From positions 96,001-160,000 of the forward strand of contig JAHPZE010000001.1 in NCBI GenBank assembly GCA_019058365.1: DNA of 64,000 bases. Direction: 5' to 3'. Made by a program: the position numbers and the translations under genes. Numbering within the stretch: the stretch's first letter is position 1; each line of letters starts with the position of its first letter. Of the stretch, positions 1 through 64,000 are shown piece after piece. The notes under the pieces were generated by a model. That model saw nothing but the letters and a program-made list of their open reading frames with translations, ran no database searches and was not told the DNA's origin. The DNA is from Promethearchaeota archaeon. Its GTDB lineage: Archaea > Asgardarchaeota > Lokiarchaeia > Sigyniarchaeales > SOKP01.

Positions 1-1
1 T

Positions 2-736
2 GTTTTTCTTAATGTAAGATTCAATAATGGAACTAATATAAAAAAAGTAGTTAATTTTTCAATTAACATATCACTTCAGGGATTTGAAGGATTATTATTC
101 TATATGTATATGCCAGATGTTAAAAAAATAAAATTTGACTTGTATAGACATTCCCTTAATCAATCCTATGAAATTTCTAATCTAAATTTTGCGTTGAATA
201 ATAGCACATCAAATTCATTAGACTTTGTTATAATTCCTTTTGGTTATTTTAAGGATGAGCATAAATTTAATTTGGATATACGAAGTGATGAACTGGAATC
301 TAGCTTCGAATTGCATGCGTGGGCACCATCAAATCTGTATAAACATTTAAAATCTGTTATTAAAATAGACAATAAATATTCAGAATTAATCCCAATCGAT
401 GATTTTAAGGGATATTACTTTCATTTTAATAGTTCATTTAAAGGAAATGAAACAGGGAGATTATTTGATTTAATAAATCTACTTGTAGATTTAGATAAAA
501 CAGTAGATGAATTAGATAACGAACCTCTCTTCTATGCAATGGATTCGGAAATAAAAAATTTAGTTACAAAAAGTAATGAATATTTATTTGAGTTATGTCA
601 GACGTCTGTCCCATTAGATACAAGGAATATATTAAGGGAATTAGAACGTTTAAAGTACAATATTGATAGTCTTACAAAAGAGGAAATATTTAATTGGCTG
701 GATGATTTAGTTAATTTCTATTCAGGTAAAGAATAA
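2..736 (+). CDS. Hypothetical protein, 5'-truncated by window edge
   Basis: The frame of ORF 104..736 stays open back to position 2; no recognisable motif. Confidence 0.6.
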   Translation, partial: VFLNVRFNNGTNIKKVVNFSINISLQGFEGLLFYMYMPDVKKIKFDLYRHSLNQSYEISNLNFALNNSTSNSLDFVIIPFGYFKDEHKFNLDIRSDELESSFELHAWAPSNLYKHLKSVIKIDNKYSELIPIDDFKGYYFHFNSSFKGNETGRLFDLINLLVDLDKTVDELDNEPLFYAMDSEIKNLVTKSNEYLFELCQTSVPLDTRNILRELERLKYNIDSLTKEEIFNWLDDLVNFYSGKE

Positions 737-845
737 TCGTGATAAATTTTTAACCAAAATTCGTTTTTTATATCATAAAAGATAATTTTTTAAAATCAAC
801 ATTATTATTAGAATTATTTACTATTTTATAAACTAGATATTTGTT

Positions 846-1088
846 ATGTGTTTAGCAATACCAGGAAAAATATTAAAAATCGATGGCAATTCTGCATTAG
901 TAGATTTTGATGGGCTAAAACAAAATGTAATTATCGCATTGATTCAAAATCCCGAGATTGGAAAGTATGTTATCGTTCATGCTGGCTATGCCATAGAAAT
1001 GATAAATGAAAAAGAAGCTATGGAAGCCATAGAGCAATGGAAAGAACTTACTGAAAGTCAAGATTTAAATCTAACAGATATTCTTTAA
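846..1088 (+). CDS. hypC: Hydrogenase maturation chaperone HypC/HupF
   Basis: N-terminal MCLAIPGKI and VIVHAGYA signature motifs; 80 aa. Confidence 0.95.
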   Translation: MCLAIPGKILKIDGNSALVDFDGLKQNVIIALIQNPEIGKYVIVHAGYAIEMINEKEAMEAIEQWKELTESQDLNLTDIL

Positions 1089-1098
1089 AGTAAATAGT

Positions 1099-1902
1099 CT
1101 ATAAGTCAAATAATTCTTGTTTTAATTTTTTTAATTTTTCATATAGAAACTTAATTGACAAAATTCCTTCTGAATTTGGATTATAATCAAAAGGTGATCT
1201 ACCTTCTAAATCAGCTTTTCCAATATCTGGGTCAAATGGAATAGAATGATATAGGGGAACCTCCCAATTTTGTATTTTTTTATTGATAATTTCTTTTTGT
1301 GATTCATCAATTATTTTATTTGCAATTAAAAAAATATTAATAATCCCTAATTTTTTAGACAGTTCAATTATTTTATTGCTCAAATCTAAAGATTTTTGAG
1401 AGGGTTCAGTAATAACTAGCATTAAATCAATTCCTTTCGCTGTACCGCGTCCTAAATGTTCGATCCCAGCTTCAAAATCTACAATAACTACCTCATCTCT
1501 TTTAATAAATAAATTATATAATAGAGTTCTTATTAATGCATTTTCTGGGCATAAACATCCAGTAGCGGGCTCTTCAATTCCACCTAAAACCAAAAGTTGT
1601 AAACCATCTGGACCAGAAACCTTATATCTATCAGGAATATCAGAGACGCTTGGATTAATATTATAAACTCCCGGTCCCGCACCTTTTACTAATGTTCTCT
1701 CTTGAATCATTGATTTCATTTCTTTAATTGGGACGATCTTATCTTTTGTATTTTCATCAATTCCTAAAGTATAACTAAGGTTCATCGCTGAATCATTATC
1801 AATTGCAAGAACTTTAAACCCATCTCTTGCAAACATTCTTGCTAAAATTCCAGCTACTAAAGTTTTCCCAACTCCTCCTTTGCCTGATATCGCAATCTTC
1901 AT
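1099..1902 (-). CDS. cooC: CO dehydrogenase/acetyl-CoA synthase nickel-insertion ATPase (CooC/AcsF)
   Basis: MKIAISGKGGVGKT deviant Walker A, GCLCPEN CxC nickel motif, DFEAGIEHLGRGT. Confidence 0.92.
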   Translation of the reverse strand: MKIAISGKGGVGKTLVAGILARMFARDGFKVLAIDNDSAMNLSYTLGIDENTKDKIVPIKEMKSMIQERTLVKGAGPGVYNINPSVSDIPDRYKVSGPDGLQLLVLGGIEEPATGCLCPENALIRTLLYNLFIKRDEVVIVDFEAGIEHLGRGTAKGIDLMLVITEPSQKSLDLSNKIIELSKKLGIINIFLIANKIIDESQKEIINKKIQNWEVPLYHSIPFDPDIGKADLEGRSPFDYNPNSEGILSIKFLYEKLKKLKQELFDL

Positions 1903-2042
1903 TGTTACTTTAATACTAATTTGAAATCAATTAAAGTTTTTATTTATAAGTCTAAATAATTTGGGAAGAATGACAAAAATAGGATAATATAAAGAGATCT
2001 AAATTAAATATTACATAAGGTTTATAAAATTATAATATAAGA

Positions 2043-2783
2043 ATGCAATTTATTGATAAGTTATTGAGAGATGACTATTCAATTGAACAAGCAGAAGCTA
2101 TCCAAATTAAATATCAAAAATTAATCAATAGATCTTCAAAAACAAAAGAGATTACAAAGATTGAACATATAAAAATTATCGTTGGTTTAGATGTTTCATA
2201 CTATAAAAAACATAATTATGAATATGGAATTGCTTGTGCAGTAATTTGGAATTTAAAGAAAAATAAAAAAGAAGACCATTTTTTTATTCAAGATCAAATT
2301 AAATTTCCATATAAACCGGGATTCCTTGGATTTAGAGAATGCAAAATTCTGGCAAAAGTAATATCAACACTCCCAATTATACCAGATCTTATAATGTGTG
2401 ATGGTCATGGAAAAATACATCCAAGAAGATTTGGAGAAGCAGTTCATCTGGGAGTAGCTCTAAATATCTGTAGTATAGGGGTGGCTAAAAATCCATTCAT
2501 CGGATATTCTGATTGGAATGAAATTGAAAAATTCAAAGGTAATAAAACACCAGTATGGGAAAAAAATCCGAAATTACAATCTGAAAATTCATTTAATGAA
2601 ATATTAGGATATGCTGTCTGTTTAAACGATGGTTTAAAGCCTGTTTTTATAAGTGAGGGATATAAAATAAACATAAATAATGCTATGAGAATTTGTTTAT
2701 TAACAACTAAAGAACATCGACAACCAGAACCACTCTATTTAGCAGATTATCTTTCTAGAAAAGAATTGATTAATTGTTATTAA
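2043..2783 (+). CDS. nfi: Endonuclease V (inosine-specific)
   Basis: GLDVSY, FPYKPGFLGFRE, DGHGKIHPRRFG, IGVAK, PVFIS.G and PEPL..AD motifs. Confidence 0.93.
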   Translation: MQFIDKLLRDDYSIEQAEAIQIKYQKLINRSSKTKEITKIEHIKIIVGLDVSYYKKHNYEYGIACAVIWNLKKNKKEDHFFIQDQIKFPYKPGFLGFRECKILAKVISTLPIIPDLIMCDGHGKIHPRRFGEAVHLGVALNICSIGVAKNPFIGYSDWNEIEKFKGNKTPVWEKNPKLQSENSFNEILGYAVCLNDGLKPVFISEGYKININNAMRICLLTTKEHRQPEPLYLADYLSRKELINCY

Positions 2784-3043
2784 CTTGGTCGGCCCATTTT
2801 TTGCAATTTTTTAGAGACTTTCATTAATTCACGGAATAAATTTGCGTTATCTTCTGGGTCTACTATCTGTAATAATTTATCATTTAATTCTTTCATTTTT
2901 ATTGTTAAATCGATGAATTCTTTTGGTGGATCTATTTGATAATGATAATGCTTTTTTCCATCCTTATTTATTTCAATGTATACCCATTTTTCCGCTTTTT
3001 GACTCCAGTTCCATCGATGAGGAGTTAATAACCTTCTTCCCAT
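2780..3043 (-). CDS. Small hypothetical protein
   Basis: 87-aa ORF convergent with nfi (4-nt overlap); plausible composition, no motif. Confidence 0.6.
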   Translation of the reverse strand: MGRRLLTPHRWNWSQKAEKWVYIEINKDGKKHYHYQIDPPKEFIDLTIKMKELNDKLLQIVDPEDNANLFRELMKVSKKLQKMGRPS

Positions 3044-3133
3044 TTTCTTCTGATATTAAAGATAAATAATTCATGTTAAAGAATAATAACTTATCAATAC
3101 CTCTAAAAATGAATACAAATTTGTCTAAAGAAG

Positions 3134-4618
3134 TTATGCTTCTGAAATATCATTTAAAATTTTAAGTGCAAGCTCTCTAACATCAACATCAGCATCTTTA
3201 GTAACTTTTTTTAAAAGAGACATAAACTCTTCATTTTTCTTCTCAAACTTACTCAGTGCTTTAATGACATTATATCTAACTATCCAATCTTTATCATTAA
3301 TCAATTCAAATAAAGCATCATAAACCTTTTTATATCTGAAGTGACCTAAAATTTTTATAGCATTTCTTTTGATCTCACTATTTTTACTCTTTAAATCCTG
3401 TATAAGTAAATTTATTACTGTTTCCTTGTTATTTTTATCAAACAAATGATACATTCTATTAAAAAGAGAGAGCTGTAATTGGGTTGGTATGTTTTTTAAT
3501 ATTTTTGGCTCATAGACTTGTCCATTCTTTATGCTCATTTCTTTCTCTTTTAATTTTTTTAACACCTCATTAAGCTTCTGGTTTTCTTTTTGATATTTGG
3601 ATAACTCAATCTTTATGTTCTCAAACTTTTCCCTCATTTCAGCAAATTTTAATGCATCGTCTGTTGAAACTATTACTGGTTCATGAGTATTCTTTAATTG
3701 GACCTTTAAATAATTTATTTGAGCTTCATATTCTGCTATTTTGGCAGTTAAAATACTAATTTTATCATTAACTAATTTTAATTCTTCTGAACCTTTGTCT
3801 TCATATTCATTTACTTTAGTTTTTAAAGATTCTAATTCGGTTGATAGAATAGCATTTCTCTCTCGAGCAGATTCCAATTCTTCTGAACTTGTTTCTATAT
3901 TTTCATGTAATTTGGTTTTAAGTGACTCGCATTTGGATAATAACATTACATTTCTGTTGTTAGCGATTTCTAATTCTTCTGAAATTGCCTCTTCTAAGCT
4001 TTCTTGAAATTTTGTTTTTAGTGATTCCACTTCTACACGTAATAATCCATTTTCTTCCATCAATTGAAAGTTCAATCTTTTAATATTTATCAATTCCTCA
4101 TTTACTTCGGGTTCTTCATTTTTTTCTTCGATAAGTTCCTTAACTTCACTCTTTTCTAATTGTAACTCCTCGATTTGGTCCTTTAAAAATTTAATTCGAC
4201 TTCCGTATTCTTGATTTTCATTACTTAATTGGACAATTTGCATCTGAGCTTCGAGAAGTTCTTTGTTACTTACTTCTAGTTGACTAATATCTCCATCATT
4301 CTCAATGTTTGCTGTTAATATATCAATATTTTCATATAGTTTTTCAATATCACTCTGTTTTTCATTCAATTCTAGTCGTTGAGAAGAAATTATATCTTTT
4401 AAAATATCAATTTCACTAGGAAGCTCAACTCTTTCAATTTGTTCCTCTTTCATTTGACTTTTAAGACTTTCAATTAAAAATTTCTGTTCTTTAACTGTAA
4501 ATTTCAACTTATTTATTTTTTCCTTTAAAGAGGATATTACCTGCTCTAATTCTGCATGAGAACGGGTCTCCTTTTCGACTGTATTAATTAAATCTTTCAA
4601 GTCTCTACTCATGATCAA
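3134..4618 (-). CDS. Long coiled-coil protein with C-terminal HEAT/PBS-lyase repeats
   Basis: About 360 aa of E/K/L heptad-rich sequence, then HEAT-like units (DLKSKNSEIKRNAIKILG; DKDWIVRYNVIKALSK; DADVDVRELALKIL). Confidence 0.8.
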   Translation of the reverse strand: MIMSRDLKDLINTVEKETRSHAELEQVISSLKEKINKLKFTVKEQKFLIESLKSQMKEEQIERVELPSEIDILKDIISSQRLELNEKQSDIEKLYENIDILTANIENDGDISQLEVSNKELLEAQMQIVQLSNENQEYGSRIKFLKDQIEELQLEKSEVKELIEEKNEEPEVNEELINIKRLNFQLMEENGLLRVEVESLKTKFQESLEEAISEELEIANNRNVMLLSKCESLKTKLHENIETSSEELESARERNAILSTELESLKTKVNEYEDKGSEELKLVNDKISILTAKIAEYEAQINYLKVQLKNTHEPVIVSTDDALKFAEMREKFENIKIELSKYQKENQKLNEVLKKLKEKEMSIKNGQVYEPKILKNIPTQLQLSLFNRMYHLFDKNNKETVINLLIQDLKSKNSEIKRNAIKILGHFRYKKVYDALFELINDKDWIVRYNVIKALSKFEKKNEEFMSLLKKVTKDADVDVRELALKILNDISEA

Positions 4619-4738
4619 TTAATCCAATTGATTTTATTATATAAGAAAAATAGGTAATTCAATAATATTAATATAGATAATATCTAAAAATTTTTAGTAT
4701 GTTAAAAGAGAATTAAAAAAAATCCTTTAATCTTATGC

Positions 4739-5215
4739 TCATAATATTTTAATATCTATAATTTTATCACCTTGAACTATAGAATCAACGACATCTTGGT
4801 CTAAGGCGCTGATCACTTCCCCAAATATTGTATGTTTATTGTTAAGGTGTGGTGTAGGTACATGCGTTATGAAAATTTGGGATCCATTAGTATTAGGTCC
4901 TGCATTGGCCATCGCTAATATACCTGGTTTATCAAATTTTCTCCCACTTTGGAATTCATCCGCAAAAGGATAACTAATTTGTTTATTTTGATAAGGAAAT
5001 GAGCTAATACCTTTATCTCTCGGTCCACCTGTCCCACGACCTAACGGACAGCCGACTTGGATCATAAAATCAGCGATTACACGGTGGAAAACAATATCAT
5101 TATAAAAATTTTGATGTATCAAGTGTAAAAAGCTAGCAACTGTCATTGGGGCATCATCATCAAATAAATTGATATTTATTTGACCTTTATTTGTTATTAT
5201 ATTAATTCTGGTCAT
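4739..5215 (-). CDS. Cyclophilin-type peptidyl-prolyl cis-trans isomerase
   Basis: [42 protein letters not shown]. Confidence 0.95.
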
Positions 5216-5354
5216 ACAGAAAGGAAGGATGAAAAATTTTTAATAATTATGTTTTTAAAATAATCGTTTATGATATATTTTTTATCAATGAAAAATTTAA
5301 AAATAATCACAATAATAGAATTTTATACAAGTTTTTTTAGAATATATTCAATAT

Positions 5355-7517
5355 TTGGATGAAAAAATGGCTAATAGCGATATCTCTTTTTTCTTTAATC
5401 CTAAAAGTATTGCTGTAATTGGAGCTAGTGAGACTGAGGGGAAAGTTGGCAACACCGTTTTAAATAATATAATAAATTCGGGTTATAATGGCAAAATTTA
5501 CCCTATAAATCCAAAAGTTCATAAGGTTTGTGATTTACCTTGCTATAAAAATGTTTTGGAAGTACCTGAAGATATTGATATAGCTATTTTTGTTATCCCA
5601 GGAAAATTTGTTAATAGCGCTGCAGAGGAATGCGGCAAAAAGGGAGTGAAAGGATTAATCATCGTCTCAGCAGGATTTAAAGAAATTGGTGGAGAAGGAG
5701 TTGAAAGAGAAGAGGAACTGATCAAAATAAGTAAAAAGTATAATATGAGAATTTTAGGTCCAAACTGTTTAGGTTTTATCGGTATTAACTATAATGGCTC
5801 ATTCGCCGCAGAAACTCCTAAAAAAGGAGGTATAGCTATGATATCACAGTCAGGAGCTATGCTTACAGCGATGATGGATCTGAGTATGAATGAATCATAT
5901 GGATTCTCCTGTAATATAAGTTTGGGTAATAAAGCAGATTTAGGGGCTGTAGATTTCATAGAATATCTAACTTATGATCAAAATACAAAAGTTATTTTAT
6001 GTTATCTAGAAAGTATTAAGGATGGTGAGAGATTCCTCGAAGTTTTACCAAAAGCTACAAGAAAAAAACCGATTATAATATTAAAATCTGGAACAAGTGA
6101 AGCTGGTGCAAGAGCTGCTTCAAGTCATACTGGAGCTTTAGCAGGAGCAGATATTGCTTATGATCTAGCTTTTGAGAAATGTGGAGTAATCAGAGCAAAA
6201 ACGATTGAAGATTTATTCGATTATGGTGAAGCTTTTCTTTATCAACCAATTCCTAAAACAAATTCTTTTGCTATTATTACGAATGCAGGAGGTCCAGGAA
6301 TTATAGCTACAGATGCATTTGAACGTGAAGGTTTGAAATTTTCAAGTTTTTCAGAACCAATTCTTCATTCTTTAAGAGAAAATTTGCCTTTAGAAGCAGC
6401 AATCTTTAATCCAATTGATATAGTAGGAGATGCTACACCAAATAGATATGAATTTACAATTAAAACTGTTTTTGGTCTAAATTCTGGACAAAATTTTAAT
6501 GATATAACAACAGAAGGAGCCTTAATAATTTTGACTCCCCAAGCTCAAACTAAACCGACCGAAGTTGCAAAACTCATTCATAATATATCATCAAAATATT
6601 TAGAAACCAAACCAATTGTATGTTCCTTTATTGGAGGAAAAAATATTTTAGAAGGAAGGGAATATTTAAAACAAAATCATATTCCATGTTATAATTTTCC
6701 AGATAGAGCAGCTCATTCATTAAAAACCTTAACAAAGCGAAGTAATTATTTAACAACTACACCATTGAATCAATTAGAAATTCCTTCATTTAAAGTAAAC
6801 AAAAAACGAGTAAAAGAAATCTTCTCTAATGTTCGAAAAGATGACAGAATGGTTTTACTAAGTTATGAAACAAGTGAAGTTTTTGATTGCTATGGGATAA
6901 AATCGCCTAAATCACGATTAGCACAAACTCCAAGACAAGCAATGAGATTGCAATCTGAAATTGGAAAGTCTGTTATGAAAATAGTAAGCCCGCATATTAT
7001 ACATAAAACTGATGTTGGGGGAATTCTATTAAATATTGCAACAGAACAAGATGCCTTTGAAGCTTATATACAAATAGTGAATAACGCTAAAAAATTTGGT
7101 CCACAAAATGCTAAAATTTACGGGGTTGAAGTCCAAGAGATGATTGACTTTAAATCGCAAGAAAAGATAAATGAGATAATCATTGGTATGTCTCAAGATC
7201 CTGGTTTTGGGCCTATACTTATGTTCGGAACGGGAGGAATATATGCTAATTTTATGAAAGATGTATCATTTGCATTAGCATATAAATATACAAGAGAAGA
7301 TGTTAAACAACAAATTGAAAATACAAAAATTTATAGTCTTTTGCAAGGAGTAAGAGGCGAATCCCCATCAGATATTGAAGCCATCATAGATGTTATGCTT
7401 AGACTTTCACAACTTGTAATTGATTTTCCAGAGATCGTTGAATTAGATATTAATCCACTTCTAGCTTTTATAAAGGGTTACAGTGCTGTGGATATAAAAA
7501 TTACAATAAAAAGATAA
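5355..7517 (+). CDS. acd: ADP-forming acetate/acyl-CoA ligase, fused alpha-beta (CoA-binding plus ATP-grasp)
   Basis: FFNPKSIAVIGAS, GPNCLG, SQSGA, phospho-His motif SSHTGALAG, HKTDVGG, ELDINPL. True start may be ATG at 5367. Confidence 0.92.
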   Translation: MDEKMANSDISFFFNPKSIAVIGASETEGKVGNTVLNNIINSGYNGKIYPINPKVHKVCDLPCYKNVLEVPEDIDIAIFVIPGKFVNSAAEECGKKGVKGLIIVSAGFKEIGGEGVEREEELIKISKKYNMRILGPNCLGFIGINYNGSFAAETPKKGGIAMISQSGAMLTAMMDLSMNESYGFSCNISLGNKADLGAVDFIEYLTYDQNTKVILCYLESIKDGERFLEVLPKATRKKPIIILKSGTSEAGARAASSHTGALAGADIAYDLAFEKCGVIRAKTIEDLFDYGEAFLYQPIPKTNSFAIITNAGGPGIIATDAFEREGLKFSSFSEPILHSLRENLPLEAAIFNPIDIVGDATPNRYEFTIKTVFGLNSGQNFNDITTEGALIILTPQAQTKPTEVAKLIHNISSKYLETKPIVCSFIGGKNILEGREYLKQNHIPCYNFPDRAAHSLKTLTKRSNYLTTTPLNQLEIPSFKVNKKRVKEIFSNVRKDDRMVLLSYETSEVFDCYGIKSPKSRLAQTPRQAMRLQSEIGKSVMKIVSPHIIHKTDVGGILLNIATEQDAFEAYIQIVNNAKKFGPQNAKIYGVEVQEMIDFKSQEKINEIIIGMSQDPGFGPILMFGTGGIYANFMKDVSFALAYKYTREDVKQQIENTKIYSLLQGVRGESPSDIEAIIDVMLRLSQLVIDFPEIVELDINPLLAFIKGYSAVDIKITIKR

Positions 7518-7579
7518 AGAATAATTAAATATAAAGTTAAAATAATATAATAAGGAAAGAAATTAAAAAAGGGAGGAAT

Positions 7580-8641
7580 ATGGTAAAAATATTTTATTTA
7601 AGTTCTTTAGAAGAAGATGCTGGAAAAAGTTTTCTTTCGATAGGTTTTATTCAAAAATTAAAAAAAGAAGGAAAAAAATTTGCTTATTTTAAACCAATAG
7701 GTATTCCTAAAAGTGCTTTTACGAATAAAGCAGATCCAGATGTAGGATTTATCTTGAATACCATTTATCGAACAGATTATCCCTATGATTTTATTTCCCC
7801 TGTTTCAATTCCAGATGCATATTATGTTGATTTAATTAATACTGATAAAAAAAAAGAATTTTTACAGAAAATAAATAAAGCTTATAATAAAATTACTAAA
7901 GATGTTGACTATATTATTATTGAAGGTAATCCAAGTATTAGAAAGTTCATTAGAGTAGGACTAGATGATGTTAGTATTGCACAAACTCTTGGTATAAATG
8001 AATTGATCTATGTATCAACAAAATCATCAGATCGAAGTATAGATAACATATATTTCACTAAAAATTATTTCGAGTTCAGGAATATGGGTATTAAAGGAGT
8101 CCTATTTAATAAAATAGATTTTGAATACATCGCGCGAATTAAAGAACTCACGGAAGAACATATAAATAGATATGATATTCCTTTATTAGGAATAATAGAA
8201 AAAAATATCGAGTTATTTTCACCTCGAGTAAATGAAATTGTAGCACAAATTGGTGGAGAATTGATAAACGAACAAGCATCCTCAGGTTTAAATAATAGAG
8301 TAGAAACATTCCTTATTGGTGCTATGAATGCACAGTCAGCATTAAAGTATTTACGGCAAGTTAAACGAGCAGCTTTCATTACAGGGGGCGACAGAACAGA
8401 TTTAGCTATGGCTGCATTAGCTCAAGATGTTTCAACACTAATACTAACGGGTTTTATACAGCCTGATATTGGAGTAATTACAGCAGCTAATGATAAAGGG
8501 ATACCAATTATCCTAAGCCCTTCTGATACATATACCACTATGAGAAATCTAGAACGGTTAAAACCAGGCATCCAAGAAGATGAGATTGAAAAAGTACTGC
8601 AAATTATTGAAAAAAATATTAATTGGGATTTATTATTATAA
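7580..8641 (+). CDS. Phosphotransacetylase N-terminal-like protein (BioD-like P-loop plus DRTGG domain)
   Basis: AGKSFLS, YFKPIG, ITGGDRTDL; lacks the catalytic PTA domain; directly downstream of acd. Confidence 0.88.
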   Translation: MVKIFYLSSLEEDAGKSFLSIGFIQKLKKEGKKFAYFKPIGIPKSAFTNKADPDVGFILNTIYRTDYPYDFISPVSIPDAYYVDLINTDKKKEFLQKINKAYNKITKDVDYIIIEGNPSIRKFIRVGLDDVSIAQTLGINELIYVSTKSSDRSIDNIYFTKNYFEFRNMGIKGVLFNKIDFEYIARIKELTEEHINRYDIPLLGIIEKNIELFSPRVNEIVAQIGGELINEQASSGLNNRVETFLIGAMNAQSALKYLRQVKRAAFITGGDRTDLAMAALAQDVSTLILTGFIQPDIGVITAANDKGIPIILSPSDTYTTMRNLERLKPGIQEDEIEKVLQIIEKNINWDLLL

Positions 8642-8787
8642 TTTATTTTTTAAATAATTTTTGGGTTAATCCTTTATTTTCTCTTCATTAAATATGCTTA
8701 TTAAATATTAATTTCCATAATATTAATTTATTCAAAATTAGAAAAGAAAAAAGAATTTTAAAATTTGAAATTGAGAATATGGTTTCT

Positions 8788-9045
8788 TTAAGCACTTAAT
8801 CCTGCTAATAATGCAGCAAAAAACGCTGCTAAAAGGACAATAACTAGTATCCAAAAGACCAATCCTAGAATTCCAAGGATTAATCCTATTATTCCAGGTG
8901 CTTTTGAGTCATCTTTAGAAATACCAATCCCACTAAAAATTATTGCAAGAATCGGGAATGCTATAGTCCAGAACCCAAAAAACCATACTAGTATTGCTCC
9001 AAGTATACCACAAATTAAACCAATAATACCAAACGTACTTGCCAT
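8788..9045 (-). CDS. Small membrane protein (DUF4190-like)
   Basis: Gly/Ile-rich hydrophobic helices: GIIGLICGILG, LAIIFSGIG, GIIGLILGILG. Confidence 0.7.
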   Translation of the reverse strand: MASTFGIIGLICGILGAILVWFFGFWTIAFPILAIIFSGIGISKDDSKAPGIIGLILGILGLVFWILVIVLLAAFFAALLAGLSA

Positions 9046-9329
9046 TTTTTACACCATTAATTTAAATTTTATTAAATTAAATTCTTTAAAATTATGTAAT
9101 TATATTGGACACATTATATATATAAATTTAATTATTATTCTATATTATGTGATTTCCTTCCCATTTTATTAAATCTAATGAACAGAAGTTAATAATCAAT
9201 GAATTGAATGATTCTGGATTCACTTTAATTATTAGAGTTAATCAAAATCGAAAATTTATTTAGAATTGAAATATGGATCCAATTAAATGTAATTTTTTTT
9301 AATAAAGATTAAACCTAAGATGATTTAAT

Positions 9330-10523
9330 ATGGTTACTCAAAGAATTAATGAAATTTCATATGCTATCCGCGAAATAGCTGCAGTCGCAAGCGAAGTCGC
9401 TAAAAGTGGAAAAAAAATTTATCATTTAAACATAGGAGACCCTGTTATATATGATTTTCAAACACCAGCATATATTTCTCAAGCATTAGCAGATGCTTCT
9501 TTTGCGGGTAAAAATTATTATGTAGATTCTTTAGGCGCTCCAGAGCTTAGAGAAGAAATAAGTAAATCGTTAATACAAAAATATAAAGTCAAAGTTAGTA
9601 CTGAAGATATTTTAGTTACTTCAGGAGTAACTGAAGCCATCTTCTTTCTTATAGCAACTCTCTTAGAAAATAAAAATGAGATACTTATTCCAGGACCTAG
9701 CTATCCACTTTATATAAATTATGCCAAATTTTTTGATGGAATTCCAGTAGAATATGAATTGGATGAAGATAATGATTGGGAACCTAATATTGACGATTTA
9801 CGAAAGAAGATCAATGATAAAACAAAAGCAATTTTAATATGTTCTCCTAACAATCCTACAGGTGTTATGTATAGTGAAAAAATGATAAAACAAATAATAG
9901 ATATTGCAGGTGAATTTAATTTACCGATAATTTCTGATGAAATTTATGATCAGATTCTGTATGAAAAACCGTTTAATTCTCCAGCTGTTCTATCTAATGA
10001 TGTTCCTATAATTGGTTTAAATGGTTTTTCAAAATCTCATCTTGCTACGGGGTGGAGATTAGGATATATGTATTATTATGATCCTGACAATAAATTAGCT
10101 GATTTAAAAGCGGGTATCGCTAAATTAGCACGAGCACGACTTTCTGCAAGTTCTATTGCACAATATGCTGCAATCGAAATATTAAAGAACCCAGGGACAC
10201 ACACAAAAGAAATGGTTAATAAATTAAAAGAAAGAAGAGATTACTCATATACTCGTTTAAGGAAAATAGAGGGTATAACCTGTGTTAAACCTAATGGAGC
10301 GTTTTATTTATTTCCAAAGTTAGATTTCAATGAATTTAAAAATTGGAAAGATGATAAAGAGTTCATAATTGACCTTCTTAAAACTACGGGAATTTGTGGT
10401 GTTTATGGATCTGGATTTGGAGATTATGGAAAAAATCATTTTCGGTTAACTTTTTTACCGAAAAAAGAGATTTTAGAAACAGTTTATGATTTACTTGAAA
10501 GTTTTTTAACTAAAATTCATTAA
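9330..10523 (+). CDS. PLP-dependent class I/II aminotransferase (alanine aminotransferase-like)
   Basis: ISYAIRE, LNIGDP, PNNPTG, SDEIYD, NGFSKSHLATGWRLGY (PLP Lys). Confidence 0.92.
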   Translation: MVTQRINEISYAIREIAAVASEVAKSGKKIYHLNIGDPVIYDFQTPAYISQALADASFAGKNYYVDSLGAPELREEISKSLIQKYKVKVSTEDILVTSGVTEAIFFLIATLLENKNEILIPGPSYPLYINYAKFFDGIPVEYELDEDNDWEPNIDDLRKKINDKTKAILICSPNNPTGVMYSEKMIKQIIDIAGEFNLPIISDEIYDQILYEKPFNSPAVLSNDVPIIGLNGFSKSHLATGWRLGYMYYYDPDNKLADLKAGIAKLARARLSASSIAQYAAIEILKNPGTHTKEMVNKLKERRDYSYTRLRKIEGITCVKPNGAFYLFPKLDFNEFKNWKDDKEFIIDLLKTTGICGVYGSGFGDYGKNHFRLTFLPKKEILETVYDLLESFLTKIH

Positions 10524-10565
10524 TATTAGTTTTTATACTAAAATATATTTAAAAGAATTGAAATA

Positions 10566-10844
10566 ATGCCCACTGAACGAGAAATAAAATGTGAAAGAAA
10601 AGCAATTTATTTAGATATAATTTGTGGTATTATGTCATCAGCACTAGCATTAACTGCGTTAGCTGTTGCTGCGATTTCGCATAGGATTTTTAGTATGGGA
10701 TGGTTTGCTGTTAGTGTTACATTTTGGACGGCTTATCTACTGTTTTCTTTTTTTTTAATAGGCTTAGGGATTTATACATGGAAAATGAACAAAAATTTTG
10801 AAACAAATAAGGCAAAAAAAGATTTGAAAGCACCTATAGTATAA
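10566..10844 (+). CDS. Small two-TM membrane protein
   Basis: Two hydrophobic stretches and a basic C-terminal tail. Confidence 0.6.
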   Translation: MPTEREIKCERKAIYLDIICGIMSSALALTALAVAAISHRIFSMGWFAVSVTFWTAYLLFSFFLIGLGIYTWKMNKNFETNKAKKDLKAPIV

Positions 10845-10849
10845 TAATA

Positions 10850-11344
10850 TTACCTATCTGGTGCTTTTCTACCTAACCATTTTTCATAAAAAGTGTCAAT
10901 ATCAGGTAGAAAGTTAAATATTGTTGGATAGCCAGGAGGTACAGCTTCAACATCCAATAGTGTAAAACATCCTGGACAGAAATATTCTCTTAATTCCATC
11001 CATTCTGGATCACTTCCCATATGTCTAGGATAAAGTTCCTCAATTTCTTCAACCGTTTCTCTTACTCTTATGCGACATTTAGTTTTCCAATTCTCTCTAT
11101 AATCTCCAAATTCATATCCACAATCACATTTCACAATCCTCTCTCCTTCTTTCGAGACGATTTGAAGGTGTTCATGTAGGGGTAAAATTATCTTTTCTTT
11201 CCATGGCATGCGTTTTTGCAATATTTCTAGAATCAAATCGAATCTATTAGAATCTTTTCTTCCGCTTATTATTGGTTTTAGTTCACTCCATGGTAATTTT
11301 CCATCAACCATTCTTTCCAATGTTTTTTTATCATATGATACCAT
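10850..11344 (-). CDS. acxC: Acetone carboxylase gamma subunit
   Basis: KCDCGYEFGDYRENWK and REYFCPGC zinc motifs, PDIDTFY..WLG; last gene of the acx operon. Confidence 0.9.
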   Translation of the reverse strand: MVSYDKKTLERMVDGKLPWSELKPIISGRKDSNRFDLILEILQKRMPWKEKIILPLHEHLQIVSKEGERIVKCDCGYEFGDYRENWKTKCRIRVRETVEEIEELYPRHMGSDPEWMELREYFCPGCFTLLDVEAVPPGYPTIFNFLPDIDTFYEKWLGRKAPDR

Positions 11345-13558
11345 TCATTTCACCTCCATTTTAAAACCCTCAGGTAATTTCCAGAATTTTTTAAATTCCT
11401 TAGCCCAATTATTTGATAAATTGAGACTTTCTGTAAACATTAATTTCACAGGTTCACTTAACTTATTTTCAATTATTTTCTTTTTCTCTTTTTCCCAATA
11501 TTCTTCAAAAGTCATTGACTTTTCTCTTCTCTCTTTTTTTAGATCTTCTTTACGTTCCTTTGTAGCTATTTTATCTATCTCCCATTCTTTCTTTATCTCA
11601 CTATATTTGGCAATTACTCCATAGACATTTTTAACTATATTCTTAGTATAAAACCCATCATCAAGATCTTGCTTTATATGCCCAATTTCCCGCTCTAGGG
11701 GGTCTCCATATCCAGGACCACCACTCAAGAAATAATAGAAAAGATCATAGTTATCTAAAGTAATTGGGTAAATACTACAGTAAGGTTTTCGAGTTATATC
11801 TCCCTTTAATAATTGTTCAAATTCACCATTAGTAGGATCTGGATCTCCAAGTGGATATGTACTTCGATTTTTAATGATCTCTTCCATATTCGTATTTTTT
11901 GCATATAATCGATATCCAGTCGCGTTAGGATATCCCCCATGCATTCCTCCTGCTCCGTGGAATACTAAGCCTTCTCTGGCTCCAAAAAAATCGACATCCC
12001 TCGAATTAGCGACCATTCCTACGCCTTCATAATTTGCTCCTCCTCTATATTTACCATGTCCGGACAAATTAGGTTTAACTCTTCGTGATAAATAAGGTAC
12101 GCCTCCTTGAAATAATTCCCATGTTTCTACATCACCAAGATCTGATTCAGGATTCCACATTGCATATCCCCAATTTAAACCATCTCGAATAGCACTCGCA
12201 CCAAAACCTTGACCACTTATTTCAAAAGTTGATAATGACCATCTTTGTCCCATTAATGGTCCATCAGAATATATTCCACCACCTTGAATAGCATCTCCAG
12301 TAAAAGGATATCCTGAAACGACTTCCTCTCTATATCCTCGAGAAAATAACCCATAAGAGATACATTTCATCATTCCAGTATAAGCGGGAATTAAATTACC
12401 CCATGGAGCTTGGTATGACAAGTAGATATCACCTGGATTGCACCATGATCCTAAAGGATATTCCTTCTCTACTGCAAAATATGCTCCATCATTTACTTTA
12501 TCTGCATAAATTAATATTTGTGTTAAAAGAACCCATTGACCGCCTTCCATAGCACCTTTATCTGCATTCATACAATTAGGACCGGGACCACTCGCTCCAT
12601 CAAATGAAAGAGACATTTTGCCATCTTTTTTAATAATAATTTCCAATGGTTGGTTTGAAATTTTATCCATTCTGGCTCTTGGTTGCCATGCTTCTTCTTT
12701 TTGGGGCATATCCATGAAAGCAGCAGCTCTATATTTGCCTGGGATTAACCGTTCTTTTACTCTTTCTTGAAAAACTAAGCGACCTTCTTCGATTGCTTCC
12801 CTTATAAATTGCTTATAATAATCCAATCCCTCTCGTTCAATGAATTCCAACACAGCATCACGAATCATTAAATTTCCTGCAAGTCTACATTTTTCATCCA
12901 ACTCCCAGTACATAGGAGTTCTAACAGAACGTCGTGCACTTATTAAATGATCCTTCCAAATTCTATCATTAGAGCCAATCTTTCTACAAGTATAATATAC
13001 TCCATCGTCAAATCTTTGCATAGCAGGAACTAAATCATGCCCAGGTGTTATTCCTCCAGTATCAATTTGATGAGTTACTCCACCCGCCCAGCCCACCAAT
13101 TTACCTTCCCAAAAGATAGGTATTAGCGTTTGAACATCAGTAGTATGAACATTTCCGCACGCAGGATCATTATTGAGAAAAATATCACCATTATTAATTC
13201 CAGGGTCTTCTTCATAATCTTCTCTTATCATAAATTTTATTGCTTCACTCATAGTATGGACATGGACTAAAATTCCAGTGGACACAACAATAGAATCACC
13301 CTCAGGAGTATAAAGCGCAAAACATAATTCCCCAATCTCTTTAACGATCGGTGAAGCTGCTACATGTAATGCAGTTTCCCTCGCAGATACGAGTGCTCCC
13401 CTCAAGGAAGCATAGTTACGTTCAAATCGAAAAGGATCCTCTTCTTTTAATGAGAGTTTAGCAAGAGCATAATATTGACCTGATTCTTCGAATAGTTGTT
13501 CACTTTCTTCTAATATTTTTTTTAATGACTTTCCATTCCATCCTAATGATTTTTCCAT
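11345..13558 (-). CDS. acxB: Acetone carboxylase alpha subunit (hydantoinase B/oxoprolinase family)
   Basis: GWNGK, LRGALVSARETA..AASPIVKEIGELCF, GDIFLNND..GNVHTTD, THQIDTG, GGPGYGDPLER. Confidence 0.88.
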   Translation of the reverse strand: MEKSLGWNGKSLKKILEESEQLFEESGQYYALAKLSLKEEDPFRFERNYASLRGALVSARETALHVAASPIVKEIGELCFALYTPEGDSIVVSTGILVHVHTMSEAIKFMIREDYEEDPGINNGDIFLNNDPACGNVHTTDVQTLIPIFWEGKLVGWAGGVTHQIDTGGITPGHDLVPAMQRFDDGVYYTCRKIGSNDRIWKDHLISARRSVRTPMYWELDEKCRLAGNLMIRDAVLEFIEREGLDYYKQFIREAIEEGRLVFQERVKERLIPGKYRAAAFMDMPQKEEAWQPRARMDKISNQPLEIIIKKDGKMSLSFDGASGPGPNCMNADKGAMEGGQWVLLTQILIYADKVNDGAYFAVEKEYPLGSWCNPGDIYLSYQAPWGNLIPAYTGMMKCISYGLFSRGYREEVVSGYPFTGDAIQGGGIYSDGPLMGQRWSLSTFEISGQGFGASAIRDGLNWGYAMWNPESDLGDVETWELFQGGVPYLSRRVKPNLSGHGKYRGGANYEGVGMVANSRDVDFFGAREGLVFHGAGGMHGGYPNATGYRLYAKNTNMEEIIKNRSTYPLGDPDPTNGEFEQLLKGDITRKPYCSIYPITLDNYDLFYYFLSGGPGYGDPLEREIGHIKQDLDDGFYTKNIVKNVYGVIAKYSEIKKEWEIDKIATKERKEDLKKERREKSMTFEEYWEKEKKKIIENKLSEPVKLMFTESLNLSNNWAKEFKKFWKLPEGFKMEVK
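11350..11357 (-). promoter_or_regulatory. Shine-Dalgarno GGAGGTGA for acxC, inside the acxB 3' end
   Basis: Minus strand reads atGGAGGTGAaatgaATG. Confidence 0.75.
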
Positions 13559-15729
13559 TATGGTTTCACCTCCATATGAAATATCCTATGTTTATCGATT
13601 TTTACTTTAAAACCCGGAGGAATAACTAGAGTTGTAGCTGGTGCTTCAACAATAGAGGGACCTTGAATTATATTTCCGGATTTAATTAATGCCATTTCCC
13701 ATAAAGACGCTTCATACCATTTATTATCCCAATAAATATCTCTCGTTCCTTTAGAAGCATTGTCATTTGGTTTTTCTGTACTTATATCTTGTTCAGGTAA
13801 CTTAGGTTTAGGTACAGGGACTATTCCTGTGCCAATGCATTTAGTTATATGGTATCCTAACTCTGGACTCTTAGTTCCTCTTTTAAAAATTTGTTCAAAA
13901 AGATCATCATAACGACGAGTGATATCTTCCAGCTCAGGTGAATCGTATCTCTGCAACTCAGACGAATAATCAATAATTAATTCTTCTACTGGAGATTGTA
14001 CTTCTAGATCATCTAACATTCCGAAATATTGTAAACGTAGAGAAGGTTTAAAAATCATCTCACTAGGATCTCTCCCTTCAGCCTCAAATTCTTTTATAAT
14101 ACTGTTTTTTAATTCTTTCCAAGTTGAACTAAGTATAGAAGCTACAAATCCTATCATACTTCCATCTGGAGGAATAATTAAATCAACTGATTTTTCATGT
14201 CTATATGAATGGTCTGCACATGCACATCCAAAAGCTGAGAAAGCAGGTGCCCATTCTGGTATCAATATATCTTGAAAGTTTAAACCTCTTGAATAACCCG
14301 CTACATGTAAAGGACCTCCACCACCAAATGAGATTAATGTGTAATTTTCAGGTCTAAATCCTAATCCTTGGATCATTCCATTGAGATGGTTTTTCATATT
14401 AATTTCAATGAGATCTAAAGCACCTCGAGCTGTATCATAAGGATCTGCTTTAAAAGGGGCGGCTAATTGTTGTTCAATATATTTATATGCTCTATCTTTA
14501 TTCAATAAAACTTTACCACCAAGAAAATATTCTGGATTAAGATAACCTAATATTAAACTACAATCAGTCATTGTAACTGTCTCTACACCAGATTCTTCAT
14601 TACAAACGCCTATTTTATAACCAGCACTCTCAGGTCCAAACTCCAATCTACCTGAGACATCATTATATCTTACATACATGCCTGTACCTGCTCCTATTGA
14701 ATCTAAAGCGATCATAGGAATATTTAAAATAAATCTTCCAAGTGAACTTTCCCATTTGGTGGGAACATATCGCTCCATAACTAATCCAACGTCAAAACTA
14801 GTTCCTCCAACGTCGCTAGATACAAGATTTTTTATCCCATATTTTTCAGAAATGAACCTTGTACCAATCATACCTCCAATTGGACCTGAGACCATAGTTG
14901 GAATAAGTGTTTTATGATAGGGTGATATTGTTCCCCCATATGTAGTTAAGATTCTTAAAGGAGCAGGAACTCCTTTCTTATTCATTGTTTCAGCTATTTT
15001 TATTAATTGCTTTCTAGAAGGTTCTGCAGCATATTGTTCAATAATAAGAGCATTTAATCTTGGTGTTTCTCCTCTTACAGGGTTGTGTTCACATGATAAA
15101 ATAATAGGAATCTCTTTATTTTTTTCTTTCATTATCTTTTCAGCTATCGTTTTTACTTGTAATTCATGGCTAGAATTCATATACGAACAAAGTAAACATA
15201 TACAAATGCTATCAACATTCATATCAAGTAATTCTTCAACAGCTTTCTTAGCTTCCTCTTTATAGAGAGGAATCAATTCATCCCCCCAAAAATTAATTCT
15301 TCCACGGACACCTTTAATCTGTTTTCTTGGTATTAAAGGTTCTGGATGTTCATGTTCTCTAGCATGTAAGCGTCCTCCATAGTCTAAATAGATCCAGCAT
15401 TGTAAAGCTCGACCAAGTCTATGTAAATCTTCAAATCCAGCATTAACAATTACCCCTATGTTACTATTACCTTGTCGCTCTAAAAGTCTATTTACCATAG
15501 CTGTACCAGAATACACTAAAGCTTCAATCGAATGACCAGATACTCCTATAGAGGTATTCCATTGTTCTAATGCGTCTCCAATAGAATCTAAAATACCATC
15601 AGATTCGTTATCTGGTGTTGTTTGAGCTTTTCCAACCACAAATACGCCTTCTTCATCAATTATGAAAGTATCTGACATTGTACCTCCGGTATCAAAAGCC
15701 ATAGCCACTAATTTTTTTGATTTCGACAT
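13558..15729 (-). CDS. acxA: Acetone carboxylase beta subunit (hydantoinase A/oxoprolinase ATPase family)
   Basis: DTGGTMSDTF, GKAQTTP, SGPIGG, DVGGTSFD, SIGAGTG, FGGGGPLH; TAATG overlap with acxB. Confidence 0.88.
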   Translation of the reverse strand: MSKSKKLVAMAFDTGGTMSDTFIIDEEGVFVVGKAQTTPDNESDGILDSIGDALEQWNTSIGVSGHSIEALVYSGTAMVNRLLERQGNSNIGVIVNAGFEDLHRLGRALQCWIYLDYGGRLHAREHEHPEPLIPRKQIKGVRGRINFWGDELIPLYKEEAKKAVEELLDMNVDSICICLLCSYMNSSHELQVKTIAEKIMKEKNKEIPIILSCEHNPVRGETPRLNALIIEQYAAEPSRKQLIKIAETMNKKGVPAPLRILTTYGGTISPYHKTLIPTMVSGPIGGMIGTRFISEKYGIKNLVSSDVGGTSFDVGLVMERYVPTKWESSLGRFILNIPMIALDSIGAGTGMYVRYNDVSGRLEFGPESAGYKIGVCNEESGVETVTMTDCSLILGYLNPEYFLGGKVLLNKDRAYKYIEQQLAAPFKADPYDTARGALDLIEINMKNHLNGMIQGLGFRPENYTLISFGGGGPLHVAGYSRGLNFQDILIPEWAPAFSAFGCACADHSYRHEKSVDLIIPPDGSMIGFVASILSSTWKELKNSIIKEFEAEGRDPSEMIFKPSLRLQYFGMLDDLEVQSPVEELIIDYSSELQRYDSPELEDITRRYDDLFEQIFKRGTKSPELGYHITKCIGTGIVPVPKPKLPEQDISTEKPNDNASKGTRDIYWDNKWYEASLWEMALIKSGNIIQGPSIVEAPATTLVIPPGFKVKIDKHRIFHMEVKP
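13566..13573 (-). promoter_or_regulatory. Shine-Dalgarno GGAGGTGA for acxB, inside the acxA 3' end
   Basis: Minus strand reads atGGAGGTGAaaccataATG. Confidence 0.75.
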
Positions 15730-15840
15730 AAAATTTCACCTATTTTCTAAATTATAATGTGACAATTCTAATATTCATTTGAATTATTTAAGTCTTTAAT
15801 TTTTATAAACATAAAAATAAGATGAGAAATTTGATCCATT

Positions 15841-16950
15841 ATGATTAATACTTTTTATAGAAAATTAGCAAAACTAGCAATAAACTATGCGGTTAAAGTA
15901 AAGAAGGGAGAGAGAATCTTCATTACAGGCCCTGCTTTAGCACAAGAGCTTTTTCAAGCTATGTATATTGAAACTATCAAAGCTGGGGGTTATCCTCTTC
16001 TTAATGTTCAAATTGAAGGAATTCAGGAATTAAAATTGAAATACTCATCTGAAGAACAATTACTTTACGTAGATCCTATTCAAAAGTCGATTATGAAAGA
16101 ATTTGATTCATATATTGTAATATCTGGAGATTATAATACACGTAAAATGAGTTTAGTTGATCCAAAATTGATAACAAAGGTTCAAGGATCACCAGCTAAT
16201 AAAGAACTTTGGGACATCTTGATGGGAAGAATGGGTAAAAAAGAATTAAGATATCTTCTTATACCTTTCCCATGCAATTCATTTGCTCAAGAAGCTAATA
16301 TGGATTTATTCTCTTATTTTGAGTTTATGAAAAAAGCATTGTTCTTAGATAAAGAAGACCCCGTTAAAGAATGGTTACAGACTGAAAAAAAACAAGAAGT
16401 TATTTGTAACTATTTAAAAGGTACTGAACAAATCCATGTAAATGGTGAAGATACTAATTTGACAATGTCAGTTAAGGGGAGACTTTGGCTAAATGATTGT
16501 GGTCATATTAATTTACCCGCTGGTGAGATATATACTGCACCGATTGAAAATTCTGTAAACGGTCATATTCGATTTACATATCCCGGTATATTTCAAGGGA
16601 AAGAAATCCAGAATATATATTTGGAGTTCAAAGATGGAAAAGTAATAAAATCCTCAGCAGATAAGGGCGAAGACTTATTAAAAGAATTATTAAAGATTGA
16701 TAATGCTGATATATTAGGTGAATTTGCTATAGGGACTAATTATGGTATTACTAAATTTACAAAAAACATGCTTTTTGATGAAAAATTGGGAGGGACAATT
16801 CATTGCGCCCTTGGATCTGGAATTGAAGATGCGGGTTCAAAAAATAGGTGCGGGATACATTGGGATATTTTAAAAGACATGACACTCCCTGGTTCCAAAA
16901 TAATAGCTGATGATAAAGTTATTTATGAAGAAGGTAAGTGGAATCTCTAA
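15841..16950 (+). CDS. Aminopeptidase, M29 family (AmpS/AmpT)
   Basis: KLAKLAINYAV, NLPAGEIYTAP, LGEFAIGTN, LFDEKLGGTIHCALG, IHWD. Confidence 0.92.
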   Translation: MINTFYRKLAKLAINYAVKVKKGERIFITGPALAQELFQAMYIETIKAGGYPLLNVQIEGIQELKLKYSSEEQLLYVDPIQKSIMKEFDSYIVISGDYNTRKMSLVDPKLITKVQGSPANKELWDILMGRMGKKELRYLLIPFPCNSFAQEANMDLFSYFEFMKKALFLDKEDPVKEWLQTEKKQEVICNYLKGTEQIHVNGEDTNLTMSVKGRLWLNDCGHINLPAGEIYTAPIENSVNGHIRFTYPGIFQGKEIQNIYLEFKDGKVIKSSADKGEDLLKELLKIDNADILGEFAIGTNYGITKFTKNMLFDEKLGGTIHCALGSGIEDAGSKNRCGIHWDILKDMTLPGSKIIADDKVIYEEGKWNL

Positions 16951-17393
16951 ATTCTTTTTTATTTTTTTAAGCTATATTTAAGACTAAAAGTATTTTGATA
17001 GATCTAAATTACATAAAAAACATATAGATTAATGATAACATTTTGTAAAGTTAATTGATAATAGATTTTTAGAAATTTCTCATTAAATAATAAATTAAGA
17101 TCTTTTTTGTCGTTATTTTTCATTAAATTCTTGTTTTTTTGAATTGAAATGATACCCATATATTATATTGGAAAATAAAATAGCGGGAAGATTTAATATT
17201 AGAATATCATAAATTTTTTTACACACAAAATATTTGCATTCAAATTTTAAGATTTATGAGTATATGGGGGTCAATAAATAGAATATATAATAAATTTGTG
17301 CGGAATATCATCACACAAAATAAATAAAATAAATTGGCTTAAAAATAACTTTTAAGTTTAAATAATTACATCATAAGAAAAAGCTAGGGAAAG

Positions 17394-17708
17394 ATGAAGA
17401 TCAACATTAATAGCGATGATTTGGAATTAGAGTGTTATTCGAAAATTATTGATTTTTTCCAAAAAGAGAAAATTAGCCAAGAGGAGACAGAGATTTGGAA
17501 AAATAAATCAATAATAGAGCTCATGAACTATCTTGAACGCACCCATAATCGAACTCTAGTAACAAATGCCCTCATTTTATTATTATCTCTATTTGAAGAT
17601 ATTCCTCCTGATACTTACAATAATCGTGGTGTCAATATAAACCATATGTCAGAAAAAGATAAAAGAACTATGATTGAAGATTTAAAAGAGGAATTCTTGC
17701 CTAATTAA
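17394..17708 (+). CDS. Hypothetical protein
   Basis: 104-aa helical-looking ORF; no motif recognised. Confidence 0.6.
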   Translation: MKININSDDLELECYSKIIDFFQKEKISQEETEIWKNKSIIELMNYLERTHNRTLVTNALILLLSLFEDIPPDTYNNRGVNINHMSEKDKRTMIEDLKEEFLPN

Positions 17709-17864
17709 ATAAAAAGAATGGTTTACATTTTTGATAAACAGTTTTTAATTCTTTAGAAATTTTAGATAGTGCTATGAGATTAGAGTAACAATCATTTAAA
17801 TTTATGAAATTATATTTTTATTACATAAAAATATCAGATAGTTTCTTTAATTAAGGGGATACAT

Positions 17865-20800
17865 TTGCATAGGAACTTTACAAAAAAGATTATAAAAAAC
17901 AAATATAGTAAGACTGGTTCTATAGCCTTTATTTTTTTTCTAATTCTTTTAACAAATACTAATATATTCCATAATTTTAATCAAAGTAATCTAAATTATG
18001 ACAAAACAGATGATTCTACCCGTTATGACAAAAAACTCAAAAGTGCTAATGGAGACGACATTTTATTTGAAGGATCAGAATTACCATTAGTAATTAACGA
18101 TACAGGAAATCTTTATGATTTCAATCAAGAAATTTTTGTATCAAATCAAGTAGAAACCAATATATCTTATTATTTGGATGATGTTCACGAATGGAAAGCA
18201 TCAAAAATTCAAACTAATATAAAAAACATTTATGATACAAGAGAATGGGTTCAAAATAATGATTTTTATGAATTAGATACTCCATTTAGAAATTATACAT
18301 CTTTTCAGAATAAAGACCCTTCTGGATTTCCTCCCCATAATTATAGTGATAATTTAGATAATGACCCCATTAACCCTTCAAATATTCATAGCACAATTAA
18401 TGAGAATGGTGCTAGTGCTATGAGATTACACTTTTTAAATATAGAAATTGAAACTGATTGGGATTTACTTTATATATATGATGCTAACAATATTTTGCAG
18501 TTTACGTTTACAGGGAAGGCAACTGATTTTTATAGTCCTTGGATTGCTTCTGATACTCTAAAGATTACAATTAACTCAGATGGTTCAATAGAATGGTATG
18601 GCTATAATATTGATTATTTTGAATTCTACAATACAAGCACAAATTATTTCGATTATAATAATTCTTGGGGATATAATAATAGAAGTTTGACGGGTAATTT
18701 CGGTCCTGGTGAAATTAATAACAATACAGCCATGTACGTGTCTTTAATAGGTGAACCTTTTAGAGATGGAAAAATGGGTGCAACCTATTATGAAAACGAG
18801 TTCGCTGAGATATATCAAAACCTAAATATACCAAGAGGATCTGTCATTAATGCTTATATTAAATTTGACTATTATGCAGAGTATGCAATGGATTCTAATG
18901 AGAATTTTATCTATTGTGAAATAAATAATAAAAAAATATTTTCAAAAGGATTAGGAGATATAGTTGACTCAGGAAAAAATATTTGGCATAGTTCAGGAAG
19001 TATAAACATAGATTTATGGTCTAATACATCAGTAATTTTTAATACCATTCAAGAAAATTATAACTTTAATATATCGGTGGGTATCATGAGTGGTGCTTCC
19101 GTTTCTTATTCAGGATTTGATGATAGATTCCAACAATTTTTCTGGTTTGATAACATTTCTTTAATACTAACTACAATTTGTAACTCTACTCAAAGTGATA
19201 TAAATATTACTATTAATGGGAAAAATCTTCTTGATAATAATTACTGGGGTAAATCTTATCGAAATTTTACTGGGATTTGGGATTCAAATCCTATAATTTT
19301 AACAGTGCAGACTTCATCTCCTTTTCTAAATTTTGAATTAGATACAACTATTTATGGTTATCATGAGACTACTTCAAGAGTAGGACAAACAACACAAGAA
19401 GGAGTACATTTTCAAATCTTAGAAAATGGTTCTGTATACTGGGAATTTACACACAATTTCTATATGCCTTCTCAATATTCTGATTTTGAATTTGAGATAA
19501 ACAAACCAGTTAATTGGAAATTTATTTCGGTTTTAGATCCAACACTTCAAGCAAGAACATTTGAGGGTGGAAATGAAGGGGATACTTTTTTGAAGATTAA
19601 TAAAACTGAAGCTAATTTTCCAGGTTGGTGGACTTTTAAAGCAATATCTCCCAATTATCTTAATATATCTAATACAAAAACATCTAAGAATGGACAATGG
19701 GGAATAAGAAATTTTTACACAGGAGATTCCATAAGAATCAAGTCTCAAATAAATTTTTCTGAAGAGATTCCTCCTAATATAGATTCAACTTTCGTAGATT
19801 TAAAGATTTATTATCCAAATGGAACATTATGGTATCAAGAATCAATTGCGCCCTATTCAAATGGAACCGTTATATTTTCAAACTTATCCTTTACTCAGCA
19901 AAATTTTATTGGAGGGCAGTATAATTATACACTTTTTTGGAGTAATGGAACAGCAATAGGAGGTTTAACATCATTTTTTACACTCATTCATAATAATACA
20001 ATGGTCCTAATAAAACCCGATGATGCTGTTTCAGATTTAACTACTGAAGCATTCATAGGTGATATTATTCCGTTAAGGATTCAATTGAAGGATATTGAAA
20101 ATAATAAGGTAATTACTGGCGCAATAATTACTTATAATTGGTCAACTGGTTTAAAAATCATCACAGAAGCTGCTTCTGGAATCTATGAGGCAATTTTAGA
20201 TACTTCAGAACTTGGTTCGAATGGATTTTATGAGATATTTATTAATTCATCAAAAATTGGATTTAAAAACTATAATATGACACTTAGAATCAATTTACTA
20301 GAAGAAACTAATCTATTACGTCTAGATTCAGAATATTATATCGAATTACATGATAATAGTACATTCAAATACAGTTATACCAATTCCATAGAAGAGGGAA
20401 TTGCAGGAGCGACAATAAATTTGAATATTGATCTTGAATATTATAATATTATCGATCATCTAGATGGAAATTATACAATAGAATTTGATTCTTCATATAT
20501 AAATGAATTAGGAATATATCAGATAAAATTAAATTTCTCAGCTCCAGCTTTTGAAATACAGCGCACAATATTTCAATTTGAAATAATTGAACAATCTGTT
20601 GATATTTCAGTTTATATAAAGAATCAAATAATACAAGAGAATTCTCTAATTGAAATAATGTTTAAAGAAAATATTGATATTTCTATAAGAATACTTGCTC
20701 AAATTGATAATGAATATCTTACTGGTGGAAATATTACATGGAATTCTAATAGTTTTTATAAGAAGATAGACGAAGAAGGAAATTTTTGGTTTAATGATTC

Positions 20801-22703
20801 AATTCCTATATCTTGTACTAATTTTTCTGCTGGATTAAATTTTGTTTATATCAGGTTTGAGCAAGTAAATTATCAAATTAAGAACTTTGGGTTTCAGTTA
20901 TTAATAAGCGAGCAAACAGTCAATATATCAACTTTCATTAATAATCAAGAAATCATTGAGAATTCTATTAAGGAATTAACTTTTAAAGAAAAAATAAATA
21001 TTTCAGCTAGAGTATTAGCTAATGGAGAGCAAATCTTTTTATCAGGAGCGAATATTACATTTATTAGCGATAATTATAATAAAGATTTAAATGAAACAAT
21101 TTTTCCATGGTATAATACTTCAATTGAAATTTCTGGTTCATATTTTAATCCGGGCATTAATTATGTTTATTTAAAATTTGAATTAGAAAATTATACTACT
21201 GATATATTTTCATTTCAATTCTTAATTAGAGCCCAAAAAATAAATTTAACTGTGCTAATAAATTCAGAGAAGATAACTGAAAATTATCTATTAGAATTCA
21301 GCTTTAATGATGATTTTTCAATTTCAGCCCAAAGTTATGCAACTTCGGAAAAATTTTATTTAGCAGATGGTCTAATGACTTTTGTTACCGGTGATTACGA
21401 AAAAAACTGTACGAATTATGAAGGTTATTGGTATAACACTTCAATTTCATGTTCATATAATATTTTTTCATTAGGGGTTAATTATGTTTATTTGAGGTTT
21501 CAAAAAGAGAATTACTCAACAACAATATTTTCCTTTCAAATTTTAATTAATCAAGTTGAAATTCAGGTAAAATATATTGGTTTTGAGGATTCTATTGAAG
21601 CAGAAATCGGAGAAACTATAAATATTACAATACAATTATTAGACCCAAAAACAAATATTTCTGTTGACCATGCTTATGTAAGATATTCATGGGAATATGG
21701 AATAGGTACATTAAATGAAACACGACCAGGAATATATCAAGTTATTATTGAGTTACCTGAAAATTTACAAGGTAATTTCAAATTTAATCTTATAATAACT
21801 CCTGAAAATATAATATATAAAACAACAATAAATTCTTTTATAGTTGTCATTAGAGTGCCTATAGTTGATGGATCAGAATTCCCTAATTATTTATTATGGA
21901 TTATCATAGGCGTATTATTAATTGTTGCTAGTGCTCTTGGCGCTTTAAGTTTAAGGTCCTATGTATTCTTGCCACGAAAACGTAAAAAAGAAGCTGAATT
22001 ACTCTCTAAAACTCAAAAATTTAAAGATCTCAAAAATATTCAAGCTATTGTAGTAGTTCATAATTTAAGTGGAATTCCAATTTACTCGAAAAGTTATTCC
22101 ATTCTTGAAAAACATAAAAAAGAACTTTTTTCAGGATTTATTCAGGCAATTACAACAATTGGGGAAGAATTTATTGATAAAGAAATTAATGAACTAGAAT
22201 CTACTGAACTTGAGAAAGGGTATGGTATAGAAAAAATGATTGAATTAGATTTTAAACAATTCTATTGTTTAATTGCTGATATAGAAGATATTCGAATTGT
22301 TTTTATTTTGAAAGAACGTTCCTCTGAAAGATTGAAAAGTCAAATTTCTCATCTCATTTTAGCATTAAATCTAAAACTTTCTAATAAATTAGAAGATTGG
22401 GATGGATCCTTAGATGACTTTCAAATATTAGTTCCAGAAATATTGAATGAATATTTTGAGCTATATTATAAGGATTCATTTATCTTGTCGGATGATATCA
22501 ATCTCATTACTATGAAAAAAGAAAGAAAGTTAACTAAGATGGAAATGCGAGTAATAAATGTTGTTCAATCAATGTCGGTAGATAATAGAATTGCTGATCT
22601 TAATAATATAGTCGAGTTAGTTAGCGAAGAAAATAAGGATTTAATCATCGAAGCAATCGAATCACTACTCAGACAAAAATTAATTATACCACTAAGTAAT
22701 TAA
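17865..22703 (+). CDS. Large single-pass surface protein: signal/anchor, CUB-like domain, Ig-like repeats, TM helix, cytoplasmic longin-like plus winged-helix tail
   Basis: N-terminal hydrophobic segment; CUB-like MRLHF..IEIETDWD.LYIYD...SDGS..YGY; many N-x-S/T sequons; TM YLLWIIIGVLLIVASALGALSL followed by RKRKK; tail IQAIVVVHNLSGIPIYS...LFSGFIQAI. Confidence 0.8.
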   Translation: MHRNFTKKIIKNKYSKTGSIAFIFFLILLTNTNIFHNFNQSNLNYDKTDDSTRYDKKLKSANGDDILFEGSELPLVINDTGNLYDFNQEIFVSNQVETNISYYLDDVHEWKASKIQTNIKNIYDTREWVQNNDFYELDTPFRNYTSFQNKDPSGFPPHNYSDNLDNDPINPSNIHSTINENGASAMRLHFLNIEIETDWDLLYIYDANNILQFTFTGKATDFYSPWIASDTLKITINSDGSIEWYGYNIDYFEFYNTSTNYFDYNNSWGYNNRSLTGNFGPGEINNNTAMYVSLIGEPFRDGKMGATYYENEFAEIYQNLNIPRGSVINAYIKFDYYAEYAMDSNENFIYCEINNKKIFSKGLGDIVDSGKNIWHSSGSINIDLWSNTSVIFNTIQENYNFNISVGIMSGASVSYSGFDDRFQQFFWFDNISLILTTICNSTQSDINITINGKNLLDNNYWGKSYRNFTGIWDSNPIILTVQTSSPFLNFELDTTIYGYHETTSRVGQTTQEGVHFQILENGSVYWEFTHNFYMPSQYSDFEFEINKPVNWKFISVLDPTLQARTFEGGNEGDTFLKINKTEANFPGWWTFKAISPNYLNISNTKTSKNGQWGIRNFYTGDSIRIKSQINFSEEIPPNIDSTFVDLKIYYPNGTLWYQESIAPYSNGTVIFSNLSFTQQNFIGGQYNYTLFWSNGTAIGGLTSFFTLIHNNTMVLIKPDDAVSDLTTEAFIGDIIPLRIQLKDIENNKVITGAIITYNWSTGLKIITEAASGIYEAILDTSELGSNGFYEIFINSSKIGFKNYNMTLRINLLEETNLLRLDSEYYIELHDNSTFKYSYTNSIEEGIAGATINLNIDLEYYNIIDHLDGNYTIEFDSSYINELGIYQIKLNFSAPAFEIQRTIFQFEIIEQSVDISVYIKNQIIQENSLIEIMFKENIDISIRILAQIDNEYLTGGNITWNSNSFYKKIDEEGNFWFNDSIPISCTNFSAGLNFVYIRFEQVNYQIKNFGFQLLISEQTVNISTFINNQEIIENSIKELTFKEKINISARVLANGEQIFLSGANITFISDNYNKDLNETIFPWYNTSIEISGSYFNPGINYVYLKFELENYTTDIFSFQFLIRAQKINLTVLINSEKITENYLLEFSFNDDFSISAQSYATSEKFYLADGLMTFVTGDYEKNCTNYEGYWYNTSISCSYNIFSLGVNYVYLRFQKENYSTTIFSFQILINQVEIQVKYIGFEDSIEAEIGETINITIQLLDPKTNISVDHAYVRYSWEYGIGTLNETRPGIYQVIIELPENLQGNFKFNLIITPENIIYKTTINSFIVVIRVPIVDGSEFPNYLLWIIIGVLLIVASALGALSLRSYVFLPRKRKKEAELLSKTQKFKDLKNIQAIVVVHNLSGIPIYSKSYSILEKHKKELFSGFIQAITTIGEEFIDKEINELESTELEKGYGIEKMIELDFKQFYCLIADIEDIRIVFILKERSSERLKSQISHLILALNLKLSNKLEDWDGSLDDFQILVPEILNEYFELYYKDSFILSDDINLITMKKERKLTKMEMRVINVVQSMSVDNRIADLNNIVELVSEENKDLIIEAIESLLRQKLIIPLSN
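20592..21554 (+). repeat. Three tandem 107-aa (321-nt) Ig-like repeats within the large surface protein
   Basis: Units start at 20592 (QSVDIS), 20913 (QTVNIS) and 21234 (QKINLT), each with W[FY]N.SI...G[LIV]N[FY]VY[IL].F...NY....F.FQ.LI. Confidence 0.85.
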
Positions 22704-22747
22704 GTAAATATATATTCATTTTTTATTATTTTTCTCTTATTTTTTCT

Positions 22748-23368
22748 ATGATTAATATGAAAAAATTAAGATTCACTTGCTCCAGGTGTGGGAACTGCTG
22801 TACTGATAAAAATACTTTAGTGAATTTAACATATTTAGATATTTTAAGAATTAAGAAAGGTTTGGATTTAGAAATTGATGAAGTACTTGATATAATAGGA
22901 TTTTTTGTTTTTGACAAAACATTGACTAATGAAGATAAAAAGAGAATGATTGTTACCCCTATAGAAACAGAAAGAGGGTTAGCTTTTATTGGTCTCCTCA
23001 AAAACAGTTTTGGGAATTGTTATTTTTATAGTCCAGAAAAGAAGAAATGTTTAATTTATAACTTGAGACCGATGTTTTGTCGAACGTTTCCATTTTCATT
23101 TGAGGTTTTAGATGAAAAGAAAGGCGAAACTGATAGTTTAATAAATATAGTTTACACTGAAAAAGGAAAACAATATTGTCCCGGAATTAATGATGAAGCG
23201 CCTCTAATTGATACAGAATATTGGATTCAGTTAGGTAAAAGAACCTTGAATGATCTGAAAAACAATCATAACGTAATAAAAAAATGGAATGAATCGGTTA
23301 AACAAGGGAAGGTGGTTCCCACAGTGAAAAAGTTTCTTCTCAAGATTTTGGAATTTAATGATAATTAA
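22748..23368 (+). CDS. YkgJ/UPF0153 family cysteine-cluster protein
   Basis: FTCSRCGNCC, C.FY, CLIYNLRPMFCRTFPF, CPG. Confidence 0.9.
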   Translation: MINMKKLRFTCSRCGNCCTDKNTLVNLTYLDILRIKKGLDLEIDEVLDIIGFFVFDKTLTNEDKKRMIVTPIETERGLAFIGLLKNSFGNCYFYSPEKKKCLIYNLRPMFCRTFPFSFEVLDEKKGETDSLINIVYTEKGKQYCPGINDEAPLIDTEYWIQLGKRTLNDLKNNHNVIKKWNESVKQGKVVPTVKKFLLKILEFNDN

Positions 23369-23453
23369 TATATAATCTCAATCTTGATTATGTTTCTCAA
23401 ATTCTACTTTTATTAAGCTGAAATCCAAAATTATTTAAATTCATTTTCTAATT

Positions 23454-25139
23454 TTATACAAACGCATATTGTGAGCTAGCTAACAATGCCCAATATAATA
23501 TCTCTAACTCAATTTTAAAACCAATTTTATCTGTTTGCCAATTAAAAACTCTATCAAAATTTTCTTTATTGAAGAATTTTGTTATATTTAATATATAATT
23601 TAATAGATTATTACATAATTCTTGTTCATGATCTTTTAGATCCAGTAGTTTAAAGATAAGTAATGCTAGTGCTGAATCGGTTATTAAATTCCTTATAGAG
23701 CCATTTGCTTCTATTAACTTTTTAATTTCATTAATATAATTAATCTTAAATTGATTTAGATTTATTTCTTTATCCAATAACTTTAATGATGCTAAATAAT
23801 GGTATATATCTAAAGGTGTCTTAAAGTCTTCCAGATTTGATAGATTTATATTTTGAATAAGATTTCCAATTAAAGTTTTATTAAATAAAATTATTCGTTT
23901 TTTAGCAATCAATTTTAAGCAAAATAGAGAATATAAATTTAACTCTAATTTTTCGGGAATGAACATTTCTAACTCTGATTTGATAAAGCTTTCAATTTCA
24001 AGTAAATCAATTATATCTGTTTTATCTAAAAAATTCATTTCTGACAAAATTGCGAGACCATAAAAGATGTTCTTCGAGTCTGGTATATTATCTTTTGAGG
24101 AACTAAATACTCTATCATTTATGAATTGCTTTATTATTTCTAAAGTTTCAAGGTTAGTAAAAGGAGATTCTAGATTCAACATTTTGATGATTGATAAATA
24201 ATAAAACAAATTCTCTAAGTCAAAAAAGTTTTGATTTACCATTTTTAAATTTATCAAATTCATTTTATCAATCTTGATTTCGTTAACTATTTTGTTATTT
24301 ATTAGCAATGAATGGCCAATATTATCAAGAAAAGTGTTACTGTCCATTAAAGTACCTAAATCTTTATTTATTTTTGGGAGAGTTCTTGATTGATGATTTA
24401 ATGGTACAATTGGAACATTTTGTGTAATTAATTTATTTGTGGGGATTAAAACTTCTCGAATCGGTTTTTTTTTTAGACTTTCTGTTGAAGATCTTAGTAG
24501 TTCTTTCTTAGGAGTTTTCAAGGTTTCAATGATGTCTTGTTTTGCTTCTCTTAATTGGGTTAAAATATCTGGTTCTGTCATTTGTTTAGATTCAATAAAA
24601 GTTAAATCTGTAAAATTAATAAATCTTTTATAATCATATTGTTGAAATTCTTTTTTAGTATCCGCAGAATTAATATATGCATTTTTAAATTCATTTAGTT
24701 TTGTAATGAAATTATCGGGTAATAAATCAAATAAATTTACATTCGCAAGTTTTTTAACATCAATATCAAAAAGATACTCAAGTAAGATTTCGAACAATAC
24801 TTCATGTACGTATTTCTCCATATAAAGCTCAAAATATGAATTATAATCTGGTACTAGAGCTCCTTTAGTTTTCAGAGTTTCCAAAAAATGATTTTGGTTT
24901 TCGTTTAACTTATCCATTGAAACACCGAGTGTATTTAAACCGGTTTTGATTGCTTTTAAAATCTTTCCAAGAGAAATTTTTATTTGTTTTTCACTTTCGG
25001 TTTCAGTTTTTTTTTTCAAATCAATTTTTTTATAAGCAATTAGGTCTTTTAGATAAGAATAACTTTTTTGGTAGTATTCGAAAATCTCATTTTTCATTAT
25101 AGAAAAAAAATCAGTTAAAATATCAGTAATCTCTTTCAT
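23454..25139 (-). CDS. Hypothetical all-helical protein (C-terminal half possibly a degenerate prenyltransferase-like alpha/alpha toroid)
   Basis: 561-aa ORF with recurring helical units (NLFYYLSIIKML, NIFYGLAILSEM, DIYHYLASLKLL, DSALALLIFKLL). The fold is a guess. Confidence 0.6.
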   Translation of the reverse strand: MKEITDILTDFFSIMKNEIFEYYQKSYSYLKDLIAYKKIDLKKKTETESEKQIKISLGKILKAIKTGLNTLGVSMDKLNENQNHFLETLKTKGALVPDYNSYFELYMEKYVHEVLFEILLEYLFDIDVKKLANVNLFDLLPDNFITKLNEFKNAYINSADTKKEFQQYDYKRFINFTDLTFIESKQMTEPDILTQLREAKQDIIETLKTPKKELLRSSTESLKKKPIREVLIPTNKLITQNVPIVPLNHQSRTLPKINKDLGTLMDSNTFLDNIGHSLLINNKIVNEIKIDKMNLINLKMVNQNFFDLENLFYYLSIIKMLNLESPFTNLETLEIIKQFINDRVFSSSKDNIPDSKNIFYGLAILSEMNFLDKTDIIDLLEIESFIKSELEMFIPEKLELNLYSLFCLKLIAKKRIILFNKTLIGNLIQNINLSNLEDFKTPLDIYHYLASLKLLDKEINLNQFKINYINEIKKLIEANGSIRNLITDSALALLIFKLLDLKDHEQELCNNLLNYILNITKFFNKENFDRVFNWQTDKIGFKIELEILYWALLASSQYAFV

Positions 25140-25268
25140 GTTTCAAAAATCTTGTTCTTTTCAGTGATATATAATGAAAATTGTTTATCAAATTTATTAT
25201 GTTTTTGTATATTTATTTTTTTCCGTGTGAGTAATCTTTATTATCTGAATGGTATTAATTTCATTAAT

Positions 25269-26543
25269 ATGTCTCAAGAAAAAACTAGATTAGTAATTAA
25301 ATCAGGAAATATTTTTGATTCCGTTAATGGAATATTGAAAGAGAATCAAACAATCATAATTCAAGGAAAGAGAATTCTTTGGTGCGATGAGGATGACGCT
25401 TTCGAGAAAGACTTGAATGATAAAATTATTGATGTAAATGGAAAAACAATTATACCGGGTATGATTGATTGTCATGTCCATCTTGAAAACACAGCGGAAC
25501 CAGATTATGAGAGAAAATATCTAAGGACAACAAAAACTATGTGGCATTATTATGCTTTACAAAATGCGCAAAAACATTTGATTAATGGTTATACATGCAT
25601 ACGAGATTGTGGAAGTCTTCCCGAATGGGGCCCATCCTTAAGGAGAATATTCGATATTGGCGCTCTTGCAGGGCCTCGAATACTTATAGCAAATTTACCT
25701 ATCACTCAATGGGGTAATCAAGAAGAAATCGGACCAGTTGAGGTAATTGAGTATTATGGGAAATTATCTGAAGTTAAAGCTGGTATCGATGGGATAAGGC
25801 ATGCAGTTAGGGACAGAAAGCGTTCTGGATCAGATTTTATTAAGACAGTTACTACAGGGGGGGTATTACATGGAATTACTTCTAAAGTTGACACTAGTCT
25901 TTTTCTAAACGAAGAATTATTAGCAATGACAGAGGAAGCCCATAGACTAGAGATGCATGTAGCAAGTCATGCTCATGGACGGGAAGGGATCTATAAAGCT
26001 GTACAAGCAAATGTGGATACAATAGAACACGGAACTCTTATTGATGAAGAAATCATTGATTTAATGATAAAAAAACAAACCTTTTTAATTCCTACTCAAG
26101 CAGCTTGTTTTGGAATAAGCAAACCTGATATTTTAAAACAATTACCTCCTGAAGTAGCAACCAAAATAAAACAAATTCAAGAACAAATGATTAGTAATCA
26201 CAAAATAGCATTTGAAAAAGGTGTGCTTTTCGCAATTGGAACTGATGCTGGTACTCCTGGTAACCCTCATGGTACAACAACTAATGAAATTATTAATATG
26301 ATAGAAAACGTAGGTATGACCACTTCTCAAGCGCTCCAAGCAGCAACGATTCAGGGTGCGAAAGCCATTAAAATGGAAGAGCAAATTGGTTCTATAGAAA
26401 AAGATAAATTAGCAGATTTGGTAGTTTGTAATGGAAATCCAATAGAAGAAATATCAATTTTAAAGGATCCCAAAAATCTGCTTTACGTGATTAAAGATGG
26501 TAAAATTATGGCTAAAAAAGGAAAAATTACATATTTCAATTAA
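25269..26543 (+). CDS. Metal-dependent amidohydrolase (Xaa-Pro dipeptidase/prolidase-like subgroup)
   Basis: PGMIDCHVH, G.T.IRDCG, D.IK...TGGV, HAHG, IEHG, GTDAG, ADLVV..GNP. Start moved to ATG 25269 (MSQEK); the upstream TTG extension looks non-coding. Confidence 0.9.
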   Translation: MSQEKTRLVIKSGNIFDSVNGILKENQTIIIQGKRILWCDEDDAFEKDLNDKIIDVNGKTIIPGMIDCHVHLENTAEPDYERKYLRTTKTMWHYYALQNAQKHLINGYTCIRDCGSLPEWGPSLRRIFDIGALAGPRILIANLPITQWGNQEEIGPVEVIEYYGKLSEVKAGIDGIRHAVRDRKRSGSDFIKTVTTGGVLHGITSKVDTSLFLNEELLAMTEEAHRLEMHVASHAHGREGIYKAVQANVDTIEHGTLIDEEIIDLMIKKQTFLIPTQAACFGISKPDILKQLPPEVATKIKQIQEQMISNHKIAFEKGVLFAIGTDAGTPGNPHGTTTNEIINMIENVGMTTSQALQAATIQGAKAIKMEEQIGSIEKDKLADLVVCNGNPIEEISILKDPKNLLYVIKDGKIMAKKGKITYFN

Positions 26544-26556
26544 AATTTGATTACTT

Positions 26557-27303
26557 ATGGAGAATTCTTGTTTTAACCATTTTTCAGAAGATTATCATTT
26601 GAAACGGAAGAAACCTTGGCGTCCACTAGAATTTTTTCTTAATCATTTAAAAAATAAAAAATATACTTTTGATGGTATAATTTTAGATTTAGGTTGTGGA
26701 AATGGCAGAAATTTTAAAATAATGGGTATACCTCCTAAAAAATTGATTGGATTAGACTTATCTCTCGAATTAATTAAAATAGCTCAAGCGCAACTTAAAA
26801 AAATTGATCAATATTCGCAAAATGAATCACATTTTATTCAGCTTCTGCTAGCAGATATTTCTAAACTTCCTTTTCGTAAAAAAACAGTAAATGCCATTTT
26901 CTCAATAGCCGCAATTCATCATATAAGGAAAAAATCTGAAAGAAAGAATACAATTATTCAAATATATGATATATTGAAAAAAAATGGAAATTTAATTCTA
27001 ACTGTATGGCGCAAATGGCAAAAGCAGTTTAGATATTATTTTCTTTCTGAATGGTATAAAAGAAGATTTATAATTAATTATAAAAAGCAACAAGAGCTAA
27101 TTGGTTTAAAAGAATTTGGAGATAAATTTATCCCTTGGACTCTTTCCAATGAACAAAAAACTTATAATCGATTCTATCACTTTTTCTCTAAAAGAGAACT
27201 CAAGAAATTATTAAAGGATTTTATAATCAAAGAATTTAAAATTACGGGGGGTCCTTCAGATCGAGATAATTTTTTTATTTTTGCACGAAAACCGATGAAT
27301 TAA
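26557..27303 (+). CDS. Class I SAM methyltransferase, Trm9/ALKBH8-like (putative tRNA wobble cm5U methyltransferase)
   Basis: R.KPW, LDLGCGNGRN, SIAAIHHI, LTVW, D.FIPW and RFYHFFS..EL follow the Trm9 motif order. Confidence 0.8.
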   Translation: MENSCFNHFSEDYHLKRKKPWRPLEFFLNHLKNKKYTFDGIILDLGCGNGRNFKIMGIPPKKLIGLDLSLELIKIAQAQLKKIDQYSQNESHFIQLLLADISKLPFRKKTVNAIFSIAAIHHIRKKSERKNTIIQIYDILKKNGNLILTVWRKWQKQFRYYFLSEWYKRRFIINYKKQQELIGLKEFGDKFIPWTLSNEQKTYNRFYHFFSKRELKKLLKDFIIKEFKITGGPSDRDNFFIFARKPMN

Positions 27304-27791
27304 TGACATTCTATAGAATTATATGAATTTAATATATATGGTTTAAAATTTTCGAACGCTTCTCCAATTATTAAGGTATGGACATTAAAGAGTCTTTCTG
27401 TTATGTCACAATAGAATATACAATGTATTACTTTTTCCGTATAATACCTTTTTCTCATCATTTTGTTTCGATGTCCTAACCAGAAAGTAATTTCATGACT
27501 CCTCAACCAATCTCTTTTTTTTTCGGTAACTACCATACCAATGGCATTATAAATGTCTATACTATTCTGTACCTCTTTATAATAAAAAAAATTCATTCTC
27601 TCTTTTTTTTCCCAACTTACTTCCATCTTTGACACTGGACCCCAAATCTCATCGTATTCATTTTCAGTATGTAAAATAATAGAACCTTGCTTCTCATCGC
27701 CTATATATTCTATTTCTTTATACCATTTTGGCATTTTATTAATTTTAACTCCACACTCTGGTTTAGTATAAGCAAAAAAATTATATTCCAT
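27300..27791 (-). CDS. Hypothetical protein
   Basis: 163-aa ORF convergent with the methyltransferase (4-nt overlap). Confidence 0.65.
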   Translation of the reverse strand: MEYNFFAYTKPECGVKINKMPKWYKEIEYIGDEKQGSIILHTENEYDEIWGPVSKMEVSWEKKERMNFFYYKEVQNSIDIYNAIGMVVTEKKRDWLRSHEITFWLGHRNKMMRKRYYTEKVIHCIFYCDITERLFNVHTLIIGEAFENFKPYILNSYNSIECH

Positions 27792-27941
27792 ATCCTTTTC
27801 TCGTTTTCTAATTTATATTTCAAGAATTAAATTTAGTTCTAAAATAAATTTATTGTTTATAAAATTTCTGTCGTATGGAGAATAGCTTCAAATTAATTTT
27901 CAGTAAATTAATAAGATAAATAGGAAGAAGTCTTAAATTAA

Positions 27942-28547
27942 TTAGATTAGTTCTTTTCCTTCTTCAATCCATTTTTTGAGTCTTTCTACAGAGACTCCTT
28001 TAATTAATGGCGCTAATTCTTCGGGTTGTTCTTTACATAATGCTTCTACATTTTCAACACCCAGTTCAATTAACTTTTTCGCTGTTGCTTCTCCCAATCC
28101 AGATAACTCAGTTAAGGGCTTACCTGTAGCTGGACTAGGCAATTTTTCTATTTTTTCTATTTTAGTGGTTTTTACCTTTTCTTTCTTTGCAGGTTTTACT
28201 TTTACTTTCTTTTCTAGTTTTAGTACTGTTTCTGCTGTTGTTATTTTAGGTTTTTCTTTAATTTTTTCTTTTTTAGATTTAAATGGTGTTCTCTCCTTTT
28301 CTTTTTTAATAAACGGTTTTTTTTTCTTTTTCTCTTTAGATGGAAATTTAAAAGATTTTAACATCTTTATATTTTCATTATGAACTGATTTTCTAAAATA
28401 ATCAATCTTAATTTTAGCTTTTTTCAAGAGTTCAATAGATTTCCCCGCTTCTTGAATCTCTTTTAAAGAAAATCCATTGCTTTCTCTTATATGGGAATCT
28501 TTAGAAGGACTCTTTACCAAAGCAACTGGGGTTGGTTTGCTTTCCAT
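27942..28547 (-). CDS. rpl13e: Ribosomal protein L13e with Lys-rich linker and C-terminal helix-hairpin-helix domain
   Basis: RESNGFSLKEIQEAG...IDYFRKSVHNENIKML resembles the L13e core; C-terminal LTELSGLGEATAKKLIELGV...IKGVS is HhH-like. Confidence 0.75.
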   Translation of the reverse strand: MESKPTPVALVKSPSKDSHIRESNGFSLKEIQEAGKSIELLKKAKIKIDYFRKSVHNENIKMLKSFKFPSKEKKKKKPFIKKEKERTPFKSKKEKIKEKPKITTAETVLKLEKKVKVKPAKKEKVKTTKIEKIEKLPSPATGKPLTELSGLGEATAKKLIELGVENVEALCKEQPEELAPLIKGVSVERLKKWIEEGKELI

Positions 28548-28710
28548 TTTTATTCAATGAATATAATATGATTTTTATTAATTTTGTAAATTAAAGAAAA
28601 TTTTTATTTCTTTCTATTTAGGTTAATTAGGTGAAATAAAATTTTTATTGTTCTTTATTGAATATAAGATTTTTAATGTAAGGAATCTTAATTAATGTTA
28701 AATTTCTTAT

Positions 28711-29346
28711 TCAAAATTTAATAATATCTAAATCTTCTAACTTTTTTAGTATTTCATTTATTTCTGTCCTTTTTTTATTTAAATTTCTTGAAATTTTCAA
28801 GGGAGAATCTTTTCCAGTGCATTGTAATGCAACTTGAAAGTCAAAATCAGCAATCATTCCCATGGATAGAACTTTTTCTAATACACTTTTAGCAACTATT
28901 AAATTTGGAAAAACTTCAGCTATCTTTCCGCCAATTGTAAGATTTTCTATATCCGCAATTAATGTTTGAAATCTACTTTTATCTGTTGTTGCCCTAAAAT
29001 TTTTAAGATCAGATTGGTGCTTTTTCCAAAAACGATTGGCTATTTTATGGATAATTTCCTCAATTTTGTCAGTATTATCATCAGCATCTGAAATTGAGCA
29101 AAATAAAATCCTTGATAATGGGTGATAGTAAATGAAAATGGTTGAATCTTCTGATTGTAATATTCTATCCATTTCATTTACTCTTCTCCCTTTTACCATA
29201 GCTTTTTGAATTATATCAATGGTTATATTAATTGCTTTAAAAAAACCAGTTATTATATCATCTTGAATTTTCTTTAATTCTTTAAATGTTGATTCTAAAA
29301 GGGATATCCCATTATCCCCATCAATTAGATAAATCTTATAAATCAA
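28711..29346 (-). CDS. Longin-like domain plus C-terminal winged-helix protein
   Basis: IYLIDGDNGISLLE...IITGFFKAI longin-like start; C-terminal SPLKISRNL..KRTEINEILKKLEDLDII is wHTH-like. Start is a non-ATG codon (TTG). Confidence 0.65.
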   Translation of the reverse strand: MIYKIYLIDGDNGISLLESTFKELKKIQDDIITGFFKAINITIDIIQKAMVKGRRVNEMDRILQSEDSTIFIYYHPLSRILFCSISDADDNTDKIEEIIHKIANRFWKKHQSDLKNFRATTDKSRFQTLIADIENLTIGGKIAEVFPNLIVAKSVLEKVLSMGMIADFDFQVALQCTGKDSPLKISRNLNKKRTEINEILKKLEDLDIIKF

Positions 29347-29491
29347 AATTCTAAAAAACTAGCTTTTTTTATTCTATTAAAAATAAAAAAATTCATGCTT
29401 ATGAATCATTACATTACATTTTTTTAATGGTTAAAATTAAAAATAGAGCGTTTTATTTCTAATACATATATATTAATTCTATGATTTTAAT

Positions 29492-30784
29492 ATGAAAACT
29501 AAATATACATTCGTATTTTTTTATATGCTGATTTTTCCTTTAAATAATTCATTGGGATTATCTTTTATAACACATTCTACCTCAGCTTTGGCACATCCTC
29601 AGCTATCAACTCCAAATTATGGTGTTTCAAATTTTAATATTTCCCAAAGTGTACAATATGAAGTAGAAATTAATTATACTTTTACTCACACCAAGCTTGA
29701 ATTTCAAACTTACAATTTCAAAGTAGCTAGATTGGATGATCGTCAACCAAATTCAACATTAACACCTTATTGCCCTCCTTATCAGGAAGTCAAGGATTTT
29801 GAAAATTCTATCAATATTACTGGATTTGGAGTTATTGAAGAAGGTTATGTGGATAAATTCAACAATACTTATGATTTATTTAATTCGACGTTATTTTATT
29901 CTCAAACAATAACACTAAACCAACAATATAATATTACTCTCAATGAAATCTATTTTAATGAAATTAATGATGAGGATATTGGAATTTATAATCCAGGTGA
30001 TAATATACATGCATTATATAATGTAACTGAAGAATATTGTGAGTGTAATAATCCAACTTTAATAGCGCTATCTAATAATATTGTAGGTATGGAAAATAAC
30101 ACTGTTGAAAAAGCAAGGAAAATTTTCAATTGGATCGTATCTAATATTGATTATCAGGTGCAAGATGAAGAAATTGGGGCTCTTGAAGCATATAATCAGA
30201 AAAGAGGAGATTGTTCAGATATTTCGGATTTGATGATTACTCTTTTACGCATTCAAAACATTCCAGCAAGAAAGGTAACTGGATTTGTTATTTCTAATAA
30301 TCCTGCATATCGTCCTACTGTTGGTGATAAATATATTTTTGATCTTAATTATAATGGATTAACTCAGACGGCATCATCTACAAATGAAATTTTAGGACAC
30401 GTATGGATGGAGTATTTTATACCTGATATAGGATGGATAGCATGTGATCCTACATGGGGACAAGGATATTTTAATCGAATAGATTTTCTTAGGTTTAGTT
30501 TCAATGTGGGTGCATGGTTTTTCTTACCTGGAGCAACACCTCCTTACAATTATATTTCTGAATTTCCTATTAATCCATCTCCTGTATGCAGCGACCATTC
30601 AGCTTATAATTGGCAATATTCAATCGAAATAACTGTTTTGGAAACTAATCTTAATCCACTGTCTGATTTTCCGATTTTTGCTACTGTAGTTATGATAGTA
30701 GGATTTTGTGCTGTAATCTCATTGATGTTCCTTTTACGAAGTAGAAGGCATAAAAAGCAACTTGAACAATACGCTCAATATTAA
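29492..30784 (+). CDS. Secreted, C-terminally membrane-anchored transglutaminase-like protein
   Basis: Signal peptide; Cys-His-Asp triad in GDCSD, HVWMEYF and DPTWG; C-terminal TM followed by RSRRHKK. Confidence 0.88.
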   Translation: MKTKYTFVFFYMLIFPLNNSLGLSFITHSTSALAHPQLSTPNYGVSNFNISQSVQYEVEINYTFTHTKLEFQTYNFKVARLDDRQPNSTLTPYCPPYQEVKDFENSINITGFGVIEEGYVDKFNNTYDLFNSTLFYSQTITLNQQYNITLNEIYFNEINDEDIGIYNPGDNIHALYNVTEEYCECNNPTLIALSNNIVGMENNTVEKARKIFNWIVSNIDYQVQDEEIGALEAYNQKRGDCSDISDLMITLLRIQNIPARKVTGFVISNNPAYRPTVGDKYIFDLNYNGLTQTASSTNEILGHVWMEYFIPDIGWIACDPTWGQGYFNRIDFLRFSFNVGAWFFLPGATPPYNYISEFPINPSPVCSDHSAYNWQYSIEITVLETNLNPLSDFPIFATVVMIVGFCAVISLMFLLRSRRHKKQLEQYAQY

Positions 30785-30800
30785 ATCTTTTTTTATTTTC

Positions 30801-32273
30801 TTAGATATATGTATGAATTAAGTCAACAAGATTTTTTGAAAAATCTGGCAAGTTTTTTTCAATTTTTTCAATTTCAGAAGACTTTTCTAAAAATAGAAGT
30901 AGATACAAATTATATTTCTCGACTGTTATTTTTTTGAAGATTACTTTTTTAGATGTATCAGTAATACCAGATGATACAATAAAATCCTGTTCTAATAATT
31001 TATATTCCTTAAAATTTTTATAAAGGGATTGAAAATGAGGTGCCGAGATTTCAAATACTCTTCCAGAAATTTCTGTTTTGGAGAAACTGGATAAGATTAT
31101 TCCATTTTCATTCAATAATAAAATAGCATCTGAATTTGTTTTTTTAGCAAATTTTTTTAGTTGATTTCTGAATAGTTCACGATTTGGACTTAATTGTGAT
31201 AAACCAAAAGAATATGCTGTAATCAGGCTCCAATGATCAAAAATACTAGTTTGGAAAATTTTAATAAAAAATCTCTCAGAATTCTCCTTAATCCCATCAG
31301 CAATAATTTCTAAGCTTTTAAAGATATCTTCAGAACCTTTTAAGTCAGGATCGAATTTGTTTATGCAAATGACGATTGGAGGAAATTCCTCTAATTCTAC
31401 TAAAGAGTTTAAAAGAGTTCTAAACAATTCAAGAGCCTCATTTATTCTATCTACATCTTGAATATCTATGAAGAAAAACATTAAATCAATATTATATAGA
31501 TAAATTTTACTTTGCTCTAGGAATTTTTCTCGATATTTTTTTTGACCCCCTAAATCCCATACTGATATCAGTGAATTTTGTTCTTCGAAAATATTTTCTT
31601 CAGTTCTCTCAACACCTTTAGTTGGCAAAGCCTTGATGATTTCAGAGTATTTTCTTCTAATGCCATGCACAAAACTAGTCTTTCCCGCCTTATCTAATCC
31701 CGTAAGTAAAATTTTTATTTGTCTTTTTGTTGAAAAGGGATCTTTTAGTTCCATAGCGAACTCGAAAAGCTCTTCTCTTAGATCTTCCATAATGTTTTCT
31801 CTTTCATTATGTTCTTTATTGATTTGAATTAAGTTTGCAGTTTTATCTATGATGATTCTCAAATATTTCATATTCTCATAAAAAAAAACTCTATCATTTT
31901 CATTTATCAAAACAGTAATAGTAGCAGCTAAAGCTTTACCACGAGCTTTTGCATCAGGAATGAGAAAAAAATAAGTTAGACCATTTAGTTTTAGATCAGG
32001 GAAAGGTAATATTCCAAAGTAATTAACACCCTCAGTAGTTTCTCCGTTTTGATATGTACTATCCCCCATAAGGAGAGAGATAGTTTTCATAGCAATTGAA
32101 AGACCTGCACTTTCATCCATATCCTTAGGCCAGTAAATTTTAGGCGTAGGACCATTCTCATCAAAAAGACTTAATACAATTGCTTTTATTATATTAGCTT
32201 TAAGATCAGACTTTTCTCCTTCAGTTGGTTTTTCTCTCTTTGATTTGGCTTCTGTTTTTGTCAAAAAATCCAC
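30801..32273 (-). CDS. uDENN/longin-like domain + Rag/Arf-like small GTPase + roadblock-like domain
   Basis: N-terminal LSLFDENGP..., FFLIPDAKARG; G1 GLDKAGKTS, G2 PTKG, G3 WDLGGQ, G4 NKFD, G5 TSIFD; C-terminal DAILLLNENGIILS. Confidence 0.85.
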   Translation of the reverse strand: MDFLTKTEAKSKREKPTEGEKSDLKANIIKAIVLSLFDENGPTPKIYWPKDMDESAGLSIAMKTISLLMGDSTYQNGETTEGVNYFGILPFPDLKLNGLTYFFLIPDAKARGKALAATITVLINENDRVFFYENMKYLRIIIDKTANLIQINKEHNERENIMEDLREELFEFAMELKDPFSTKRQIKILLTGLDKAGKTSFVHGIRRKYSEIIKALPTKGVERTEENIFEEQNSLISVWDLGGQKKYREKFLEQSKIYLYNIDLMFFFIDIQDVDRINEALELFRTLLNSLVELEEFPPIVICINKFDPDLKGSEDIFKSLEIIADGIKENSERFFIKIFQTSIFDHWSLITAYSFGLSQLSPNRELFRNQLKKFAKKTNSDAILLLNENGIILSSFSKTEISGRVFEISAPHFQSLYKNFKEYKLLEQDFIVSSGITDTSKKVIFKKITVEKYNLYLLLFLEKSSEIEKIEKNLPDFSKNLVDLIHTYI

Positions 32274-32424
32274 GTTTCTTTATTCGGAAAATCTTATTAT
32301 TTTTAAAATTAAAAATTACTTTTATTTTAAAATATTATAAAATCTTAATAATATTTCAATATAATCAAAAAAATCATTCTTATTAAATACTTTTTTTACG
32401 AAAAATCTAATCTATTTAATGTGT

Positions 32425-34194
32425 TTAAGAATAAAACTTTATACATGATAGGTTTGAATTTTTACAGAATGTTTCAATTAATTCTCTAGGTGTGAGATTA
32501 ATTTTTTTTAAATTTATTAATTCAACAGCACCATTATGAATAAATAGATGGAGATCTCCTTGAACTTTTAACATATTTAAAAAATCACCCTCAATATCAT
32601 TTCTATAATGAATGGAGTTAGTATACATATTTTTTTCTGAAAACCCTTTAACTTTCAATGGAAAGTGTTTCAAATCTAGTTTAGTAAATCTATGAATTGC
32701 TCTTCTAGAAGGATTTTCACTTAATATGTATTTTTTATTATCCCTATTGGATAATTCTGAACATATAATATTTATCTCATTTAGAATTTTCTTGCTAAGC
32801 TTGATTGCGTCTGAATGCTCATGAAGTTCATAATTTGTTAAATATTTAATTGATTCATTCAATCCAACTACACTTATTGATAAACTTTGTTCCTCAAGCT
32901 GAAACAAAGCTTCGCCGTTAATTGTGCTACTACAAATAGGTAAATGATTTGAATTCATCCTTTTTTTTATTATACTAAATTTCTTCAATAAAATACTCGA
33001 GCATAAATTTATTTTTGAAGTTAATAGTTCTAAAAATTCATCCTCATTCCTGCTAATATATGCATAACGAGGTAAGTTTAAGCTAATATTTTGAAGCATA
33101 CCATAATTAAATTGGCCAGTTTGTGATATTTTCTTAAGAAATCTATTTTTATATTCATCTAAACAGAAGTTCATAAAATAAGATGAGGTTATTGTTGCAG
33201 ATTCCTCCCAAAAACTCGGAATTATATCAACCATTTCCTCCAATAATTTATTATCCACTATCAATTGATGTGAAGGACTTAAAATAGAATTTTTACTATA
33301 TATTTCTTTTAAAATAAGGATAATGGATTTAAGTAATTTTTGAGTTCCTTCCCAATAATTTCCATAAATATTTTCAATTTTTCCTCCAGGAAGTATAGCG
33401 GGAACTTGAGCTAAAGCTTCAAAAATAGAGAATGATGAAGATATTGATAATTCAGAAACATTTCGTCCAATAATAAGCGGTAATTGATTAATATCATAGA
33501 ATAATTCTCTAAGATTTTCCATTATTGAAGCTTCTGGTAAATTATACGCATATGGTGCTAAAAAAGTAGTTATAAAATTCAAACCTTGATTACCATAAAA
33601 TTCAGTCTGTGTCATTATTAACCATTTCGATAGATGATTCAAAGCACCTCTAAGATCATTTGCTGGTTTTTGTTTAGTATTTGGTAAACCATTTTTTAAA
33701 ATAAATCGAAAATCCCAGAATTGACTAAATGGTCTTGAATCAAAGTAATTTAGTCCATTAATATGAATATCACCATATAAATGTGCTTTAGATTCTTCAC
33801 TATCTAATATTCTTAAATGCGTATATTCTTCAGCAATCTTATCAGCTGCCCAATGATGTATTTTTTCAGGATTCATCTGCTCATTTTGTCTATCACTTGG
33901 CCCTTTTTCTAGAATTTCTTCATAATCCATCAAGGGTATTCCAATTCGAGTATATAATTTACGTTCATTTTCAAAATGTTGTTCAGAAAGTATTGAACAG
34001 ACTATTTCTCTTATATGTGGGCCAGAAAGAAATTTAATTCCTGAGCTAATAATTCTTCGAACAACTAATTCAGTAATATGCTTTGCGTTTGTCTCACTCA
34101 TTTCAGTTTCTTTTAGAATACTCTCGAAAATCTTAGATGGATCAAATTCAGCAATATTTCCCTCAGTTCTAAAAACTTTTGGTAACAACTCCAT
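32425..34194 (-). CDS. ATP-cone plus class III ribonucleotide reductase (NrdD)-like protein, degenerate and C-terminally truncated
   Basis: ATP-cone (VFRTEG.IAEFDPSKI..SI..ET), AHLYGDIHI, QNISLNLPR.A, SISVVGLNE, YTNSIH. No finger-loop GCR, C-terminal CxxC pair or RxxGY glycyl-radical motif. Confidence 0.8.
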   Translation of the reverse strand: MELLPKVFRTEGNIAEFDPSKIFESILKETEMSETNAKHITELVVRRIISSGIKFLSGPHIREIVCSILSEQHFENERKLYTRIGIPLMDYEEILEKGPSDRQNEQMNPEKIHHWAADKIAEEYTHLRILDSEESKAHLYGDIHINGLNYFDSRPFSQFWDFRFILKNGLPNTKQKPANDLRGALNHLSKWLIMTQTEFYGNQGLNFITTFLAPYAYNLPEASIMENLRELFYDINQLPLIIGRNVSELSISSSFSIFEALAQVPAILPGGKIENIYGNYWEGTQKLLKSIILILKEIYSKNSILSPSHQLIVDNKLLEEMVDIIPSFWEESATITSSYFMNFCLDEYKNRFLKKISQTGQFNYGMLQNISLNLPRYAYISRNEDEFLELLTSKINLCSSILLKKFSIIKKRMNSNHLPICSSTINGEALFQLEEQSLSISVVGLNESIKYLTNYELHEHSDAIKLSKKILNEINIICSELSNRDNKKYILSENPSRRAIHRFTKLDLKHFPLKVKGFSEKNMYTNSIHYRNDIEGDFLNMLKVQGDLHLFIHNGAVELINLKKINLTPRELIETFCKNSNLSCIKFYS

Positions 34195-34438
34195 AACATA
34201 ATAAAATCTAAGAGATTATAAAAAAAAAATTATTAACTGATTAAATTCGAAAAAATTTCAAGTAACAATTAAGCATCAGTACAACAATAGTATTGTATAA
34301 GGTTATCTAATTATTGTCATCCTCTATTGTAAAGATTATTATTATACTTTAGAAATCTTAGATATCTATATCTTAGAGGATCTTCAGAATTCTCATACTC
34401 TCTCTATTTTATTTTAGATAAGTAATTTATTAAAAAGC

Positions 34439-35233
34439 ATGAATTCTTGGACTGAAGCATCATTGAGACAATTATACATGCAAATTTATCATTTCTTAAT
34501 AGAGACTGATTCAAATGTCATTGAGATTTGGTGTGAGCTTTCAGATATTCCTTTCCTACGACAATTAAATAAATCTGAGGTAAGAATTATTATTGGGAAT
34601 CTCAATTTTCTTTCTTTTAAGAAAGGTAATTATGTTCAATATATTATTATCAACAAAATTTTGTTTATTATAGAAGCGATTAATATACTCCAACTAGATA
34701 TTAGGAAAATAACTGAAATAATTAATTATGATGGCTTTGAAGCTTTAATAAAAGAAATACTTTCAAAAAACAATTATGTAACAACCAAGAATTTCAGGTT
34801 TTCAGATAAATCCTATTTTAAATCGGAAACTTCCCAAAAAAGATATGAAATTGATATAATTGGTATATTTTTCAATTATGTATTGCTTATTGATGCAAAG
34901 CAGTGGAAACATAAGGATTCATTTAGTTCTATTAATAAAGCAGCAGATTTACAATATCGTAGAGCTATTGCATTAAAAAAAAATCCTGAAATATTTTCAA
35001 TGCTTATTCAAAAATTATTAGGAAATAAATTGAATTTACGCAAGCGATTGCCATTTATATTAATTCCTATTATGGTCACCTTAGAAGAAAATAGCATAAA
35101 AATAAATAATAATCAAATTCCCCTAGTCTCAGTTTATGAATTGAATTCTTTTTTGTATGAATTACAAAATAACTTACATTATTTTAATATTATTAGTGTC
35201 AATAAAGTAAATATACAAAAAAGATTATTTTGA
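34439..35233 (+). CDS. PD-(D/E)xK nuclease, Mrr-cat/NERD-like restriction endonuclease fold
   Basis: GFEALIKEIL, YEIDIIG, LLIDAKQW. Confidence 0.75.
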   Translation: MNSWTEASLRQLYMQIYHFLIETDSNVIEIWCELSDIPFLRQLNKSEVRIIIGNLNFLSFKKGNYVQYIIINKILFIIEAINILQLDIRKITEIINYDGFEALIKEILSKNNYVTTKNFRFSDKSYFKSETSQKRYEIDIIGIFFNYVLLIDAKQWKHKDSFSSINKAADLQYRRAIALKKNPEIFSMLIQKLLGNKLNLRKRLPFILIPIMVTLEENSIKINNNQIPLVSVYELNSFLYELQNNLHYFNIISVNKVNIQKRLF

Positions 35234-35266
35234 AAACTATATTAACTTTAATTTAATAATTAAAAT

Positions 35267-36337
35267 TTATTTTATTAATCCTAAATAATCCTTTAATTGC
35301 TTTTTTACTATGCTAATTGCAAAAGCTATTATTCCACTTTTAACTTTTGGATGAGAAAACAATATTAAAAGCATATCTTTAACGCTAGGATTATTTCGAT
35401 CAATTGGAGCTAAATCCAATATACCTTCAGTTCCCCTAACTGAAATTGATTTTAATAAACCAGCATCTAATCCCTCTACTATATCAGTTCCTATCATTGA
35501 AAGATTCATACCAACTGTTGCAAAAAGAGAATCAGAAATTCTACTGGATATTGCCGATGCCAATATAGTCCCATCCGTTTTTATTATAGCTGATGCTTCT
35601 ATATTTAAATCCAATTTTAATAATTGTTTTAAAATTTCATTCATACTAGAAGGGGGTATTTTTTCCTCATGATCTTTTTTATCAAGATGTTTCTCCTTAG
35701 GAGTTCCTAATTTTTTTACTGAAATTTTTTTCGAAAGAAATCCTAATACCTCAGTCATATCTTTTTCTAATCGTTTTTGTTTTAAAACAGCTGTATCACT
35801 TTCAGTAGATTCTACAGGGATAGGAGATAATGGAACAGAGGTTTTCTTATCCTTTTTTTCCAAAACGGAATTTTTAAGCTCTAGAAAAGCATCTGAAATT
35901 GCATCTTCAGAACGAGTCGGTGGAGATGATGGAGATATAATCTCCCTGTGAGAATCTTGAATAAAACCTTTAAATGGTTGTGGAGTAATTTCTTGTAAAC
36001 CTTTTGATTCACTTTGTTCTAAGGTAGAACCATTTTCTCTTAAGGAACTACTTTCTAATTCGTTATTAGATGACGAAGGAATTTCTTGCAACTTCATTTG
36101 ATTCTCTAATATCTCAGGTTCTTTAGGAATTTCATGTAAATCTAATTTTTCTTTTTTCTTCTCAGTTTCAATTGGTGTTTTTACAGGTTTTTTTTTTTCT
36201 TTTTTCTTTCCTTTCTCAGTTTTTTGATCCGTGGGTCTAGGATGCTTTGTAGGAACGGGTAATAAAGCGCCACACATTCTACAAACGCGATTGATATTTT
36301 CATTATTGGTAGTACCACAATTCTGACATATAATCAA
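35267..36337 (-). CDS. Zinc ribbon + disordered linker + roadblock/LC7 domain protein
   Basis: N-terminal CQNC...CRMCG; P/S/E/K-rich linker; C-terminal MNEILKQL...IEASAIIKTDGTILASA roadblock pattern. Confidence 0.8.
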   Translation of the reverse strand: MIICQNCGTTNNENINRVCRMCGALLPVPTKHPRPTDQKTEKGKKKEKKKPVKTPIETEKKKEKLDLHEIPKEPEILENQMKLQEIPSSSNNELESSSLRENGSTLEQSESKGLQEITPQPFKGFIQDSHREIISPSSPPTRSEDAISDAFLELKNSVLEKKDKKTSVPLSPIPVESTESDTAVLKQKRLEKDMTEVLGFLSKKISVKKLGTPKEKHLDKKDHEEKIPPSSMNEILKQLLKLDLNIEASAIIKTDGTILASAISSRISDSLFATVGMNLSMIGTDIVEGLDAGLLKSISVRGTEGILDLAPIDRNNPSVKDMLLILFSHPKVKSGIIAFAISIVKKQLKDYLGLIK

Positions 36338-36588
36338 TAAATTATTTCCACTTCCAGATAATTTTACCTAATTTCTTCTATCCTTGTTTTTAACTAATAA
36401 GGGTATTCTTTGGATCTATTAATGAAGTTAGATTTTTTGTTTTTAATAATATAAAATATAAATAAAAATCTAATTTTATTAATGTTAGTAATTTTAAATT
36501 TAGGGTAAAACCTTTTTTTGATGTTCAGATTTTAAATTAAGGAATTAAAAAATAACATAAAAGAATGTGATATGAAGAAATGATCTAA

Positions 36589-37557
36589 TTACCTATATAA
36601 TATTTCTTTAAGTAAATTTGCGAAAGACTCGAGATCTTCTTTATGGAAAACCGGATCTTCTTTTAGGAGTATTAAATAGTATGGATCTGAATCTTTCTTT
36701 AGTGTGATTTGCTTAAATATAAAATTTTTACCAAATCTTTGAACTATCATTCTACTTTCATATCTATCTTCTGCTACACCAGTATACTGGAAGCTATCAT
36801 TGAGTGTGAGAAAATATGGCGTTGAGGCGGTGAGTAGATGCTTGGTTTCATCATCTTTATAATATGATCCGATTATAAGAGAGTTATCATCAATTATCAC
36901 AACTCCTTCTGAGTCAACTTTTTTAGCAAATTCTAAAATAGTTTTTTCGATTAATTCTGATTTTGGATATAAGCTTAAAAGGATTTCAGACATAGCAGTA
37001 ATAATAGAGCCAAAATCATAAATAGAAGTTTCATAATAATATAATTCCTTATATTCAGTGGCTCTTAATTTATCTTTTAAATCAATTATTAAAGATTCCA
37101 TTTCATTTTGTGCACTTCTTCGTAATGCGGGATCATATTTATGAAGAAACACATATATTGGGGGTTTAATTTCTAATTTTTTAAACTGCTCTAATACATC
37201 TTTAAAATAACTTATAGCTTCAGGTATTCGAGGTTTATTTTGGATGTCAATTACATAAATAGCAATTTCAGTTCCTTCGAAATATTTACCAGGATTCTTC
37301 AAATAGGCAATTCTATAACTCAATTGGCCCCCTAGGTCCCATTCTGATATTTCTTTACCAAGAAAATCAAAAATTCTTTTCTGAGCACCTCGAGTTGGAG
37401 AAAGGATTGCAATTTTTGAAAATTCTCTTTGAAGGGCAAGAATTATTGAAGTTTTACCTGCCTCGTCTAATCCTGTAAATAATATCTTAGAAATTTCAGG
37501 TTTGGGGGGTTCTTCCTTTTTTAAGTATAAAATTGATTGTTTAAGATTCTTTTCCAA
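36589..37557 (-). CDS. Rag/Gtr-like small GTPase with C-terminal roadblock-like domain
   Basis: G1 GLDEAGKTS, PTRG, WDLGGQ, Rag-type G4 HKYD and G5 TSIYD; C-terminal EGVVIIDDNSLIIGS. Start placed at TTG 37557 after AGGTGA (ORF track starts at 37569). Confidence 0.85.
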   Translation of the reverse strand: MEKNLKQSILYLKKEEPPKPEISKILFTGLDEAGKTSIILALQREFSKIAILSPTRGAQKRIFDFLGKEISEWDLGGQLSYRIAYLKNPGKYFEGTEIAIYVIDIQNKPRIPEAISYFKDVLEQFKKLEIKPPIYVFLHKYDPALRRSAQNEMESLIIDLKDKLRATEYKELYYYETSIYDFGSIITAMSEILLSLYPKSELIEKTILEFAKKVDSEGVVIIDDNSLIIGSYYKDDETKHLLTASTPYFLTLNDSFQYTGVAEDRYESRMIVQRFGKNFIFKQITLKKDSDPYYLILLKEDPVFHKEDLESFANLLKEILYR

Positions 37558-37725
37558 AGTGTATTTCACCTTTGAACTTATAAAAGTATTATAAATATAA
37601 ATATATTCTTTTTGTAAAATATTATATTAATTCATACTATTTTAGATTTTGTATTGTTTAATGTTGTTTTAAAAATATTTTGATCTTTACAATTTCTATT
37701 ATAAATAAAAGAGCGAATAAAATGA

Positions 37726-38247
37726 TTACTTATTAAGTAATTCTTTTAACTTTTCTATTGCTTCGATAGGAGTTTTCACAGAATGTATTTTATCTAATCT
37801 TCTGTCATCTAATTTTTGATTTGCTATTTTTGAAGACCATCCTTTAACACTAGACAATGCTATAATTGGTTTTTGATAAATCCAAGCAAAACATATTTCA
37901 GATAATGTACCTGCTTTGCCACTAATAGCTAAACATGCATCTCCACAGAGAATAACTACAATATTTCTTGCCTGTGAAAATGGACATGGAATAACAATAT
38001 CGATGAATTCATTTGCCATAGATTTTTCTACATAAGGTATTATTCCAATAGTTAATCCATTTTCTTCTTTTACTCCTCTGCAAACAGCTTCCATTACACC
38101 AGAAAGCCCCCCACAGGCGACAATAAATTTGTTTTGAGCAAGTAAACGTCCTATTTCAAAAGTTATTTCCTCAGTTTTTTTATCAATATCACTAGCGCCA
38201 ATTACACTTATAATACCTTTAAATTCACTTTTAATATCAACAAACAT
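37726..38247 (-). CDS. LOG/lysine decarboxylase-like family protein (TIGR00725 type)
   Basis: ISVIGAS, CGGLSGVMEA, TIGIIP, ARN, GKAGTLSEI. Confidence 0.9.
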   Translation of the reverse strand: MFVDIKSEFKGIISVIGASDIDKKTEEITFEIGRLLAQNKFIVACGGLSGVMEAVCRGVKEENGLTIGIIPYVEKSMANEFIDIVIPCPFSQARNIVVILCGDACLAISGKAGTLSEICFAWIYQKPIIALSSVKGWSSKIANQKLDDRRLDKIHSVKTPIEAIEKLKELLNK

Positions 38248-38394
38248 ATTATTTATACTCCATTTTCCTATTTTTAATAAATTTCAAATATTTTTAAAAA
38301 TTGAATTATGATTAAGCAAAAAAATAAAAATAAAATACTATTCTAGTCGATATTAATCCTATCTAATAAAACTAATTAAAAGTTGTAAATCCAA

Positions 38395-39123
38395 ATGAAT
38401 GAATTAAATAATAAAGAAGAAGCTGAGAATAATTCAGAAAACTCAGAAGAAATAGAAGAAAAAACTGAAAATACTACGAAATCAAAATTAAAAGATAAAT
38501 TAGGTGGTACCAAAGATAGCTTAGGTAAATTTGCCTCAAAACTAAAAGATAGAGTTGGAGAAAGTAAAGAAAAAGTCAAATTTAAGATGGAACAACGAAA
38601 AGAAAAGAAAGAACTTGAGAGGATAGAAAAAGAAGCTAGAGAGAAAGTAGAAAGAGAAATTAAAGAAAAAGAGGCTAAAGAAAAAGCAGAAAGAGAAGCT
38701 AAAGAGAGAGCAGCTAGAGAAAAAGCAGAAAAAGTAGCTAGAGAAAAAGCAGAAAGAGAAGCTAGAGAAAAAGCAGAAAGAGAGGCTAAAGAAAGAGCAG
38801 AAAGAGTAGTTAAAGAAAAAGAAGAAAGAGACGCTAAAGAGAGAGCAGAAAGAGAAGCTAAAGAAAAAGTAGAAAGAGAAGCTAAAGAAAAAGCAAAAAG
38901 AGAAGCTAAAGAAAGAGCAGAAAAAGAAGCTATAAAGAAAGCAGAAAGAGAAGCGAGAGAAAAAGAAGCAAAAGAAGTGGCGGAAAAATTGGCTAGATTT
39001 AAAGCAGAAAAAGAAGCTGAAAGAAAAGAGAAAAGATCAACAAAAATCATTTGTCAAACTTGTGGAGCAGTAAATGATGCAACTCGTAAATTTTGTAGCT
39101 CATGTCATTCAACGCTTATTTAA
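38395..39123 (+). CDS. E/K/R/A-rich single-alpha-helix protein with C-terminal zinc ribbon
   Basis: About 130 aa of AKEKAERE-type repeats; C-terminal CQTCG...CSSCH. Confidence 0.8.
   Translation: MNELNNKEEAENNSENSEEIEEKTENTTKSKLKDKLGGTKDSLGKFASKLKDRVGESKEKVKFKMEQRKEKKELERIEKEAREKVEREIKEKEAKEKAEREAKERAAREKAEKVAREKAEREAREKAEREAKERAERVVKEKEERDAKERAEREAKEKVEREAKEKAKREAKERAEKEAIKKAEREAREKEAKEVAEKLARFKAEKEAERKEKRSTKIICQTCGAVNDATRKFCSSCHSTLI
38626..39030 (+). repeat. Imperfect 24-nt coding tandem repeat (consensus approx. GCTAAAGAAAAAGCAGAAAGAGAA = AKEKAERE)
   Basis: More than a dozen degenerate units visible; the plus strand is strongly purine-biased here. Confidence 0.85.
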
Positions 39124-39145
39124 AATTACCCAAAGATCTTTAAAA

Positions 39146-40102
39146 TCATATTACATCAATTGTTTCTTTACCATCATTTATCCTCAAAAGATTTTTTTCT
39201 TTAATAATTTTACCTATAATCTGAGCATCTAATCCACTTTCATTAAATATCTCTATTACCTTGCTACAATTATTCTCTGATGCTGTAAGAATATATGAGG
39301 TTGTTAAGTACATTTTAAGGTATGTTTCTATTTTATAATTTAGTTCAACTAATTTTGGAGGGATTATAATTTTATTAATATTGATATCCGCTCCTACCTT
39401 TGAATATTTGATCATTTGTAATAAAGTCCCAAATATCCCCCCATTCGAAACATCTTTGGAGGCATTGACTAAATGTTTTTCAGCAATGATATTCATAGCT
39501 TTTCTTTTTTTTAGGATAACCTCTGAAGAGTTAAACATCGTAGTATCATAATAGAGTTTGCTAGCTTTTCCTACTTTTCCATCAAAATCGACAGCTAAAA
39601 TTACATTATCAGTTACTTGAGCATTACCCGCTGATATATAATCTTCTTTCTTTATTTCTCCAATCATTGTAGAACTTAATTCATAACACTTGCTTTTGAT
39701 ATTTGTATGACCTCTTATGATAGGGACTTGAAATTTTTTTGAACCTTCACAAATTCCCTGTAATAATTCATTACAAATCATTGGGTCTATGACAGAAATA
39801 ACTATGCTAGCGGCTAATGGAATCCCTCCGCAAGCATAAATATCATCAACACTTACTAAAATAGAGCTAAATCCTGCTCCATATGGAAAATTCTCAATAA
39901 ATTCAGTCCTTATTCTATCCGTTGTAATTAAGATTAACTTCTGGTTATCTTTAACAGCTGCCGCATCTTCACCTATATCGGAAAATATCTTAGAACTTTT
40001 AAAAGAATTTTTATCTATATATTGTACAATGGGGTTAATTTCTTTCTTTTCTATGATATTTTGGTTATTTCTAATGCTTTCAGCGATTTTTTTAAGAAAC
40101 AT
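39146..40102 (-). CDS. AIR synthase/PurM-superfamily protein (sll0787/methanogenesis marker 2-like)
   Basis: GEDAAA, TTD, VSVDDIYACGG.P, VPIIRGHT, SKDVSNGGIFGTL. Confidence 0.8.
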   Translation of the reverse strand: MFLKKIAESIRNNQNIIEKKEINPIVQYIDKNSFKSSKIFSDIGEDAAAVKDNQKLILITTDRIRTEFIENFPYGAGFSSILVSVDDIYACGGIPLAASIVISVIDPMICNELLQGICEGSKKFQVPIIRGHTNIKSKCYELSSTMIGEIKKEDYISAGNAQVTDNVILAVDFDGKVGKASKLYYDTTMFNSSEVILKKRKAMNIIAEKHLVNASKDVSNGGIFGTLLQMIKYSKVGADININKIIIPPKLVELNYKIETYLKMYLTTSYILTASENNCSKVIEIFNESGLDAQIIGKIIKEKNLLRINDGKETIDVI

Positions 40103-40196
40103 TTATGATTTAAATATAAAGCTATTAATAATTAAATTTGCTTAAAATAATTTAAGAAGTTTTAAACTTAAAATAAAAAAATGATTATATAAAATA

Positions 40197-41699
40197 ATGG
40201 AAGAATTACTTAAATCTTCAATTATAAAGGGATTTGTTCTAAGTGTCTTTGGAGAACTTGGTCCAACTCCAATTTATTGCTTCCCTAATTATGTTACTGA
40301 AAAGGAGTTCAAGGAACTTTCCAAAGAATCAAAAGATCAAGGCCATCTTATTTTAACATATCGTGATATTACTCAAATTTCCATAAAAAATTTAAGCCTT
40401 TTTATTAGTGATAAGATTGTTATGGAAGAGAAGGATCTCACAAAAATTCAATATTTTGCTATTTTACCATATCCTGATTTTAACACAACTTCTCTTACCT
40501 ATTTTCATTTTATTAGGAGAGATTCTGAAGATCATTCAATCCCAACCGCATTTTCGATACTAGCAGAAGAAAAAAGCCGAAGCTTTTTATATAATAATAT
40601 AAATCGAATTAAACCAGTAGTTACTGAATTTTTCAAAATTTTTGATAAAAAGATGCTTGATTCTTACCCTCCACGTGAAAATGTTGAAAAATTTTTCCAA
40701 GATCTTTTGACAGAATTAATAGAAATTGTGAAAAACCCTTCAACTCCAATTACTACTCATAGGAAGATGAAGATTTTATTTGCAGGTTTGGATAATTCAG
40801 GCAAAACTAGTTTTTTACTTTCTGTAGATCGTAAATATAGTAAACTAATCGGTCTTAAACCCACAGCAGGAGCGAGTATAAAATCTATTGAAGCATTAGG
40901 GGCTACAATTTTTCTTTGGGATTTAGGAGGACAGAGAAAATTCCGAGAAAAATATATTAATAAAGCTGAAATCTATCTATATGAGGCTGATCTTTTATTT
41001 TACTTTATTGATATTAAAGATAGAGCTAGATTTGATGAAAGTATTGAATATCTTCAAAATCTTAAGAGTGTGATTGAAGAATTCAATCAAAATACACCAA
41101 TAGTATACATATTATCAAAAGGAGATGCTGATATCTTAAATACAGGAGAAATTAAAGAAAATATCGAATTTATAAAAACAAAGTTAAGAGAAAATGATCA
41201 AGATGACTCACTAGAAACATATACTACAAGTATCTTCCAAATCTTTACAATTCTACGAGCCTTTTCTTCAGGTATCTCAAAATTAAGTCCAAATAGAGAT
41301 CTGATTAATCATAATCTTAAAAAATTCTCTTTAATGACAGAATCATATTTAACGCTACTTTTAAGTGTTGACGGTTTAGTCCTTGCCAATTTCTATGATA
41401 AACAAACTATGGGTTTAACGAAAATTCCTAAATCAGAAGTAATGAATGTATTTGAAATCTCTGCACCTCAATTTACGGTTTTATTTAAAATATTTTCAAA
41501 ATTTAAAGCATTACAACAAAATGAAGCTTTATTTAGAGTTTCAAATACAGTAATTTTTATTAAAAGAATCCAAATTGAAGAAAACGATATGTTTCTCTTA
41601 TTTTTAGTAGATAATGAAAATAAAAAAGATAAAATTGATGAAGAATTGCCAGGATTCTTAAAATACACCCAAGATTTACTTTTACGATATATTGCTTAA
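40197..41699 (+). CDS. uDENN/longin-like domain + Rag/Arf-like small GTPase + roadblock-like domain (paralogue of 30801..32273)
   Basis: LSVFGELGPTP, YFAILPYPD; G1 GLDNSGKTS, PTAG, WDLGGQ, atypical G4 SKGD, TSIFQ; SKLSPNRDL and FEISAPQF shared with the paralogue. Confidence 0.85.
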   Translation: MEELLKSSIIKGFVLSVFGELGPTPIYCFPNYVTEKEFKELSKESKDQGHLILTYRDITQISIKNLSLFISDKIVMEEKDLTKIQYFAILPYPDFNTTSLTYFHFIRRDSEDHSIPTAFSILAEEKSRSFLYNNINRIKPVVTEFFKIFDKKMLDSYPPRENVEKFFQDLLTELIEIVKNPSTPITTHRKMKILFAGLDNSGKTSFLLSVDRKYSKLIGLKPTAGASIKSIEALGATIFLWDLGGQRKFREKYINKAEIYLYEADLLFYFIDIKDRARFDESIEYLQNLKSVIEEFNQNTPIVYILSKGDADILNTGEIKENIEFIKTKLRENDQDDSLETYTTSIFQIFTILRAFSSGISKLSPNRDLINHNLKKFSLMTESYLTLLLSVDGLVLANFYDKQTMGLTKIPKSEVMNVFEISAPQFTVLFKIFSKFKALQQNEALFRVSNTVIFIKRIQIEENDMFLLFLVDNENKKDKIDEELPGFLKYTQDLLLRYIA

Positions 41700-42598
41700 A
41701 AAATTGCTTTTAAAGATGTTCTCTCACTTATATTTTTTCTTAAAATTCTTTTTCTGTAATAGGAATTAACTCCAGAAATCAAAGAAATTGCAGGGATAAT
41801 ACACTTTGCGAATTTTATTGGTCCAAACAAAATAAAATCACTGGGGGCAGAAGCACAATAGGCCATTATTGATGCTATAGCACCACATCTAGCATTTTCA
41901 CCATATTTTTTAGCAAAACTCCATCCATAAATTGCATTAGCGGGAGCAAATCCAGTAGGCAATCCTAATACTTTTTTCACTAGTCCAGTTGTTTCAAAAT
42001 TGATTGAAATTGAGGGTAAATCTAATACAGCTGTATCAACAATACAATTATCTATATTTGCTTTTTGAGCCTTAGGAATTAATGACTCTTTTAAGAATTT
42101 TAACTTCTGTTTTGGAAAAATATATTTATTTCCAAATGTAAGGAGCACAGCATTCTTAACTCCAATTTCCTTTAAGCGCTGTAAGTTTTCATCGGTTGTA
42201 TTTCCATCAATGCTGTTTAATATAGCTCTATTTAATAAGCCTATTTCTTTTAATCTTTCCATTGCGGGAATTCTTGAAAAATCATTCAATCCATCAACCA
42301 AAAAGGGATATTCTACATTATTTGCAATAAATTCACATTCCTTTACAAGTGCTTCTGGATATGCCCCTACAACATCAATTACTCCTTGTAATTGAGTATT
42401 TTCAATTAATTCTGTAAATTCATTTAATTCTTGTTCAATAAGATTTTTATCGATTTTGCCCGTTTTTTCATCCAATAACCCAGCATGCTTAGCATAAAAA
42501 ACAGTCCCAATCATAACAATAGGATTTTCCCCCGGTTGACCGCCTAATTTAATATTACCTATTTGGATTATTTTTTGCTCTGATTCAAACTCTAACAT
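41696..42598 (-). CDS. mtrH: Tetrahydromethanopterin S-methyltransferase subunit H family (MtrH/MtgA-like)
   Basis: LGGQPGENP.VMIGTVFY..H, PFLVDG, ILNSI, DTAVLDLP, LGLPTG.APANA, DFILFGP. Confidence 0.88.
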   Translation of the reverse strand: MLEFESEQKIIQIGNIKLGGQPGENPIVMIGTVFYAKHAGLLDEKTGKIDKNLIEQELNEFTELIENTQLQGVIDVVGAYPEALVKECEFIANNVEYPFLVDGLNDFSRIPAMERLKEIGLLNRAILNSIDGNTTDENLQRLKEIGVKNAVLLTFGNKYIFPKQKLKFLKESLIPKAQKANIDNCIVDTAVLDLPSISINFETTGLVKKVLGLPTGFAPANAIYGWSFAKKYGENARCGAIASIMAYCASAPSDFILFGPIKFAKCIIPAISLISGVNSYYRKRILRKNISERTSLKAIF

Positions 42599-42656
42599 AA
42601 TTTAATCAAAAACTCCTAATTATTATATTTTTCTAGTGAAAAAAAATTATTATATT

Positions 42657-43526
42657 CTAAATATCTTTCTTAAAAGGTTTATCCAACATTAATAATTCAA
42701 TAAAATTTGAAACTTTTTCCGTAGGAATTGTTAAGTAATCTCCATCAATAACATAACCAAACCCTTCTGACCACGTAGAAATTTCATGCAAATAAGTTTT
42801 TTTATCCATTCTTAAAATTTTTCGCATTAATTTTAATTCAACTTTGTTCATTTTTTCCACCATTACTTTTACTTTTTTCTTTCTTTTTAGCTTTATAGGT
42901 TCACTCACAAGGGTTCCGATATAAATTATTGATAATATAAATTCTGGAATCCATTTATGCATCAGCAAGACAATAATTGCTGCAATAAACGAAGAAGCTG
43001 CACTTATTGATACATGAATATCATCCCAATTATACCCTATGTAATATAATTCAATTTGAATTAACATTCGGATAATATTTACAACATAAAAGATTACTGA
43101 TGAAACGATAAGAGCTTTTGTTTTCCGCCATATAATATCCTCTTTTGTGAGTGGGTCTTGACTATGGGGTGTGAAAACGATAATTCCGACAAAAATAACG
43201 ATAGCTTGCACCCCTGTACAAAATGTTTCGAAGTAAATTGATGGTCTCCCAGGAATATCGAAATACCAATGATATTTTCCATTTGGAGCATATACTGCTT
43301 TTACACCCATATTAAAAAACAGGTTTAAGAAATATACTGTTTGTTTTACAACAATTTCATGTAACCAATAATTAATTTCAAGATCAAAGAACAGATATAT
43401 AAGATAAGCGGATAGAGGTGCTCCAATAGCGAATATAATCAAAGATCTTATAGAGAAGATATATTTTCGTCCGTTATATTCAATGATAGGTTTTTTAATA
43501 TTACTTAGTTCCTTAAATGGTCGCAT
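42657..43526 (-). CDS. Archaeosortase/exosortase family transpeptidase with soluble C-terminal extension
   Basis: Multi-TM; catalytic Cys in FETFCTG, Arg in VNIIR, His in WDDIH. Start placed at ATG 43526, overlapping the upstream gene end. Confidence 0.85.
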   Translation of the reverse strand: MRPFKELSNIKKPIIEYNGRKYIFSIRSLIIFAIGAPLSAYLIYLFFDLEINYWLHEIVVKQTVYFLNLFFNMGVKAVYAPNGKYHWYFDIPGRPSIYFETFCTGVQAIVIFVGIIVFTPHSQDPLTKEDIIWRKTKALIVSSVIFYVVNIIRMLIQIELYYIGYNWDDIHVSISAASSFIAAIIVLLMHKWIPEFILSIIYIGTLVSEPIKLKRKKKVKVMVEKMNKVELKLMRKILRMDKKTYLHEISTWSEGFGYVIDGDYLTIPTEKVSNFIELLMLDKPFKKDI

Positions 43527-43782
43527 CTTTATTTTCCCCTTCTTCATCTGTATGCTTCAGATAATAGTGAAACCTATCGAGTATTATATAATTAAGAATT
43601 ATTAGTAATGGAATCATAACAAAACCAAAATTAAAATAACTGGCAGATTCTAACAATGGAATTGATAAACCGATAATAAATGCAAATAATATGTTAATTG
43701 TTAGCAATAACCAGATATATATTTTTTTTAAGATCAATCGCGCCATGATAAATAGTTTTAATAAGTCAATATAAAAAATCAA
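43513..43782 (-). CDS. Small two-TM membrane protein coupled to the archaeosortase gene
   Basis: Two hydrophobic helices; 3' end overlaps the archaeosortase start. True start may be ATG 43746 (MARL). Confidence 0.65.
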   Translation of the reverse strand: MIFYIDLLKLFIMARLILKKIYIWLLLTINILFAFIIGLSIPLLESASYFNFGFVMIPLLIILNYIILDRFHYYLKHTDEEGENKDATI

Positions 43783-44058
43783 ATTAATCTTTATTAAAAA
43801 TCTTTATTAGAAAGGTTAAATCTTAATTCTTTTTAATTTTACTTATTATAAAATTTTATTAAATTGTTCTAATGGATTAATTTTTATGTTTTATTAACGA
43901 TTTTTAATAATTTTTTCTTAAAAAAGTTCTACATTAGCTGAAATAAATAAATTAACCATTTTCATTTAAATTAAGTTGAAAAAGTAGAGTTAAATAGAAT
44001 ACCTCCTTAATAATTAATTGGAGATATATTAGAACAAGAAATATTAAGGAGTCCATTA

Positions 44059-44658
44059 ATGGTTCTTGGTGTAAAGCCAGAAGATGAAATAAAAAGTCTG
44101 ACATATACTATTCAAAATATTGTGGTTAAAATATCATTAAATTTAAGCGAAGATCTTGTTTTGCGAAAAATTGATGCAAAATTAAATAATACTGAGTACA
44201 ATCCAGAACGTTTTCCAGGACTTTTTATAAGATTTAAACACCCAAAATGTGTAATTATTATTTTTAGAAATGGAAAGCTAATTCTAACCGGTTTAAAATT
44301 ATTTAGTCATATTAATTTAGTGATAAAGCAATTATTATTGAAATTTAATGAAAACTTTAAGATGTCTATAAAAAAAAGTTCAATTAATACAGAAATCGTG
44401 AACATTGTAGGAACTGCAGACTTTTATAAACAAATAAACTTAGACCTCGCAGTAACTATATTGGAAAACGCTATTTATGAACCGGAAGTTTTTCCTGGCT
44501 TAATATATAATTCTTTTAATCCCGTAAAGTCTGTTTTTCTGATATTTAGTACAGGTAAAATAGTTTTTACAGGCATTCGTGAGGAAATTATAATTGAACC
44601 GGCATTGATTAATCTTGGACGATTATTAGATAGAGAAAAATTATTTATAATTTCTTAA
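44059..44658 (+). CDS. tbp: TATA-box binding protein (divergent paralogue)
   Basis: Two repeats: IQNIV...YNPERFPGL...IFRNGKLILTG and IVNIVG...YEPEVFPGL...IFSTGKIVFTG. Confidence 0.92.
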   Translation: MVLGVKPEDEIKSLTYTIQNIVVKISLNLSEDLVLRKIDAKLNNTEYNPERFPGLFIRFKHPKCVIIIFRNGKLILTGLKLFSHINLVIKQLLLKFNENFKMSIKKSSINTEIVNIVGTADFYKQINLDLAVTILENAIYEPEVFPGLIYNSFNPVKSVFLIFSTGKIVFTGIREEIIIEPALINLGRLLDREKLFIIS

Positions 44659-44773
44659 AAATTCATACCCATTTATATGAAATAAAAATAAAATTTTTTT
44701 TCTAAGTTATATTCTTTTTCTCATACCAATTTAATATATCAATATATCAAAATAAATAAATAGTGAAATTATA

Positions 44774-45493
44774 ATGTCAGAAGAAGAAAAAAATAGTCAA
44801 AATTCTGAAGGACAAGATAGTCAAGAAGAATCTGCTGAAAAAGAACGTACTGACGATAAAGCAAAAGCAAAATTTACTTTTAAATGCACTCGTTGTGATA
44901 ATTGTTGTTCTGCTAGAGGACCAATACCAATAACGCTATGGGATTTAGAAATGTGGGCTAGAAATGGTGTTGTTGCTAATTTTATGCCATATTTAAGTAT
45001 CTATCAAAAACCAGATGGAGGGATTGATTTAATATTAAAACCTTTAGCACCCCCACCTATGGAAGGAGAAGAGGAAAAAACCAATAAGGACCCATTTGGA
45101 AATGTACCTATAGAAGAATTACTTAACGTAAAATGTCCTTTATATAATAAAGATGAAAAAAAATGCTTAGTCTATGATAATCGTCCTTTAAGTTGTCGTA
45201 CATATCCTTTAGAATTTGATGGAAAAAACTTTATTGTTGTTGATGCTGATTGTCCAGGGATTGGTGAAGAAGGTATGACTAAAGAAGAATTAAAAGAGAT
45301 GCGAGAAACAGCGAAGACCATGCATTATGAATTAACAAGGATGAGGATTGCAATACCTATCTTAAATCAATTAATTTCACAAAAAATCATGATGGATTTG
45401 ATGCGGCAAAATATGGAGGCTATGAGTAAGATGTCTGATGAGGACAGGCAAAAACTTGATGAAATCTTTAAAAAAAGTAGTGAAGATCAATAA
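44774..45493 (+). CDS. YkgJ/UPF0153 family cysteine-cluster protein
   Basis: FKCTRCDNCC, CPLY, CLVYDNRPLSCRTYP, CPG. Confidence 0.9.
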   Translation: MSEEEKNSQNSEGQDSQEESAEKERTDDKAKAKFTFKCTRCDNCCSARGPIPITLWDLEMWARNGVVANFMPYLSIYQKPDGGIDLILKPLAPPPMEGEEEKTNKDPFGNVPIEELLNVKCPLYNKDEKKCLVYDNRPLSCRTYPLEFDGKNFIVVDADCPGIGEEGMTKEELKEMRETAKTMHYELTRMRIAIPILNQLISQKIMMDLMRQNMEAMSKMSDEDRQKLDEIFKKSSEDQ

Positions 45494-45546
45494 AATTACT
45501 ATTTTTTAATTATTTATTTTATTTAGTTCAATATTAAGGTTCAAAT

Positions 45547-46065
45547 ATGAAAGAATTAAATGTAAAACACTCACTAATAAGCTTAATTCATGGTGATATT
45601 ACCGAAATTGAAACAGATGCTATAGTAAATGCTGCTAACGTAAAACTAATTCTTGGCGGGGGAGTAGCAGGTGCTATCAAGCGAAAAGGAGGACCAGTAA
45701 TTCAAGAAGAATGTAATAGGATTGGCGGTACTTATGTAGGTGGAGCAGTTATCACAACCGGAGGCAAACTAAAGGCTAGGTATGTTATCCATGCTGTGGG
45801 ACCCAGAATGGGAGAAGGTAATGAAGATAATAAATTGAAAAATGCCACACTAAATAGTCTAAAATTGATGGATGAATATAAACTAAAAACAATTGTGTTT
45901 CCAGCAATATCGACGGGAATATTTGGATATCCTATAGAAAGATGTGCAAAAATTATGCTTTCAATGGCAAAAGAATATTTAGAGGGTAATACTCAAATTG
46001 ATAAAGTTATCTTTTGTTTGTATACATCTTCTGATTTTGAAGTTTTCGAAAAAGAGTTGAAATAA
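45547..46065 (+). CDS. Macro domain protein (MacroD-type ADP-ribose hydrolase/O-acetyl-ADP-ribose deacetylase)
   Basis: GDIT, DAIVNAAN, GGGVAGAI, VIHAVGP, FPAISTGIFGYP. Confidence 0.95.
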   Translation: MKELNVKHSLISLIHGDITEIETDAIVNAANVKLILGGGVAGAIKRKGGPVIQEECNRIGGTYVGGAVITTGGKLKARYVIHAVGPRMGEGNEDNKLKNATLNSLKLMDEYKLKTIVFPAISTGIFGYPIERCAKIMLSMAKEYLEGNTQIDKVIFCLYTSSDFEVFEKELK

Positions 46066-46177
46066 TTGGTTTTTGACGTTACTTTTTTTACTAACGTTTA
46101 ATTAATAATCAGAGGAATAATAATTATTATTTAGAGCAAATCTTATTACTAAGATAGATTAAGGGCTCCACTTAAAA

Positions 46178-49090
46178 ATGAGTGATTATAAATATATTAA
46201 ATTCTTCGAAGATCTAAGAGTTAATAATGTCCCTCTTGTAGGAGGAAAAAATGCATCACTTGGAGAATTACTGAGTTTTGGTGTCTCAGTTCCGCTTGGG
46301 TTCGCTGTCACTTCAAATGCTTTTGATTATGTTTTAGATACAAATTTTTATACTATTAAAGAGAAAGAAATATCACTCAGAGAATTGATTGCTAGAGATA
46401 TTAATAGAATTTCTGATGAATTAAAGTCAGAAGATATAAAAGCGGTTGAAAAAGTTGATAAAATTTGTGCAAATATCCGATATGTCATCGAACAATCAAA
46501 AATTCCAGATTCTTTAGCTGATGAAATCTTGGATGCATATGCTAAATTGATTGAGAAAATTGGTGAAGAATCTACATTTGCTGTCAGAAGTTCTGCTACA
46601 GCAGAAGATTTACCTGATGCTTCATTTGCGGGGCAACAAGATACCCACTTAAATATATCGGGTGAAAAAGAAATCTTAGAATATATATTAAAAGATATGG
46701 CATCAGTTTTTACCACAAGAGCAACAATGTATCGTGAACGAGCAGGATTCGATCATTTTGCCGTAAAGCTTTCAGTGGGAGTCCAAGAAATGGCAGGAGG
46801 TTTAGGTGGTGTTAAATCCTCTGGTGTAATGTTTACTGAAGACCCCGATTCGGGTAACCCTAATGTGGTTGTTATTAGGGGAACTTGGGGTTTAGGAGAG
46901 TTAATTGTACAAGGGGTTGAAAAAGGAGATGAGTTCATGGTATTCAAGCATGATCCTAGAACACTAAGGATTATTCGTCGTGAACTTGCTAAAAAAGAGA
47001 AAATGATGATTTTTACTAAAGGTACTGAAAATTTAGGAACTGAAGTTGTTCAAGTACCCGAAAAAAAGCAGATGCAATATTGTTTAACTGAAAATGAAGT
47101 CCTAATATTAGCAGATTATGCGCAAAAAATTAGAACACATTATGGTCGAAGGATGGATATAGAATTTGCAGTCGGAAACAATGAAAAAGTATATATAGTC
47201 CAAGCACGCCCAGAAACGGTTCATAGTATCAAAGGTGATGTCGAAGAAATCTTCTATCTTCTTGAAGATCCAGTTAAATTATCCCAAGAGGGATTATTAG
47301 TAGAAAATTCAGGTATCGCTATTGGACGAAGAATAGGCTATGGGAAAGTAAAAATTATTGAATCAATTAATGATGCATATTTATTAAGAGAAGGAGATAT
47401 TCTTATTACGGAAGAAACAAATCCTGATTGGACATCTTATATGCAGAATTTGGGAGGCGTTATTACTGAGCGAGGTGGACCCACTTGCCATGCTGCAATT
47501 GTATCTCGAGAGTTAAATATCTCATCAATTGTCGGAGCTGATGAAATTGTGCAGGTTATGAAAGAAAAACGGCGCGAAGGAATTGAATACATAACTATTG
47601 ATTGCAGTCAAGGGGAACCACGTATTTGGCTTAAAGATGTTGAATTTGACTCCGATGTAATTGAATTTGCTAAACTTCCACAAACTCAAACAAAAGTACT
47701 AGTGAATCTAGGAATCCCAAAAGGCGCATTAAGTCAAGGAAAGTATCCAGACGGCACAGGATTAGCCCGTCTCGAATTTATAATTAATGATGAAGCTCAA
47801 ATTCATCCAAACGCATTAATCGATTTTGAAGCTTTAGTAATGAGATATGATATATTATTAGATCAAAGAAAAAAGATTGAAAATATTAAAAAAAGCGATT
47901 TATATCATAAAGATCCTTTTAATCAAGAAATTTTTCAATTAAAACAAACTCTAGATAAAATAAGGACTTTAACAATCGGTTATGAGGATAAAGCAGAATT
48001 TTATGTTGATAAATTAGCTGAAGGAATAGCTACAATCGCCGCTGGAGTGTGGAAGATATTATCCGATGGGAGCCTTGGGGAATGTGTAGTTAGATTGTCA
48101 GATTTTAAAACTAATGAATATGCAAATTTAATAGGTGGTTGGATATATGAAGGTGAAGAGAATAATCCAATGATGGGTTTTAGAGGTGCTTCAAGGTATG
48201 TTTCTGATGATTTCCAACATGCCTTTATGTTAGAATTAAGAGCTATCAAAAAAGCTCGTGAATGGGGCTTAAAAAACATAATTCCAATGGTTCCATTTTG
48301 TCGATCACCGGAAGAAGGAAAAGAGATTATAGAAATAATGGAAAGTGAAGGTTTAATTCGAGGAGAAGATGATTTAAAAGTTTATGTTATGGCCGAAATT
48401 CCCTCAAATATTATTTGTGCTGATTTATTTTGTCAATATTTTGATGGATTTAGCATTGGAAGCAACGATTTGACCCAATTAACATATGGGGTTGATAGAG
48501 ATGGCTCTAAATTGATACCAATAGCTAAAGAATTTAAATATACTACCAATAGTGAAGCGATTAGGAGATCTTTAAGTCATTTAATCAAGACTGCTCATGA
48601 ATACGGTAAAAAAGTTGGAATTTGTGGGCAAGCTCCCAGTGATGACCCTGAATTCCTTCGATTTTTAGTCAGAGAAGGCATTGATTCTCTCTCTCTCAAT
48701 TTTGACACTTTTGCTAGAGGAAGGATAAATACTTGGAGAACAGAAATAATAGAGGTAAAACTTAGTGAGGAAAATAAAATAAAATCCTATAAATTTCTGC
48801 TTGAATGTGATAACATAATAGAAAAAATAAGAATTCCCCGCGGTAAACTACGGAATATGGTGAGGAAGCAAGGTAAAGAAGTAGATCAAAAACTTATGGC
48901 ATCTACTGAACAAATTAACCAAATATTTGACATAATCCAACAAATATCATATGATTTCGTAAAAGAAATAGATCTAGGGGAGAATAAGAAATTTAACGAT
49001 TATTTTAATAAATATCAAGACCAAATTATTGAATTAGGAGAAAAGATTCCAGGAATTAAGCGAGAAATCCGTGAATTTGGAATCTACTAA
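46178..49090 (+). CDS. ppsA: Phosphoenolpyruvate synthase (pyruvate, water dikinase)
   Basis: VGGKNASLGE, AVRSSATAEDLPDASFAGQQDT, phospho-His TCHAAIVSRE, ENNPMMGFRGASRY, FSIGSNDLTQ, GICGQAPSD. Confidence 0.96.
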   Translation: MSDYKYIKFFEDLRVNNVPLVGGKNASLGELLSFGVSVPLGFAVTSNAFDYVLDTNFYTIKEKEISLRELIARDINRISDELKSEDIKAVEKVDKICANIRYVIEQSKIPDSLADEILDAYAKLIEKIGEESTFAVRSSATAEDLPDASFAGQQDTHLNISGEKEILEYILKDMASVFTTRATMYRERAGFDHFAVKLSVGVQEMAGGLGGVKSSGVMFTEDPDSGNPNVVVIRGTWGLGELIVQGVEKGDEFMVFKHDPRTLRIIRRELAKKEKMMIFTKGTENLGTEVVQVPEKKQMQYCLTENEVLILADYAQKIRTHYGRRMDIEFAVGNNEKVYIVQARPETVHSIKGDVEEIFYLLEDPVKLSQEGLLVENSGIAIGRRIGYGKVKIIESINDAYLLREGDILITEETNPDWTSYMQNLGGVITERGGPTCHAAIVSRELNISSIVGADEIVQVMKEKRREGIEYITIDCSQGEPRIWLKDVEFDSDVIEFAKLPQTQTKVLVNLGIPKGALSQGKYPDGTGLARLEFIINDEAQIHPNALIDFEALVMRYDILLDQRKKIENIKKSDLYHKDPFNQEIFQLKQTLDKIRTLTIGYEDKAEFYVDKLAEGIATIAAGVWKILSDGSLGECVVRLSDFKTNEYANLIGGWIYEGEENNPMMGFRGASRYVSDDFQHAFMLELRAIKKAREWGLKNIIPMVPFCRSPEEGKEIIEIMESEGLIRGEDDLKVYVMAEIPSNIICADLFCQYFDGFSIGSNDLTQLTYGVDRDGSKLIPIAKEFKYTTNSEAIRRSLSHLIKTAHEYGKKVGICGQAPSDDPEFLRFLVREGIDSLSLNFDTFARGRINTWRTEIIEVKLSEENKIKSYKFLLECDNIIEKIRIPRGKLRNMVRKQGKEVDQKLMASTEQINQIFDIIQQISYDFVKEIDLGENKKFNDYFNKYQDQIIELGEKIPGIKREIREFGIY

Positions 49091-49175
49091 AATTCTTTTA
49101 AAATCAAAAAAATTATATTTTAAAAAGTATTTTACTTTTTAAATTTCTATTCTATTAATCTGCCGTAGATTTTAT

Positions 49176-49466
49176 ATGGTGATTTTTTCAATGCCAAGAA
49201 CACTGACTGAAGAGGAAAAAAAGGGCTTTGAAAATGTTGAATATCTTTTAAATGGTATGATACAGGACAGGAGCGTTCCTCGAAATATAAAAAGAATCGC
49301 ACAAAGAGGTATTAATGAATTACATAGGGAAGATGAAACCCCAGGTGTTCTTTCCAGCAATGTAATGTATATGGTTGGTGATTTAAGTCAAGATCCCAAT
49401 ATCCCCTTCCACTCCCGCACTACAATTTACCGAATTATCTCTATCTTAGAAAAAATAAAAGATTAA
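49176..49466 (+). CDS. UPF0147 family protein
   Basis: DRSVPRNIKR.A, DLSQDPNIPFHSRT.I..IIS.LE. Start may be ATG 49191. Confidence 0.88.
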   Translation: MVIFSMPRTLTEEEKKGFENVEYLLNGMIQDRSVPRNIKRIAQRGINELHREDETPGVLSSNVMYMVGDLSQDPNIPFHSRTTIYRIISILEKIKD

Positions 49467-49608
49467 ATAATTTTGCTTAAAAAATATAGAATCTTTTTAG
49501 GAAAAAAAATATCAACCAATTATTTATTAAACTAAAATAACATATAATAATTTAAAATAAAATTCATTTTTTAATGAATTAAAGCATAGAAGATGGTGAA
49601 ATTTAAAA

Positions 49609-50319
49609 TTGCCATTAGATATAAATGGATGGATTGATGGAATTACTGCTTCAGGTGTAGTGATTTTTGGTATAATATTCGGTTTATTTTTTATCTATAG
49701 ATCAAAAAAAACAAAGGCTAAATTAGTTGCCTTTTTAGGGGCAGCTAACATGTTTGCGGGACTTATGTGGTTAGGTGTTTTTACAGATTTTCTATCAGTT
49801 CTTATTATTCAACAAAACATGGCTAACAATGGTACGGTTGCTATTCTCTCTTATATATGGTTTGCCCCTGCAATAATCACAGCAATGTATATCGGTGCAG
49901 AATTATTAACTCCCAAAATAAAGCGATATATCGTTGTAGTTATCTTAATAATTTCAATACTCTTTGAAATAATTGTTTTTTTATATCCTTTAGAGTCGTT
50001 TAATTTCGTTCCCTTACCACCAACACCACCCAGTATAAATTTAATTGATTATAATGTCAATTTAATGACGCTTGCGGGAATATTGATGGGTGTTATGTTG
50101 TTAACAGTTTTAATATTTTTAGGAATTGGCTTTTTATATAAAGCTTTTCAATCTTCAGGAGTCATACGTAAAAATTTCTTATACCTTTCAGTAGGGTCAA
50201 TATTCTTTTGTATATTTGGATTATTAGAAGGATTAACTGTTCCGGGAATTTTAGTGATTATAGTAAGAATTGGGTATCTATCTAGCTTCTGGCTCATGTA
50301 TTTAGGTTTAAAAGTATAA
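49609..50319 (+). CDS. Multi-pass (about 7 TM) membrane protein
   Basis: About seven hydrophobic segments with basic loops; TTG start preceded by GGTGA. Confidence 0.75.
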   Translation: MPLDINGWIDGITASGVVIFGIIFGLFFIYRSKKTKAKLVAFLGAANMFAGLMWLGVFTDFLSVLIIQQNMANNGTVAILSYIWFAPAIITAMYIGAELLTPKIKRYIVVVILIISILFEIIVFLYPLESFNFVPLPPTPPSINLIDYNVNLMTLAGILMGVMLLTVLIFLGIGFLYKAFQSSGVIRKNFLYLSVGSIFFCIFGLLEGLTVPGILVIIVRIGYLSSFWLMYLGLKV

Positions 50320-50442
50320 TCTAATTTCTTTTTTTTTATAGCAATTAGTATTTATATAAAAAGATTATATTATTAGTTAAAAGCGAAATATTTACACATT
50401 ATCAATACATTATTATCTCATTCAAAGGAATTTTAAATATTC

Positions 50443-51486
50443 ATGAAACGTCAAATAATTCAAGGAATAGTATACATAGAAATGAATGATGAATTGGGAC
50501 CTAATCCTGTCGCATGGCTTCCTAATACATTCACACAAATGGATTTAATTAATATAAGCATTAAAGTATTAACAATCCTATCGGGTGAAGACGGTCTTAT
50601 ACCTGAATCTTTAGTAATCCTCCCCTTTCCTTCAAGGAATTTAAAGGGAATTGTTAAATACATTAAATGGGCTGATTCATTAAGACGAGGAGGTATTGGT
50701 CAATCGGCTCTTGTATTGTTGTTTAAAGAAATAGATGATGTAATTTTTTATAAATATATTAATGATCTATCAATTCCTTTTAATAACCTCACACCAGAAA
50801 TAATAAATTTAGAAAATTCAAAAGCATCTAGAGAAGATTTCATAAGATTACTTGAACACCTTGAATTTAATATATCCGCTCTTTTAGAAGAATTAAAAAT
50901 TCAAGAAATGGCTCAACAAGAGAGTAAAGCATTCCCTGATCAACAACTTAAAGACCGAAATTTAATAGATTATCAATTTAAAATTATAATTTGTGGAGAT
51001 CCGCACGTTGGTAAAACTTCATTGATATTGAGATATACCAATGATGCATTTAGAAGAAATTACGTACCAACTTTAGGTGTTATGGTTTCAGATAAGATCT
51101 TTAAGATTGATGATTTTATCATCCAATTAACGTTATGGGACATCGGAGGTCAGCAAAAATTTCAAACAATGAGAAGACAATTTTATCGAGGTTCTGACGC
51201 TGTATTCTTGGTTTTTGATTTAACAAGAATTGACTCCTATAATAATATTCCTAAATGGTTTTCAGACGTAGCTGAACAGCTTAAAAATCGTTCTGAAGAA
51301 TTAATGGGATTTATTATTGGAAATAAAAAAGATTTAACTAACCAAATACAGGTAACTTCTGAAATGGCAAATCAAATTGCAGATCAATTAGGAATAGGAT
51401 TCATAGAAACATCAGCACTACAAGGAGAAAATGTAGATTATGCTTTCTCTACAATCGCTAACTTATTACTTAAATCCCGTTTATAA
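50443..51486 (+). CDS. uDENN/longin-like domain fused to a Rab-like small GTPase
   Basis: N-terminal MNDELGPNP, ILPFP, WADSLRRGG; G1 GDPHVGKTS, G2 YVPTLG, G3 WDIGGQ, QFYRGS, G4 NKKD, G5 ETSAL. Confidence 0.87.
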   Translation: MKRQIIQGIVYIEMNDELGPNPVAWLPNTFTQMDLINISIKVLTILSGEDGLIPESLVILPFPSRNLKGIVKYIKWADSLRRGGIGQSALVLLFKEIDDVIFYKYINDLSIPFNNLTPEIINLENSKASREDFIRLLEHLEFNISALLEELKIQEMAQQESKAFPDQQLKDRNLIDYQFKIIICGDPHVGKTSLILRYTNDAFRRNYVPTLGVMVSDKIFKIDDFIIQLTLWDIGGQQKFQTMRRQFYRGSDAVFLVFDLTRIDSYNNIPKWFSDVAEQLKNRSEELMGFIIGNKKDLTNQIQVTSEMANQIADQLGIGFIETSALQGENVDYAFSTIANLLLKSRL

Positions 51487-51649
51487 TGGTATTCAATGAA
51501 ATAAATCGTTCATAGCTTTTTCTACAATTGCTATATTATTGTATAAATTGTGTTTATAATTATCTATAGGTATCTTCGTGAAAGAGGTGTTTCACGAACT
51601 TCGATACATTAAACTGTAAACCATTCAAATTCACAAATTTTTATAAAAT

Positions 51650-51832
51650 CCTATTTTTATTTTAGGAAATAAGGAAGATTTAATTTCTGAAAGATATCTA
51701 GTATCTGAAGAAGCATTAAAAATTGTAAATGAACTTACCTTAGAGTATATCGAGACTTCTGCGTTAATTGAAAAAAACATAGAAGAAAGCTTTTGCAAAA
51801 TGGCGGAAAGTTTAATTAAATCCCATCAATAA
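51650..51832 (+). pseudogene. Relic 3' fragment of a Rab-like GTPase
   Basis: Not in the ORF track. Translates as PIFILGNKEDL...YIETSALIEKNIEESFCKMAESLIKSHQ* (G4 plus G5). In-frame TAA at 51644; no start codon, G1 or G3. Confidence 0.8.
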
Positions 51833-51843
51833 TCAATAATGAA

Positions 51844-52428
51844 GTGAGAAATTTGAATTTAGAAGAAATAATTTATAAGAGAAGAACAATCAGAAGATTC
51901 AAACAAGATCCCATCCCATTAGAACTTTTAAAAAAGGTAATTGATTATGCCCGTATAGCTCCAGTGGCACGTAATATTCAAGCTCTTGAATTTTTTATTG
52001 TTCATAATGCTGAAATTAGGGAAAAGTTATTTCCATTAGTAAATTGGGCAAGTTCTCTTCCTGAAGAACAAAGAACTCCTGAAAAAGGAAGAAAACCTAC
52101 TGCATATATTATAGTGCTTGTAAACACAAACATAAAAAATGCATATGTTGATTTTGATGTTGGAGCCGCTGTTGAAAATATATTACTTGGTGCCGTTAAC
52201 TTTGGGTTTGGATGCTGTTGGATGGGGTCTATCAATGCAAAAAAAATTAGAAAACTATTAGATATTCCAGATTACTATACAATTAAACAAGTAATTAGCT
52301 TAGGATATCCAGATGAAGATTCTGTAATTGAACCTTATATAGATTCTTTTAATTATTGGAAAGATAATGAAGGAAAAATGCACGTTCCTAAAAGAGCTTT
52401 AAACGATATTATTTTTAAGATTTATTGA
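51844..52428 (+). CDS. Nitroreductase family flavoprotein
   Basis: RRTIRRF, AP..RNIQ, DVGAAVENILLGA...GFGCCWMG, VISLGYPD. Confidence 0.92.
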   Translation: MRNLNLEEIIYKRRTIRRFKQDPIPLELLKKVIDYARIAPVARNIQALEFFIVHNAEIREKLFPLVNWASSLPEEQRTPEKGRKPTAYIIVLVNTNIKNAYVDFDVGAAVENILLGAVNFGFGCCWMGSINAKKIRKLLDIPDYYTIKQVISLGYPDEDSVIEPYIDSFNYWKDNEGKMHVPKRALNDIIFKIY

Positions 52429-52495
52429 TAAAAGCATTAAATTTTAAAGACTTTATATGTGAGATTCAAAATTTTGCCTAATTTTTCAATTTTTT

Positions 52496-53041
52496 CTATG
52501 ATACAGATATTTCCTTGTATTTAGAATACAATTTTTGAATAATTGCTTGAAATGCTTCGTATACTCCTTGTCCTGTTTTTGCTGAAGTCTTATAATACCC
52601 GAAAAAGTCTTTTTTATTAACAAATTTTAGGATTTTCTCCTCATTGAAGGTTTTTTCATCTATTAAATCGACTTTATTTCCAAATAGTAAAATAGGGATA
52701 TCTCCACAGAATTTTTTTATTTCATTTTGCCAATTTGGAACATGTTTAAAACTTTCTCTACCAAAATCATTTTCTTCAAGAGAAAATACTATAATAGCAG
52801 CCAAGCTGGATTTATAAAAAGCAGGACGTAAGAAATGGAAAGTATCTTGACCTGCAATATCCCAGAAGAATAACTTACAGTTATCACCTTCAATCTCTTC
52901 AGTATATTTGGAAAATTGTGCTCCAATTGTTTGAATGTATTCGTCTTGAAAACCTCCTTGTGTAAATTTTCTAATTAGTGAGGTTTTACCTACCGCTCCA
53001 TCTCCAATAATAGTAATTTTGAACGTGAATTTTTCATTCAT
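52496..53041 (-). CDS. Rab-like small GTPase (stand-alone)
   Basis: GDGAVGKTS, YIQTIG, WDIAGQ, GNKVD, TSAKTG; no C-terminal Cys prenylation motif. Confidence 0.93.
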   Translation of the reverse strand: MNEKFTFKITIIGDGAVGKTSLIRKFTQGGFQDEYIQTIGAQFSKYTEEIEGDNCKLFFWDIAGQDTFHFLRPAFYKSSLAAIIVFSLEENDFGRESFKHVPNWQNEIKKFCGDIPILLFGNKVDLIDEKTFNEEKILKFVNKKDFFGYYKTSAKTGQGVYEAFQAIIQKLYSKYKEISVS

Positions 53042-53254
53042 TGAATCATTTCATCGATTTTTTGGTATTTTAACTAATTATAAATATCAGTTTATTTTAA
53101 TATAAAATTTTACTTTTTACTTCATTCTATAATACGAGAGAAATCTTTTATGAGAAAATTACGTAAAAACTTTATAAATTTTGACAATAATAATTATTTT
53201 ATAAAAAAGTTGAATTTTAGCAAAAATATATTGTATTTATTATTTTAAGAAGAG

Positions 53255-54058
53255 ATGATAATGGTATTAAAAACAGAATCTAGGATGGAAGTTTTATTTG
53301 GTCTTGCTGGTGCGTTATTTATGGCAGTTATGCTACCACTAACTGCTTCTCTTACTCCAGGATATTCACCACTAAAATATACCGTAAGTACATTAGGACT
53401 AATGAAGGCAAAATCGTTATTCAGTATTGCTTTTGTTGTGACTGGTTCCTTGCTAATTCCATTTTATATATATCTTGAAAGAGAATTAGTAAATATAAAT
53501 GAAAGTCTTAGAAGATTAGCGACAGGGATAGCAATTTTCTCTAATATGTGTATTGCATTAGTCGGAATAATTCCAGATGAAACATATATAGCAGCATTTG
53601 TAGCATTTCATAGTTTTGTTGCAACCACCAGCTTCACTGGATCGTCTTTTTATATAGTTCTTTACAGTTACTTAATGTATCAGGTACCTAAATCTACAAT
53701 GTATAAAGGTCCCGCTTTTAAAAAATATTTAGCTTACTATGGTTTCTTTATTGGGATTATGTTTATAATTCTTCTTATTGTGTTTAAACCTTTAATCGAA
53801 TGGATATTGACAATACTCATACTCATATGGATTATTATAACTGCCACTCAATGTATATCCTATAAATTCTTTAATCTTCCGGGATTATACTATAAAAAGG
53901 CTCAATACCCTGAGGCATTAGAATTATTTGAGGAAGCTGTTCAGATTTTAGATAACCTTGAGATAAAAGGTGACCCAATAAAAAAAACACTAAAGGAAAA
54001 TATTAATTTCCTTAGAAGTGAAATAGAAAAAGAAACTAAAAATTCTGATGAATCTTAG
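53255..54058 (+). CDS. DUF998/Frag1-like membrane protein with C-terminal TPR-like helices
   Basis: PGYSP...VSTLG, LVGIIP, H..VA, EW motif; tail GLYYKKAQYPEALELFEEAV. Confidence 0.7.
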   Translation: MIMVLKTESRMEVLFGLAGALFMAVMLPLTASLTPGYSPLKYTVSTLGLMKAKSLFSIAFVVTGSLLIPFYIYLERELVNINESLRRLATGIAIFSNMCIALVGIIPDETYIAAFVAFHSFVATTSFTGSSFYIVLYSYLMYQVPKSTMYKGPAFKKYLAYYGFFIGIMFIILLIVFKPLIEWILTILILIWIIITATQCISYKFFNLPGLYYKKAQYPEALELFEEAVQILDNLEIKGDPIKKTLKENINFLRSEIEKETKNSDES

Positions 54059-54139
54059 AATATTTCAAGAAAAATCCAATTAACTCTTATTTTTTTCTTT
54101 CTATTAACTTATATCTATAAATTCCTTTCTTCAATACTT

Positions 54140-54373
54140 TTATAGGGGAACAACAATGTGGGTTTCTGTACGGTTTACACCCTCAATACTATGGATTTTT
54201 GCTAGAATTGTTTTTGCGATTGTTTCTACATCTTGCCCTTCCACTTTAACAATGATGTCTATACCTCCGGTAACTGGATAACTTTCTTTAACTTCTGGTA
54301 TTTTTTCTAAACCACGAACAACAGATTCTACAAACCCCGCTTGAACATTCATTAACACAAAACATAGAGTCAA
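54140..54373 (-). CDS. Stand-alone Lrp/AsnC ligand-binding (RAM) domain protein
   Basis: CFVLMNV..G, IPEVKE.YPVTG..DIIVKVE, IHSIEGV.RTETHIV. Confidence 0.9.
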   Translation of the reverse strand: MTLCFVLMNVQAGFVESVVRGLEKIPEVKESYPVTGGIDIIVKVEGQDVETIAKTILAKIHSIEGVNRTETHIVVPL

Positions 54374-54581
54374 TTTTTACTTCTCCTTTTTATTATTTTT
54401 TTTTAATTTAATATTATCTTTAATACTTAAAAATCTTCAATAATCTCTCAATTCTCAATATTATTTACTTTGACTTTAAGTACCTTTTTTACACTAATAG
54501 CCCATGTTCGATTAAGAAATAGAAAAATGCTACATTTCATTATAATTACCTGAAAAATTATCCCACATACAAATAATAAGA

Positions 54582-55454
54582 TCAATATCTAAGAAGAAAA
54601 TCTATTAGTTCTTGATTCTTTCGCAACAAACTATATTCTCCTTTCCTAAGCTTACTTTTCATAGTTTTAGTTATTTCTTTTATTTTAAAATCCATGTTAT
54701 TCACTACTTGCTTAATTTTTGGTAAAAGGTCAAAAAGTAACATTTGATTTATGATTCTTCCTTTATACTGTCTAACTGATAAATCACTTGCTAGAAAAAG
54801 GTATATAGGTGCAATTGCTTCGGGAGAGATTGGTTCAGGTGCTATTTGTCCTCGCTCAGCACTATCTTCATATAATTTAGTGTGAATTGCACCTGGAAGA
54901 ATCACATTTACTTGGATATTAAATGGATTTAATTCATTATGAAGACATTTTCCCATAGCAGAAACTCCTGCCTTTGTAGAAGAATATGCTACTTGATTTG
55001 GATTAAAAAACATATTTCCGTGAACAGAGGAGGTAATAATAATATTTCCTTTTTCTTGTTCAATCATTTTGGGAAGTATTAATTTTACCATCGCATAATA
55101 GGCAATAAGATTAAGATTGAACAATTTTACCACTCTCTCAAGAGATGTATCCAACATTGAGCAATAGTATGACATTCCTGCATTATTTACTAAAATATTA
55201 CAAATTTCAAAGTTCTTATAGTATTCCTCTGCAACTCTTTCAACTTCTTTAATATTTGTCAAGTCAGCAGGAATGGAAATCCCTTCCACACCATACTTTT
55301 TGATGTCCTCAACAACTGCAAGTAACTCATTTTCTTCTAAAGCTGTAATTGCGATGTTAGCACCATTTCTTGCATACTCAAGAGCGACTGCTTTTCCAAT
55401 TCCTCTTCCACCACCCGTAATTAATGCATATTTTCCATCTAAAAGATTTTTCAA
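54582..55454 (-). CDS. Short-chain dehydrogenase/reductase
   Basis: TGGGRGIG, LVNNAG, YSSTK (YxxxK), VNVILPG. Confidence 0.92.
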   Translation of the reverse strand: MKNLLDGKYALITGGGRGIGKAVALEYARNGANIAITALEENELLAVVEDIKKYGVEGISIPADLTNIKEVERVAEEYYKNFEICNILVNNAGMSYYCSMLDTSLERVVKLFNLNLIAYYAMVKLILPKMIEQEKGNIIITSSVHGNMFFNPNQVAYSSTKAGVSAMGKCLHNELNPFNIQVNVILPGAIHTKLYEDSAERGQIAPEPISPEAIAPIYLFLASDLSVRQYKGRIINQMLLFDLLPKIKQVVNNMDFKIKEITKTMKSKLRKGEYSLLRKNQELIDFLLRY

Positions 55455-55478
55455 AATTATATCTCCAAAAATTTTTTT

Positions 55479-57251
55479 TTATATTTTCAACTGCCCATTA
55501 ATTAATTTCTGATATATATTATTATCCAAGGAAATATACATTTTGTCCTGTTGATTCCATAGATATACTTTATCAGTGATTAAGTCAATATGATATGCTT
55601 CTCGAAGTATATTAGTTTTCTTTATTTTATAGGGACCTGTAATTTCTAGTTCATCATCACAAATTCGAATAAAGACAGGAATAGAATAAACTGGAAAAAC
55701 ATCTGCAATAAATTGAGAAAAATTTTCAATCTCAAACTTCAAAGAGGGATTTAATTTAATTGCAGCCATTCCAGCTTTTCCTTCTGTATTTGGAATAGAA
55801 ACACCATAAACAGCGGACATATAAATTGATGGATAAGAATTTAGAATGGATTCTATTTCAAGAGTAGATACATTTTCACCTTTCCATCGGTAAGTATCAC
55901 CAAATCGATCTGCAAACGATACCCAAAGGTCATCATGAAGCATTAACATATCATTGGTATTAAAATAAGTATCATTTTTTAAAAAAACATCATGTAGAAA
56001 TTTGTCTTCTGTTTTTTCTTTATCTGTGTACCCCATGAAAAAGGTTCCCTTATCAATTTTAAGCAAAACCATTCCAATATCACCTGGTTTGCATTTGATA
56101 CAATAACCTCTCTCATTTCTGTAAAATTCACCTGTTTCAGGATTAACTTTCACTAAAATTAATCCAGATTGAGTTAGTCTCCCTATCATTCCGGGAATTT
56201 CCTCAACATTAATAAGAGATCGATGACCCTCAGTTAATCCATAAAATTCGTATATATGTCCAATCTGAAAACGAGATTGAAATCTCTCCCATATCTCCTT
56301 TCGGAGGCCTAATCCTAACATCTTTTTGAGTGTATGATTTTTTTCATATTCAGAGGGTGGTTGATTGAGAAGATATCGAGGGATTTCACCAACATAGATG
56401 CTACAAGTTGCTTGAAATTTATGGATATCTTTCCAGTATTCAAAGGCAGAAAAACGTTTTCTTATTGCTAGAGTAGCACCAGTTCGAAAAATGGCTGGCC
56501 AGGCAACTCCTATAGCTAAATTATGGTAAAGTGGGGTTGGGATATATACAATATCGTTTATATCCGTTTTTGCAAAAGCTATTCCTAAGAAGTTACCTTG
56601 AGTAAATAGTTTAAAATTTTCCATTACACAGGCTTTAGGGAGACCTGTTGTGCCTGAAGTGTAAATATACAATGCAGTTTGATGTAAAATTGAATTATAA
56701 GTAGTATTAGGATTAGTTCCGGATAAGTTTTTAGTGATAGTTTGTAAGTTAGTAAAATCATGAGGATTATTCTTATTGTTATTAATAACATAAATATTCT
56801 CATAGGGATAATGTAAATCCTCAACAATTTCAATAAAGTAAGGTAAACTATCACCATCAACAATTATCCACCTTGGTTCTGCCAATTTAAAAGAATGGAT
56901 TAATGCTTGTTTCCTAAGATTAAAATTAATTAATGCACTAATCCCTTGCAGTTTATTAATTCCAGTTGTATAAAAGAGGTATTCAGGTGAATTTTCAAGC
57001 ATTAAAGCAACAGTATCATTTGGTTCTAATCCTGAATTAAGAAAATGGTTTGCGATTATATTGCTTTCTTCATTAAATTCTTGCCAAGTCCAAGAAGAAT
57101 CTTCATATAGCAAAGCTTTTTTTTTTGGTATGTTTTTTGCCAACTCTTCAATAGATGTGGCTATACTCTGATTTGGATTAGTTAGAGCCTTTTGCATTTG
57201 TTCACCAAAACGAGTATAGAATTCAGCTTCTTTAGGAGTATAATTGGGCAT
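55479..57251 (-). CDS. (Very) long-chain acyl-CoA synthetase, FATP/SLC27/FadD6 type
   Basis: YIYTSGTTGLPKA, PLYH, YVGEIPRYL, EFYGLTEG, DRFGDTYRWKGENVST.E. Confidence 0.92.
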   Translation of the reverse strand: MPNYTPKEAEFYTRFGEQMQKALTNPNQSIATSIEELAKNIPKKKALLYEDSSWTWQEFNEESNIIANHFLNSGLEPNDTVALMLENSPEYLFYTTGINKLQGISALINFNLRKQALIHSFKLAEPRWIIVDGDSLPYFIEIVEDLHYPYENIYVINNNKNNPHDFTNLQTITKNLSGTNPNTTYNSILHQTALYIYTSGTTGLPKACVMENFKLFTQGNFLGIAFAKTDINDIVYIPTPLYHNLAIGVAWPAIFRTGATLAIRKRFSAFEYWKDIHKFQATCSIYVGEIPRYLLNQPPSEYEKNHTLKKMLGLGLRKEIWERFQSRFQIGHIYEFYGLTEGHRSLINVEEIPGMIGRLTQSGLILVKVNPETGEFYRNERGYCIKCKPGDIGMVLLKIDKGTFFMGYTDKEKTEDKFLHDVFLKNDTYFNTNDMLMLHDDLWVSFADRFGDTYRWKGENVSTLEIESILNSYPSIYMSAVYGVSIPNTEGKAGMAAIKLNPSLKFEIENFSQFIADVFPVYSIPVFIRICDDELEITGPYKIKKTNILREAYHIDLITDKVYLWNQQDKMYISLDNNIYQKLINGQLKI

Positions 57252-57450
57252 GATTAGAGTGATTCTAAAATTATTATAATTACGATAAGGTATTTAATTC
57301 CAAAATTATATTTATCTTTTATTTATTTTAATATAAAACTGAATTTTTTCTAAATCATGAGAATTAAATGAAAGAGATTATTATTACAATTAATATTAAC
57401 AACCGTAACAAATAATAAAATTGTTAATAATAAAATAAAGAGTTTAAAAA

Positions 57451-58365
57451 TTGAAACCAAATTTACTTACAGATGAAAAAGTAATTATAACAGCAGCCAT
57501 TACAGGGGGAATTCAAGGAAAATGGGCAAATCCAGCAATACCTATCACTCCTGAAGAGCAAGCTCAAGATGCATTGGAATGTTATGAAGCAGGTGCCTCA
57601 ATATTACATCTTCATGTCCGTGGTGAAGACGGACAAAATACACCAGATCTAAAATATTATAATAAAGCAGTTAAGCTCATACACGAAAAGTGTCCAATTA
57701 TAGTTCAAATTGGGAATGGAATAGGTGCACGCATAGCATATGGAACTAAAACTAGTAGCAAAGGGCGGAAATACGGTCAAACTATTGTTATGCCTACTCT
57801 TAAAGAACGGTTAAATCTTCTTAATATAAATCCACCACCAGATATGCATACCATTAACGCAGGGACGTTTGAGTTTCAGACTAAATATGGTAATCATACT
57901 TTTGATAATCCATTATCTTTTAATAAACGATATGTCGAAAGATGTAACAAAAAAGGTTTTGGGATTGAAATTGAAGTATATGATATAAGCCATATTACCA
58001 ATATTGAGACATTAGTATCGACATTCAAAGTTCTTAGACCTCCATTACATTTCAGTATTGTTTTAGGAATTGGTGGGGGCGCACCAGCAACAATTAGAAA
58101 TCTATTAAACATGGTAGATTTATTACCTGAAGGATCAACTTGGCAAGTGGTGACTGTGGGTAAATTAAATCTCCGAATAACTACTATCGCTCTTTGTATG
58201 GGAGGAAATGTAAGAACTGGGCTTGAAGACATTCTCTATTATCAGAAAAGTGAAATGGTTGAAAGTAATGCTCAATTAGTAAAAAGAATGGTTCGATTAG
58301 CCAAAGAACTTGGAAGAGAAACTGCTACTGTTGATGATGCTCACGCAAAATTGGGATTAAAATAA
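57451..58365 (+). CDS. Beta-keto acid cleavage enzyme (3-keto-5-aminohexanoate cleavage family, DUF849)
   Basis: IITAAITG, PITPEE, AGASILHLHVR, EIEVYD, GGNVRTGLED, SNAQLV. Confidence 0.92.
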   Translation: MKPNLLTDEKVIITAAITGGIQGKWANPAIPITPEEQAQDALECYEAGASILHLHVRGEDGQNTPDLKYYNKAVKLIHEKCPIIVQIGNGIGARIAYGTKTSSKGRKYGQTIVMPTLKERLNLLNINPPPDMHTINAGTFEFQTKYGNHTFDNPLSFNKRYVERCNKKGFGIEIEVYDISHITNIETLVSTFKVLRPPLHFSIVLGIGGGAPATIRNLLNMVDLLPEGSTWQVVTVGKLNLRITTIALCMGGNVRTGLEDILYYQKSEMVESNAQLVKRMVRLAKELGRETATVDDAHAKLGLK

Positions 58366-58495
58366 AAATAATAAATTCATATTTTATTAATTATACTCTA
58401 AAGAGCCTATATAAAGGTTTTATATCAATTTTCATGAAATAAAATCGTAATCTTAAACCCATTAAAAATAAATTAAAAAAAAAATTTTATTTTAA

Positions 58496-59911
58496 TTATT
58501 TTAAGCCCATTTCTTTTAATTTTTCGGTATTGGCTTTAATTTTTTCAGGAGTCAATTTATAATATCTCCAGAAAACAAGACAACCAAGAAATATGAATAT
58601 CATTGGAACTAAAGCTAAATGGACGTGAATACCCCAAATCGCTAAGGGTGTTTGAGTACCAGGAGCTGCACCTTCAACAAATCCAGTTAAAGAATGAACA
58701 ATTCCAAATGTTAAAGCCTGAGCAACTATACCTAAACGAGCAAAAAATTGTGAAAACCCAGCATATATGCCCTCTTCACGTTTACCAGTTATTACTACAG
58801 ATTCATCAATCACATCAGACATAACTGGAAATATCATGAACCAAAATCCTCCAAGACCTATTCCCCATAGAATCATTGTAATTATTATGCCAACATAGTT
58901 TTCAAGAAATAACAACGGAAATGCAAAGACACCTAGTAAAATGCCTGAAATCAGCATAATCTTCTTGTTATTATTAACCTTATGAGCTAATTTAGTCCAA
59001 ACTGGAGTTGATAGTACTGCTCCAATTAAAAATCCTGCAAAAATCAATGTTGACGCACTTGATGGCTTTTCTAATACATATTTGACAGTATAATAAAGCG
59101 AGTTTTGCATAGTATTAACCAGGGAGAAATACATTGTATAGAGAAACATCCATACTATGAATGATCGTTGTTTTATGGCAGTTTTAAAAGTTTTAAAGAA
59201 AGATTCTCTTTTCGGGGCTTGTTCAAAAGTAACGAGATAATCATTAACCAATTCTCGATCTTCTCTCAATCCAGGAATCGCTAAAAAGAGAAAAAACAAA
59301 GCGATTATAAATACTATAAAACCTTGAAAAGTAAACGACGGTAAATTTCCAAATGTAAATAGAACTGGAGGTATTATTGCTCCTAATGCTACCCCGACAA
59401 CTCCAATTGGGACATATACTCCGCTCGCTAACCTTCTTTCTTTGTCTGTTCGATATTTTTCAGGAAATAGAGCGATAAAATTAACAAAATATAATGAATG
59501 AAACGTATCGAATAAACAAGTCGAAAAGATAAGCCAAAAAAAGATAATCCATTGCCCCGATATTGGATCAAGACTTGGTGGAGTAAAAACAAGAAAATAA
59601 CTTATACCAAAGGGTATTCCTCCAAAAATCAACCAAGGAAATCGTCTTCCCCACTTCTTAGTAAATTTAAATGGACGATTTGTTAAATACCCAAGAATTG
59701 GATCATTGAACATATTATAGATTGCAAATATAATAATACCAGTAACAACCAACCATCCATTTAAGCCAACCTGATCTTCATAATAAAAAAAGACTGTAGT
59801 AGTAAATGCCATGCTTAAAAACTCTCTAGCTAAACTTCCAGAACCATAAGAAGCCATGTTTAATTTACTATGTTTTATTTCTGTTTCGATTTTTTCCATA
59901 TTTATTACCAA
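58496..59911 (-). CDS. MFS transporter, glycoside-pentoside-hexuronide (MelB-like) family
   Basis: About 12 TM; NDPILG, KWGRRFPW, DVIDE...GKREEGIY. Confidence 0.9.
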   Translation of the reverse strand: MVINMEKIETEIKHSKLNMASYGSGSLAREFLSMAFTTTVFFYYEDQVGLNGWLVVTGIIIFAIYNMFNDPILGYLTNRPFKFTKKWGRRFPWLIFGGIPFGISYFLVFTPPSLDPISGQWIIFFWLIFSTCLFDTFHSLYFVNFIALFPEKYRTDKERRLASGVYVPIGVVGVALGAIIPPVLFTFGNLPSFTFQGFIVFIIALFFLFLAIPGLREDRELVNDYLVTFEQAPKRESFFKTFKTAIKQRSFIVWMFLYTMYFSLVNTMQNSLYYTVKYVLEKPSSASTLIFAGFLIGAVLSTPVWTKLAHKVNNNKKIMLISGILLGVFAFPLLFLENYVGIIITMILWGIGLGGFWFMIFPVMSDVIDESVVITGKREEGIYAGFSQFFARLGIVAQALTFGIVHSLTGFVEGAAPGTQTPLAIWGIHVHLALVPMIFIFLGCLVFWRYYKLTPEKIKANTEKLKEMGLK

Positions 59912-60295
59912 TATTGTTTTAAATAGAAATTTAAGTTACATTTCTTAATTATTAATTAAAGATATTTTAATAGTTTTCATTTTTTAAATGCAACTTTTTT
60001 TTATATGAATTTTCGAATTTGATATAAATCTTATAGATCAAGTAATTTCAGTAATCTTGACACAATATTATTATCCAGAAAATAATGATTGGGTTGTCCC
60101 AAATTGATTAGCTGAGAATAGAAAATCCGATGTATAAAGCACTAGAAAAAGCAGATGATGAAATCAGAGAAAAAAAAACATATCAAATCTTTTTAGAACA
60201 ACTTTATGCTTAATAATATTCATTTAATTTGAATGATATTCTATCCTAATAAAAACGATATATTTTAAATGTTAAAAGTATAGGTTTGATGTAAT

Positions 60296-60880
60296 ATGGC
60301 AGATTTAAATATTGAGGTAACTTATTTTGAAAAAGGTGGACCACAGAATACTGATAAAGCATTAGAAATCGCTAAAAAATACGCTAATCAGTTTGGTGTT
60401 AATGATATTATTATAGCTAGTACTACTGGCACAACTGCCGAAAAGTCATTAAATATATTTAATCCAGATGATTATAATCTGGTTGTTGTAACACATTCAT
60501 ACTATTTTATGGGAGCAGATAAAAGACAGGAATTCCCAGAGGAAAAAATTACAGCACTAAAAAGTAAAGGATTAAAATTCTTTATTGGAACACATGGCTT
60601 TGCTGGTCCAGAAAGGAGTATTCGAACTTCATTAAAGCAATGGGGTCCCGTTGAAATTATGGCTAAATATTTACGTACAGCTTTTAGTCAAGGAGTAAAG
60701 GTTTGTATGGAAATGGCCACAATGGTTGTTGATGCAGGATTAATTGAAGATTTTGAAAAAGATATTATTTGTATAGGTGGTACTGGACGTGGAGCAGATA
60801 CAGTATGTCTCATTAAGCCAATGCCTACAAGTTTGTTCCACCAATTGCGAGTGAAAGCAATTTTAGCGAAACCATTATAA
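60296..60880 (+). CDS. Pyruvate kinase C-terminal alpha/beta domain-like archaeal protein
   Basis: YFEKGGPQNT, IIASTTGTTA, VVVTH, QGVKVC.E...M.VDAG, IGGTGRGADT. Confidence 0.85.
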   Translation: MADLNIEVTYFEKGGPQNTDKALEIAKKYANQFGVNDIIIASTTGTTAEKSLNIFNPDDYNLVVVTHSYYFMGADKRQEFPEEKITALKSKGLKFFIGTHGFAGPERSIRTSLKQWGPVEIMAKYLRTAFSQGVKVCMEMATMVVDAGLIEDFEKDIICIGGTGRGADTVCLIKPMPTSLFHQLRVKAILAKPL

Positions 60881-60911
60881 TTTAAAACAAGATAAAAAAA
60901 ATAAAGAAAAA

Positions 60912-62099
60912 TTAAATAATATCTAATTTTTTTCCTACTTTTTCAATAGCACTTAATGCCATGGTTAAATCTTCTTTAGTTAACAATGCGTTCATCTGAA
61001 CTCTAATTCTCGAAAGTTCTTTTGCAACCATAGGAAACACAATAGGAGTCCCATAAATATTTTCTTCCTCAAATAGTACTCGTGCCAATTCTTGGGCTTT
61101 TCCAGGATCACCAATTATCAATGGAATAATAGGGGTTTGTGAATTTCCTGTATTATATCCCATACTCTGAACTTCTTTTTTAAAATAATTAGTATGTTCC
61201 CAAACTCTTTTAACGTGTTCTGGTTCACTTTCAACAACTTCAATGGACGCTTTATTTGCAGCTACTACTCCTGGAGGATGTGCCGTGCTTAAAAGATACG
61301 TTCTACTTTTATTCGCACAAAATTCAATTAAATCTCTTGAACCCGCTACAGTTCCTCCAAAAACTCCAAATCCTTTACTCATAGAACCACCTTCAACATG
61401 AACTTTTCCTTGGAGGTTAAAATGAGCAACAATTCCTCGACCATTACCTAAAACTCCTTCTCCATGACAATCATCAACAAAAATCATAGCTCCAAAATCT
61501 TCAGCAACTTTTGTGATTTTATCCAGTGGTGCTATATCTCCATCCATACTAAAAACACCGTCAGTAATAATACAAATTCTTCTAGCATTTTCTTTTTCCG
61601 CTTCCTTCAATTGTCTTTCTAAATCTCCAACATCACGATGTTTATAGATAATTCGTTTAGCACCAGATAATCTAACACCATCAATAATAGATCCATGATT
61701 TAATTCATCTGAGACAACGATATCGAGTTTTCCAACTAACATAGGGATTAACCCTGAATTGACTGCAAATCCAGTTTGACAAAGAATTGAAGCTTCTACT
61801 TCTTTAAATTCAGCAAACTTTTCTTGAAATTGCTTTGTTAAATCAAAGGAGCCAGCAATAACTGGTACAGCACCAGCACCAGCACCATACTTTTTAGTGG
61901 CATCTATAGATGCTTGAATCACTTTTGGATGCGTAGCTAAACCAAGATAATTATTGGTATTGAGCATTAAAACTTCCTTTCCATCGACTATTGAATGTGG
62001 TTTGGAACCCCGTTCAAGGTATCTTATAATCCATTCAAGATTGTTATTTCTTAATTCGGTCATATCTTCCTTAAGAAAGGCAATAGGATCTCTTTTCAC
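60912..62099 (-). CDS. kbl: Glycine C-acetyltransferase (2-amino-3-ketobutyrate CoA ligase)
   Basis: NNYLGLA, SDELNHGSIIDG, TDGVFSMDGD, DDCHG, SMSKGFG; divergent from tdh. Confidence 0.9.
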   Translation of the reverse strand: MKRDPIAFLKEDMTELRNNNLEWIIRYLERGSKPHSIVDGKEVLMLNTNNYLGLATHPKVIQASIDATKKYGAGAGAVPVIAGSFDLTKQFQEKFAEFKEVEASILCQTGFAVNSGLIPMLVGKLDIVVSDELNHGSIIDGVRLSGAKRIIYKHRDVGDLERQLKEAEKENARRICIITDGVFSMDGDIAPLDKITKVAEDFGAMIFVDDCHGEGVLGNGRGIVAHFNLQGKVHVEGGSMSKGFGVFGGTVAGSRDLIEFCANKSRTYLLSTAHPPGVVAANKASIEVVESEPEHVKRVWEHTNYFKKEVQSMGYNTGNSQTPIIPLIIGDPGKAQELARVLFEEENIYGTPIVFPMVAKELSRIRVQMNALLTKEDLTMALSAIEKVGKKLDII

Positions 62100-62240
62100 A
62101 TAATCACCTTATAATTTTTGAAATAAGTGAGTAAAATAATATATAAGTGTATTATGAAAAGTATTTTAGTTTTTCTTATCTTATAAATGGGGGTTAAAGA
62201 TGGGATTGATATGAATAAACCTTTTTTTATGGAGTAAATT

Positions 62241-63227
62241 ATGAATTATACTAATAACTTAACATTACAAAATTTGATAATAATGAGAAGAATTCTTGTA
62301 ATAGGTGCAGCAGGTCAAATTGGAAGTGAATTAGTTCCCTTTCTGAGGAATAAATATGGAAATGATAATGTCATTGCTACTGGTAGAAAAACCCCACTTC
62401 TAGAGGGGATTAGAAAATCTGGTCCAGTAATTTATTTAGATGCTTTAGAAAGAAATACACTTTCAAAAGTTTTCTACGAATATGAAATAGATACAATATT
62501 TCATATGGCTTCAATACTTTCAGCCACAGGGGAGAAGATGCCTCAAACTGCGTGGGATATAAATATGAATGGATTAATAAATATTCTTGAAACAAGTAGA
62601 AAATATAATATCAAAACTATAATTTGGCCAAGTTCAATTGCTGCATTTGGACCAACTACTCCAAGAGATAACACACCAAATATTACAGTACTACAACCTA
62701 CAACTATGTATGGTATCACGAAAGTTGCAGGAGAACTCTTAGCAGAGTATTATCATAAAAAATATGGGTTAGACATTCGCTCAATGAGACTTCCTGGAAT
62801 AATTAGTAGTGAAACGCTTCCTGGTGGTGGTACTACAGATTATGCTGTTGAGATATTTTATGAAGCAATTAAGAATAAAAAATATACATGCTTTTTAAAA
62901 GAAGATACAGTATTACCTATGATGTACATGCCGGATTGCCTGAAATGTATGGTCAATCTTTTAGAAGCAGACAATTCAAGATTAAAGCGTAGAGTATATA
63001 ATATAACTGGCATGAGTTTCTCCGCTGGAGAAATTGCAACAGAAATTAAGAAGCATATACCTCAATTTGAAATAGATTATAAACCTGATTTTAGACAAGA
63101 AATTGCAGATTCATGGCCAAAATCGATTGATGATTCGCTTGCTCGTGAAGAATGGGGTTGGAATCCTAGTTATAATCTTAGTTCAATGACAAAAGATATG
63201 ATTGATAAACTAAGTAAAAGACTTTAA
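62241..63227 (+). CDS. tdh: L-threonine 3-dehydrogenase (extended SDR type)
   Basis: GAAGQIG, LSATGE, PSSIAAFG, YGITK, PGGGTTDYAV, LPMMYMPD, RQEIADSWP. Start may be ATG 62283. Confidence 0.92.
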   Translation: MNYTNNLTLQNLIIMRRILVIGAAGQIGSELVPFLRNKYGNDNVIATGRKTPLLEGIRKSGPVIYLDALERNTLSKVFYEYEIDTIFHMASILSATGEKMPQTAWDINMNGLINILETSRKYNIKTIIWPSSIAAFGPTTPRDNTPNITVLQPTTMYGITKVAGELLAEYYHKKYGLDIRSMRLPGIISSETLPGGGTTDYAVEIFYEAIKNKKYTCFLKEDTVLPMMYMPDCLKCMVNLLEADNSRLKRRVYNITGMSFSAGEIATEIKKHIPQFEIDYKPDFRQEIADSWPKSIDDSLAREEWGWNPSYNLSSMTKDMIDKLSKRL

Positions 63228-63254
63228 GAGATAATCTTTTAAATTCATCTAAAA

Positions 63255-63998
63255 TTATTTTTTTCTTAATTGTTGCTTTTTATTCATTATTTGTGAAAAT
63301 AAATCTTCTTGCGTCGATGGAGGTCTCATCTCACCTTCTTTTTTTATAAGCTGAATTGCTTCTTCTGGACAAGATGGAACACATACTCCACATCCAATAC
63401 ATCTTTTTTGTATAATTTTTGCTATATTGTTAGTTAGTTTTATTGAATTTATTTGGCATCGATCAACGCACATTCCACACCCCACACATAAATCAGAATT
63501 TATTTCAGCATAGTAATTACTTGAAATAACTCTTGATGGACGTGGGAGTTTCTGTAATTTCGTAAGAATCGCACAGCAACAACCACAACAGCAACATATA
63601 AATTCTGGATTTACTGTATTTCCTGATTGGAAAACTAGTCCATCACTCTCAGCTTGCTGCATAATGCTTAAAACCTCATCTCTACTTATTTGACGTGCCC
63701 ATCCTTGATCTAGAAATAATTGACCTGTTATGCCAAAATAAAAACAAGTCTCCCTTAAAGATGTTTTTTCACATGGTTGTTCATAAAATTCCTTGCTTTG
63801 ACGGCAAACACAATTAGCTACAGTTAAGGGTTCCTCAGAATTTTGAATTATTTGTTTTACTTCATCAAAATTTGCTATATAATTTTCTGGTGTGATGCTT
63901 TGTTGTATCGGGATGGTTCGAAATTGAGAGATTTTTGTACCTAATAACTCTGCACCAAATGTACTCACTAAATATTCATCAAAATCTTCAAAAAATTC
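63255..63998 (-). CDS. 4Fe-4S dicluster-binding protein, 5'-truncated by window edge
   Basis: CVCR, ICCCCGCCC, two CxxCxxCxxxC ferredoxin motifs; frame open to the window end. Confidence 0.88.
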   Translation of the reverse strand, partial: EFFEDFDEYLVSTFGAELLGTKISQFRTIPIQQSITPENYIANFDEVKQIIQNSEEPLTVANCVCRQSKEFYEQPCEKTSLRETCFYFGITGQLFLDQGWARQISRDEVLSIMQQAESDGLVFQSGNTVNPEFICCCCGCCCAILTKLQKLPRPSRVISSNYYAEINSDLCVGCGMCVDRCQINSIKLTNNIAKIIQKRCIGCGVCVPSCPEEAIQLIKKEGEMRPPSTQEDLFSQIMNKKQQLRKK

Positions 63999-64000
63999 TT

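What the first reader, a model, noticed from the sequence alone, without database searches (positions are those of the whole stretch)
17865..22703. Receptor-like 1612-aa protein linking an extracellular CUB/Ig stalk to a cytoplasmic longin-wHTH domain
Seen: about 1340 aa of sequon-rich ectodomain with a CUB-like domain (~aa 165-255) and three exact-period 107-aa repeats, one TM at ~aa 1342-1363, a basic stop-transfer, and an approx. 250-aa tail. The tail start (IVVVHNLSGIPIYS...ELFSGFIQAI) resembles the soluble protein at 28711 (IYLIDGDNGISLLE...DIITGFFKAI), and both end in a wHTH-like segment. Inference: a type I receptor architecture that could relay surface or cell-contact signals to small GTPases via longin dimerisation.
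Basis: partly seen in the sequence, partly recalled or inferred. Interest (0 to 1): 0.72.

Follow-up and report, generated by a model that had tools for sequence, protein, structure and literature searches.

The report
Asgard surface receptor with longin tail
This gene from an Asgard archaeon encodes a large, probably sugar-coated, cell-surface protein whose short cytoplasmic tail has a longin fold (which eukaryotes use as a docking platform for small GTPases), an arrangement common in Asgard genomes that I could not find described.

Summary
The ORF at 17865-22703 (+) encodes a 1612-aa single-pass membrane protein.

- **Topology:** it has an N-terminal signal or anchor, one TM helix (aa ~1342-1363) and a basic stop-transfer. 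There are 48 N-x-S/T sequons before the TM (23 expected) and 1 after it.
- **Ectodomain:** predicted structures show a CUB fold at aa 141-257 (Z 11.5 to PCPE-1). A CBM/MAM-like jelly roll follows at aa 260-437. Three exact 107-aa repeats span aa 896-1216.
- **Tail:** aa 1390-1536 form a longin fold (Z 11.7 to Sec22b, 126 of 128 residues). A winged-helix-like end follows.
- **Distribution:** the tail family is found in 119 of 151 sampled genomes of the phylum, in several copies per genome. It always sits C-terminal to a TM and a variable ectodomain.
- **Soluble protein at 28711:** it is a distant two-domain homologue of the tail (hhalign 83%, E 8e-6).
- **New here:** a CxxCxxCC protein gene follows the receptor at 17-62 bp in 68 of 80 species. 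Repeat number varies from 0 to 6 between orthologues.

The architecture is shown. Coupling to GTPases is inferred. A homodimer prediction gave no verdict. The scan noted this same stretch once before, in an overlapping window, not on other DNA.

The parts
17865..22703 (+). Whole gene: 1612-aa single-pass (type I) membrane protein, P0001
   Evidence: Open frame. An identical 1612-aa database gene call exists (P0273). 76 homologues of 888-1923 aa matched the head region, 67 of them aligning in all five regions compared, and none has a functional name (sources give 'hypothetical protein' or nothing).
17913..17969 (+). N-terminal hydrophobic segment (aa ~17-35) after a basic n-region: signal peptide or signal anchor
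   Evidence: KD window 1.69 at aa 17. Homologues begin the same way, with a basic stretch then a hydrophobic stretch.
18285..18635 (+). CUB-fold domain, aa 141-257
   Evidence: AF2 model of aa 140-520 has pLDDT 88.7 and pTM 0.83. VIA-align gives PCPE-1 CUB Z 11.5, rmsd 2.4, 102 aa; C1r CUB2 Z 10.8, 101 of 117; neuropilin a2 21-22% identity. The module is missing from some paralogues, so it is a discrete unit.
18642..19175 (+). Second beta jelly roll, aa 260-437, of CBM / MAM / reelin-subrepeat type
   Evidence: VIA-align: a chain of promeprin beta (4gwm, residues 268-426) Z 10.7, 133 aa; reelin Z 10.3; CBM36 and CBM15 Z 10.0.
19176..20549 (+). Beta-rich, sequon-rich middle of the ectodomain (aa 438-895); fold not assigned
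   Evidence: No Pfam match passes threshold. The region is conserved in orthologues, with mean identity 56% for aa 521-880. aa 726-801 resemble aa 1243-1319.
20550..21512 (+). Three tandem 107-aa repeats (aa 896-1002, 1003-1109, 1110-1216): variable-length stalk
   Evidence: Self-comparison gives offsets of 107 and 214 aa, identity 31-47%, E down to 1e-28. Orthologues carry 0, 1, 3, 4, 5 or 6 copies, which explains their lengths of 1187-1923 aa.
21591..21821 (+). Membrane-proximal domain aa 1243-1319, related to aa 726-801
   Evidence: BLASTP 36% identity over 55 aa, E 8e-9.
21888..21953 (+). Transmembrane helix, aa ~1342-1363
   Evidence: The hydropathy peak is 2.74 for the window at aa 1343-1361. 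A TM lies ~30 aa before the tail in nearly all family members long enough to show it.
21954..22031 (+). Basic stop-transfer and conserved juxtamembrane helix (aa 1364-1389; T-Q-x-F-K-D-x-x-N motif)
   Evidence: Net charge +7 over aa 1364-1390. T9, Q10, K13, D14 and N17 are invariant in 16 close homologues, and D14 and N17 are kept in at least 90% of 69 sequences. Modelled as a helix. This stretch and the longin domain are the best-conserved parts, at 65% and 64% mean identity.
22032..22472 (+). Cytoplasmic longin domain, aa 1390-1536 (strand-strand-helix-strand-strand-strand-helix-helix)
   Evidence: AF2 model of the tail has pLDDT 79 and pTM 0.71. VIA-align: Sec22b longin Z 11.7, rmsd 3.1, 126 of 128 aa; sigma-adaptins, Fuzzy and TRAPP subunits Z 10-11; a Lokiarchaeota longin (8yqg) Z 10.9. 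Foldseek probability is 1.00.
22473..22700 (+). C-terminal linker helices and winged-helix-like module, aa 1537-1612
   Evidence: The modelled order is helix, short strand, helix, helix, strand. Family members repeatedly hit winged-helix Pfam families below threshold: DnaD_N 11 of 66, DsrD 6, Rio2_N 3, RPA_C 3, RuvB_C 2. DsvD (1ucr) scores E 0.032. No dedicated fold search was run.
22748..23368 (+). Conserved downstream partner gene: 206-aa CxxCxxCC (PF03692) protein, P0344
   Evidence: Pfam E 2.8e-12. The gene sits on the same strand, 17-62 bp after the receptor's stop, in 68 of 80 species loci whose tail identity runs from 98% down to 48%.
28711..29346 (-). Soluble 211-aa distant homologue of the tail (longin plus wHTH), P0002
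   Evidence: hmmsearch E 2e-4. hhalign 83%, E 8.4e-6, 199 columns across both domains. TrmB-type wHTH hint E 0.018. The listed homologues are 74-100% identical.

Best explanation
**Shown.** The gene encodes a type I membrane protein of an Asgard (Loki-type) archaeon.
- About 1300 aa lie outside the cell.
- The distal head is a CUB-fold domain followed by a CBM/MAM-like jelly roll.
- A beta-rich middle follows, then a stalk of three 107-aa repeats whose number differs between species.
- One TM helix follows.
- The 249-aa cytoplasmic tail consists of a conserved juxtamembrane helix, a longin domain and a winged-helix-like end.
- This tail defines a multi-copy family found across much of the phylum. 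It always sits behind a TM and a variable ectodomain.

**Inferred.**
- The 2-fold sequon excess suggests the ectodomain is N-glycosylated.
- The protein is one of the 'complex surface proteins' of S-layer-less Lokiarchaeia, and it acts as a receptor or adhesin.
- The head binds an external ligand, probably a glycan or a protein on a partner cell or substrate, possibly with Ca2+ at the CUB site.
- The tail places a longin platform at the inner face of the membrane.
- As in eukaryotic longin and roadblock proteins, that platform docks a cytosolic partner. The partner is most likely one of the many Arf-, Rag- or Rab-like GTPases, or another longin or roadblock protein.
- The acidic-to-neutral winged helix serves as a second protein-binding surface, as in NPRL2/NPRL3.
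- The co-transcribed CxxCxxCC protein is a candidate cytoplasmic partner.
For: **Topology.** There is one strong TM, a +7 stop-transfer, and 48 sequons outside against 1 inside (23 and 1.4 expected). Three large paralogues show the same asymmetry.

**Folds.** CUB Z 11.5 and jelly roll Z 10.7 come from a model with pLDDT 88.7. Longin Z 11.7 covers 126 of 128 residues of Sec22b, and a solved Lokiarchaeota longin scores Z 10.9. ESM Atlas models of family members reproduce the whole tail at TM 0.77 over 213-231 residues.

**Family.**
- 256 clusters at 50% identity match the tail. In full-length hits it lies at or near the C-terminus of proteins of 230-2275 aa.
- A TM lies ~30 aa upstream of it.
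- 119 of 151 sampled genomes of the phylum have it, as do 68 of 72 high-quality ones, with 3-13 matches per genome in the window's own family.
- Named loci are labelled Promethearchaeota/Promethearchaeia, Hermod-, Hod-, Thor- or Odinarchaeota, and the rest 'uncultured archaeon'.

**Selection.** The juxtamembrane stretch (65%) and the longin domain (64%) are the best-conserved parts among 67 orthologues. The head is at 56%.

**Link of this longin type to GTPases and signalling.** In the same genome the profile also hits:
- a longin-Roc/Arf GTPase fusion;
- a multi-TM longin-HisKA-HATPase kinase;
- two 12-TM proteins with C-terminal longin domains, one passing the Pfam MFS_1 cutoff.

**Literature.**
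- Longin and roadblock dimers are GTPase platforms (PMC3747258, PMC10933270).
- NPRL2-like longins are expanded and fused to signalling domains in Asgard (10.1101/2020.10.19.343400).
- Lokiarchaeum ossiferum lacks an ordered S-layer and shows complex surface proteins (PMC9834061).

**Stalk.** Repeat number varies from 0 to 6 between orthologues. From general knowledge, this is typical of surface adhesins and receptors.
Against: No partner has been identified.
- No GTPase gene is adjacent to the receptor, either here or in the two neighbourhoods inspected.
- No GTPase was found within 3 kb downstream in 80 species loci.
- Asgard GTPases are generally not in operons with their regulators (PMC10933270), so context cannot decide the question.

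No Pfam longin or CUB model reaches its threshold on this protein, so homology to the eukaryotic families rests on fold.

The CUB domain lacks the canonical cysteines.

Glycosylation, surface location and expression are all unverified.

Longins of this type also sit where PAS or GAF sensors sit in a histidine kinase, so a role unrelated to GTPases is possible.
Confidence: 0.5

Rival explanations
1. It is a structural envelope protein or adhesin only. The ectodomain builds the cell coat or mediates cell-cell or substrate adhesion. The longin-wH tail serves for sorting, clustering or anchoring to the cytoskeleton or membrane-shaping machinery, and no signal is relayed.
For: The ectodomain is very large, sequon-rich and repeat-bearing, and stalk length varies between species. 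There are several matches per genome. Lokiarchaeia lack an S-layer and carry many surface proteins (PMC9834061). No signalling enzyme domain is present in the protein.
Against: The tail's longin domain and juxtamembrane helix are the most conserved parts, and the same tail is kept behind unrelated ectodomains. That pattern points to a specific cytoplasmic interaction. It does not by itself separate anchoring from signalling.
Confidence: 0.25
2. The tail pairs specifically with the soluble longin-wHTH protein at 28711, by forming a longin heterodimer. That pair is the functional unit that talks to the neighbouring longin-GTPase-roadblock protein.
For: The two are distant homologues over both domains. 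The genes lie 6 kb apart here and in two other genomes. The 28711 protein lies next to a 487-490-aa Arf/Gtr1_RagA-type GTPase gene and is very conserved, its listed homologues being 74-100% identical.
Against: The genes are on opposite strands with five genes between them. The shared spacing was seen only in genomes carrying close homologues, so it may be inherited gene order. Genomes carry many receptor paralogues and many other longins, so a one-to-one pairing is not indicated. The pairing itself was not tested.
Confidence: 0.1
3. It is a membrane-tethered transcription regulator. The C-terminal winged helix binds DNA, either at the membrane (ToxR/CadC-like logic) or after proteolytic release of the tail (Notch-like logic).
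For: The C-terminus has winged-helix topology and makes sub-threshold matches to DNA-binding wH families such as DnaD_N, HTH_36, HTH_27 and Trans_reg_C. The soluble relative gives a weak TrmB hit.
Against: The wH region is not basic. Its median net charge is -1 (range -8 to +4), and the third helix has a median of 0 across 66 members. In P0001 that helix carries D, E, E and E. The wing is reduced to one short strand at the very C-terminus. In the closest eukaryotic layout, NPRL2/3, wH repeats follow a longin domain within a GTPase-regulating complex; PMC3747258 leaves their ligand (DNA, RNA or protein) open.
Confidence: 0.07
4. The longin domain acts as a PAS/GAF-like sensor of a cytoplasmic small molecule or of membrane state. 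It modulates the ectodomain or the oligomeric state rather than docking a GTPase.
For: In the same genome this longin type sits between a multi-TM region and HisKA-HATPase, which is the position of PAS, GAF or HAMP domains. It also sits at the C-terminus of two 12-TM proteins, one passing the MFS_1 cutoff. Longins are grouped with the PAS/GAF superfamily in the literature (PMC4917890, citing De Franceschi 2014).
Against: No ligand pocket or cofactor motif was identified. The structural neighbours are all trafficking or GTPase-platform longins and roadblocks, not PAS or GAF sensors.
Confidence: 0.08

Closest known systems
Asgard 'NPRL2-like' longin-domain signature proteins (Liu et al., bioRxiv 10.1101/2020.10.19.343400)
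   Same: The taxon is the same, and the longin fold is expanded in both. This type also occurs fused to two-component and GTPase domains, as the paper describes and as I see in this genome.
   Different: The paper text I could read does not describe a single-pass receptor form with a large extracellular domain. Here the longin is the cytoplasmic tail of a type I membrane protein and is followed by a winged helix.
Eukaryotic NPRL2/NPRL3 (GATOR1; yeast Npr2/Npr3)
   Same: The domain order is a longin followed by winged-helix module(s) (PMC3747258). Foldseek aligns the whole tail to Npr2/Npr3 and NPRL2/3 chains over 255-311 columns at E 2e-4 to 2.5e-3.
   Different: Those proteins are soluble and much longer, with several wH repeats and extra inserts. 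The whole-chain superposition is poor (rmsd 13-14 A, TM 0.23-0.31). No Pfam NPR2 or NPR3 match appeared among the families listed. An arginine finger could not be assigned.
Longin SNAREs (Sec22b, VAMP7, Ykt6)
   Same: Sec22b is the best structural match for the longin domain (Z 11.7, 126 of 128 aa). Both hold a cytoplasmic longin at a membrane through a TM helix. The first hairpin has a G-x-P turn (G29 is invariant) that resembles, from memory, the D-G-L-P turn of Sec22b.
   Different: The order is opposite. SNAREs run longin, SNARE motif, C-terminal TM, with almost nothing outside the membrane. Here a 1300-aa ectodomain and the TM come before the longin, and there is no SNARE coiled coil.
Metazoan CUB-containing surface receptors (neuropilin, Kremen, cubilin, PCPE-1, enteropeptidase)
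   Same: A CUB-fold domain lies at the distal end of a single-pass membrane protein and is followed by another jelly roll. The 50 entries VIA-align shows are mostly CUB domains over aa 141-257 (Z 9.7-11.5, 13-22% identity) and jelly rolls over aa 260-437. By my reading, the acidic residues E196, D200 and D239 fall where CUBs bind Ca2+, and they are kept in at least 90% of 79 homologues.
   Different: No Pfam CUB hit appears even at E 10. There are no cysteines in the domain, whereas CUBs normally have two disulfides. The loop between the first two acidic residues is about 4 residues shorter. Convergence on a common jelly roll cannot be excluded.
Solved Lokiarchaeota Roadblock-Longin protein (PDB 8yqg) and Asgard roadblock dimers (9jue, 9jq8)
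   Same: The phylum and the fold are the same (Z 10.9 and 10.0). Those proteins crystallise as dimers, according to the entry titles.
   Different: By their entry titles and chain lengths (112-157 aa) those are small proteins or domains without an ectodomain. Whether this tail dimerises is unknown.

Membership tests
Longin domain (fold superfamily) | Secondary-structure order: strand, strand, helix, strand, strand, strand, helix, helix | tested here: met
   The AF2 model gives E18-25, E31-36, H45-66, E83-88, E93-99, E102-108, H114-136, H143-157.
Longin domain (fold superfamily) | Structural superposition on solved longin domains that covers the whole domain | tested here: met
   Sec22b Z 11.7, rmsd 3.1, 126 of 128 aa. 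VAMP7, Ykt6, sigma-adaptins, zeta-COP, TRAPPC subunits, Fuzzy and Mon1-Ccz1 score Z 9.5-11.3.
Longin domain (Pfam sequence families: Longin, Sybindin, Clat_adaptor_s, Fuz/Intu_longin_1) | A profile match above the curated cutoff | tested here: not met
   P0001 and its tail have no hit. Only 2 of 69 family members give Intu_longin_1 at E 0.019, below threshold. Distant paralogues give sub-threshold Sybindin, Fuz_longin_1, Longin and Clat_adaptor_s hits.
NPRL2/NPRL3-type longin proteins | A longin domain followed by winged-helix module(s) | tested here: inconclusive
   The order of longin then wH-like module is present. There is only one reduced wH, and the whole-chain structural match is poor (TM 0.23-0.31).
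NPRL2/NPRL3-type longin proteins | A catalytic arginine finger and a GP motif in the first hairpin (PMC12290439) | tested here: inconclusive
   G29 is invariant in 69 sequences, and the hairpin reads G-I-P rather than G-P. R103 is kept in at least 90% of sequences but is modelled inside a strand. No residue-level superposition was available.
Longin SNAREs | A longin domain, then a SNARE heptad motif, then a C-terminal TM anchor | tested here: not met
   The TM (aa 1342-1363) precedes the longin (aa 1390-1536), and a winged-helix-like module follows it in place of a SNARE motif.
CUB domain | A CUB-type beta sandwich | tested here: met
   aa 141-257: PCPE-1 Z 11.5, rmsd 2.4, 102 aa; C1r CUB2 Z 10.8, 101 of 117 aa. 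CUB domains make up most of the matches shown for this range.
CUB domain | A Pfam PF00431 profile match | tested here: not met
   No CUB hit for aa 40-300 at E up to 10.
CUB domain | Two conserved disulfide bonds (four cysteines) | tested here: not met
   The cysteines of P0001 are at aa 351, 439, 984, 1182, 1196 and 1468. None falls in aa 141-257.
CUB domain | The Glu-Asp-Asp Ca2+-binding triad of ligand-binding CUBs | tested here: inconclusive
   E196 and D239 are kept in at least 90% of 79 homologues, and D200 is invariant. Their equivalence to the triad rests on my alignment to a consensus recalled from memory, not on a residue-level superposition.
Winged helix (wHTH) | Helix, strand, helix, helix, strand(s) topology and similarity to known wH domains | tested here: inconclusive
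   The topology fits. There are recurrent sub-threshold hits to DnaD_N (11 of 66, best 2.3e-5), DsrD, Rio2_N, RPA_C and RuvB_C, and to DsvD at E 0.032. No separate fold search of this part was run.
Type I (single-pass, N-out / C-in) membrane glycoprotein | An N-terminal signal, one TM, positive charge on the cytoplasmic side, and sequons confined to the N-terminal side | tested here: met
   No dedicated topology predictor was available, and glycosylation itself cannot be tested here.

The most novel reading that the evidence does not exclude
Asgard archaea possess a large, phylum-wide class of single-pass surface receptors whose cytoplasmic longin-winged-helix tails recruit or regulate Arf-, Rag- or Rab-like GTPases at the plasma membrane. 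This would be a prokaryotic forerunner of receptor-to-small-GTPase signalling and of membrane-anchored longin platforms such as Ragulator, GATOR and longin SNAREs. The extracellular CUB/lectin-like heads would sense partner cells or substrates.
Probability: 0.25. Interest if true: 0.85.

Novelty: new variant of a known kind. Interest (0 to 1): 0.66.

Why it matters
Asgard genomes are full of small GTPases and of longin and roadblock proteins. Where these act in the cell, and what switches them, is an open question.

A conserved, multi-copy family that fixes a longin platform to the inner face of the cell membrane, behind a large variable ectodomain, offers a concrete and testable entry point. 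The tails can be used as baits to find which GTPases or adaptors they bind.

If they do bind GTPases, outside-in coupling of cell contact to GTPase switches would predate eukaryotes. That bears on models in which eukaryogenesis began with surface-mediated syntrophic contacts.

The family also supplies named candidates for the unidentified 'complex surface proteins' seen by cryo-tomography on Lokiarchaeum. It adds a CUB-fold domain, a fold I know mainly from animal extracellular proteins, to the Asgard repertoire. I found no paper that contains both 'Asgard' and 'CUB domain'.

Tried and rejected
**Complex prediction.** I ran a prediction of two copies of the tail. The score was 0.02 against a mark of 0.42, so the verdict is 'no answer'. 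It counts neither for nor against dimerisation.

**Sequence-family searches.**
- Pfam on the whole protein, the tail and eight ectodomain segments found nothing above threshold.
- NCBIfam found nothing for the tail, for 28711, for the CxxCxxCC protein or for the 561-aa neighbour.
- A profile search of solved structures with the tail gave only noise plus a weak DsvD hit.

**Other searches.**
- DNA-level tandem-repeat search missed the 107-aa repeats because the copies are only 31-47% identical at protein level.
- A BLASTP self-comparison of the whole protein printed only the identity hit, so I used windowed queries.
- The ESM Atlas feature search on aa 60-720 and on an orthologue returned only the protein's own cluster.
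- The first try of the search for related loci with the 69-sequence alignment failed because no stretch was conserved enough. A 16-sequence alignment worked.

**Context.**
- GTPase linkage by context is rejected as evidence. The genome has 93 Ras-superfamily matches, and none was found within 3 kb downstream of the receptor in 80 loci.
- Paralogous receptors in this genome do not share the neighbours of this copy.

**Literature.** Searches for a transmembrane or ectodomain-bearing longin protein, or for a CUB domain, in Asgard archaea found nothing relevant. The supplements of Liu et al. were not available. Absence from this library is not proof that the family is undescribed.
Full report
**1. 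The gene and its product**

The window has about 28% G+C. It lies on a 473,737-bp contig of a 4.74-Mb, 54-contig genome. ORF 17865-22703 (+) is open for 1612 codons from a TTG start. The protein database holds the identical 1612-aa gene call (P0273). All named relatives come from Asgard metagenome-assembled genomes labelled Promethearchaeota or Lokiarchaeota, with some labelled Hermod-, Hod-, Thor- or Odinarchaeota.

**2. Topology**

Hydropathy shows a weak N-terminal hydrophobic stretch at aa ~17-35, after a basic n-region. It also shows one strong segment peaking at aa 1343-1361. The segment is followed by RSYVFLPRKRKKE, and aa 1364-1390 carry a net charge of +7.

The N-terminal 1340 residues hold 48 N-x-S/T sequons against 23 expected from composition. 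The 249-aa tail holds 1 against 1.4 expected. Three other large paralogues in the genome show 40-91 sequons before their TM and 2 after it.

The positive-inside rule and the sequon asymmetry both place the large part outside and the tail in the cytoplasm. If the N-terminal segment is an uncleaved anchor rather than a signal peptide, the tail is still cytoplasmic.

**3. The ectodomain**

No Pfam model matches any of it. A 79-sequence alignment of aa 140-520 (A4) gave a confident AlphaFold2 model with pLDDT 88.7 and pTM 0.83.

- **aa 141-257:** these residues superpose on CUB domains.
  - PCPE-1 gives Z 11.5, rmsd 2.4 A over 102 residues.
  - Kremen gives Z 11.2.
  - C1r CUB2 gives Z 10.8 over 101 of 117 residues.
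  - Neuropilin a2 gives Z 10.7 at 21-22% identity.
- **aa 260-437:** these residues superpose on CBM-, MAM- and reelin-type jelly rolls. A promeprin beta chain (residues 268-426) gives Z 10.7, and CBM36 and CBM15 give Z 10.0.

Sequence-level membership fails, because there is no Pfam CUB hit and the domain has no cysteines.

Three acidic residues (E196, D200, D239) are invariant or nearly so in 79 homologues. By my reading of the CUB consensus they sit where ligand-binding CUBs hold Ca2+. That reading relies on memory and is a lead, not a test.

The CUB module is absent from several paralogues that otherwise align along the ectodomain, so it behaves as a discrete unit.

**4. The stalk**

Windowed self-comparison finds three tandem copies at exact offsets of 107 and 214 residues, with 31-47% identity and E down to 1e-28. 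An HMM of the copies places them at aa 896-1002, 1003-1109 and 1110-1216.

Orthologues carry 0, 1, 3, 4, 5 or 6 copies. This accounts for their length classes of about 1187, 1390, 1612, 1715, 1820 and 1915 aa.

A further pair, aa 726-801 and aa 1243-1319, flanks the array. I could not test the Ig-like fold of these modules. Larger family members do give Big_1, Big_3_5 and MG4 hits.

**5. The tail**

A search of 1.84 billion representative proteins with aa 1375-1612 found 256 clusters, 66 of them below E 1e-30. In full-length hits the match lies at or near the C-terminus of proteins of 230-2275 aa. Nearly all members long enough to show it have a hydrophobic segment about 30 residues upstream of the match.

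A 69-sequence alignment (A1) gave a model with pLDDT 79 and pTM 0.71. It shows a juxtamembrane helix, then two strands, a helix, three strands and two helices, then further helices and a short strand.

Model residues 16-162 (aa 1390-1536) superpose on longin domains:

| Match | Z | Coverage |
|---|---|---|
| Sec22b | 11.7 | rmsd 3.1 A, 126 of 128 residues |
| AP sigma subunits, VAMP7, Fuzzy, TRAPP subunits | 10-11.3 | - |
| Solved Lokiarchaeota longin (8yqg) | 10.9 | - |
| Roadblock proteins (shorter range) | ~10 | - |

Foldseek also aligns the whole tail to NPRL2/NPRL3 and Npr2/Npr3, but with poor global superposition. ESM Atlas models of about 730-aa family members reproduce the whole tail at TM 0.77.

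The last ~75 residues have winged-helix topology. Family members repeatedly touch winged-helix Pfam families below threshold: DnaD_N in 11 of 66, then DsrD, Rio2_N, RPA_C and RuvB_C. The profile also touches DsvD at E 0.032. This part is not basic, with a median net charge of -1. That speaks against DNA binding without excluding it.

Among 67 orthologues, mean identity to this protein is:

| Region | Mean identity |
|---|---|
| TM and juxtamembrane stretch | 65% |
| Longin domain | 64% |
| Head (aa 140-520) | 56% |
| Middle (aa 521-880) | 56% |
| Winged helix | 49% |

**6. Distribution**

The tail profile matches 119 of 151 sampled genomes of the phylum at E below 1e-10, and 68 of 72 high-quality ones. 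There are 3-13 matches per genome in the window's own family. Some families have no match, for example 0 of 4, 0 of 5 and 0 of 5 genomes.

This genome has four large receptors. They are this one, a 1346-aa paralogue just past the window's end, and proteins of 1337 and 2265 aa. It also has two 457-aa forms without a clear TM. Ectodomains of other members are unrelated to this one and mostly lack Pfam domains.

**7. The wider longin family in this genome**

The tail profile also finds, at lower scores:

- stand-alone longins;
- a longin-Roc/Arf GTPase fusion;
- a multi-TM longin-HisKA-HATPase kinase;
- two 12-TM proteins with C-terminal longin domains, one passing the Pfam MFS_1 cutoff.

Several of these touch the Sybindin, Fuz_longin_1, Longin or Clat_adaptor_s models below threshold. 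This fits the published description of NPRL2-like longins in Asgard archaea that are fused to two-component domains (10.1101/2020.10.19.343400). It also shows that tethering this longin type to membrane proteins is a recurring theme in this genome.

**8. The 28711 protein**

BLASTP similarity to the tail is marginal. The tail profile finds it at E 2e-4 in this genome. Profile-profile comparison gives 83% probability, E 8.4e-6, over 199 columns that span both the longin and the winged-helix parts. It is therefore a distant soluble relative with the same layout.

It is strikingly conserved. The listed homologues are 74-100% identical and nearly all about 211 aa long. In two other genomes it lies beside a 487-488-aa Arf/Gtr1_RagA-type GTPase. 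The counterpart here is ORF 30801-32273. Its most natural partner is that GTPase, not the receptor.

**9. Conserved neighbours of the receptor**

In 68 of 80 species loci, with tail identity running from 98% down to 48%, a roughly 200-aa CxxCxxCC protein gene (PF03692) follows the receptor on the same strand. The gap is only 17-62 bp, with a median of 42.

A convergent gene for an unannotated protein of about 560 aa follows in 66 of 80 loci. Several of the 12 loci without the CxxCxxCC gene are second copies in a genome.

An upstream 104-aa ORF is kept in the two neighbourhoods that reach that far.

**10. Mechanism**

The architecture is shown. That the tail acts as a docking platform is inferred, for three reasons. 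Longin and roadblock domains play this role generally (PMC3747258, PMC10933270). This longin type is fused to GTPases and signalling domains in the same genome. The juxtamembrane helix and the longin domain are the best-conserved parts.

A homodimer prediction gave no verdict. Rivals are listed in the rival-explanations section.

**11. Novelty**

Longin domains in Asgard archaea are well known. I found no paper in the searchable library that describes a receptor-like, ectodomain-bearing longin protein, or a CUB-fold domain, in Asgard archaea. That library is incomplete, and the family may sit unnamed in published orthologue tables. I therefore rate this a new variant of a known kind.

Noticed in passing
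window 22748-23368 (+), and loci L025-L099: A CxxCxxCC (PF03692, YkgJ-like) protein gene follows the receptor gene on the same strand at 17-62 bp in 68 of 80 species loci. This is probably an operon. The function of the pair is unknown.
   Followed up: partly
window 23454-25139 (-): A 561-aa protein with no Pfam or NCBIfam match lies convergent to the receptor-CxxCxxCC pair. It is kept in 66 of 80 loci.
   Followed up: partly
window 17394-17708 (+): A small acidic 104-aa ORF lies 156 bp upstream of the receptor. A 104-aa gene is called in the same position in L105 and L106. Its only hit is a weak HTH_22 match (E 0.02).
   Followed up: partly
window 20550-21512, and orthologues P0274-P0342: The 107-aa stalk repeat is present in 0, 1, 3, 4, 5 or 6 copies in orthologues from different species, giving discrete protein length classes from about 1187 to 1923 aa.
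   Followed up: yes
window 28711-29346 (-) and 30801-32273 (-): The soluble longin-wHTH protein is very conserved, its listed homologues being 74-100% identical and nearly all about 211 aa. In other genomes it lies directly beside a ~490-aa Arf/Gtr1_RagA-type multidomain GTPase. Here a transglutaminase-like gene (29492-30784) lies between them.
   Followed up: partly
G000:C16:161268-165308 (-), about 1.3 kb past the window's end (L022): A 1346-aa paralogous receptor has the same layout and a tail 40% identical to this one.
   Followed up: partly
G000:C21:56711-58366 and 58566-60209 (L015, L014); C36:83773-85656 (L017); C21:41709-42578 (L019): The same longin type is fused to the C-terminus of two adjacent 12-TM proteins (one passes the Pfam MFS_1 cutoff). 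It also sits between a multi-TM region and HisKA-HATPase in a histidine kinase, and at the N-terminus of a Roc/Arf-like GTPase.
   Followed up: partly
whole genome G000: There are 93 matches to the Ras family profile in 4.74 Mb. Five fall within the window: 30801-32273, 40197-41699, 50443-51486, 51620-51814 and 52496-53041.
   Followed up: no
ESM Atlas clusters (rows 4 and 8): Thermoplasmatota DUF11/CARDB surface proteins and bacterial OmpA-domain proteins have regions that align to the tail model at TM about 0.5. This is a lead that surface proteins with longin- or roadblock-like cytoplasmic parts may exist outside Asgard archaea.
   Followed up: no
window 13558-15729 (-), 15841-16950 (+), 25152-26543 (+), 26557-27303 (+): The neighbouring genes look like ordinary metabolism genes: hydantoinase/oxoprolinase, M29 aminopeptidase, amidohydrolase and a SAM methyltransferase. 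The methyltransferase is kept in the two compared neighbourhoods and the M29 peptidase in one; the other two were not seen there. No link to the receptor is evident.
   Followed up: no

Follow-up and report, generated by a model that had tools for sequence, protein, structure and literature searches.

An N-terminal FLCN/SMCR8-type longin domain with a candidate arginine finger in a Rag-like GTPase of Lokiarchaeia

The LGR-A gene and its neighbourhood

The analysed DNA is a stretch of 64,000 nucleotides from a Promethearchaeota archaeon, here called the window, which is AT-rich (G+C of 26-35%). The gene at 30801..32273 on the minus strand encodes a longin-GTPase-roadblock protein of 490 aa (LGR-A), with a GTG start and the stop codon at 30801..30803. 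The first 25 residues (32199..32273, minus strand) form a charged N-terminal tail, for which disorder was predicted and which shows pLDDT values of 31-70 in both models. It is followed by a predicted longin domain of FLCN/SMCR8 type (aa 26-177; 31743..32198, minus strand), assigned from the AF2 model and the VIA ranking, an Arf/Rag-like G domain (aa 184-360; 31194..31724, minus strand), assigned from Pfam and its motifs, and, at the C-terminus, a roadblock domain like that of Rag/Gtr GTPases (aa 361-490; 30804..31193, minus strand), assigned from secondary structure and Foldseek. The linker from the longin to the G domain is short (~8 residues, aa 177-185) and its sequence is highly conserved in the consensus. 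Two short elements of the longin domain are central to this study. One is the "GP motif" G41-P42 (32148..32153, minus strand; codons GGT CCT), located in the beta1-beta2 turn of the model. The other is the candidate GAP arginine finger R111 (CGT; 31941..31943, minus strand) in the beta4-beta5 hairpin loop D107-K113 (31935..31955, minus strand; pLDDT ~94). The earlier note had read the strings LSLFDENGP and TYFFLIPDAKARG in this open reading frame, with Arg111 at codon 31943..31941, and the translation confirms these places: LSLFDENGP covers aa 34-42, TYFFLIPDAKARG aa 100-112 and TITVLINENDRVFF aa 118-131. Homologues of LGR-A (484; ~487 aa) come from MAGs of Promethearchaeota/Lokiarchaeia. The closest of them, ~487 aa long, are mostly annotated as "ADP-ribosylation factor-like protein".

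Residues 187-400 of LGR-A match the Pfam family Gtr1_RagA (PF04670) with an E value of 4e-25 and 89 bits (cut-off 22), covering positions 1-215 of the 232 positions of the profile. The Pfam family Arf matches nearly as well (E 2e-19), and for the G domain alone the Arf score is comparable to or better than the Rag score by sequence. The motifs G1 to G5 are intact, with G1 GLDKAGKT (31677..31700, minus strand), G3 DLGGQ (DxxGQ; 31542..31556, minus strand), G4 NKFD and G5 TSIF; the P-loop motif GLDKAGKT contains no Arg. A model of full-length LGR-A is of moderate quality (pLDDT 75, pTM 0.62). In Foldseek it was matched to the crystallised LokiRagO (8yl2), RagA/RagC and Gtr1/Gtr2 over 300-320 columns, which span both the G domain and the roadblock domain. 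Together with the Gtr1_RagA match, this makes "Rag-like GTPase-roadblock", the identity proposed earlier, an accurate description of the C-terminal part of LGR-A.

The genome contains four copies of the LGR-A-type longin, three of which are located in the window. The second copy belongs to LGR-B (40197..41699, plus strand), a paralogue of 500 aa with the same architecture, in which the GP motif is kept and the finger position is without Arg (…IRRDSEDHS…). The third belongs to a longin-Rab/Ras-like GTPase of 347 aa (50443..51486, plus strand) with the motifs NDELGP and DSLRRG and a Pfam Ras match of E 1.6e-45. The fourth copy is encoded on another contig, where the longin stands after an Arf-like GTPase and before PAS and GAF domains. 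Between LGR-A and LGR-B, 4 kb from LGR-A, lies an orthologue of LokiRagO (36589..37569, minus strand), which is followed by a Zn-ribbon protein. It is a Rag-like GTPase-roadblock protein lacking a longin domain, matches PDB 8yl2 over the full length (E 1.3e-90) and is recognised by Pfam Gtr1_RagA. The PDB titles describe LokiRagO as a homotetramer and LokiRagM as a monomer.

The distribution of these genes was analysed in a sample of 121 genomes of the phylum. With LGR-A as query, the protein was present in all 15 genomes of its own family and in both genomes of the sister family, and it was not found beyond these two families. Of the 17 genomes with LGR-A, 15 also showed a frame of the LGR-B type. 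In 10 genomes the two genes are located on one contig, 6-12 kb apart and on opposite strands. These genomes are related and shared ancestry predicts the arrangement, therefore the synteny is not independent evidence for a link between the two genes. In another assembly, an LGR-A orthologue with 50% identity has an Arg-less LGR protein of 479 aa 6 kb away, with different intervening genes. In a maximum-likelihood tree a single branch (98/92) parts the LGR proteins with Arg from those lacking it. This fits one old duplication and one change of the finger.

Longin fold and relationship to folliculin

The model of the N-terminal domain (AF2, built from 32 domain relatives) covers aa 26-177 with a mean pLDDT of 88.4 and a pTM of 0.81. 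Its elements (E29-38, E41-48, H54-68, E85-91, E96-106, E114-124, H125-151, H155-175) follow the order beta-beta-alpha-beta-beta-beta-alpha-alpha. G41-P42 is located between the strands 29-38 and 41-48, and R111 in the loop between the strands 96-106 and 114-124, where blocks of 10 residues reach a mean pLDDT of 94. For identification of structural neighbours, Foldseek and two VIA-align runs were applied, one of the latter independent of Foldseek pre-selection, and GAP longins were ranked in the same way against other longins with and without pre-selection. The best match (Z 18.4, with an rmsd of 2.4 Å for 143 residues) is 8yqg, a longin domain from a roadblock-longin protein of Lokiarchaeota. 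The ranks below are filled by GAP longins and DENN proteins with Z values of 10.3-13.5, both in the Foldseek-based and in the Foldseek-independent search. In the VIA alignments, FLCN reaches Z 13.5 (8dhb_J) and 12.9, with 133-135 residues aligned at an rmsd of 2.6 Å. The FNIP homologue Lst4 reaches 13.1-13.3, the C9orf72-SMCR8 chains 11.2-12.6, NPRL2/3 about 11.4-12.1, FNIP2 11.0 and DENND1 10.3-10.7. The remaining longins (TRAPP, VAMP7, Ykt6, Sec22) do not exceed 9.4. The element order, the confidence of the model and the nearest eukaryotic structures (FLCN, Lst4, C9orf72-SMCR8 and NPRL2/3) thus agree with the longin fold which the earlier note had assumed for this domain. All leads from the ESM Atlas stayed below 0.9; they were uncharacterised clusters of Promethearchaeota, and in one cluster 19% of the members carried NPR2.

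The relationship to folliculin was also found at the sequence level. Apart from GTPase families, PF11704 (Folliculin) alone among the Pfam families matches LGR-A (E 0.001-0.002), with a score of 18.5-19.3 bits that falls short of the gathering cut-off of 23.3 bits. The same family is matched by 7 of the 32 domain relatives (best E 1.3e-6), and standalone Asgard relatives with the motifs FDExxGP and DEKARGG reach or pass the cut-off (23.3-31.9 bits, of which 27.7-31.9 bits lie above it). The domain profile matches standalone relatives from other Asgard families with E values of 1e-9 to 1e-14 (121 genomes of the phylum scanned). R111 and the Arg of the above-threshold relatives both fall at about position 61 of the PF11704 profile, as counted by offset from the match ranges under the assumption of a gap-free alignment. 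In hhalign, the domain profile of LGR-A was aligned to residues 139-212 of FLCN and R111 is paired with R164, in a match which is weak if taken alone (E 0.004, probability 8%, 27 columns). The search of PDB sequences with the same profile, at E values up to 10, returned only 8yqg and coiled-coil noise, and FLCN, SMCR8 and NPRL2 were not found. It is therefore Pfam, hhalign and the fold which connect the domain with FLCN. These lines agree with each other, and the likeness beyond the ARG triplet, which had been pointed out before, is more than expected by chance.

The FLCN strings given in the earlier note were compared with the chain 6ulg_L (579 aa, native numbering) and are correct. Residues 139-212 contain D160-S-L-A-R164-G165 within KDSLARG, and residues 1-28, which begin with HFCELHGPRTLF, contain F10-C-E-L-H-G15-P16. 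In SMCR8 the corresponding residue is presumably Arg147 in DLEARG. The proposed F-x-[DE]-x-x-G-P loop holds for LGR-A in part: the F, an acidic residue and the G-P are present, but in F37-D-E-N-G41-P42 one residue fewer is found than in the pattern and in the loop of FLCN. R111 had been assigned to the hairpin loop equivalent to that of FLCN, and both its beta4-beta5 position in the model and the pairing with R164 bear this out.

Conservation of both motifs is strict among close relatives. F37, G41, P42, A110, R111 and G112 are invariant in 120 of the 120 nearest clusters (90% identity), so that R111 is conserved among homologues as expected. In the wider family, for which the N-terminal domain retrieved 122 representatives at 50% identity, G41 is kept in 96 of 97, P42 in 92 of 97 and R111 in 83 of 111 aligned residues. 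This family includes several architectures. Longin, Rag-like GTPase and roadblock occur together with Arg in some proteins and lacking it in others. Further members combine a longin with a Rab-like GTPase (about 335-360 aa, mostly with R-G) or an N-terminal extension with a longin (about 280-315 aa, with ARGG); others are short and consist of the longin on its own. The finger is also kept in forms which lack any GTPase, both roadblock-longin proteins and standalone longins. Taken together, the modelled fold and the motifs support the view that the N-terminal domain of LGR-A is a true homologue of the catalytic longins of the eukaryotic longin GAPs FLCN, SMCR8 and NPRL2.

Possible modes of action of the candidate finger

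From its position and conservation, we infer that R111 is a GAP arginine finger which acts on a Rag-like G domain. R111 would enter the nucleotide pocket of such a domain and, together with the switch-II Gln of the receiving G domain, would speed GTP hydrolysis. The finger would most likely be supplied in trans, inside a roadblock-mediated dimer, with the arginine-less LGR-B as the foremost partner. The asymmetric setup for which eukaryotes need four polypeptides (FLCN:FNIP on RagA:RagC) would thereby be formed by two, with one catalytic and one non-catalytic longin and with two G domains, one of them fingered at a time. We hold this reading, a Rag-like GTPase with a GAP-longin homologue whose finger works in trans, with about even confidence. 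Among the potential partners, LGR-B is the best candidate for a non-catalytic partner or substrate, and the evidence for the pairing is circumstantial. The LokiRagO orthologue at 36589..37569 could equally be a substrate in trans, and LGR-A could equally form a homodimer.

Several observations favour an action in trans. To our knowledge, the eukaryotic homologues of the finger longin all act in trans. The finger-bearing longin exists in proteins lacking a GTPase, and two Arg-bearing clusters (P0132 and P0133) have retained the ARG motif although their G3 and switch I are degenerate. LGR-B offers a conserved twin which lacks the Arg and has an intact G domain; it accompanies LGR-A in most genomes, and the branch which parts the LGR proteins with Arg from those lacking it is well supported. 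Rag-type roadblock domains are dimerisation modules. A comparison of the presence of the finger with the intactness of the protein's own G3 motif gave no clean pattern across the clusters; the two named above are the only Arg-bearing ones with degenerate G domains.

A rather unlikely alternative is that the longin is not catalytic but serves for dimerisation, as a scaffold or as a GEF-type platform like in TRAPP, Mon1-Ccz1 and DENND1, with R111 being conserved for structural reasons or for the binding of something other than a nucleotide. Most longins are indeed platforms or GEFs, and DENND1, a GEF, is found at Z 10.3-10.7. In 8yqg, a dimer and the nearest relative of solved structure, the aligned position holds no Arg, therefore not every member of the longin family is catalytic. 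It also fits this alternative that the finger of FLCN is kept away from RagC in the inactive lysosomal FLCN complex (PMC9473554). However, GAP longins are the top structural matches of LGR-A, and folding alone would hardly account for an A-R-G which is invariant in a loop that is exposed. In addition, the GP motif and the beta4-beta5 Arg are described in PMC12290439 as specific for GAP longins and absent from the longins of TRAPP, adaptin and DENND.

It is unlikely that the finger is built in and acts in cis, where R111 would reach the pocket of its own G domain. The protein would then be a self-activating or conformationally gated GTPase which needs no partner for catalysis, comparable to G-alpha or MglA with their intrinsic arginine. 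The covalent fusion through a short and highly conserved linker fits such a fixed intramolecular arrangement, the own G domain of LGR-A retains all catalytic motifs, and the full-length model, with its moderate pTM, can be read in the same direction. Against a finger in cis, the ARG is still kept in the clusters with degenerate G domains, the identical type of finger-bearing longin is found with no fused GTPase, the eukaryotic homologues are trans-acting, and it would be unclear what purpose the conserved Arg-less twin serves if the mechanism were purely cis. A chance resemblance, in which an unrelated domain of alpha/beta type happens to carry a short D-x-x-A-R-G string and for which the short and weak hhalign match and the failure of the profile to find FLCN among PDB sequences might speak, is effectively refuted by the repeated PF11704 matches across the family, the rankings of both VIA and Foldseek and the invariance of both motifs in 120 of 120 clusters, and we regard it as highly improbable.

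Relation to known longin systems and significance

Rag-like GTPases with the order longin-GTPase-roadblock (L-G-R) have been published for 'Ca. Prometheoarchaeum syntrophicum' MK-D1, and a functional interaction of longin and GTPase was inferred from such fusions (Tran et al., 2024; PMC10933270). LGR-A shares with them the order of the three domains, the Rag/Arf-like G domain and the Lokiarchaeial host. The accessible part of that article contains no FLCN/SMCR8-type label and no arginine finger, GP motif or pair of LGR proteins with and lacking Arg. FLCN-like and NPRL2-like longins as well as longin fusions of the Rag family in Asgard archaea were described in a preprint by Liu et al. (2020). 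According to a further study (Traffic 2025, PMC12290439), which lists 15 Asgard longins, the GP motif at the beta1-beta2 turn is shared by FLCN, NPRL2, SMCR8 and C9orf72 and missing from the longins of TRAPP, adaptin and DENND, and GP and arginine finger occur in Asgard longins of FLCN/SMCR8 type. The longin of LGR-A has its motifs in matching structural places. The study poses the question whether these Asgard longins serve ArfR or Rag/Gtr GTPases. Unlike those longins, whose clients are left open there, the longin of LGR-A forms one covalent chain with a Rag-like GTPase, and its paralogues are joined to Rab-like and Arf-like GTPases.

Human FLCN-FNIP2 on RagC (8dhb, 6nzd, 6ulg; PMC9473554) shares with LGR-A the longin fold, the GP turn (G15-P16 in FLCN) and the loop Arg (R164), at a sequence identity of ~15%. 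Its client is likewise of Rag type with a roadblock domain. FLCN differs from LGR-A by a DENN domain at the C-terminus and by its action in trans as part of a heterodimer with FNIP, and its gene is separate from that of its Rag client. LGR-A as an orthologue of FLCN, which would consist of longin and DENN, was considered and ruled out, because a DENN domain is absent and the longin precedes a G domain and a roadblock domain. In C9orf72-SMCR8 (Arf GAP) and in NPRL2-NPRL3 of GATOR1 (RagA/B GAP), paralogous longins are likewise paired, with a shared GP motif and the finger on one of them only. C9orf72, which keeps the GP motif and has no Arg, resembles LGR-B in its relation to LGR-A. Unlike LGR-A, both are large multi-subunit complexes and neither is fused to a GTPase. 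The closest relative of known structure is the archaeal 8yqg with its GPEP turn (profile E 2.3e-16). It differs from LGR-A in the sequence LKEPEK at the place of the finger, in a roadblock domain which precedes the longin and in the lack of a GTPase domain in the chain. In the literature searched, we found no paper on 8YQG or LokiRagM or on Asgard Rag-like crystal structures from 2025 onward, and no paper which links the L-G-R architecture to the GP/Arg motifs or describes a pair with and lacking Arg.

The fusion of an FLCN-type domain to a Rag-like GTPase-roadblock protein, the main proposal of the earlier note, thus stands with regard to the fold, the motifs and the Rag-like C-terminal two thirds; the architecture and the motifs were published separately.

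In human cells, a longin arginine of this kind switches Rag GTPases off. The natural fusion of longin and Rag-like GTPase names a candidate client for the Asgard longins with GP motif and Arg, and parallel fusions to Rab-like and Arf-like GTPases are present in the same genome. LGR-A is a small soluble prokaryotic protein suited for probing the mechanism of longin GAPs, and a testable candidate for an archaeal forerunner of eukaryotic nutrient-signalling regulators. The twin genes with and lacking Arg suggest an archaeal parallel to the asymmetry of FLCN:FNIP, NPRL2:NPRL3 and SMCR8:C9orf72, which possibly has an archaeal origin. A more far-reaching reading, which we consider quite doubtful, is that LGR-A and LGR-B form an obligate heterodimer with a single FLCN-type finger for two Rag-like G domains. 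This state would resemble the ancestral one, and gene fission would have led from it to the eukaryotic Rag heterodimers as well as to the longin GAP pairs (FLCN:FNIP, NPRL2:NPRL3, SMCR8:C9orf72). If this were true, the switch and its regulator would have begun as one protein. If the archaeal parallel or origin of the asymmetry is confirmed, the origin of Rag-type regulation would be older than lysosomes and TOR.

Genes flanking LGR-A

The gene of LGR-A (window 30801..32273, minus strand), the longin-Rag-like GTPase-roadblock protein with the candidate finger R111, is convergent with a gene for a transglutaminase-core protein (29492..30784, plus strand; Pfam E 1.5e-22), both ends of which are hydrophobic. 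The next gene (28711..29346, minus strand) codes for 211 aa, with a weak wHTH of the TrmB type at the C-terminus. The same position beside the LGR-A orthologues of L005 and L008 (80% and 49% identity to LGR-A, respectively) is taken by a transglutaminase-core gene, followed by one that is similar in size to this next gene (211 aa; 238 aa). Directly upstream of LGR-A lies the gene of an NrdD-like protein (32425..34194, minus strand; Pfam NRDD E 8e-58) with a weak ATP-cone. Since the NRDD match runs only to position 495 of the 562-position profile, shortly before the end of the protein itself, the C-terminal glycyl-radical region may be absent.

The LokiRagO orthologue and the paralogue LGR-B

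A Rag-like GTPase-roadblock protein without longin is encoded at 36589..37569 (minus strand). It matches PDB 8yl2 over the full length (E 1.3e-90) and is, by sequence, a clear orthologue of this Lokiarchaeal protein, which is described as 'homo-tetrameric RagA-like GTPase LokiRagO'. A paper describing PDB 8yl2, 8zla, 9m28 or 8yqg was not found in the literature search. Just downstream and co-oriented is the gene of a 356-aa zinc-ribbon protein (35267..36337, minus strand), for which no Pfam family was detected at E ≤0.01. At its N-terminus, a CxxC…CxxC zinc ribbon with weak Pfam matches precedes a long linker rich in Lys, Glu and Ser, and the C-terminal part reads like a roadblock domain.

Between the LokiRagO orthologue and LGR-B, a 242-aa protein consisting of E/K/A/R repeats (…EREAKEKAER…) with a CxxC…CxxC zinc ribbon at its C-terminal end is encoded at 38395..39123 (plus strand). 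The complementary strand holds a Ser/Leu/Phe-rich ORF of 224 aa (38376..39050), probably an antisense shadow of this gene. LGR-B (500 aa; 40197..41699, plus strand) is a paralogue of LGR-A with the same order of longin, Rag-like GTPase and roadblock. It retains the Gly-Pro motif of the beta1-beta2 turn, its finger position carries no Arg, and its G4 motif is 'SKGD', replacing NKxD. LGR-B is adjoined by an MtrH-like gene, as is the LGR of a distant relative (L007).

Longins in other protein contexts

Another Asgard genome (L012, a single 3.58-Mb contig) harbors three tandem genes (4091-7396, plus strand; 372, 375 and 166 aa) with no adjacent GTPase gene. All three proteins start N-terminally with a FLCN-type longin (FDExxGP, DEKARG) and score 23.3-28.3 bits for Pfam Folliculin, at or above the cut-off (23.3 bits); the C-terminal halves of the 372- and 375-aa proteins have no Pfam match. 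In the representative set, the giant 4405-aa protein P0237 shows six separate matches to the LGR-A longin domain (E 3.6e-4 overall).

Longins of the LGR-A type are also fused to other GTPases. In the 347-aa protein at 50443..51486 (plus strand), such a longin (NDELGP, DSLRRG) is joined to a GTPase that is Ras/Rab-like (E 1.6e-45 for Pfam Ras); roughly 30 representatives at 50% identity share this architecture. The DSLRRG of the 347-aa protein is very close to DSLARG of FLCN. On another contig of the same genome (L004:514-3414, plus strand), an Arf-like GTPase (E 5e-34) is followed by a longin of the LGR-A family, two PAS domains and GAF in a protein of >967 aa, a lower bound as the ORF extends beyond the locus edge. 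This longin contains 'HWDENLG' and the putative finger 'ESIRGG', and its W-D-x3-G spacing equals that of W33-D34…G38 in C9orf72 (PMC12290439).

Follow-up and report, generated by a model that had tools for sequence, protein, structure and literature searches.

Two genes in the window analyzed here, a stretch of 64,000 nucleotides from a Lokiarchaeia genome (contig JAHPZE010000001.1), raise the question of whether a longin protein without an Arg finger could be the partner of a paralogue that appears to have one. Both genes, A and B hereafter, encode a longin domain fused to a Rag-like G domain and a roadblock domain (Table 1). The original prediction had described B as a protein of the same architecture as A, with shared motifs, whose finger loop is replaced and whose G4 motif is aberrant, and had proposed that the two may form an asymmetric heterodimer, joined by way of their longins as well as their roadblocks, in which B is a possible non-catalytic subunit. 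The architecture is as described: A and B align over their whole length (34% identity, E value of 3e-89), the motifs named as shared are present, and A also carries a Rag-like G domain (Pfam Gtr1_RagA) and a roadblock. The profile of B matches RagA over the G domain and roadblock, and its best PDB match by both sequence and Foldseek is LokiRagO (8YL2), consistent with a Rag/Gtr-like GTPase, in which a Ras-superfamily G domain is followed by a roadblock. Beyond the longin, the chain of B consists of these two domains, without C-terminal DENN (or NPRL) domains, and the last longin helix is joined to the G domain by a linker of only ~11 residues.

Table 1. Positions of genes A and B, their parts, and related features. 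Positions are those of the window unless a locus is named.
Feature	Position	Strand	Basis or remark
Clade B gene, intact ORF, 500 aa: Arg-less longin, Rag-like G domain, roadblock	40197..41699	+	
B longin domain, GP-type, FLCN/C9orf72/Lst4-like fold	40215..40736 (aa 7-180)	+	Model pLDDT 87.5; VIA-align matches
B GP motif, G22-P23	40260..40265	+	Conserved in 60/60 and 59/60 B sequences; motif definition from PMC12290439
B helical insert after β2, ~20 aa	40287..40358	+	Not in A of families f1 and f3; present in the single f4 gene
B helix α1, putative GTPase-docking face	40359..40403	+	Role inferred from PMC8213707
B β4-β5 loop, RRDSEDH, aa 107-113	40515..40535	+	Without Arg finger; varies among orthologues
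B Rag-like G domain	40764..41282	+	Pfam Gtr1_RagA, E 3e-20
B G-domain motifs	G1 40785-40808, G2 Thr 40863-40865, G3 40917-40934, G5 41226-41237	+	
B G4 variant, SKGD, aa 307-310	41115..41126	+	S/T-K-x-D across clade B
B C-terminal roadblock, as in Rag GTPases	41295..41696	+	Profile and Foldseek matches
Clade A paralogue, 490 aa, same layout as B, putative Arg finger; candidate partner	30801..32273	-	End-to-end alignment, Pfam
A DAKARG loop (R111 at 31941-31943)	31938..31955	-	ARG invariant; weak Pfam Folliculin match here
Rag-roadblock GTPase encoded between the two genes and orthologous to LokiRagO (PDB 8YL2, homotetramer with GTP); candidate substrate or alternative partner	36589..37569	-	
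Stand-alone Arg-less longins of family f4	L017:6366-6902, L030:1471-1977, L044:1468-1974		Divergent from the fused gene

The longin domain of B has the fold of a uDENN-type longin. Its top VIA-align match was 8YQG (Z score of 16.0, rmsd of 2.6, 145 residues aligned), followed by Lst4 (Z score of 12.9, rmsd of 3.1, 137 residues aligned), a chain of the C9orf72-SMCR8 complex (12.7), two folliculin-complex chains (12.1 and 11.1), a second C9orf72-complex chain (10.3), and a GATOR1 chain (9.9), with ranks 2 to 4 tied and chain identities other than Lst4 deduced from ranges. TRAPP and adaptin longins scored lower (9.8 and less). The best eukaryotic fold matches of the B longin are thus all longin-GAP subunits.

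The feature that sets A apart from B is the loop that, in the structure model of B, sits between β4 and β5, the site of longin GAP fingers (bioRxiv 10.64898/2026.01.05.697756). DAKARG of A, including R111, aligns with RRDSEDH of B, which is one residue shorter. A110-R111-G112 is invariant in 120/120 close A orthologues, while xRG was found in 0/120 close B orthologues. In families f1 and f3, 60 A-B pairs were matched by genome: ARG is present in all 60 A sequences, with a loop span of 18, and RG in none of the B sequences, 56 of which have a loop span of 17 and which share no conserved loop Arg. A tree of these pairs from which the loop columns were omitted resolves the two clades with a support of 1.0. 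The close orthologues of B likewise share its form of G4, having S (119) or T (1) followed by K-x-D in all 120. Since the loop and G4 differences are clade-wide across the orthologue sets, they are not due to chance, and the asymmetry between an Arg-bearing A and an Arg-less B is real, as the original prediction had it, and conserved. Related longins fused to Rab-like GTPases also carry RG, so loss of the Arg in B is the likelier direction of change.

Gene A combines a GP motif with a conserved Arg between β4 and β5, the features of a catalytic subunit of the FLCN/SMCR8 type. Weak matches to the Pfam Folliculin family were found in 15 of 30 family members, with A itself under the curated cutoff. 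An HMM search against the PDB aimed at a residue-level alignment of the A loop to FLCN/SMCR8 (R111 to FLCN R164) returned no match, so the proposed equivalence of R111 and the FLCN finger rests on motif, position, and the weak Pfam matches. We also considered whether B might be catalytic by way of another Arg. R107 and R108, within the loop itself, had been named as possible substitutes, and we rejected them because they are not conserved, with Arg in 49/120 and 5/120 close orthologues and in 9/60 and 4/60 of the matched pairs, respectively. Another candidate is R56, where helix α1 begins: this Arg is present in 54/60 B sequences and absent from A; R128 and R137 are conserved too. However, R56 is replaced by Q, T, or L in the other 6/60, and the fingers of characterized longin GAPs all lie in the β4-β5 loop (bioRxiv 10.64898/2026.01.05.697756; PMC8213707; PMC9473554), and we consider catalysis by another Arg of the B longin highly improbable.

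Ten longins of this kind were detected in the genome, and B is the only one without RG. A third member in the window (50443-51486, + strand) has a DSLRRGG loop and is part of a fusion with a complete Rab-like GTPase, a type of RG-bearing protein that is common across the Lokiarchaeia, with several per genome in other families. Seven further RG-bearing longins are found elsewhere in the genome (G000 C20:15492-18881, C48, C35, C26, C34, C36), six in proteins of 164 to 418 aa and one within a 1130-aa P-loop protein. In families f16 to f18 (L057-L067, L077), related longins occur in proteins of 360 to 430 aa that have no G domain, some with an RGG loop and others lacking it, and these are candidate catalytic/non-catalytic pairs in another Asgard class.

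The second difference between the paralogues concerns the G domain, where G4 reads SKGD in B and NKFD in A. Across the 60 matched pairs, the first G4 residue of B is S (49) or T (11), followed by K in 60/60 and D in 59/60, and B therefore departs from the H-K-x-D of eukaryotic Rags; the first residue in A is N or H. The SKGD variant stands as described, but to call it aberrant is an overstatement, since the Lys and Asp are kept and S/T occurs in 3/120 A orthologues as well. Nor is it a strain-specific lesion or decay, a reading that we rejected given that the variant is clade-wide and that the G domain of B is conserved like that of A (~40% each across families). The implied loss of nucleotide function was not supported. 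In family f1, G1, G2, G3, and G5 are intact, and the G1 Lys/Thr, G2 Thr, G3 Asp/Gly/Gln, and G4 Lys/Asp are present in 119 to 120 of 120 sequences. CobW, a guanine nucleotide-binding protein, has SKxD as its G4 (PMC7895991), S/T at the first G4 position is common in active GTPases (PMC7895991; bioRxiv 10.1101/2019.12.24.888222), TKxD is the usual G4 in several families, and the bond of the G4 Asn in Ras has been computed to be the weakest guanine contact (PMC11594714). Given the intact motifs, the conserved G domain, and the SKxD precedent, we conclude from sequence that B most likely binds GTP or GDP. The term non-catalytic accordingly fits the longin of B, which is without an Arg finger, but not its G domain.

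A different picture is seen in family f3, where the B proteins have TKxD as G4 and a WDIPG form of G3 whose next residue is Q or, in several proteins, K or S (L001:13755-15278, L006, L012, L010, and L014, MK-D1 included). In two f3 genomes (G132 and G134), the G motifs of B have decayed while the longin persists, and both roadblocks, that of A and that of B, are far more diverged (20 to 24% identity). These changes suggest that some lineages can do without hydrolysis by B but retain its longin. They are also what would be seen if B were a pseudo-GTPase, with SKGD reflecting nucleotide binding that is altered or lost and B as a whole acting as a passive partner, yet that reading is very unlikely in view of the near-invariant f1 motifs, a G domain as conserved as that of A, and the frequency of S/T in active GTPases noted above. 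The WDxPG form of G3, which we take to resemble RagC, holds in B only in f3. An assignment of B to the RagC type and A to the RagA type was inconsistent, as the f1 B profile favors RagA and an f3 protein favors Gtr2/RagC.

We asked whether the Arg-less longin shows signs of continued function. It keeps G22, P23, and K64 together with R56, Q60, E125, and R128, which is not expected of a functionless domain. On helix α1, K64 and L68 are common to A, while R56 and Q60 are B specific; R56, Q60, E125, and R128 are conserved surface residues of B's own. The GP motif is present in C9orf72 and absent from FNIP2 and NPRL3 (PMC12290439). In the ARF1 complex, the substrate is held by helices of both longins, and C9orf72 residues are required for activity (PMC8213707). 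Identity to most f3 orthologues is 27 to 33% for the B longin versus 43 to 47% for the A longin, and this faster divergence is as would be expected of a domain released from catalysis that is still functional.

Co-occurrence of the two clades, queried with the two longins among genomes that are kin and hence not independent, is high: of 134 f1 genomes, 107 have both genes, 7 only A, 11 only B, and 9 neither, and both were found in 79/88 genomes that are at least 90% complete. Every f3 genome with a match carries both. We inspected three of the 11 B-only genomes (G188, G209, and G203) and discarded them as counterexamples because all three are explained by assembly breaks; a genuine B without A was therefore never seen among the genomes inspected. 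Three A-only cases were also assembly breaks. However, in one genome that is 99% complete (G168; locus L119, contig C51), B has been cleanly deleted between 15917 and 16638, with A and its neighbors intact. A thus persists there without B, and the pair is not obligate for A. In family f4 (four genomes, 63 to 88% complete), a single fused gene has ARG, HKxD, and a B-like insert, and there is no B. In 3/3 visible flanks, a bare Arg-less longin of 170 to 180 aa, divergently oriented, lies ~1.4 to 2 kb from this A-type gene and is possibly a replacement or remnant of B.

In phylogenetic trees, the B clade has a support of 100/99 for the longin and 94/87 for the G domain plus roadblock and is sister to A plus the f4 gene. 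Its sister relationship to A in both domain trees, which contained no eukaryotic sequences, points to an origin independent of the eukaryotic subunits. In AU tests, neither placement of the f4 gene before the duplication (p = 0.40) nor grouping of the bare f4 longin with B (p = 0.16) was rejected. Outside this order, no longin-Rag-roadblock fusion was found among the loci examined (profile search of ~145 genomes), where related longins are present. Altogether, an A/B duplication early in one Lokiarchaeia order is the best explanation. With the fusion confined, among the loci examined, to that order, the pair more likely evolved in parallel to FLCN-FNIP than gave rise to it. Near-identical orthologues (58 to 83%; P0006-P0114) are labeled as Hodarchaeota, Thorarchaeota, Odinarchaeota, or Heimdallarchaeota; because the genome search placed the clade only in the Lokiarchaeia, these source labels are probably wrong. 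The genome analyzed here is assigned by the names of its homologues to the Lokiarchaeia (Promethearchaeota).

Binding of A to B, as proposed in the original prediction, is weakly supported. Complex prediction for A-B returned no interface and gave a score of 0.36 (runs of 0.36, 0.43, and 0.35; best control, 0.00), with contact agreement of at least 81% and partner pLDDT of at least 75, on a scale whose mark was passed by 58/80 solved complexes and 2/110 mismatched pairs and on which passes at 0.60 or less comprised only 7/80 solved complexes and both mismatches. The models thus weakly suggest a heterodimer, against which stand the low score and the persistence of A without B. The score may also reflect resemblance to solved Rag or longin dimers, and since close cousins of true partners pass as well, homodimers could score equally. 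Evolutionary rates across 48 genomes covary to similar degrees for A and B (ρ = 0.40), A and the RagO-type gene (0.42), and B and the RagO-type gene (0.38), versus 0.03 to 0.29 for A or B with metabolic neighbors; metabolic genes covary among themselves at up to 0.53. Equal covariation of the three pairs indicates that the three Rags act in one pathway and does not point to a specific contact. At the level of domains, we saw no excess of A-B covariation for longin with longin or roadblock with roadblock (roadblocks, ρ = 0.15, not significant). We therefore set this analysis aside as an interface test, A-B also not being significantly above A-RagO or B-RagO. Where A and B share a contig, they lie near each other (median, 8.8 kb) in divergent orientation in 72 of 73 cases. 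Gene linkage was rejected as evidence of binding because the whole block, metabolic genes included, is equally syntenic. A promoter scan was uninformative.

These results leave room for a reading in which A and B form separate homodimers, or A is a monomeric GAP, within the same pathway, and the B longin has taken a role as a scaffold, an effector, or an exchange-factor platform, serving either its own GTPase domain or a different GTPase. The homologous Arg-less GP longin 8YQG is a crystal dimer with itself, AF2 homodimers of the MK-D1 longin-GTPases have been published (PMC10933270, Suppl. Fig. 8), and the longin/DENN GAP Avl9 works as a monomer (bioRxiv 10.64898/2026.01.05.697756). The survival of A in G168, the faster divergence of the B longin, and the pathway-wide covariation would all be compatible with such an arrangement. 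However, no genuine B-without-A genome was found among the cases inspected, an Arg-less longin adjoins the A-type gene even in f4, and the A-B complex score is weakly positive, and we consider separate homodimers or a monomeric A unlikely, if well worth keeping in mind.

Alternatively, A may not be the only partner of B or may not be its partner at all, its roadblock pairing with the LokiRagO-type Rag or with a Zn-ribbon roadblock protein (35267-36337, - strand), or its longin pairing with Arg-bearing longins such as that of the Rab fusion at 50443. The B-RagO covariation equals that of A-B, nine RG-bearing longins face a single RG-less one in the genome, and the genes for both candidate roadblock partners remain in the block. 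Against this, LokiRagO crystallized as a homotetramer (title of 8YL2), and A is the sister of B in both domain trees. Paralogous dimers usually retain the ancestral interface. We regard a partner other than A alone as quite unlikely.

Several neighbors of the pair are themselves conserved. From f1 to MK-D1, the Rag gene is flanked by A and B, and its rate covaries with both. The Zn-ribbon protein, which has a long low-complexity linker before its roadblock, follows the Rag gene in the same orientation in every f1 block examined. A protein with a longin-like N terminus and a C-terminal winged helix (28711-29346, - strand; weak TrmB match) is also near A in MK-D1. Immediately upstream of A is an ATP-cone and NrdD-like protein (32425-34194, - strand), whose counterpart is only an ATP-cone frame of ~135 to 140 aa in several relatives and is missing from f3 blocks.

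Our preferred reading, to which we assign a probability of about one-half, is that A and B form a longin GAP dimer to which B contributes the longin without the Arg as well as a nucleotide switch of its own. Its basis is the observed sequence states, folds, phylogeny, and distribution. From these we infer a GAP activity for A, nucleotide binding by B, contact between the two, and a substrate. A longin-Rag-roadblock gene would have been duplicated early in one Lokiarchaeia order to give A and B, and the B longin would then have lost its β4-β5 Arg while retaining the GP motif and helix α1. The two longins would pair to form a GAP bowl, with A supplying the finger and B holding the substrate and setting specificity, comparable to C9orf72 for SMCR8 and FNIP for FLCN. 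The G domain of B would bind guanine nucleotide and act as a switch, in this family probably with hydrolysis, and the roadblocks of A and B may provide a second, Rag-type contact. The substrate is likelier to be a GTPase in trans, either the G domain of B or a LokiRagO-type Rag, than the G domain of A itself. The longin and G domain are spaced 17 to 22 residues closer than those of the Rab fusion at 50443, and given this and the ~11-residue linker, the finger of A would probably be strained in reaching its own G domain.

More tentatively, and as a proposition that we hold more doubtful than probable, the complex of A and B may unite two kinds of asymmetry, that of a longin GAP pair with one catalytic and one non-catalytic subunit and that of a Rag pair, with the Arg of A switching off the G domain of B or of LokiRagO. 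Such a fused counterpart of FLCN-FNIP on RagA-RagC would have arisen by a single duplication, with the f4 gene next to its bare Arg-less longin and the decaying B G domains of f3 as surviving intermediates.

Parts of this system have been published. Two MK-D1 LGR proteins (WP_147663355.1 and WP_147663364.1; Tran et al. 2024, PMC10933270) are the orthologues of A and B, as judged from trees, synteny, and a published G-domain alignment that matches the two genes of genome G143, and have the same three-domain layout, so that A and B belong to the Asgard LGR proteins. In MK-D1 B, G4 is TKxD and the G3 Gln is replaced by Lys. The accessible portion of that paper depicts longin-GTPases only as homodimers and is silent on the Arg loop, on any asymmetry, and on pairing of A with B. 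FLCN-like Asgard proteins have been reported previously (bioRxiv 10.1101/2020.10.19.343400), and Asgard longins of the FLCN/SMCR8 type have the GP motif, longin fold, and Arg finger seen in A (PMC12290439). The available part of the latter study covers only Arg-bearing longins, with a GAP activity that is putative, and contains neither an Arg-less partner nor a Rag fusion. Our literature search found no report of the Arg-bearing/Arg-less asymmetry of the A-B pair, no paper on 8YL2 or 8ZLA or on the pair itself, and, in the literature found, no demonstration of GAP activity for any Asgard longin. The LGR layout, the MK-D1 orthologues, and Arg-finger Asgard longins are therefore already published, and the conserved A/B asymmetry appears to be new.

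Compared with known Rags, B shares its G domain and roadblock with RagA/B-RagC/D, Gtr1-Gtr2, LokiRagO (8YL2), and LokiRagM (8ZLA), which are its best PDB sequence and fold matches, but it differs from Rag heterodimers in its extra N-terminal longin and in S/TKxD instead of HKxD, and it fits neither the RagA nor the RagC type. 8YQG, the longin of a Lokiarchaeota roadblock-longin protein, is the best fold match of B and likewise has a GP motif and no RG loop, although it comes from a protein of other architecture and crystallized as a self-dimer. The closest functional parallel may be C9orf72-SMCR8, FLCN-FNIP/Lst7-Lst4, and NPRL2-NPRL3, each of which, like A and B, has one subunit with a finger and one without, C9orf72 also resembling B in keeping the GP motif. 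Unlike these pairs, A and B have no DENN domains and carry a Rag G domain and a roadblock on the same chain as the longin, and they are recent sisters (34% identical) known, from sequence and models, in one Lokiarchaeia order. If the pair model is true, the step from symmetric ancestors to lopsided pairs such as the eukaryotic FLCN-FNIP, SMCR8-C9orf72, NPRL2-NPRL3, and RagA-RagC becomes testable for a longin GAP with proteins of a cultured archaeon: those of MK-D1 offer a named putative finger (the R111 equivalent), a candidate Arg-less partner, and candidate substrates, one with a solved structure. As the fusion is known from a single Lokiarchaeia order, the pair would most likely exemplify an asymmetry reached in parallel with that of the eukaryotic complexes and not their direct ancestor.
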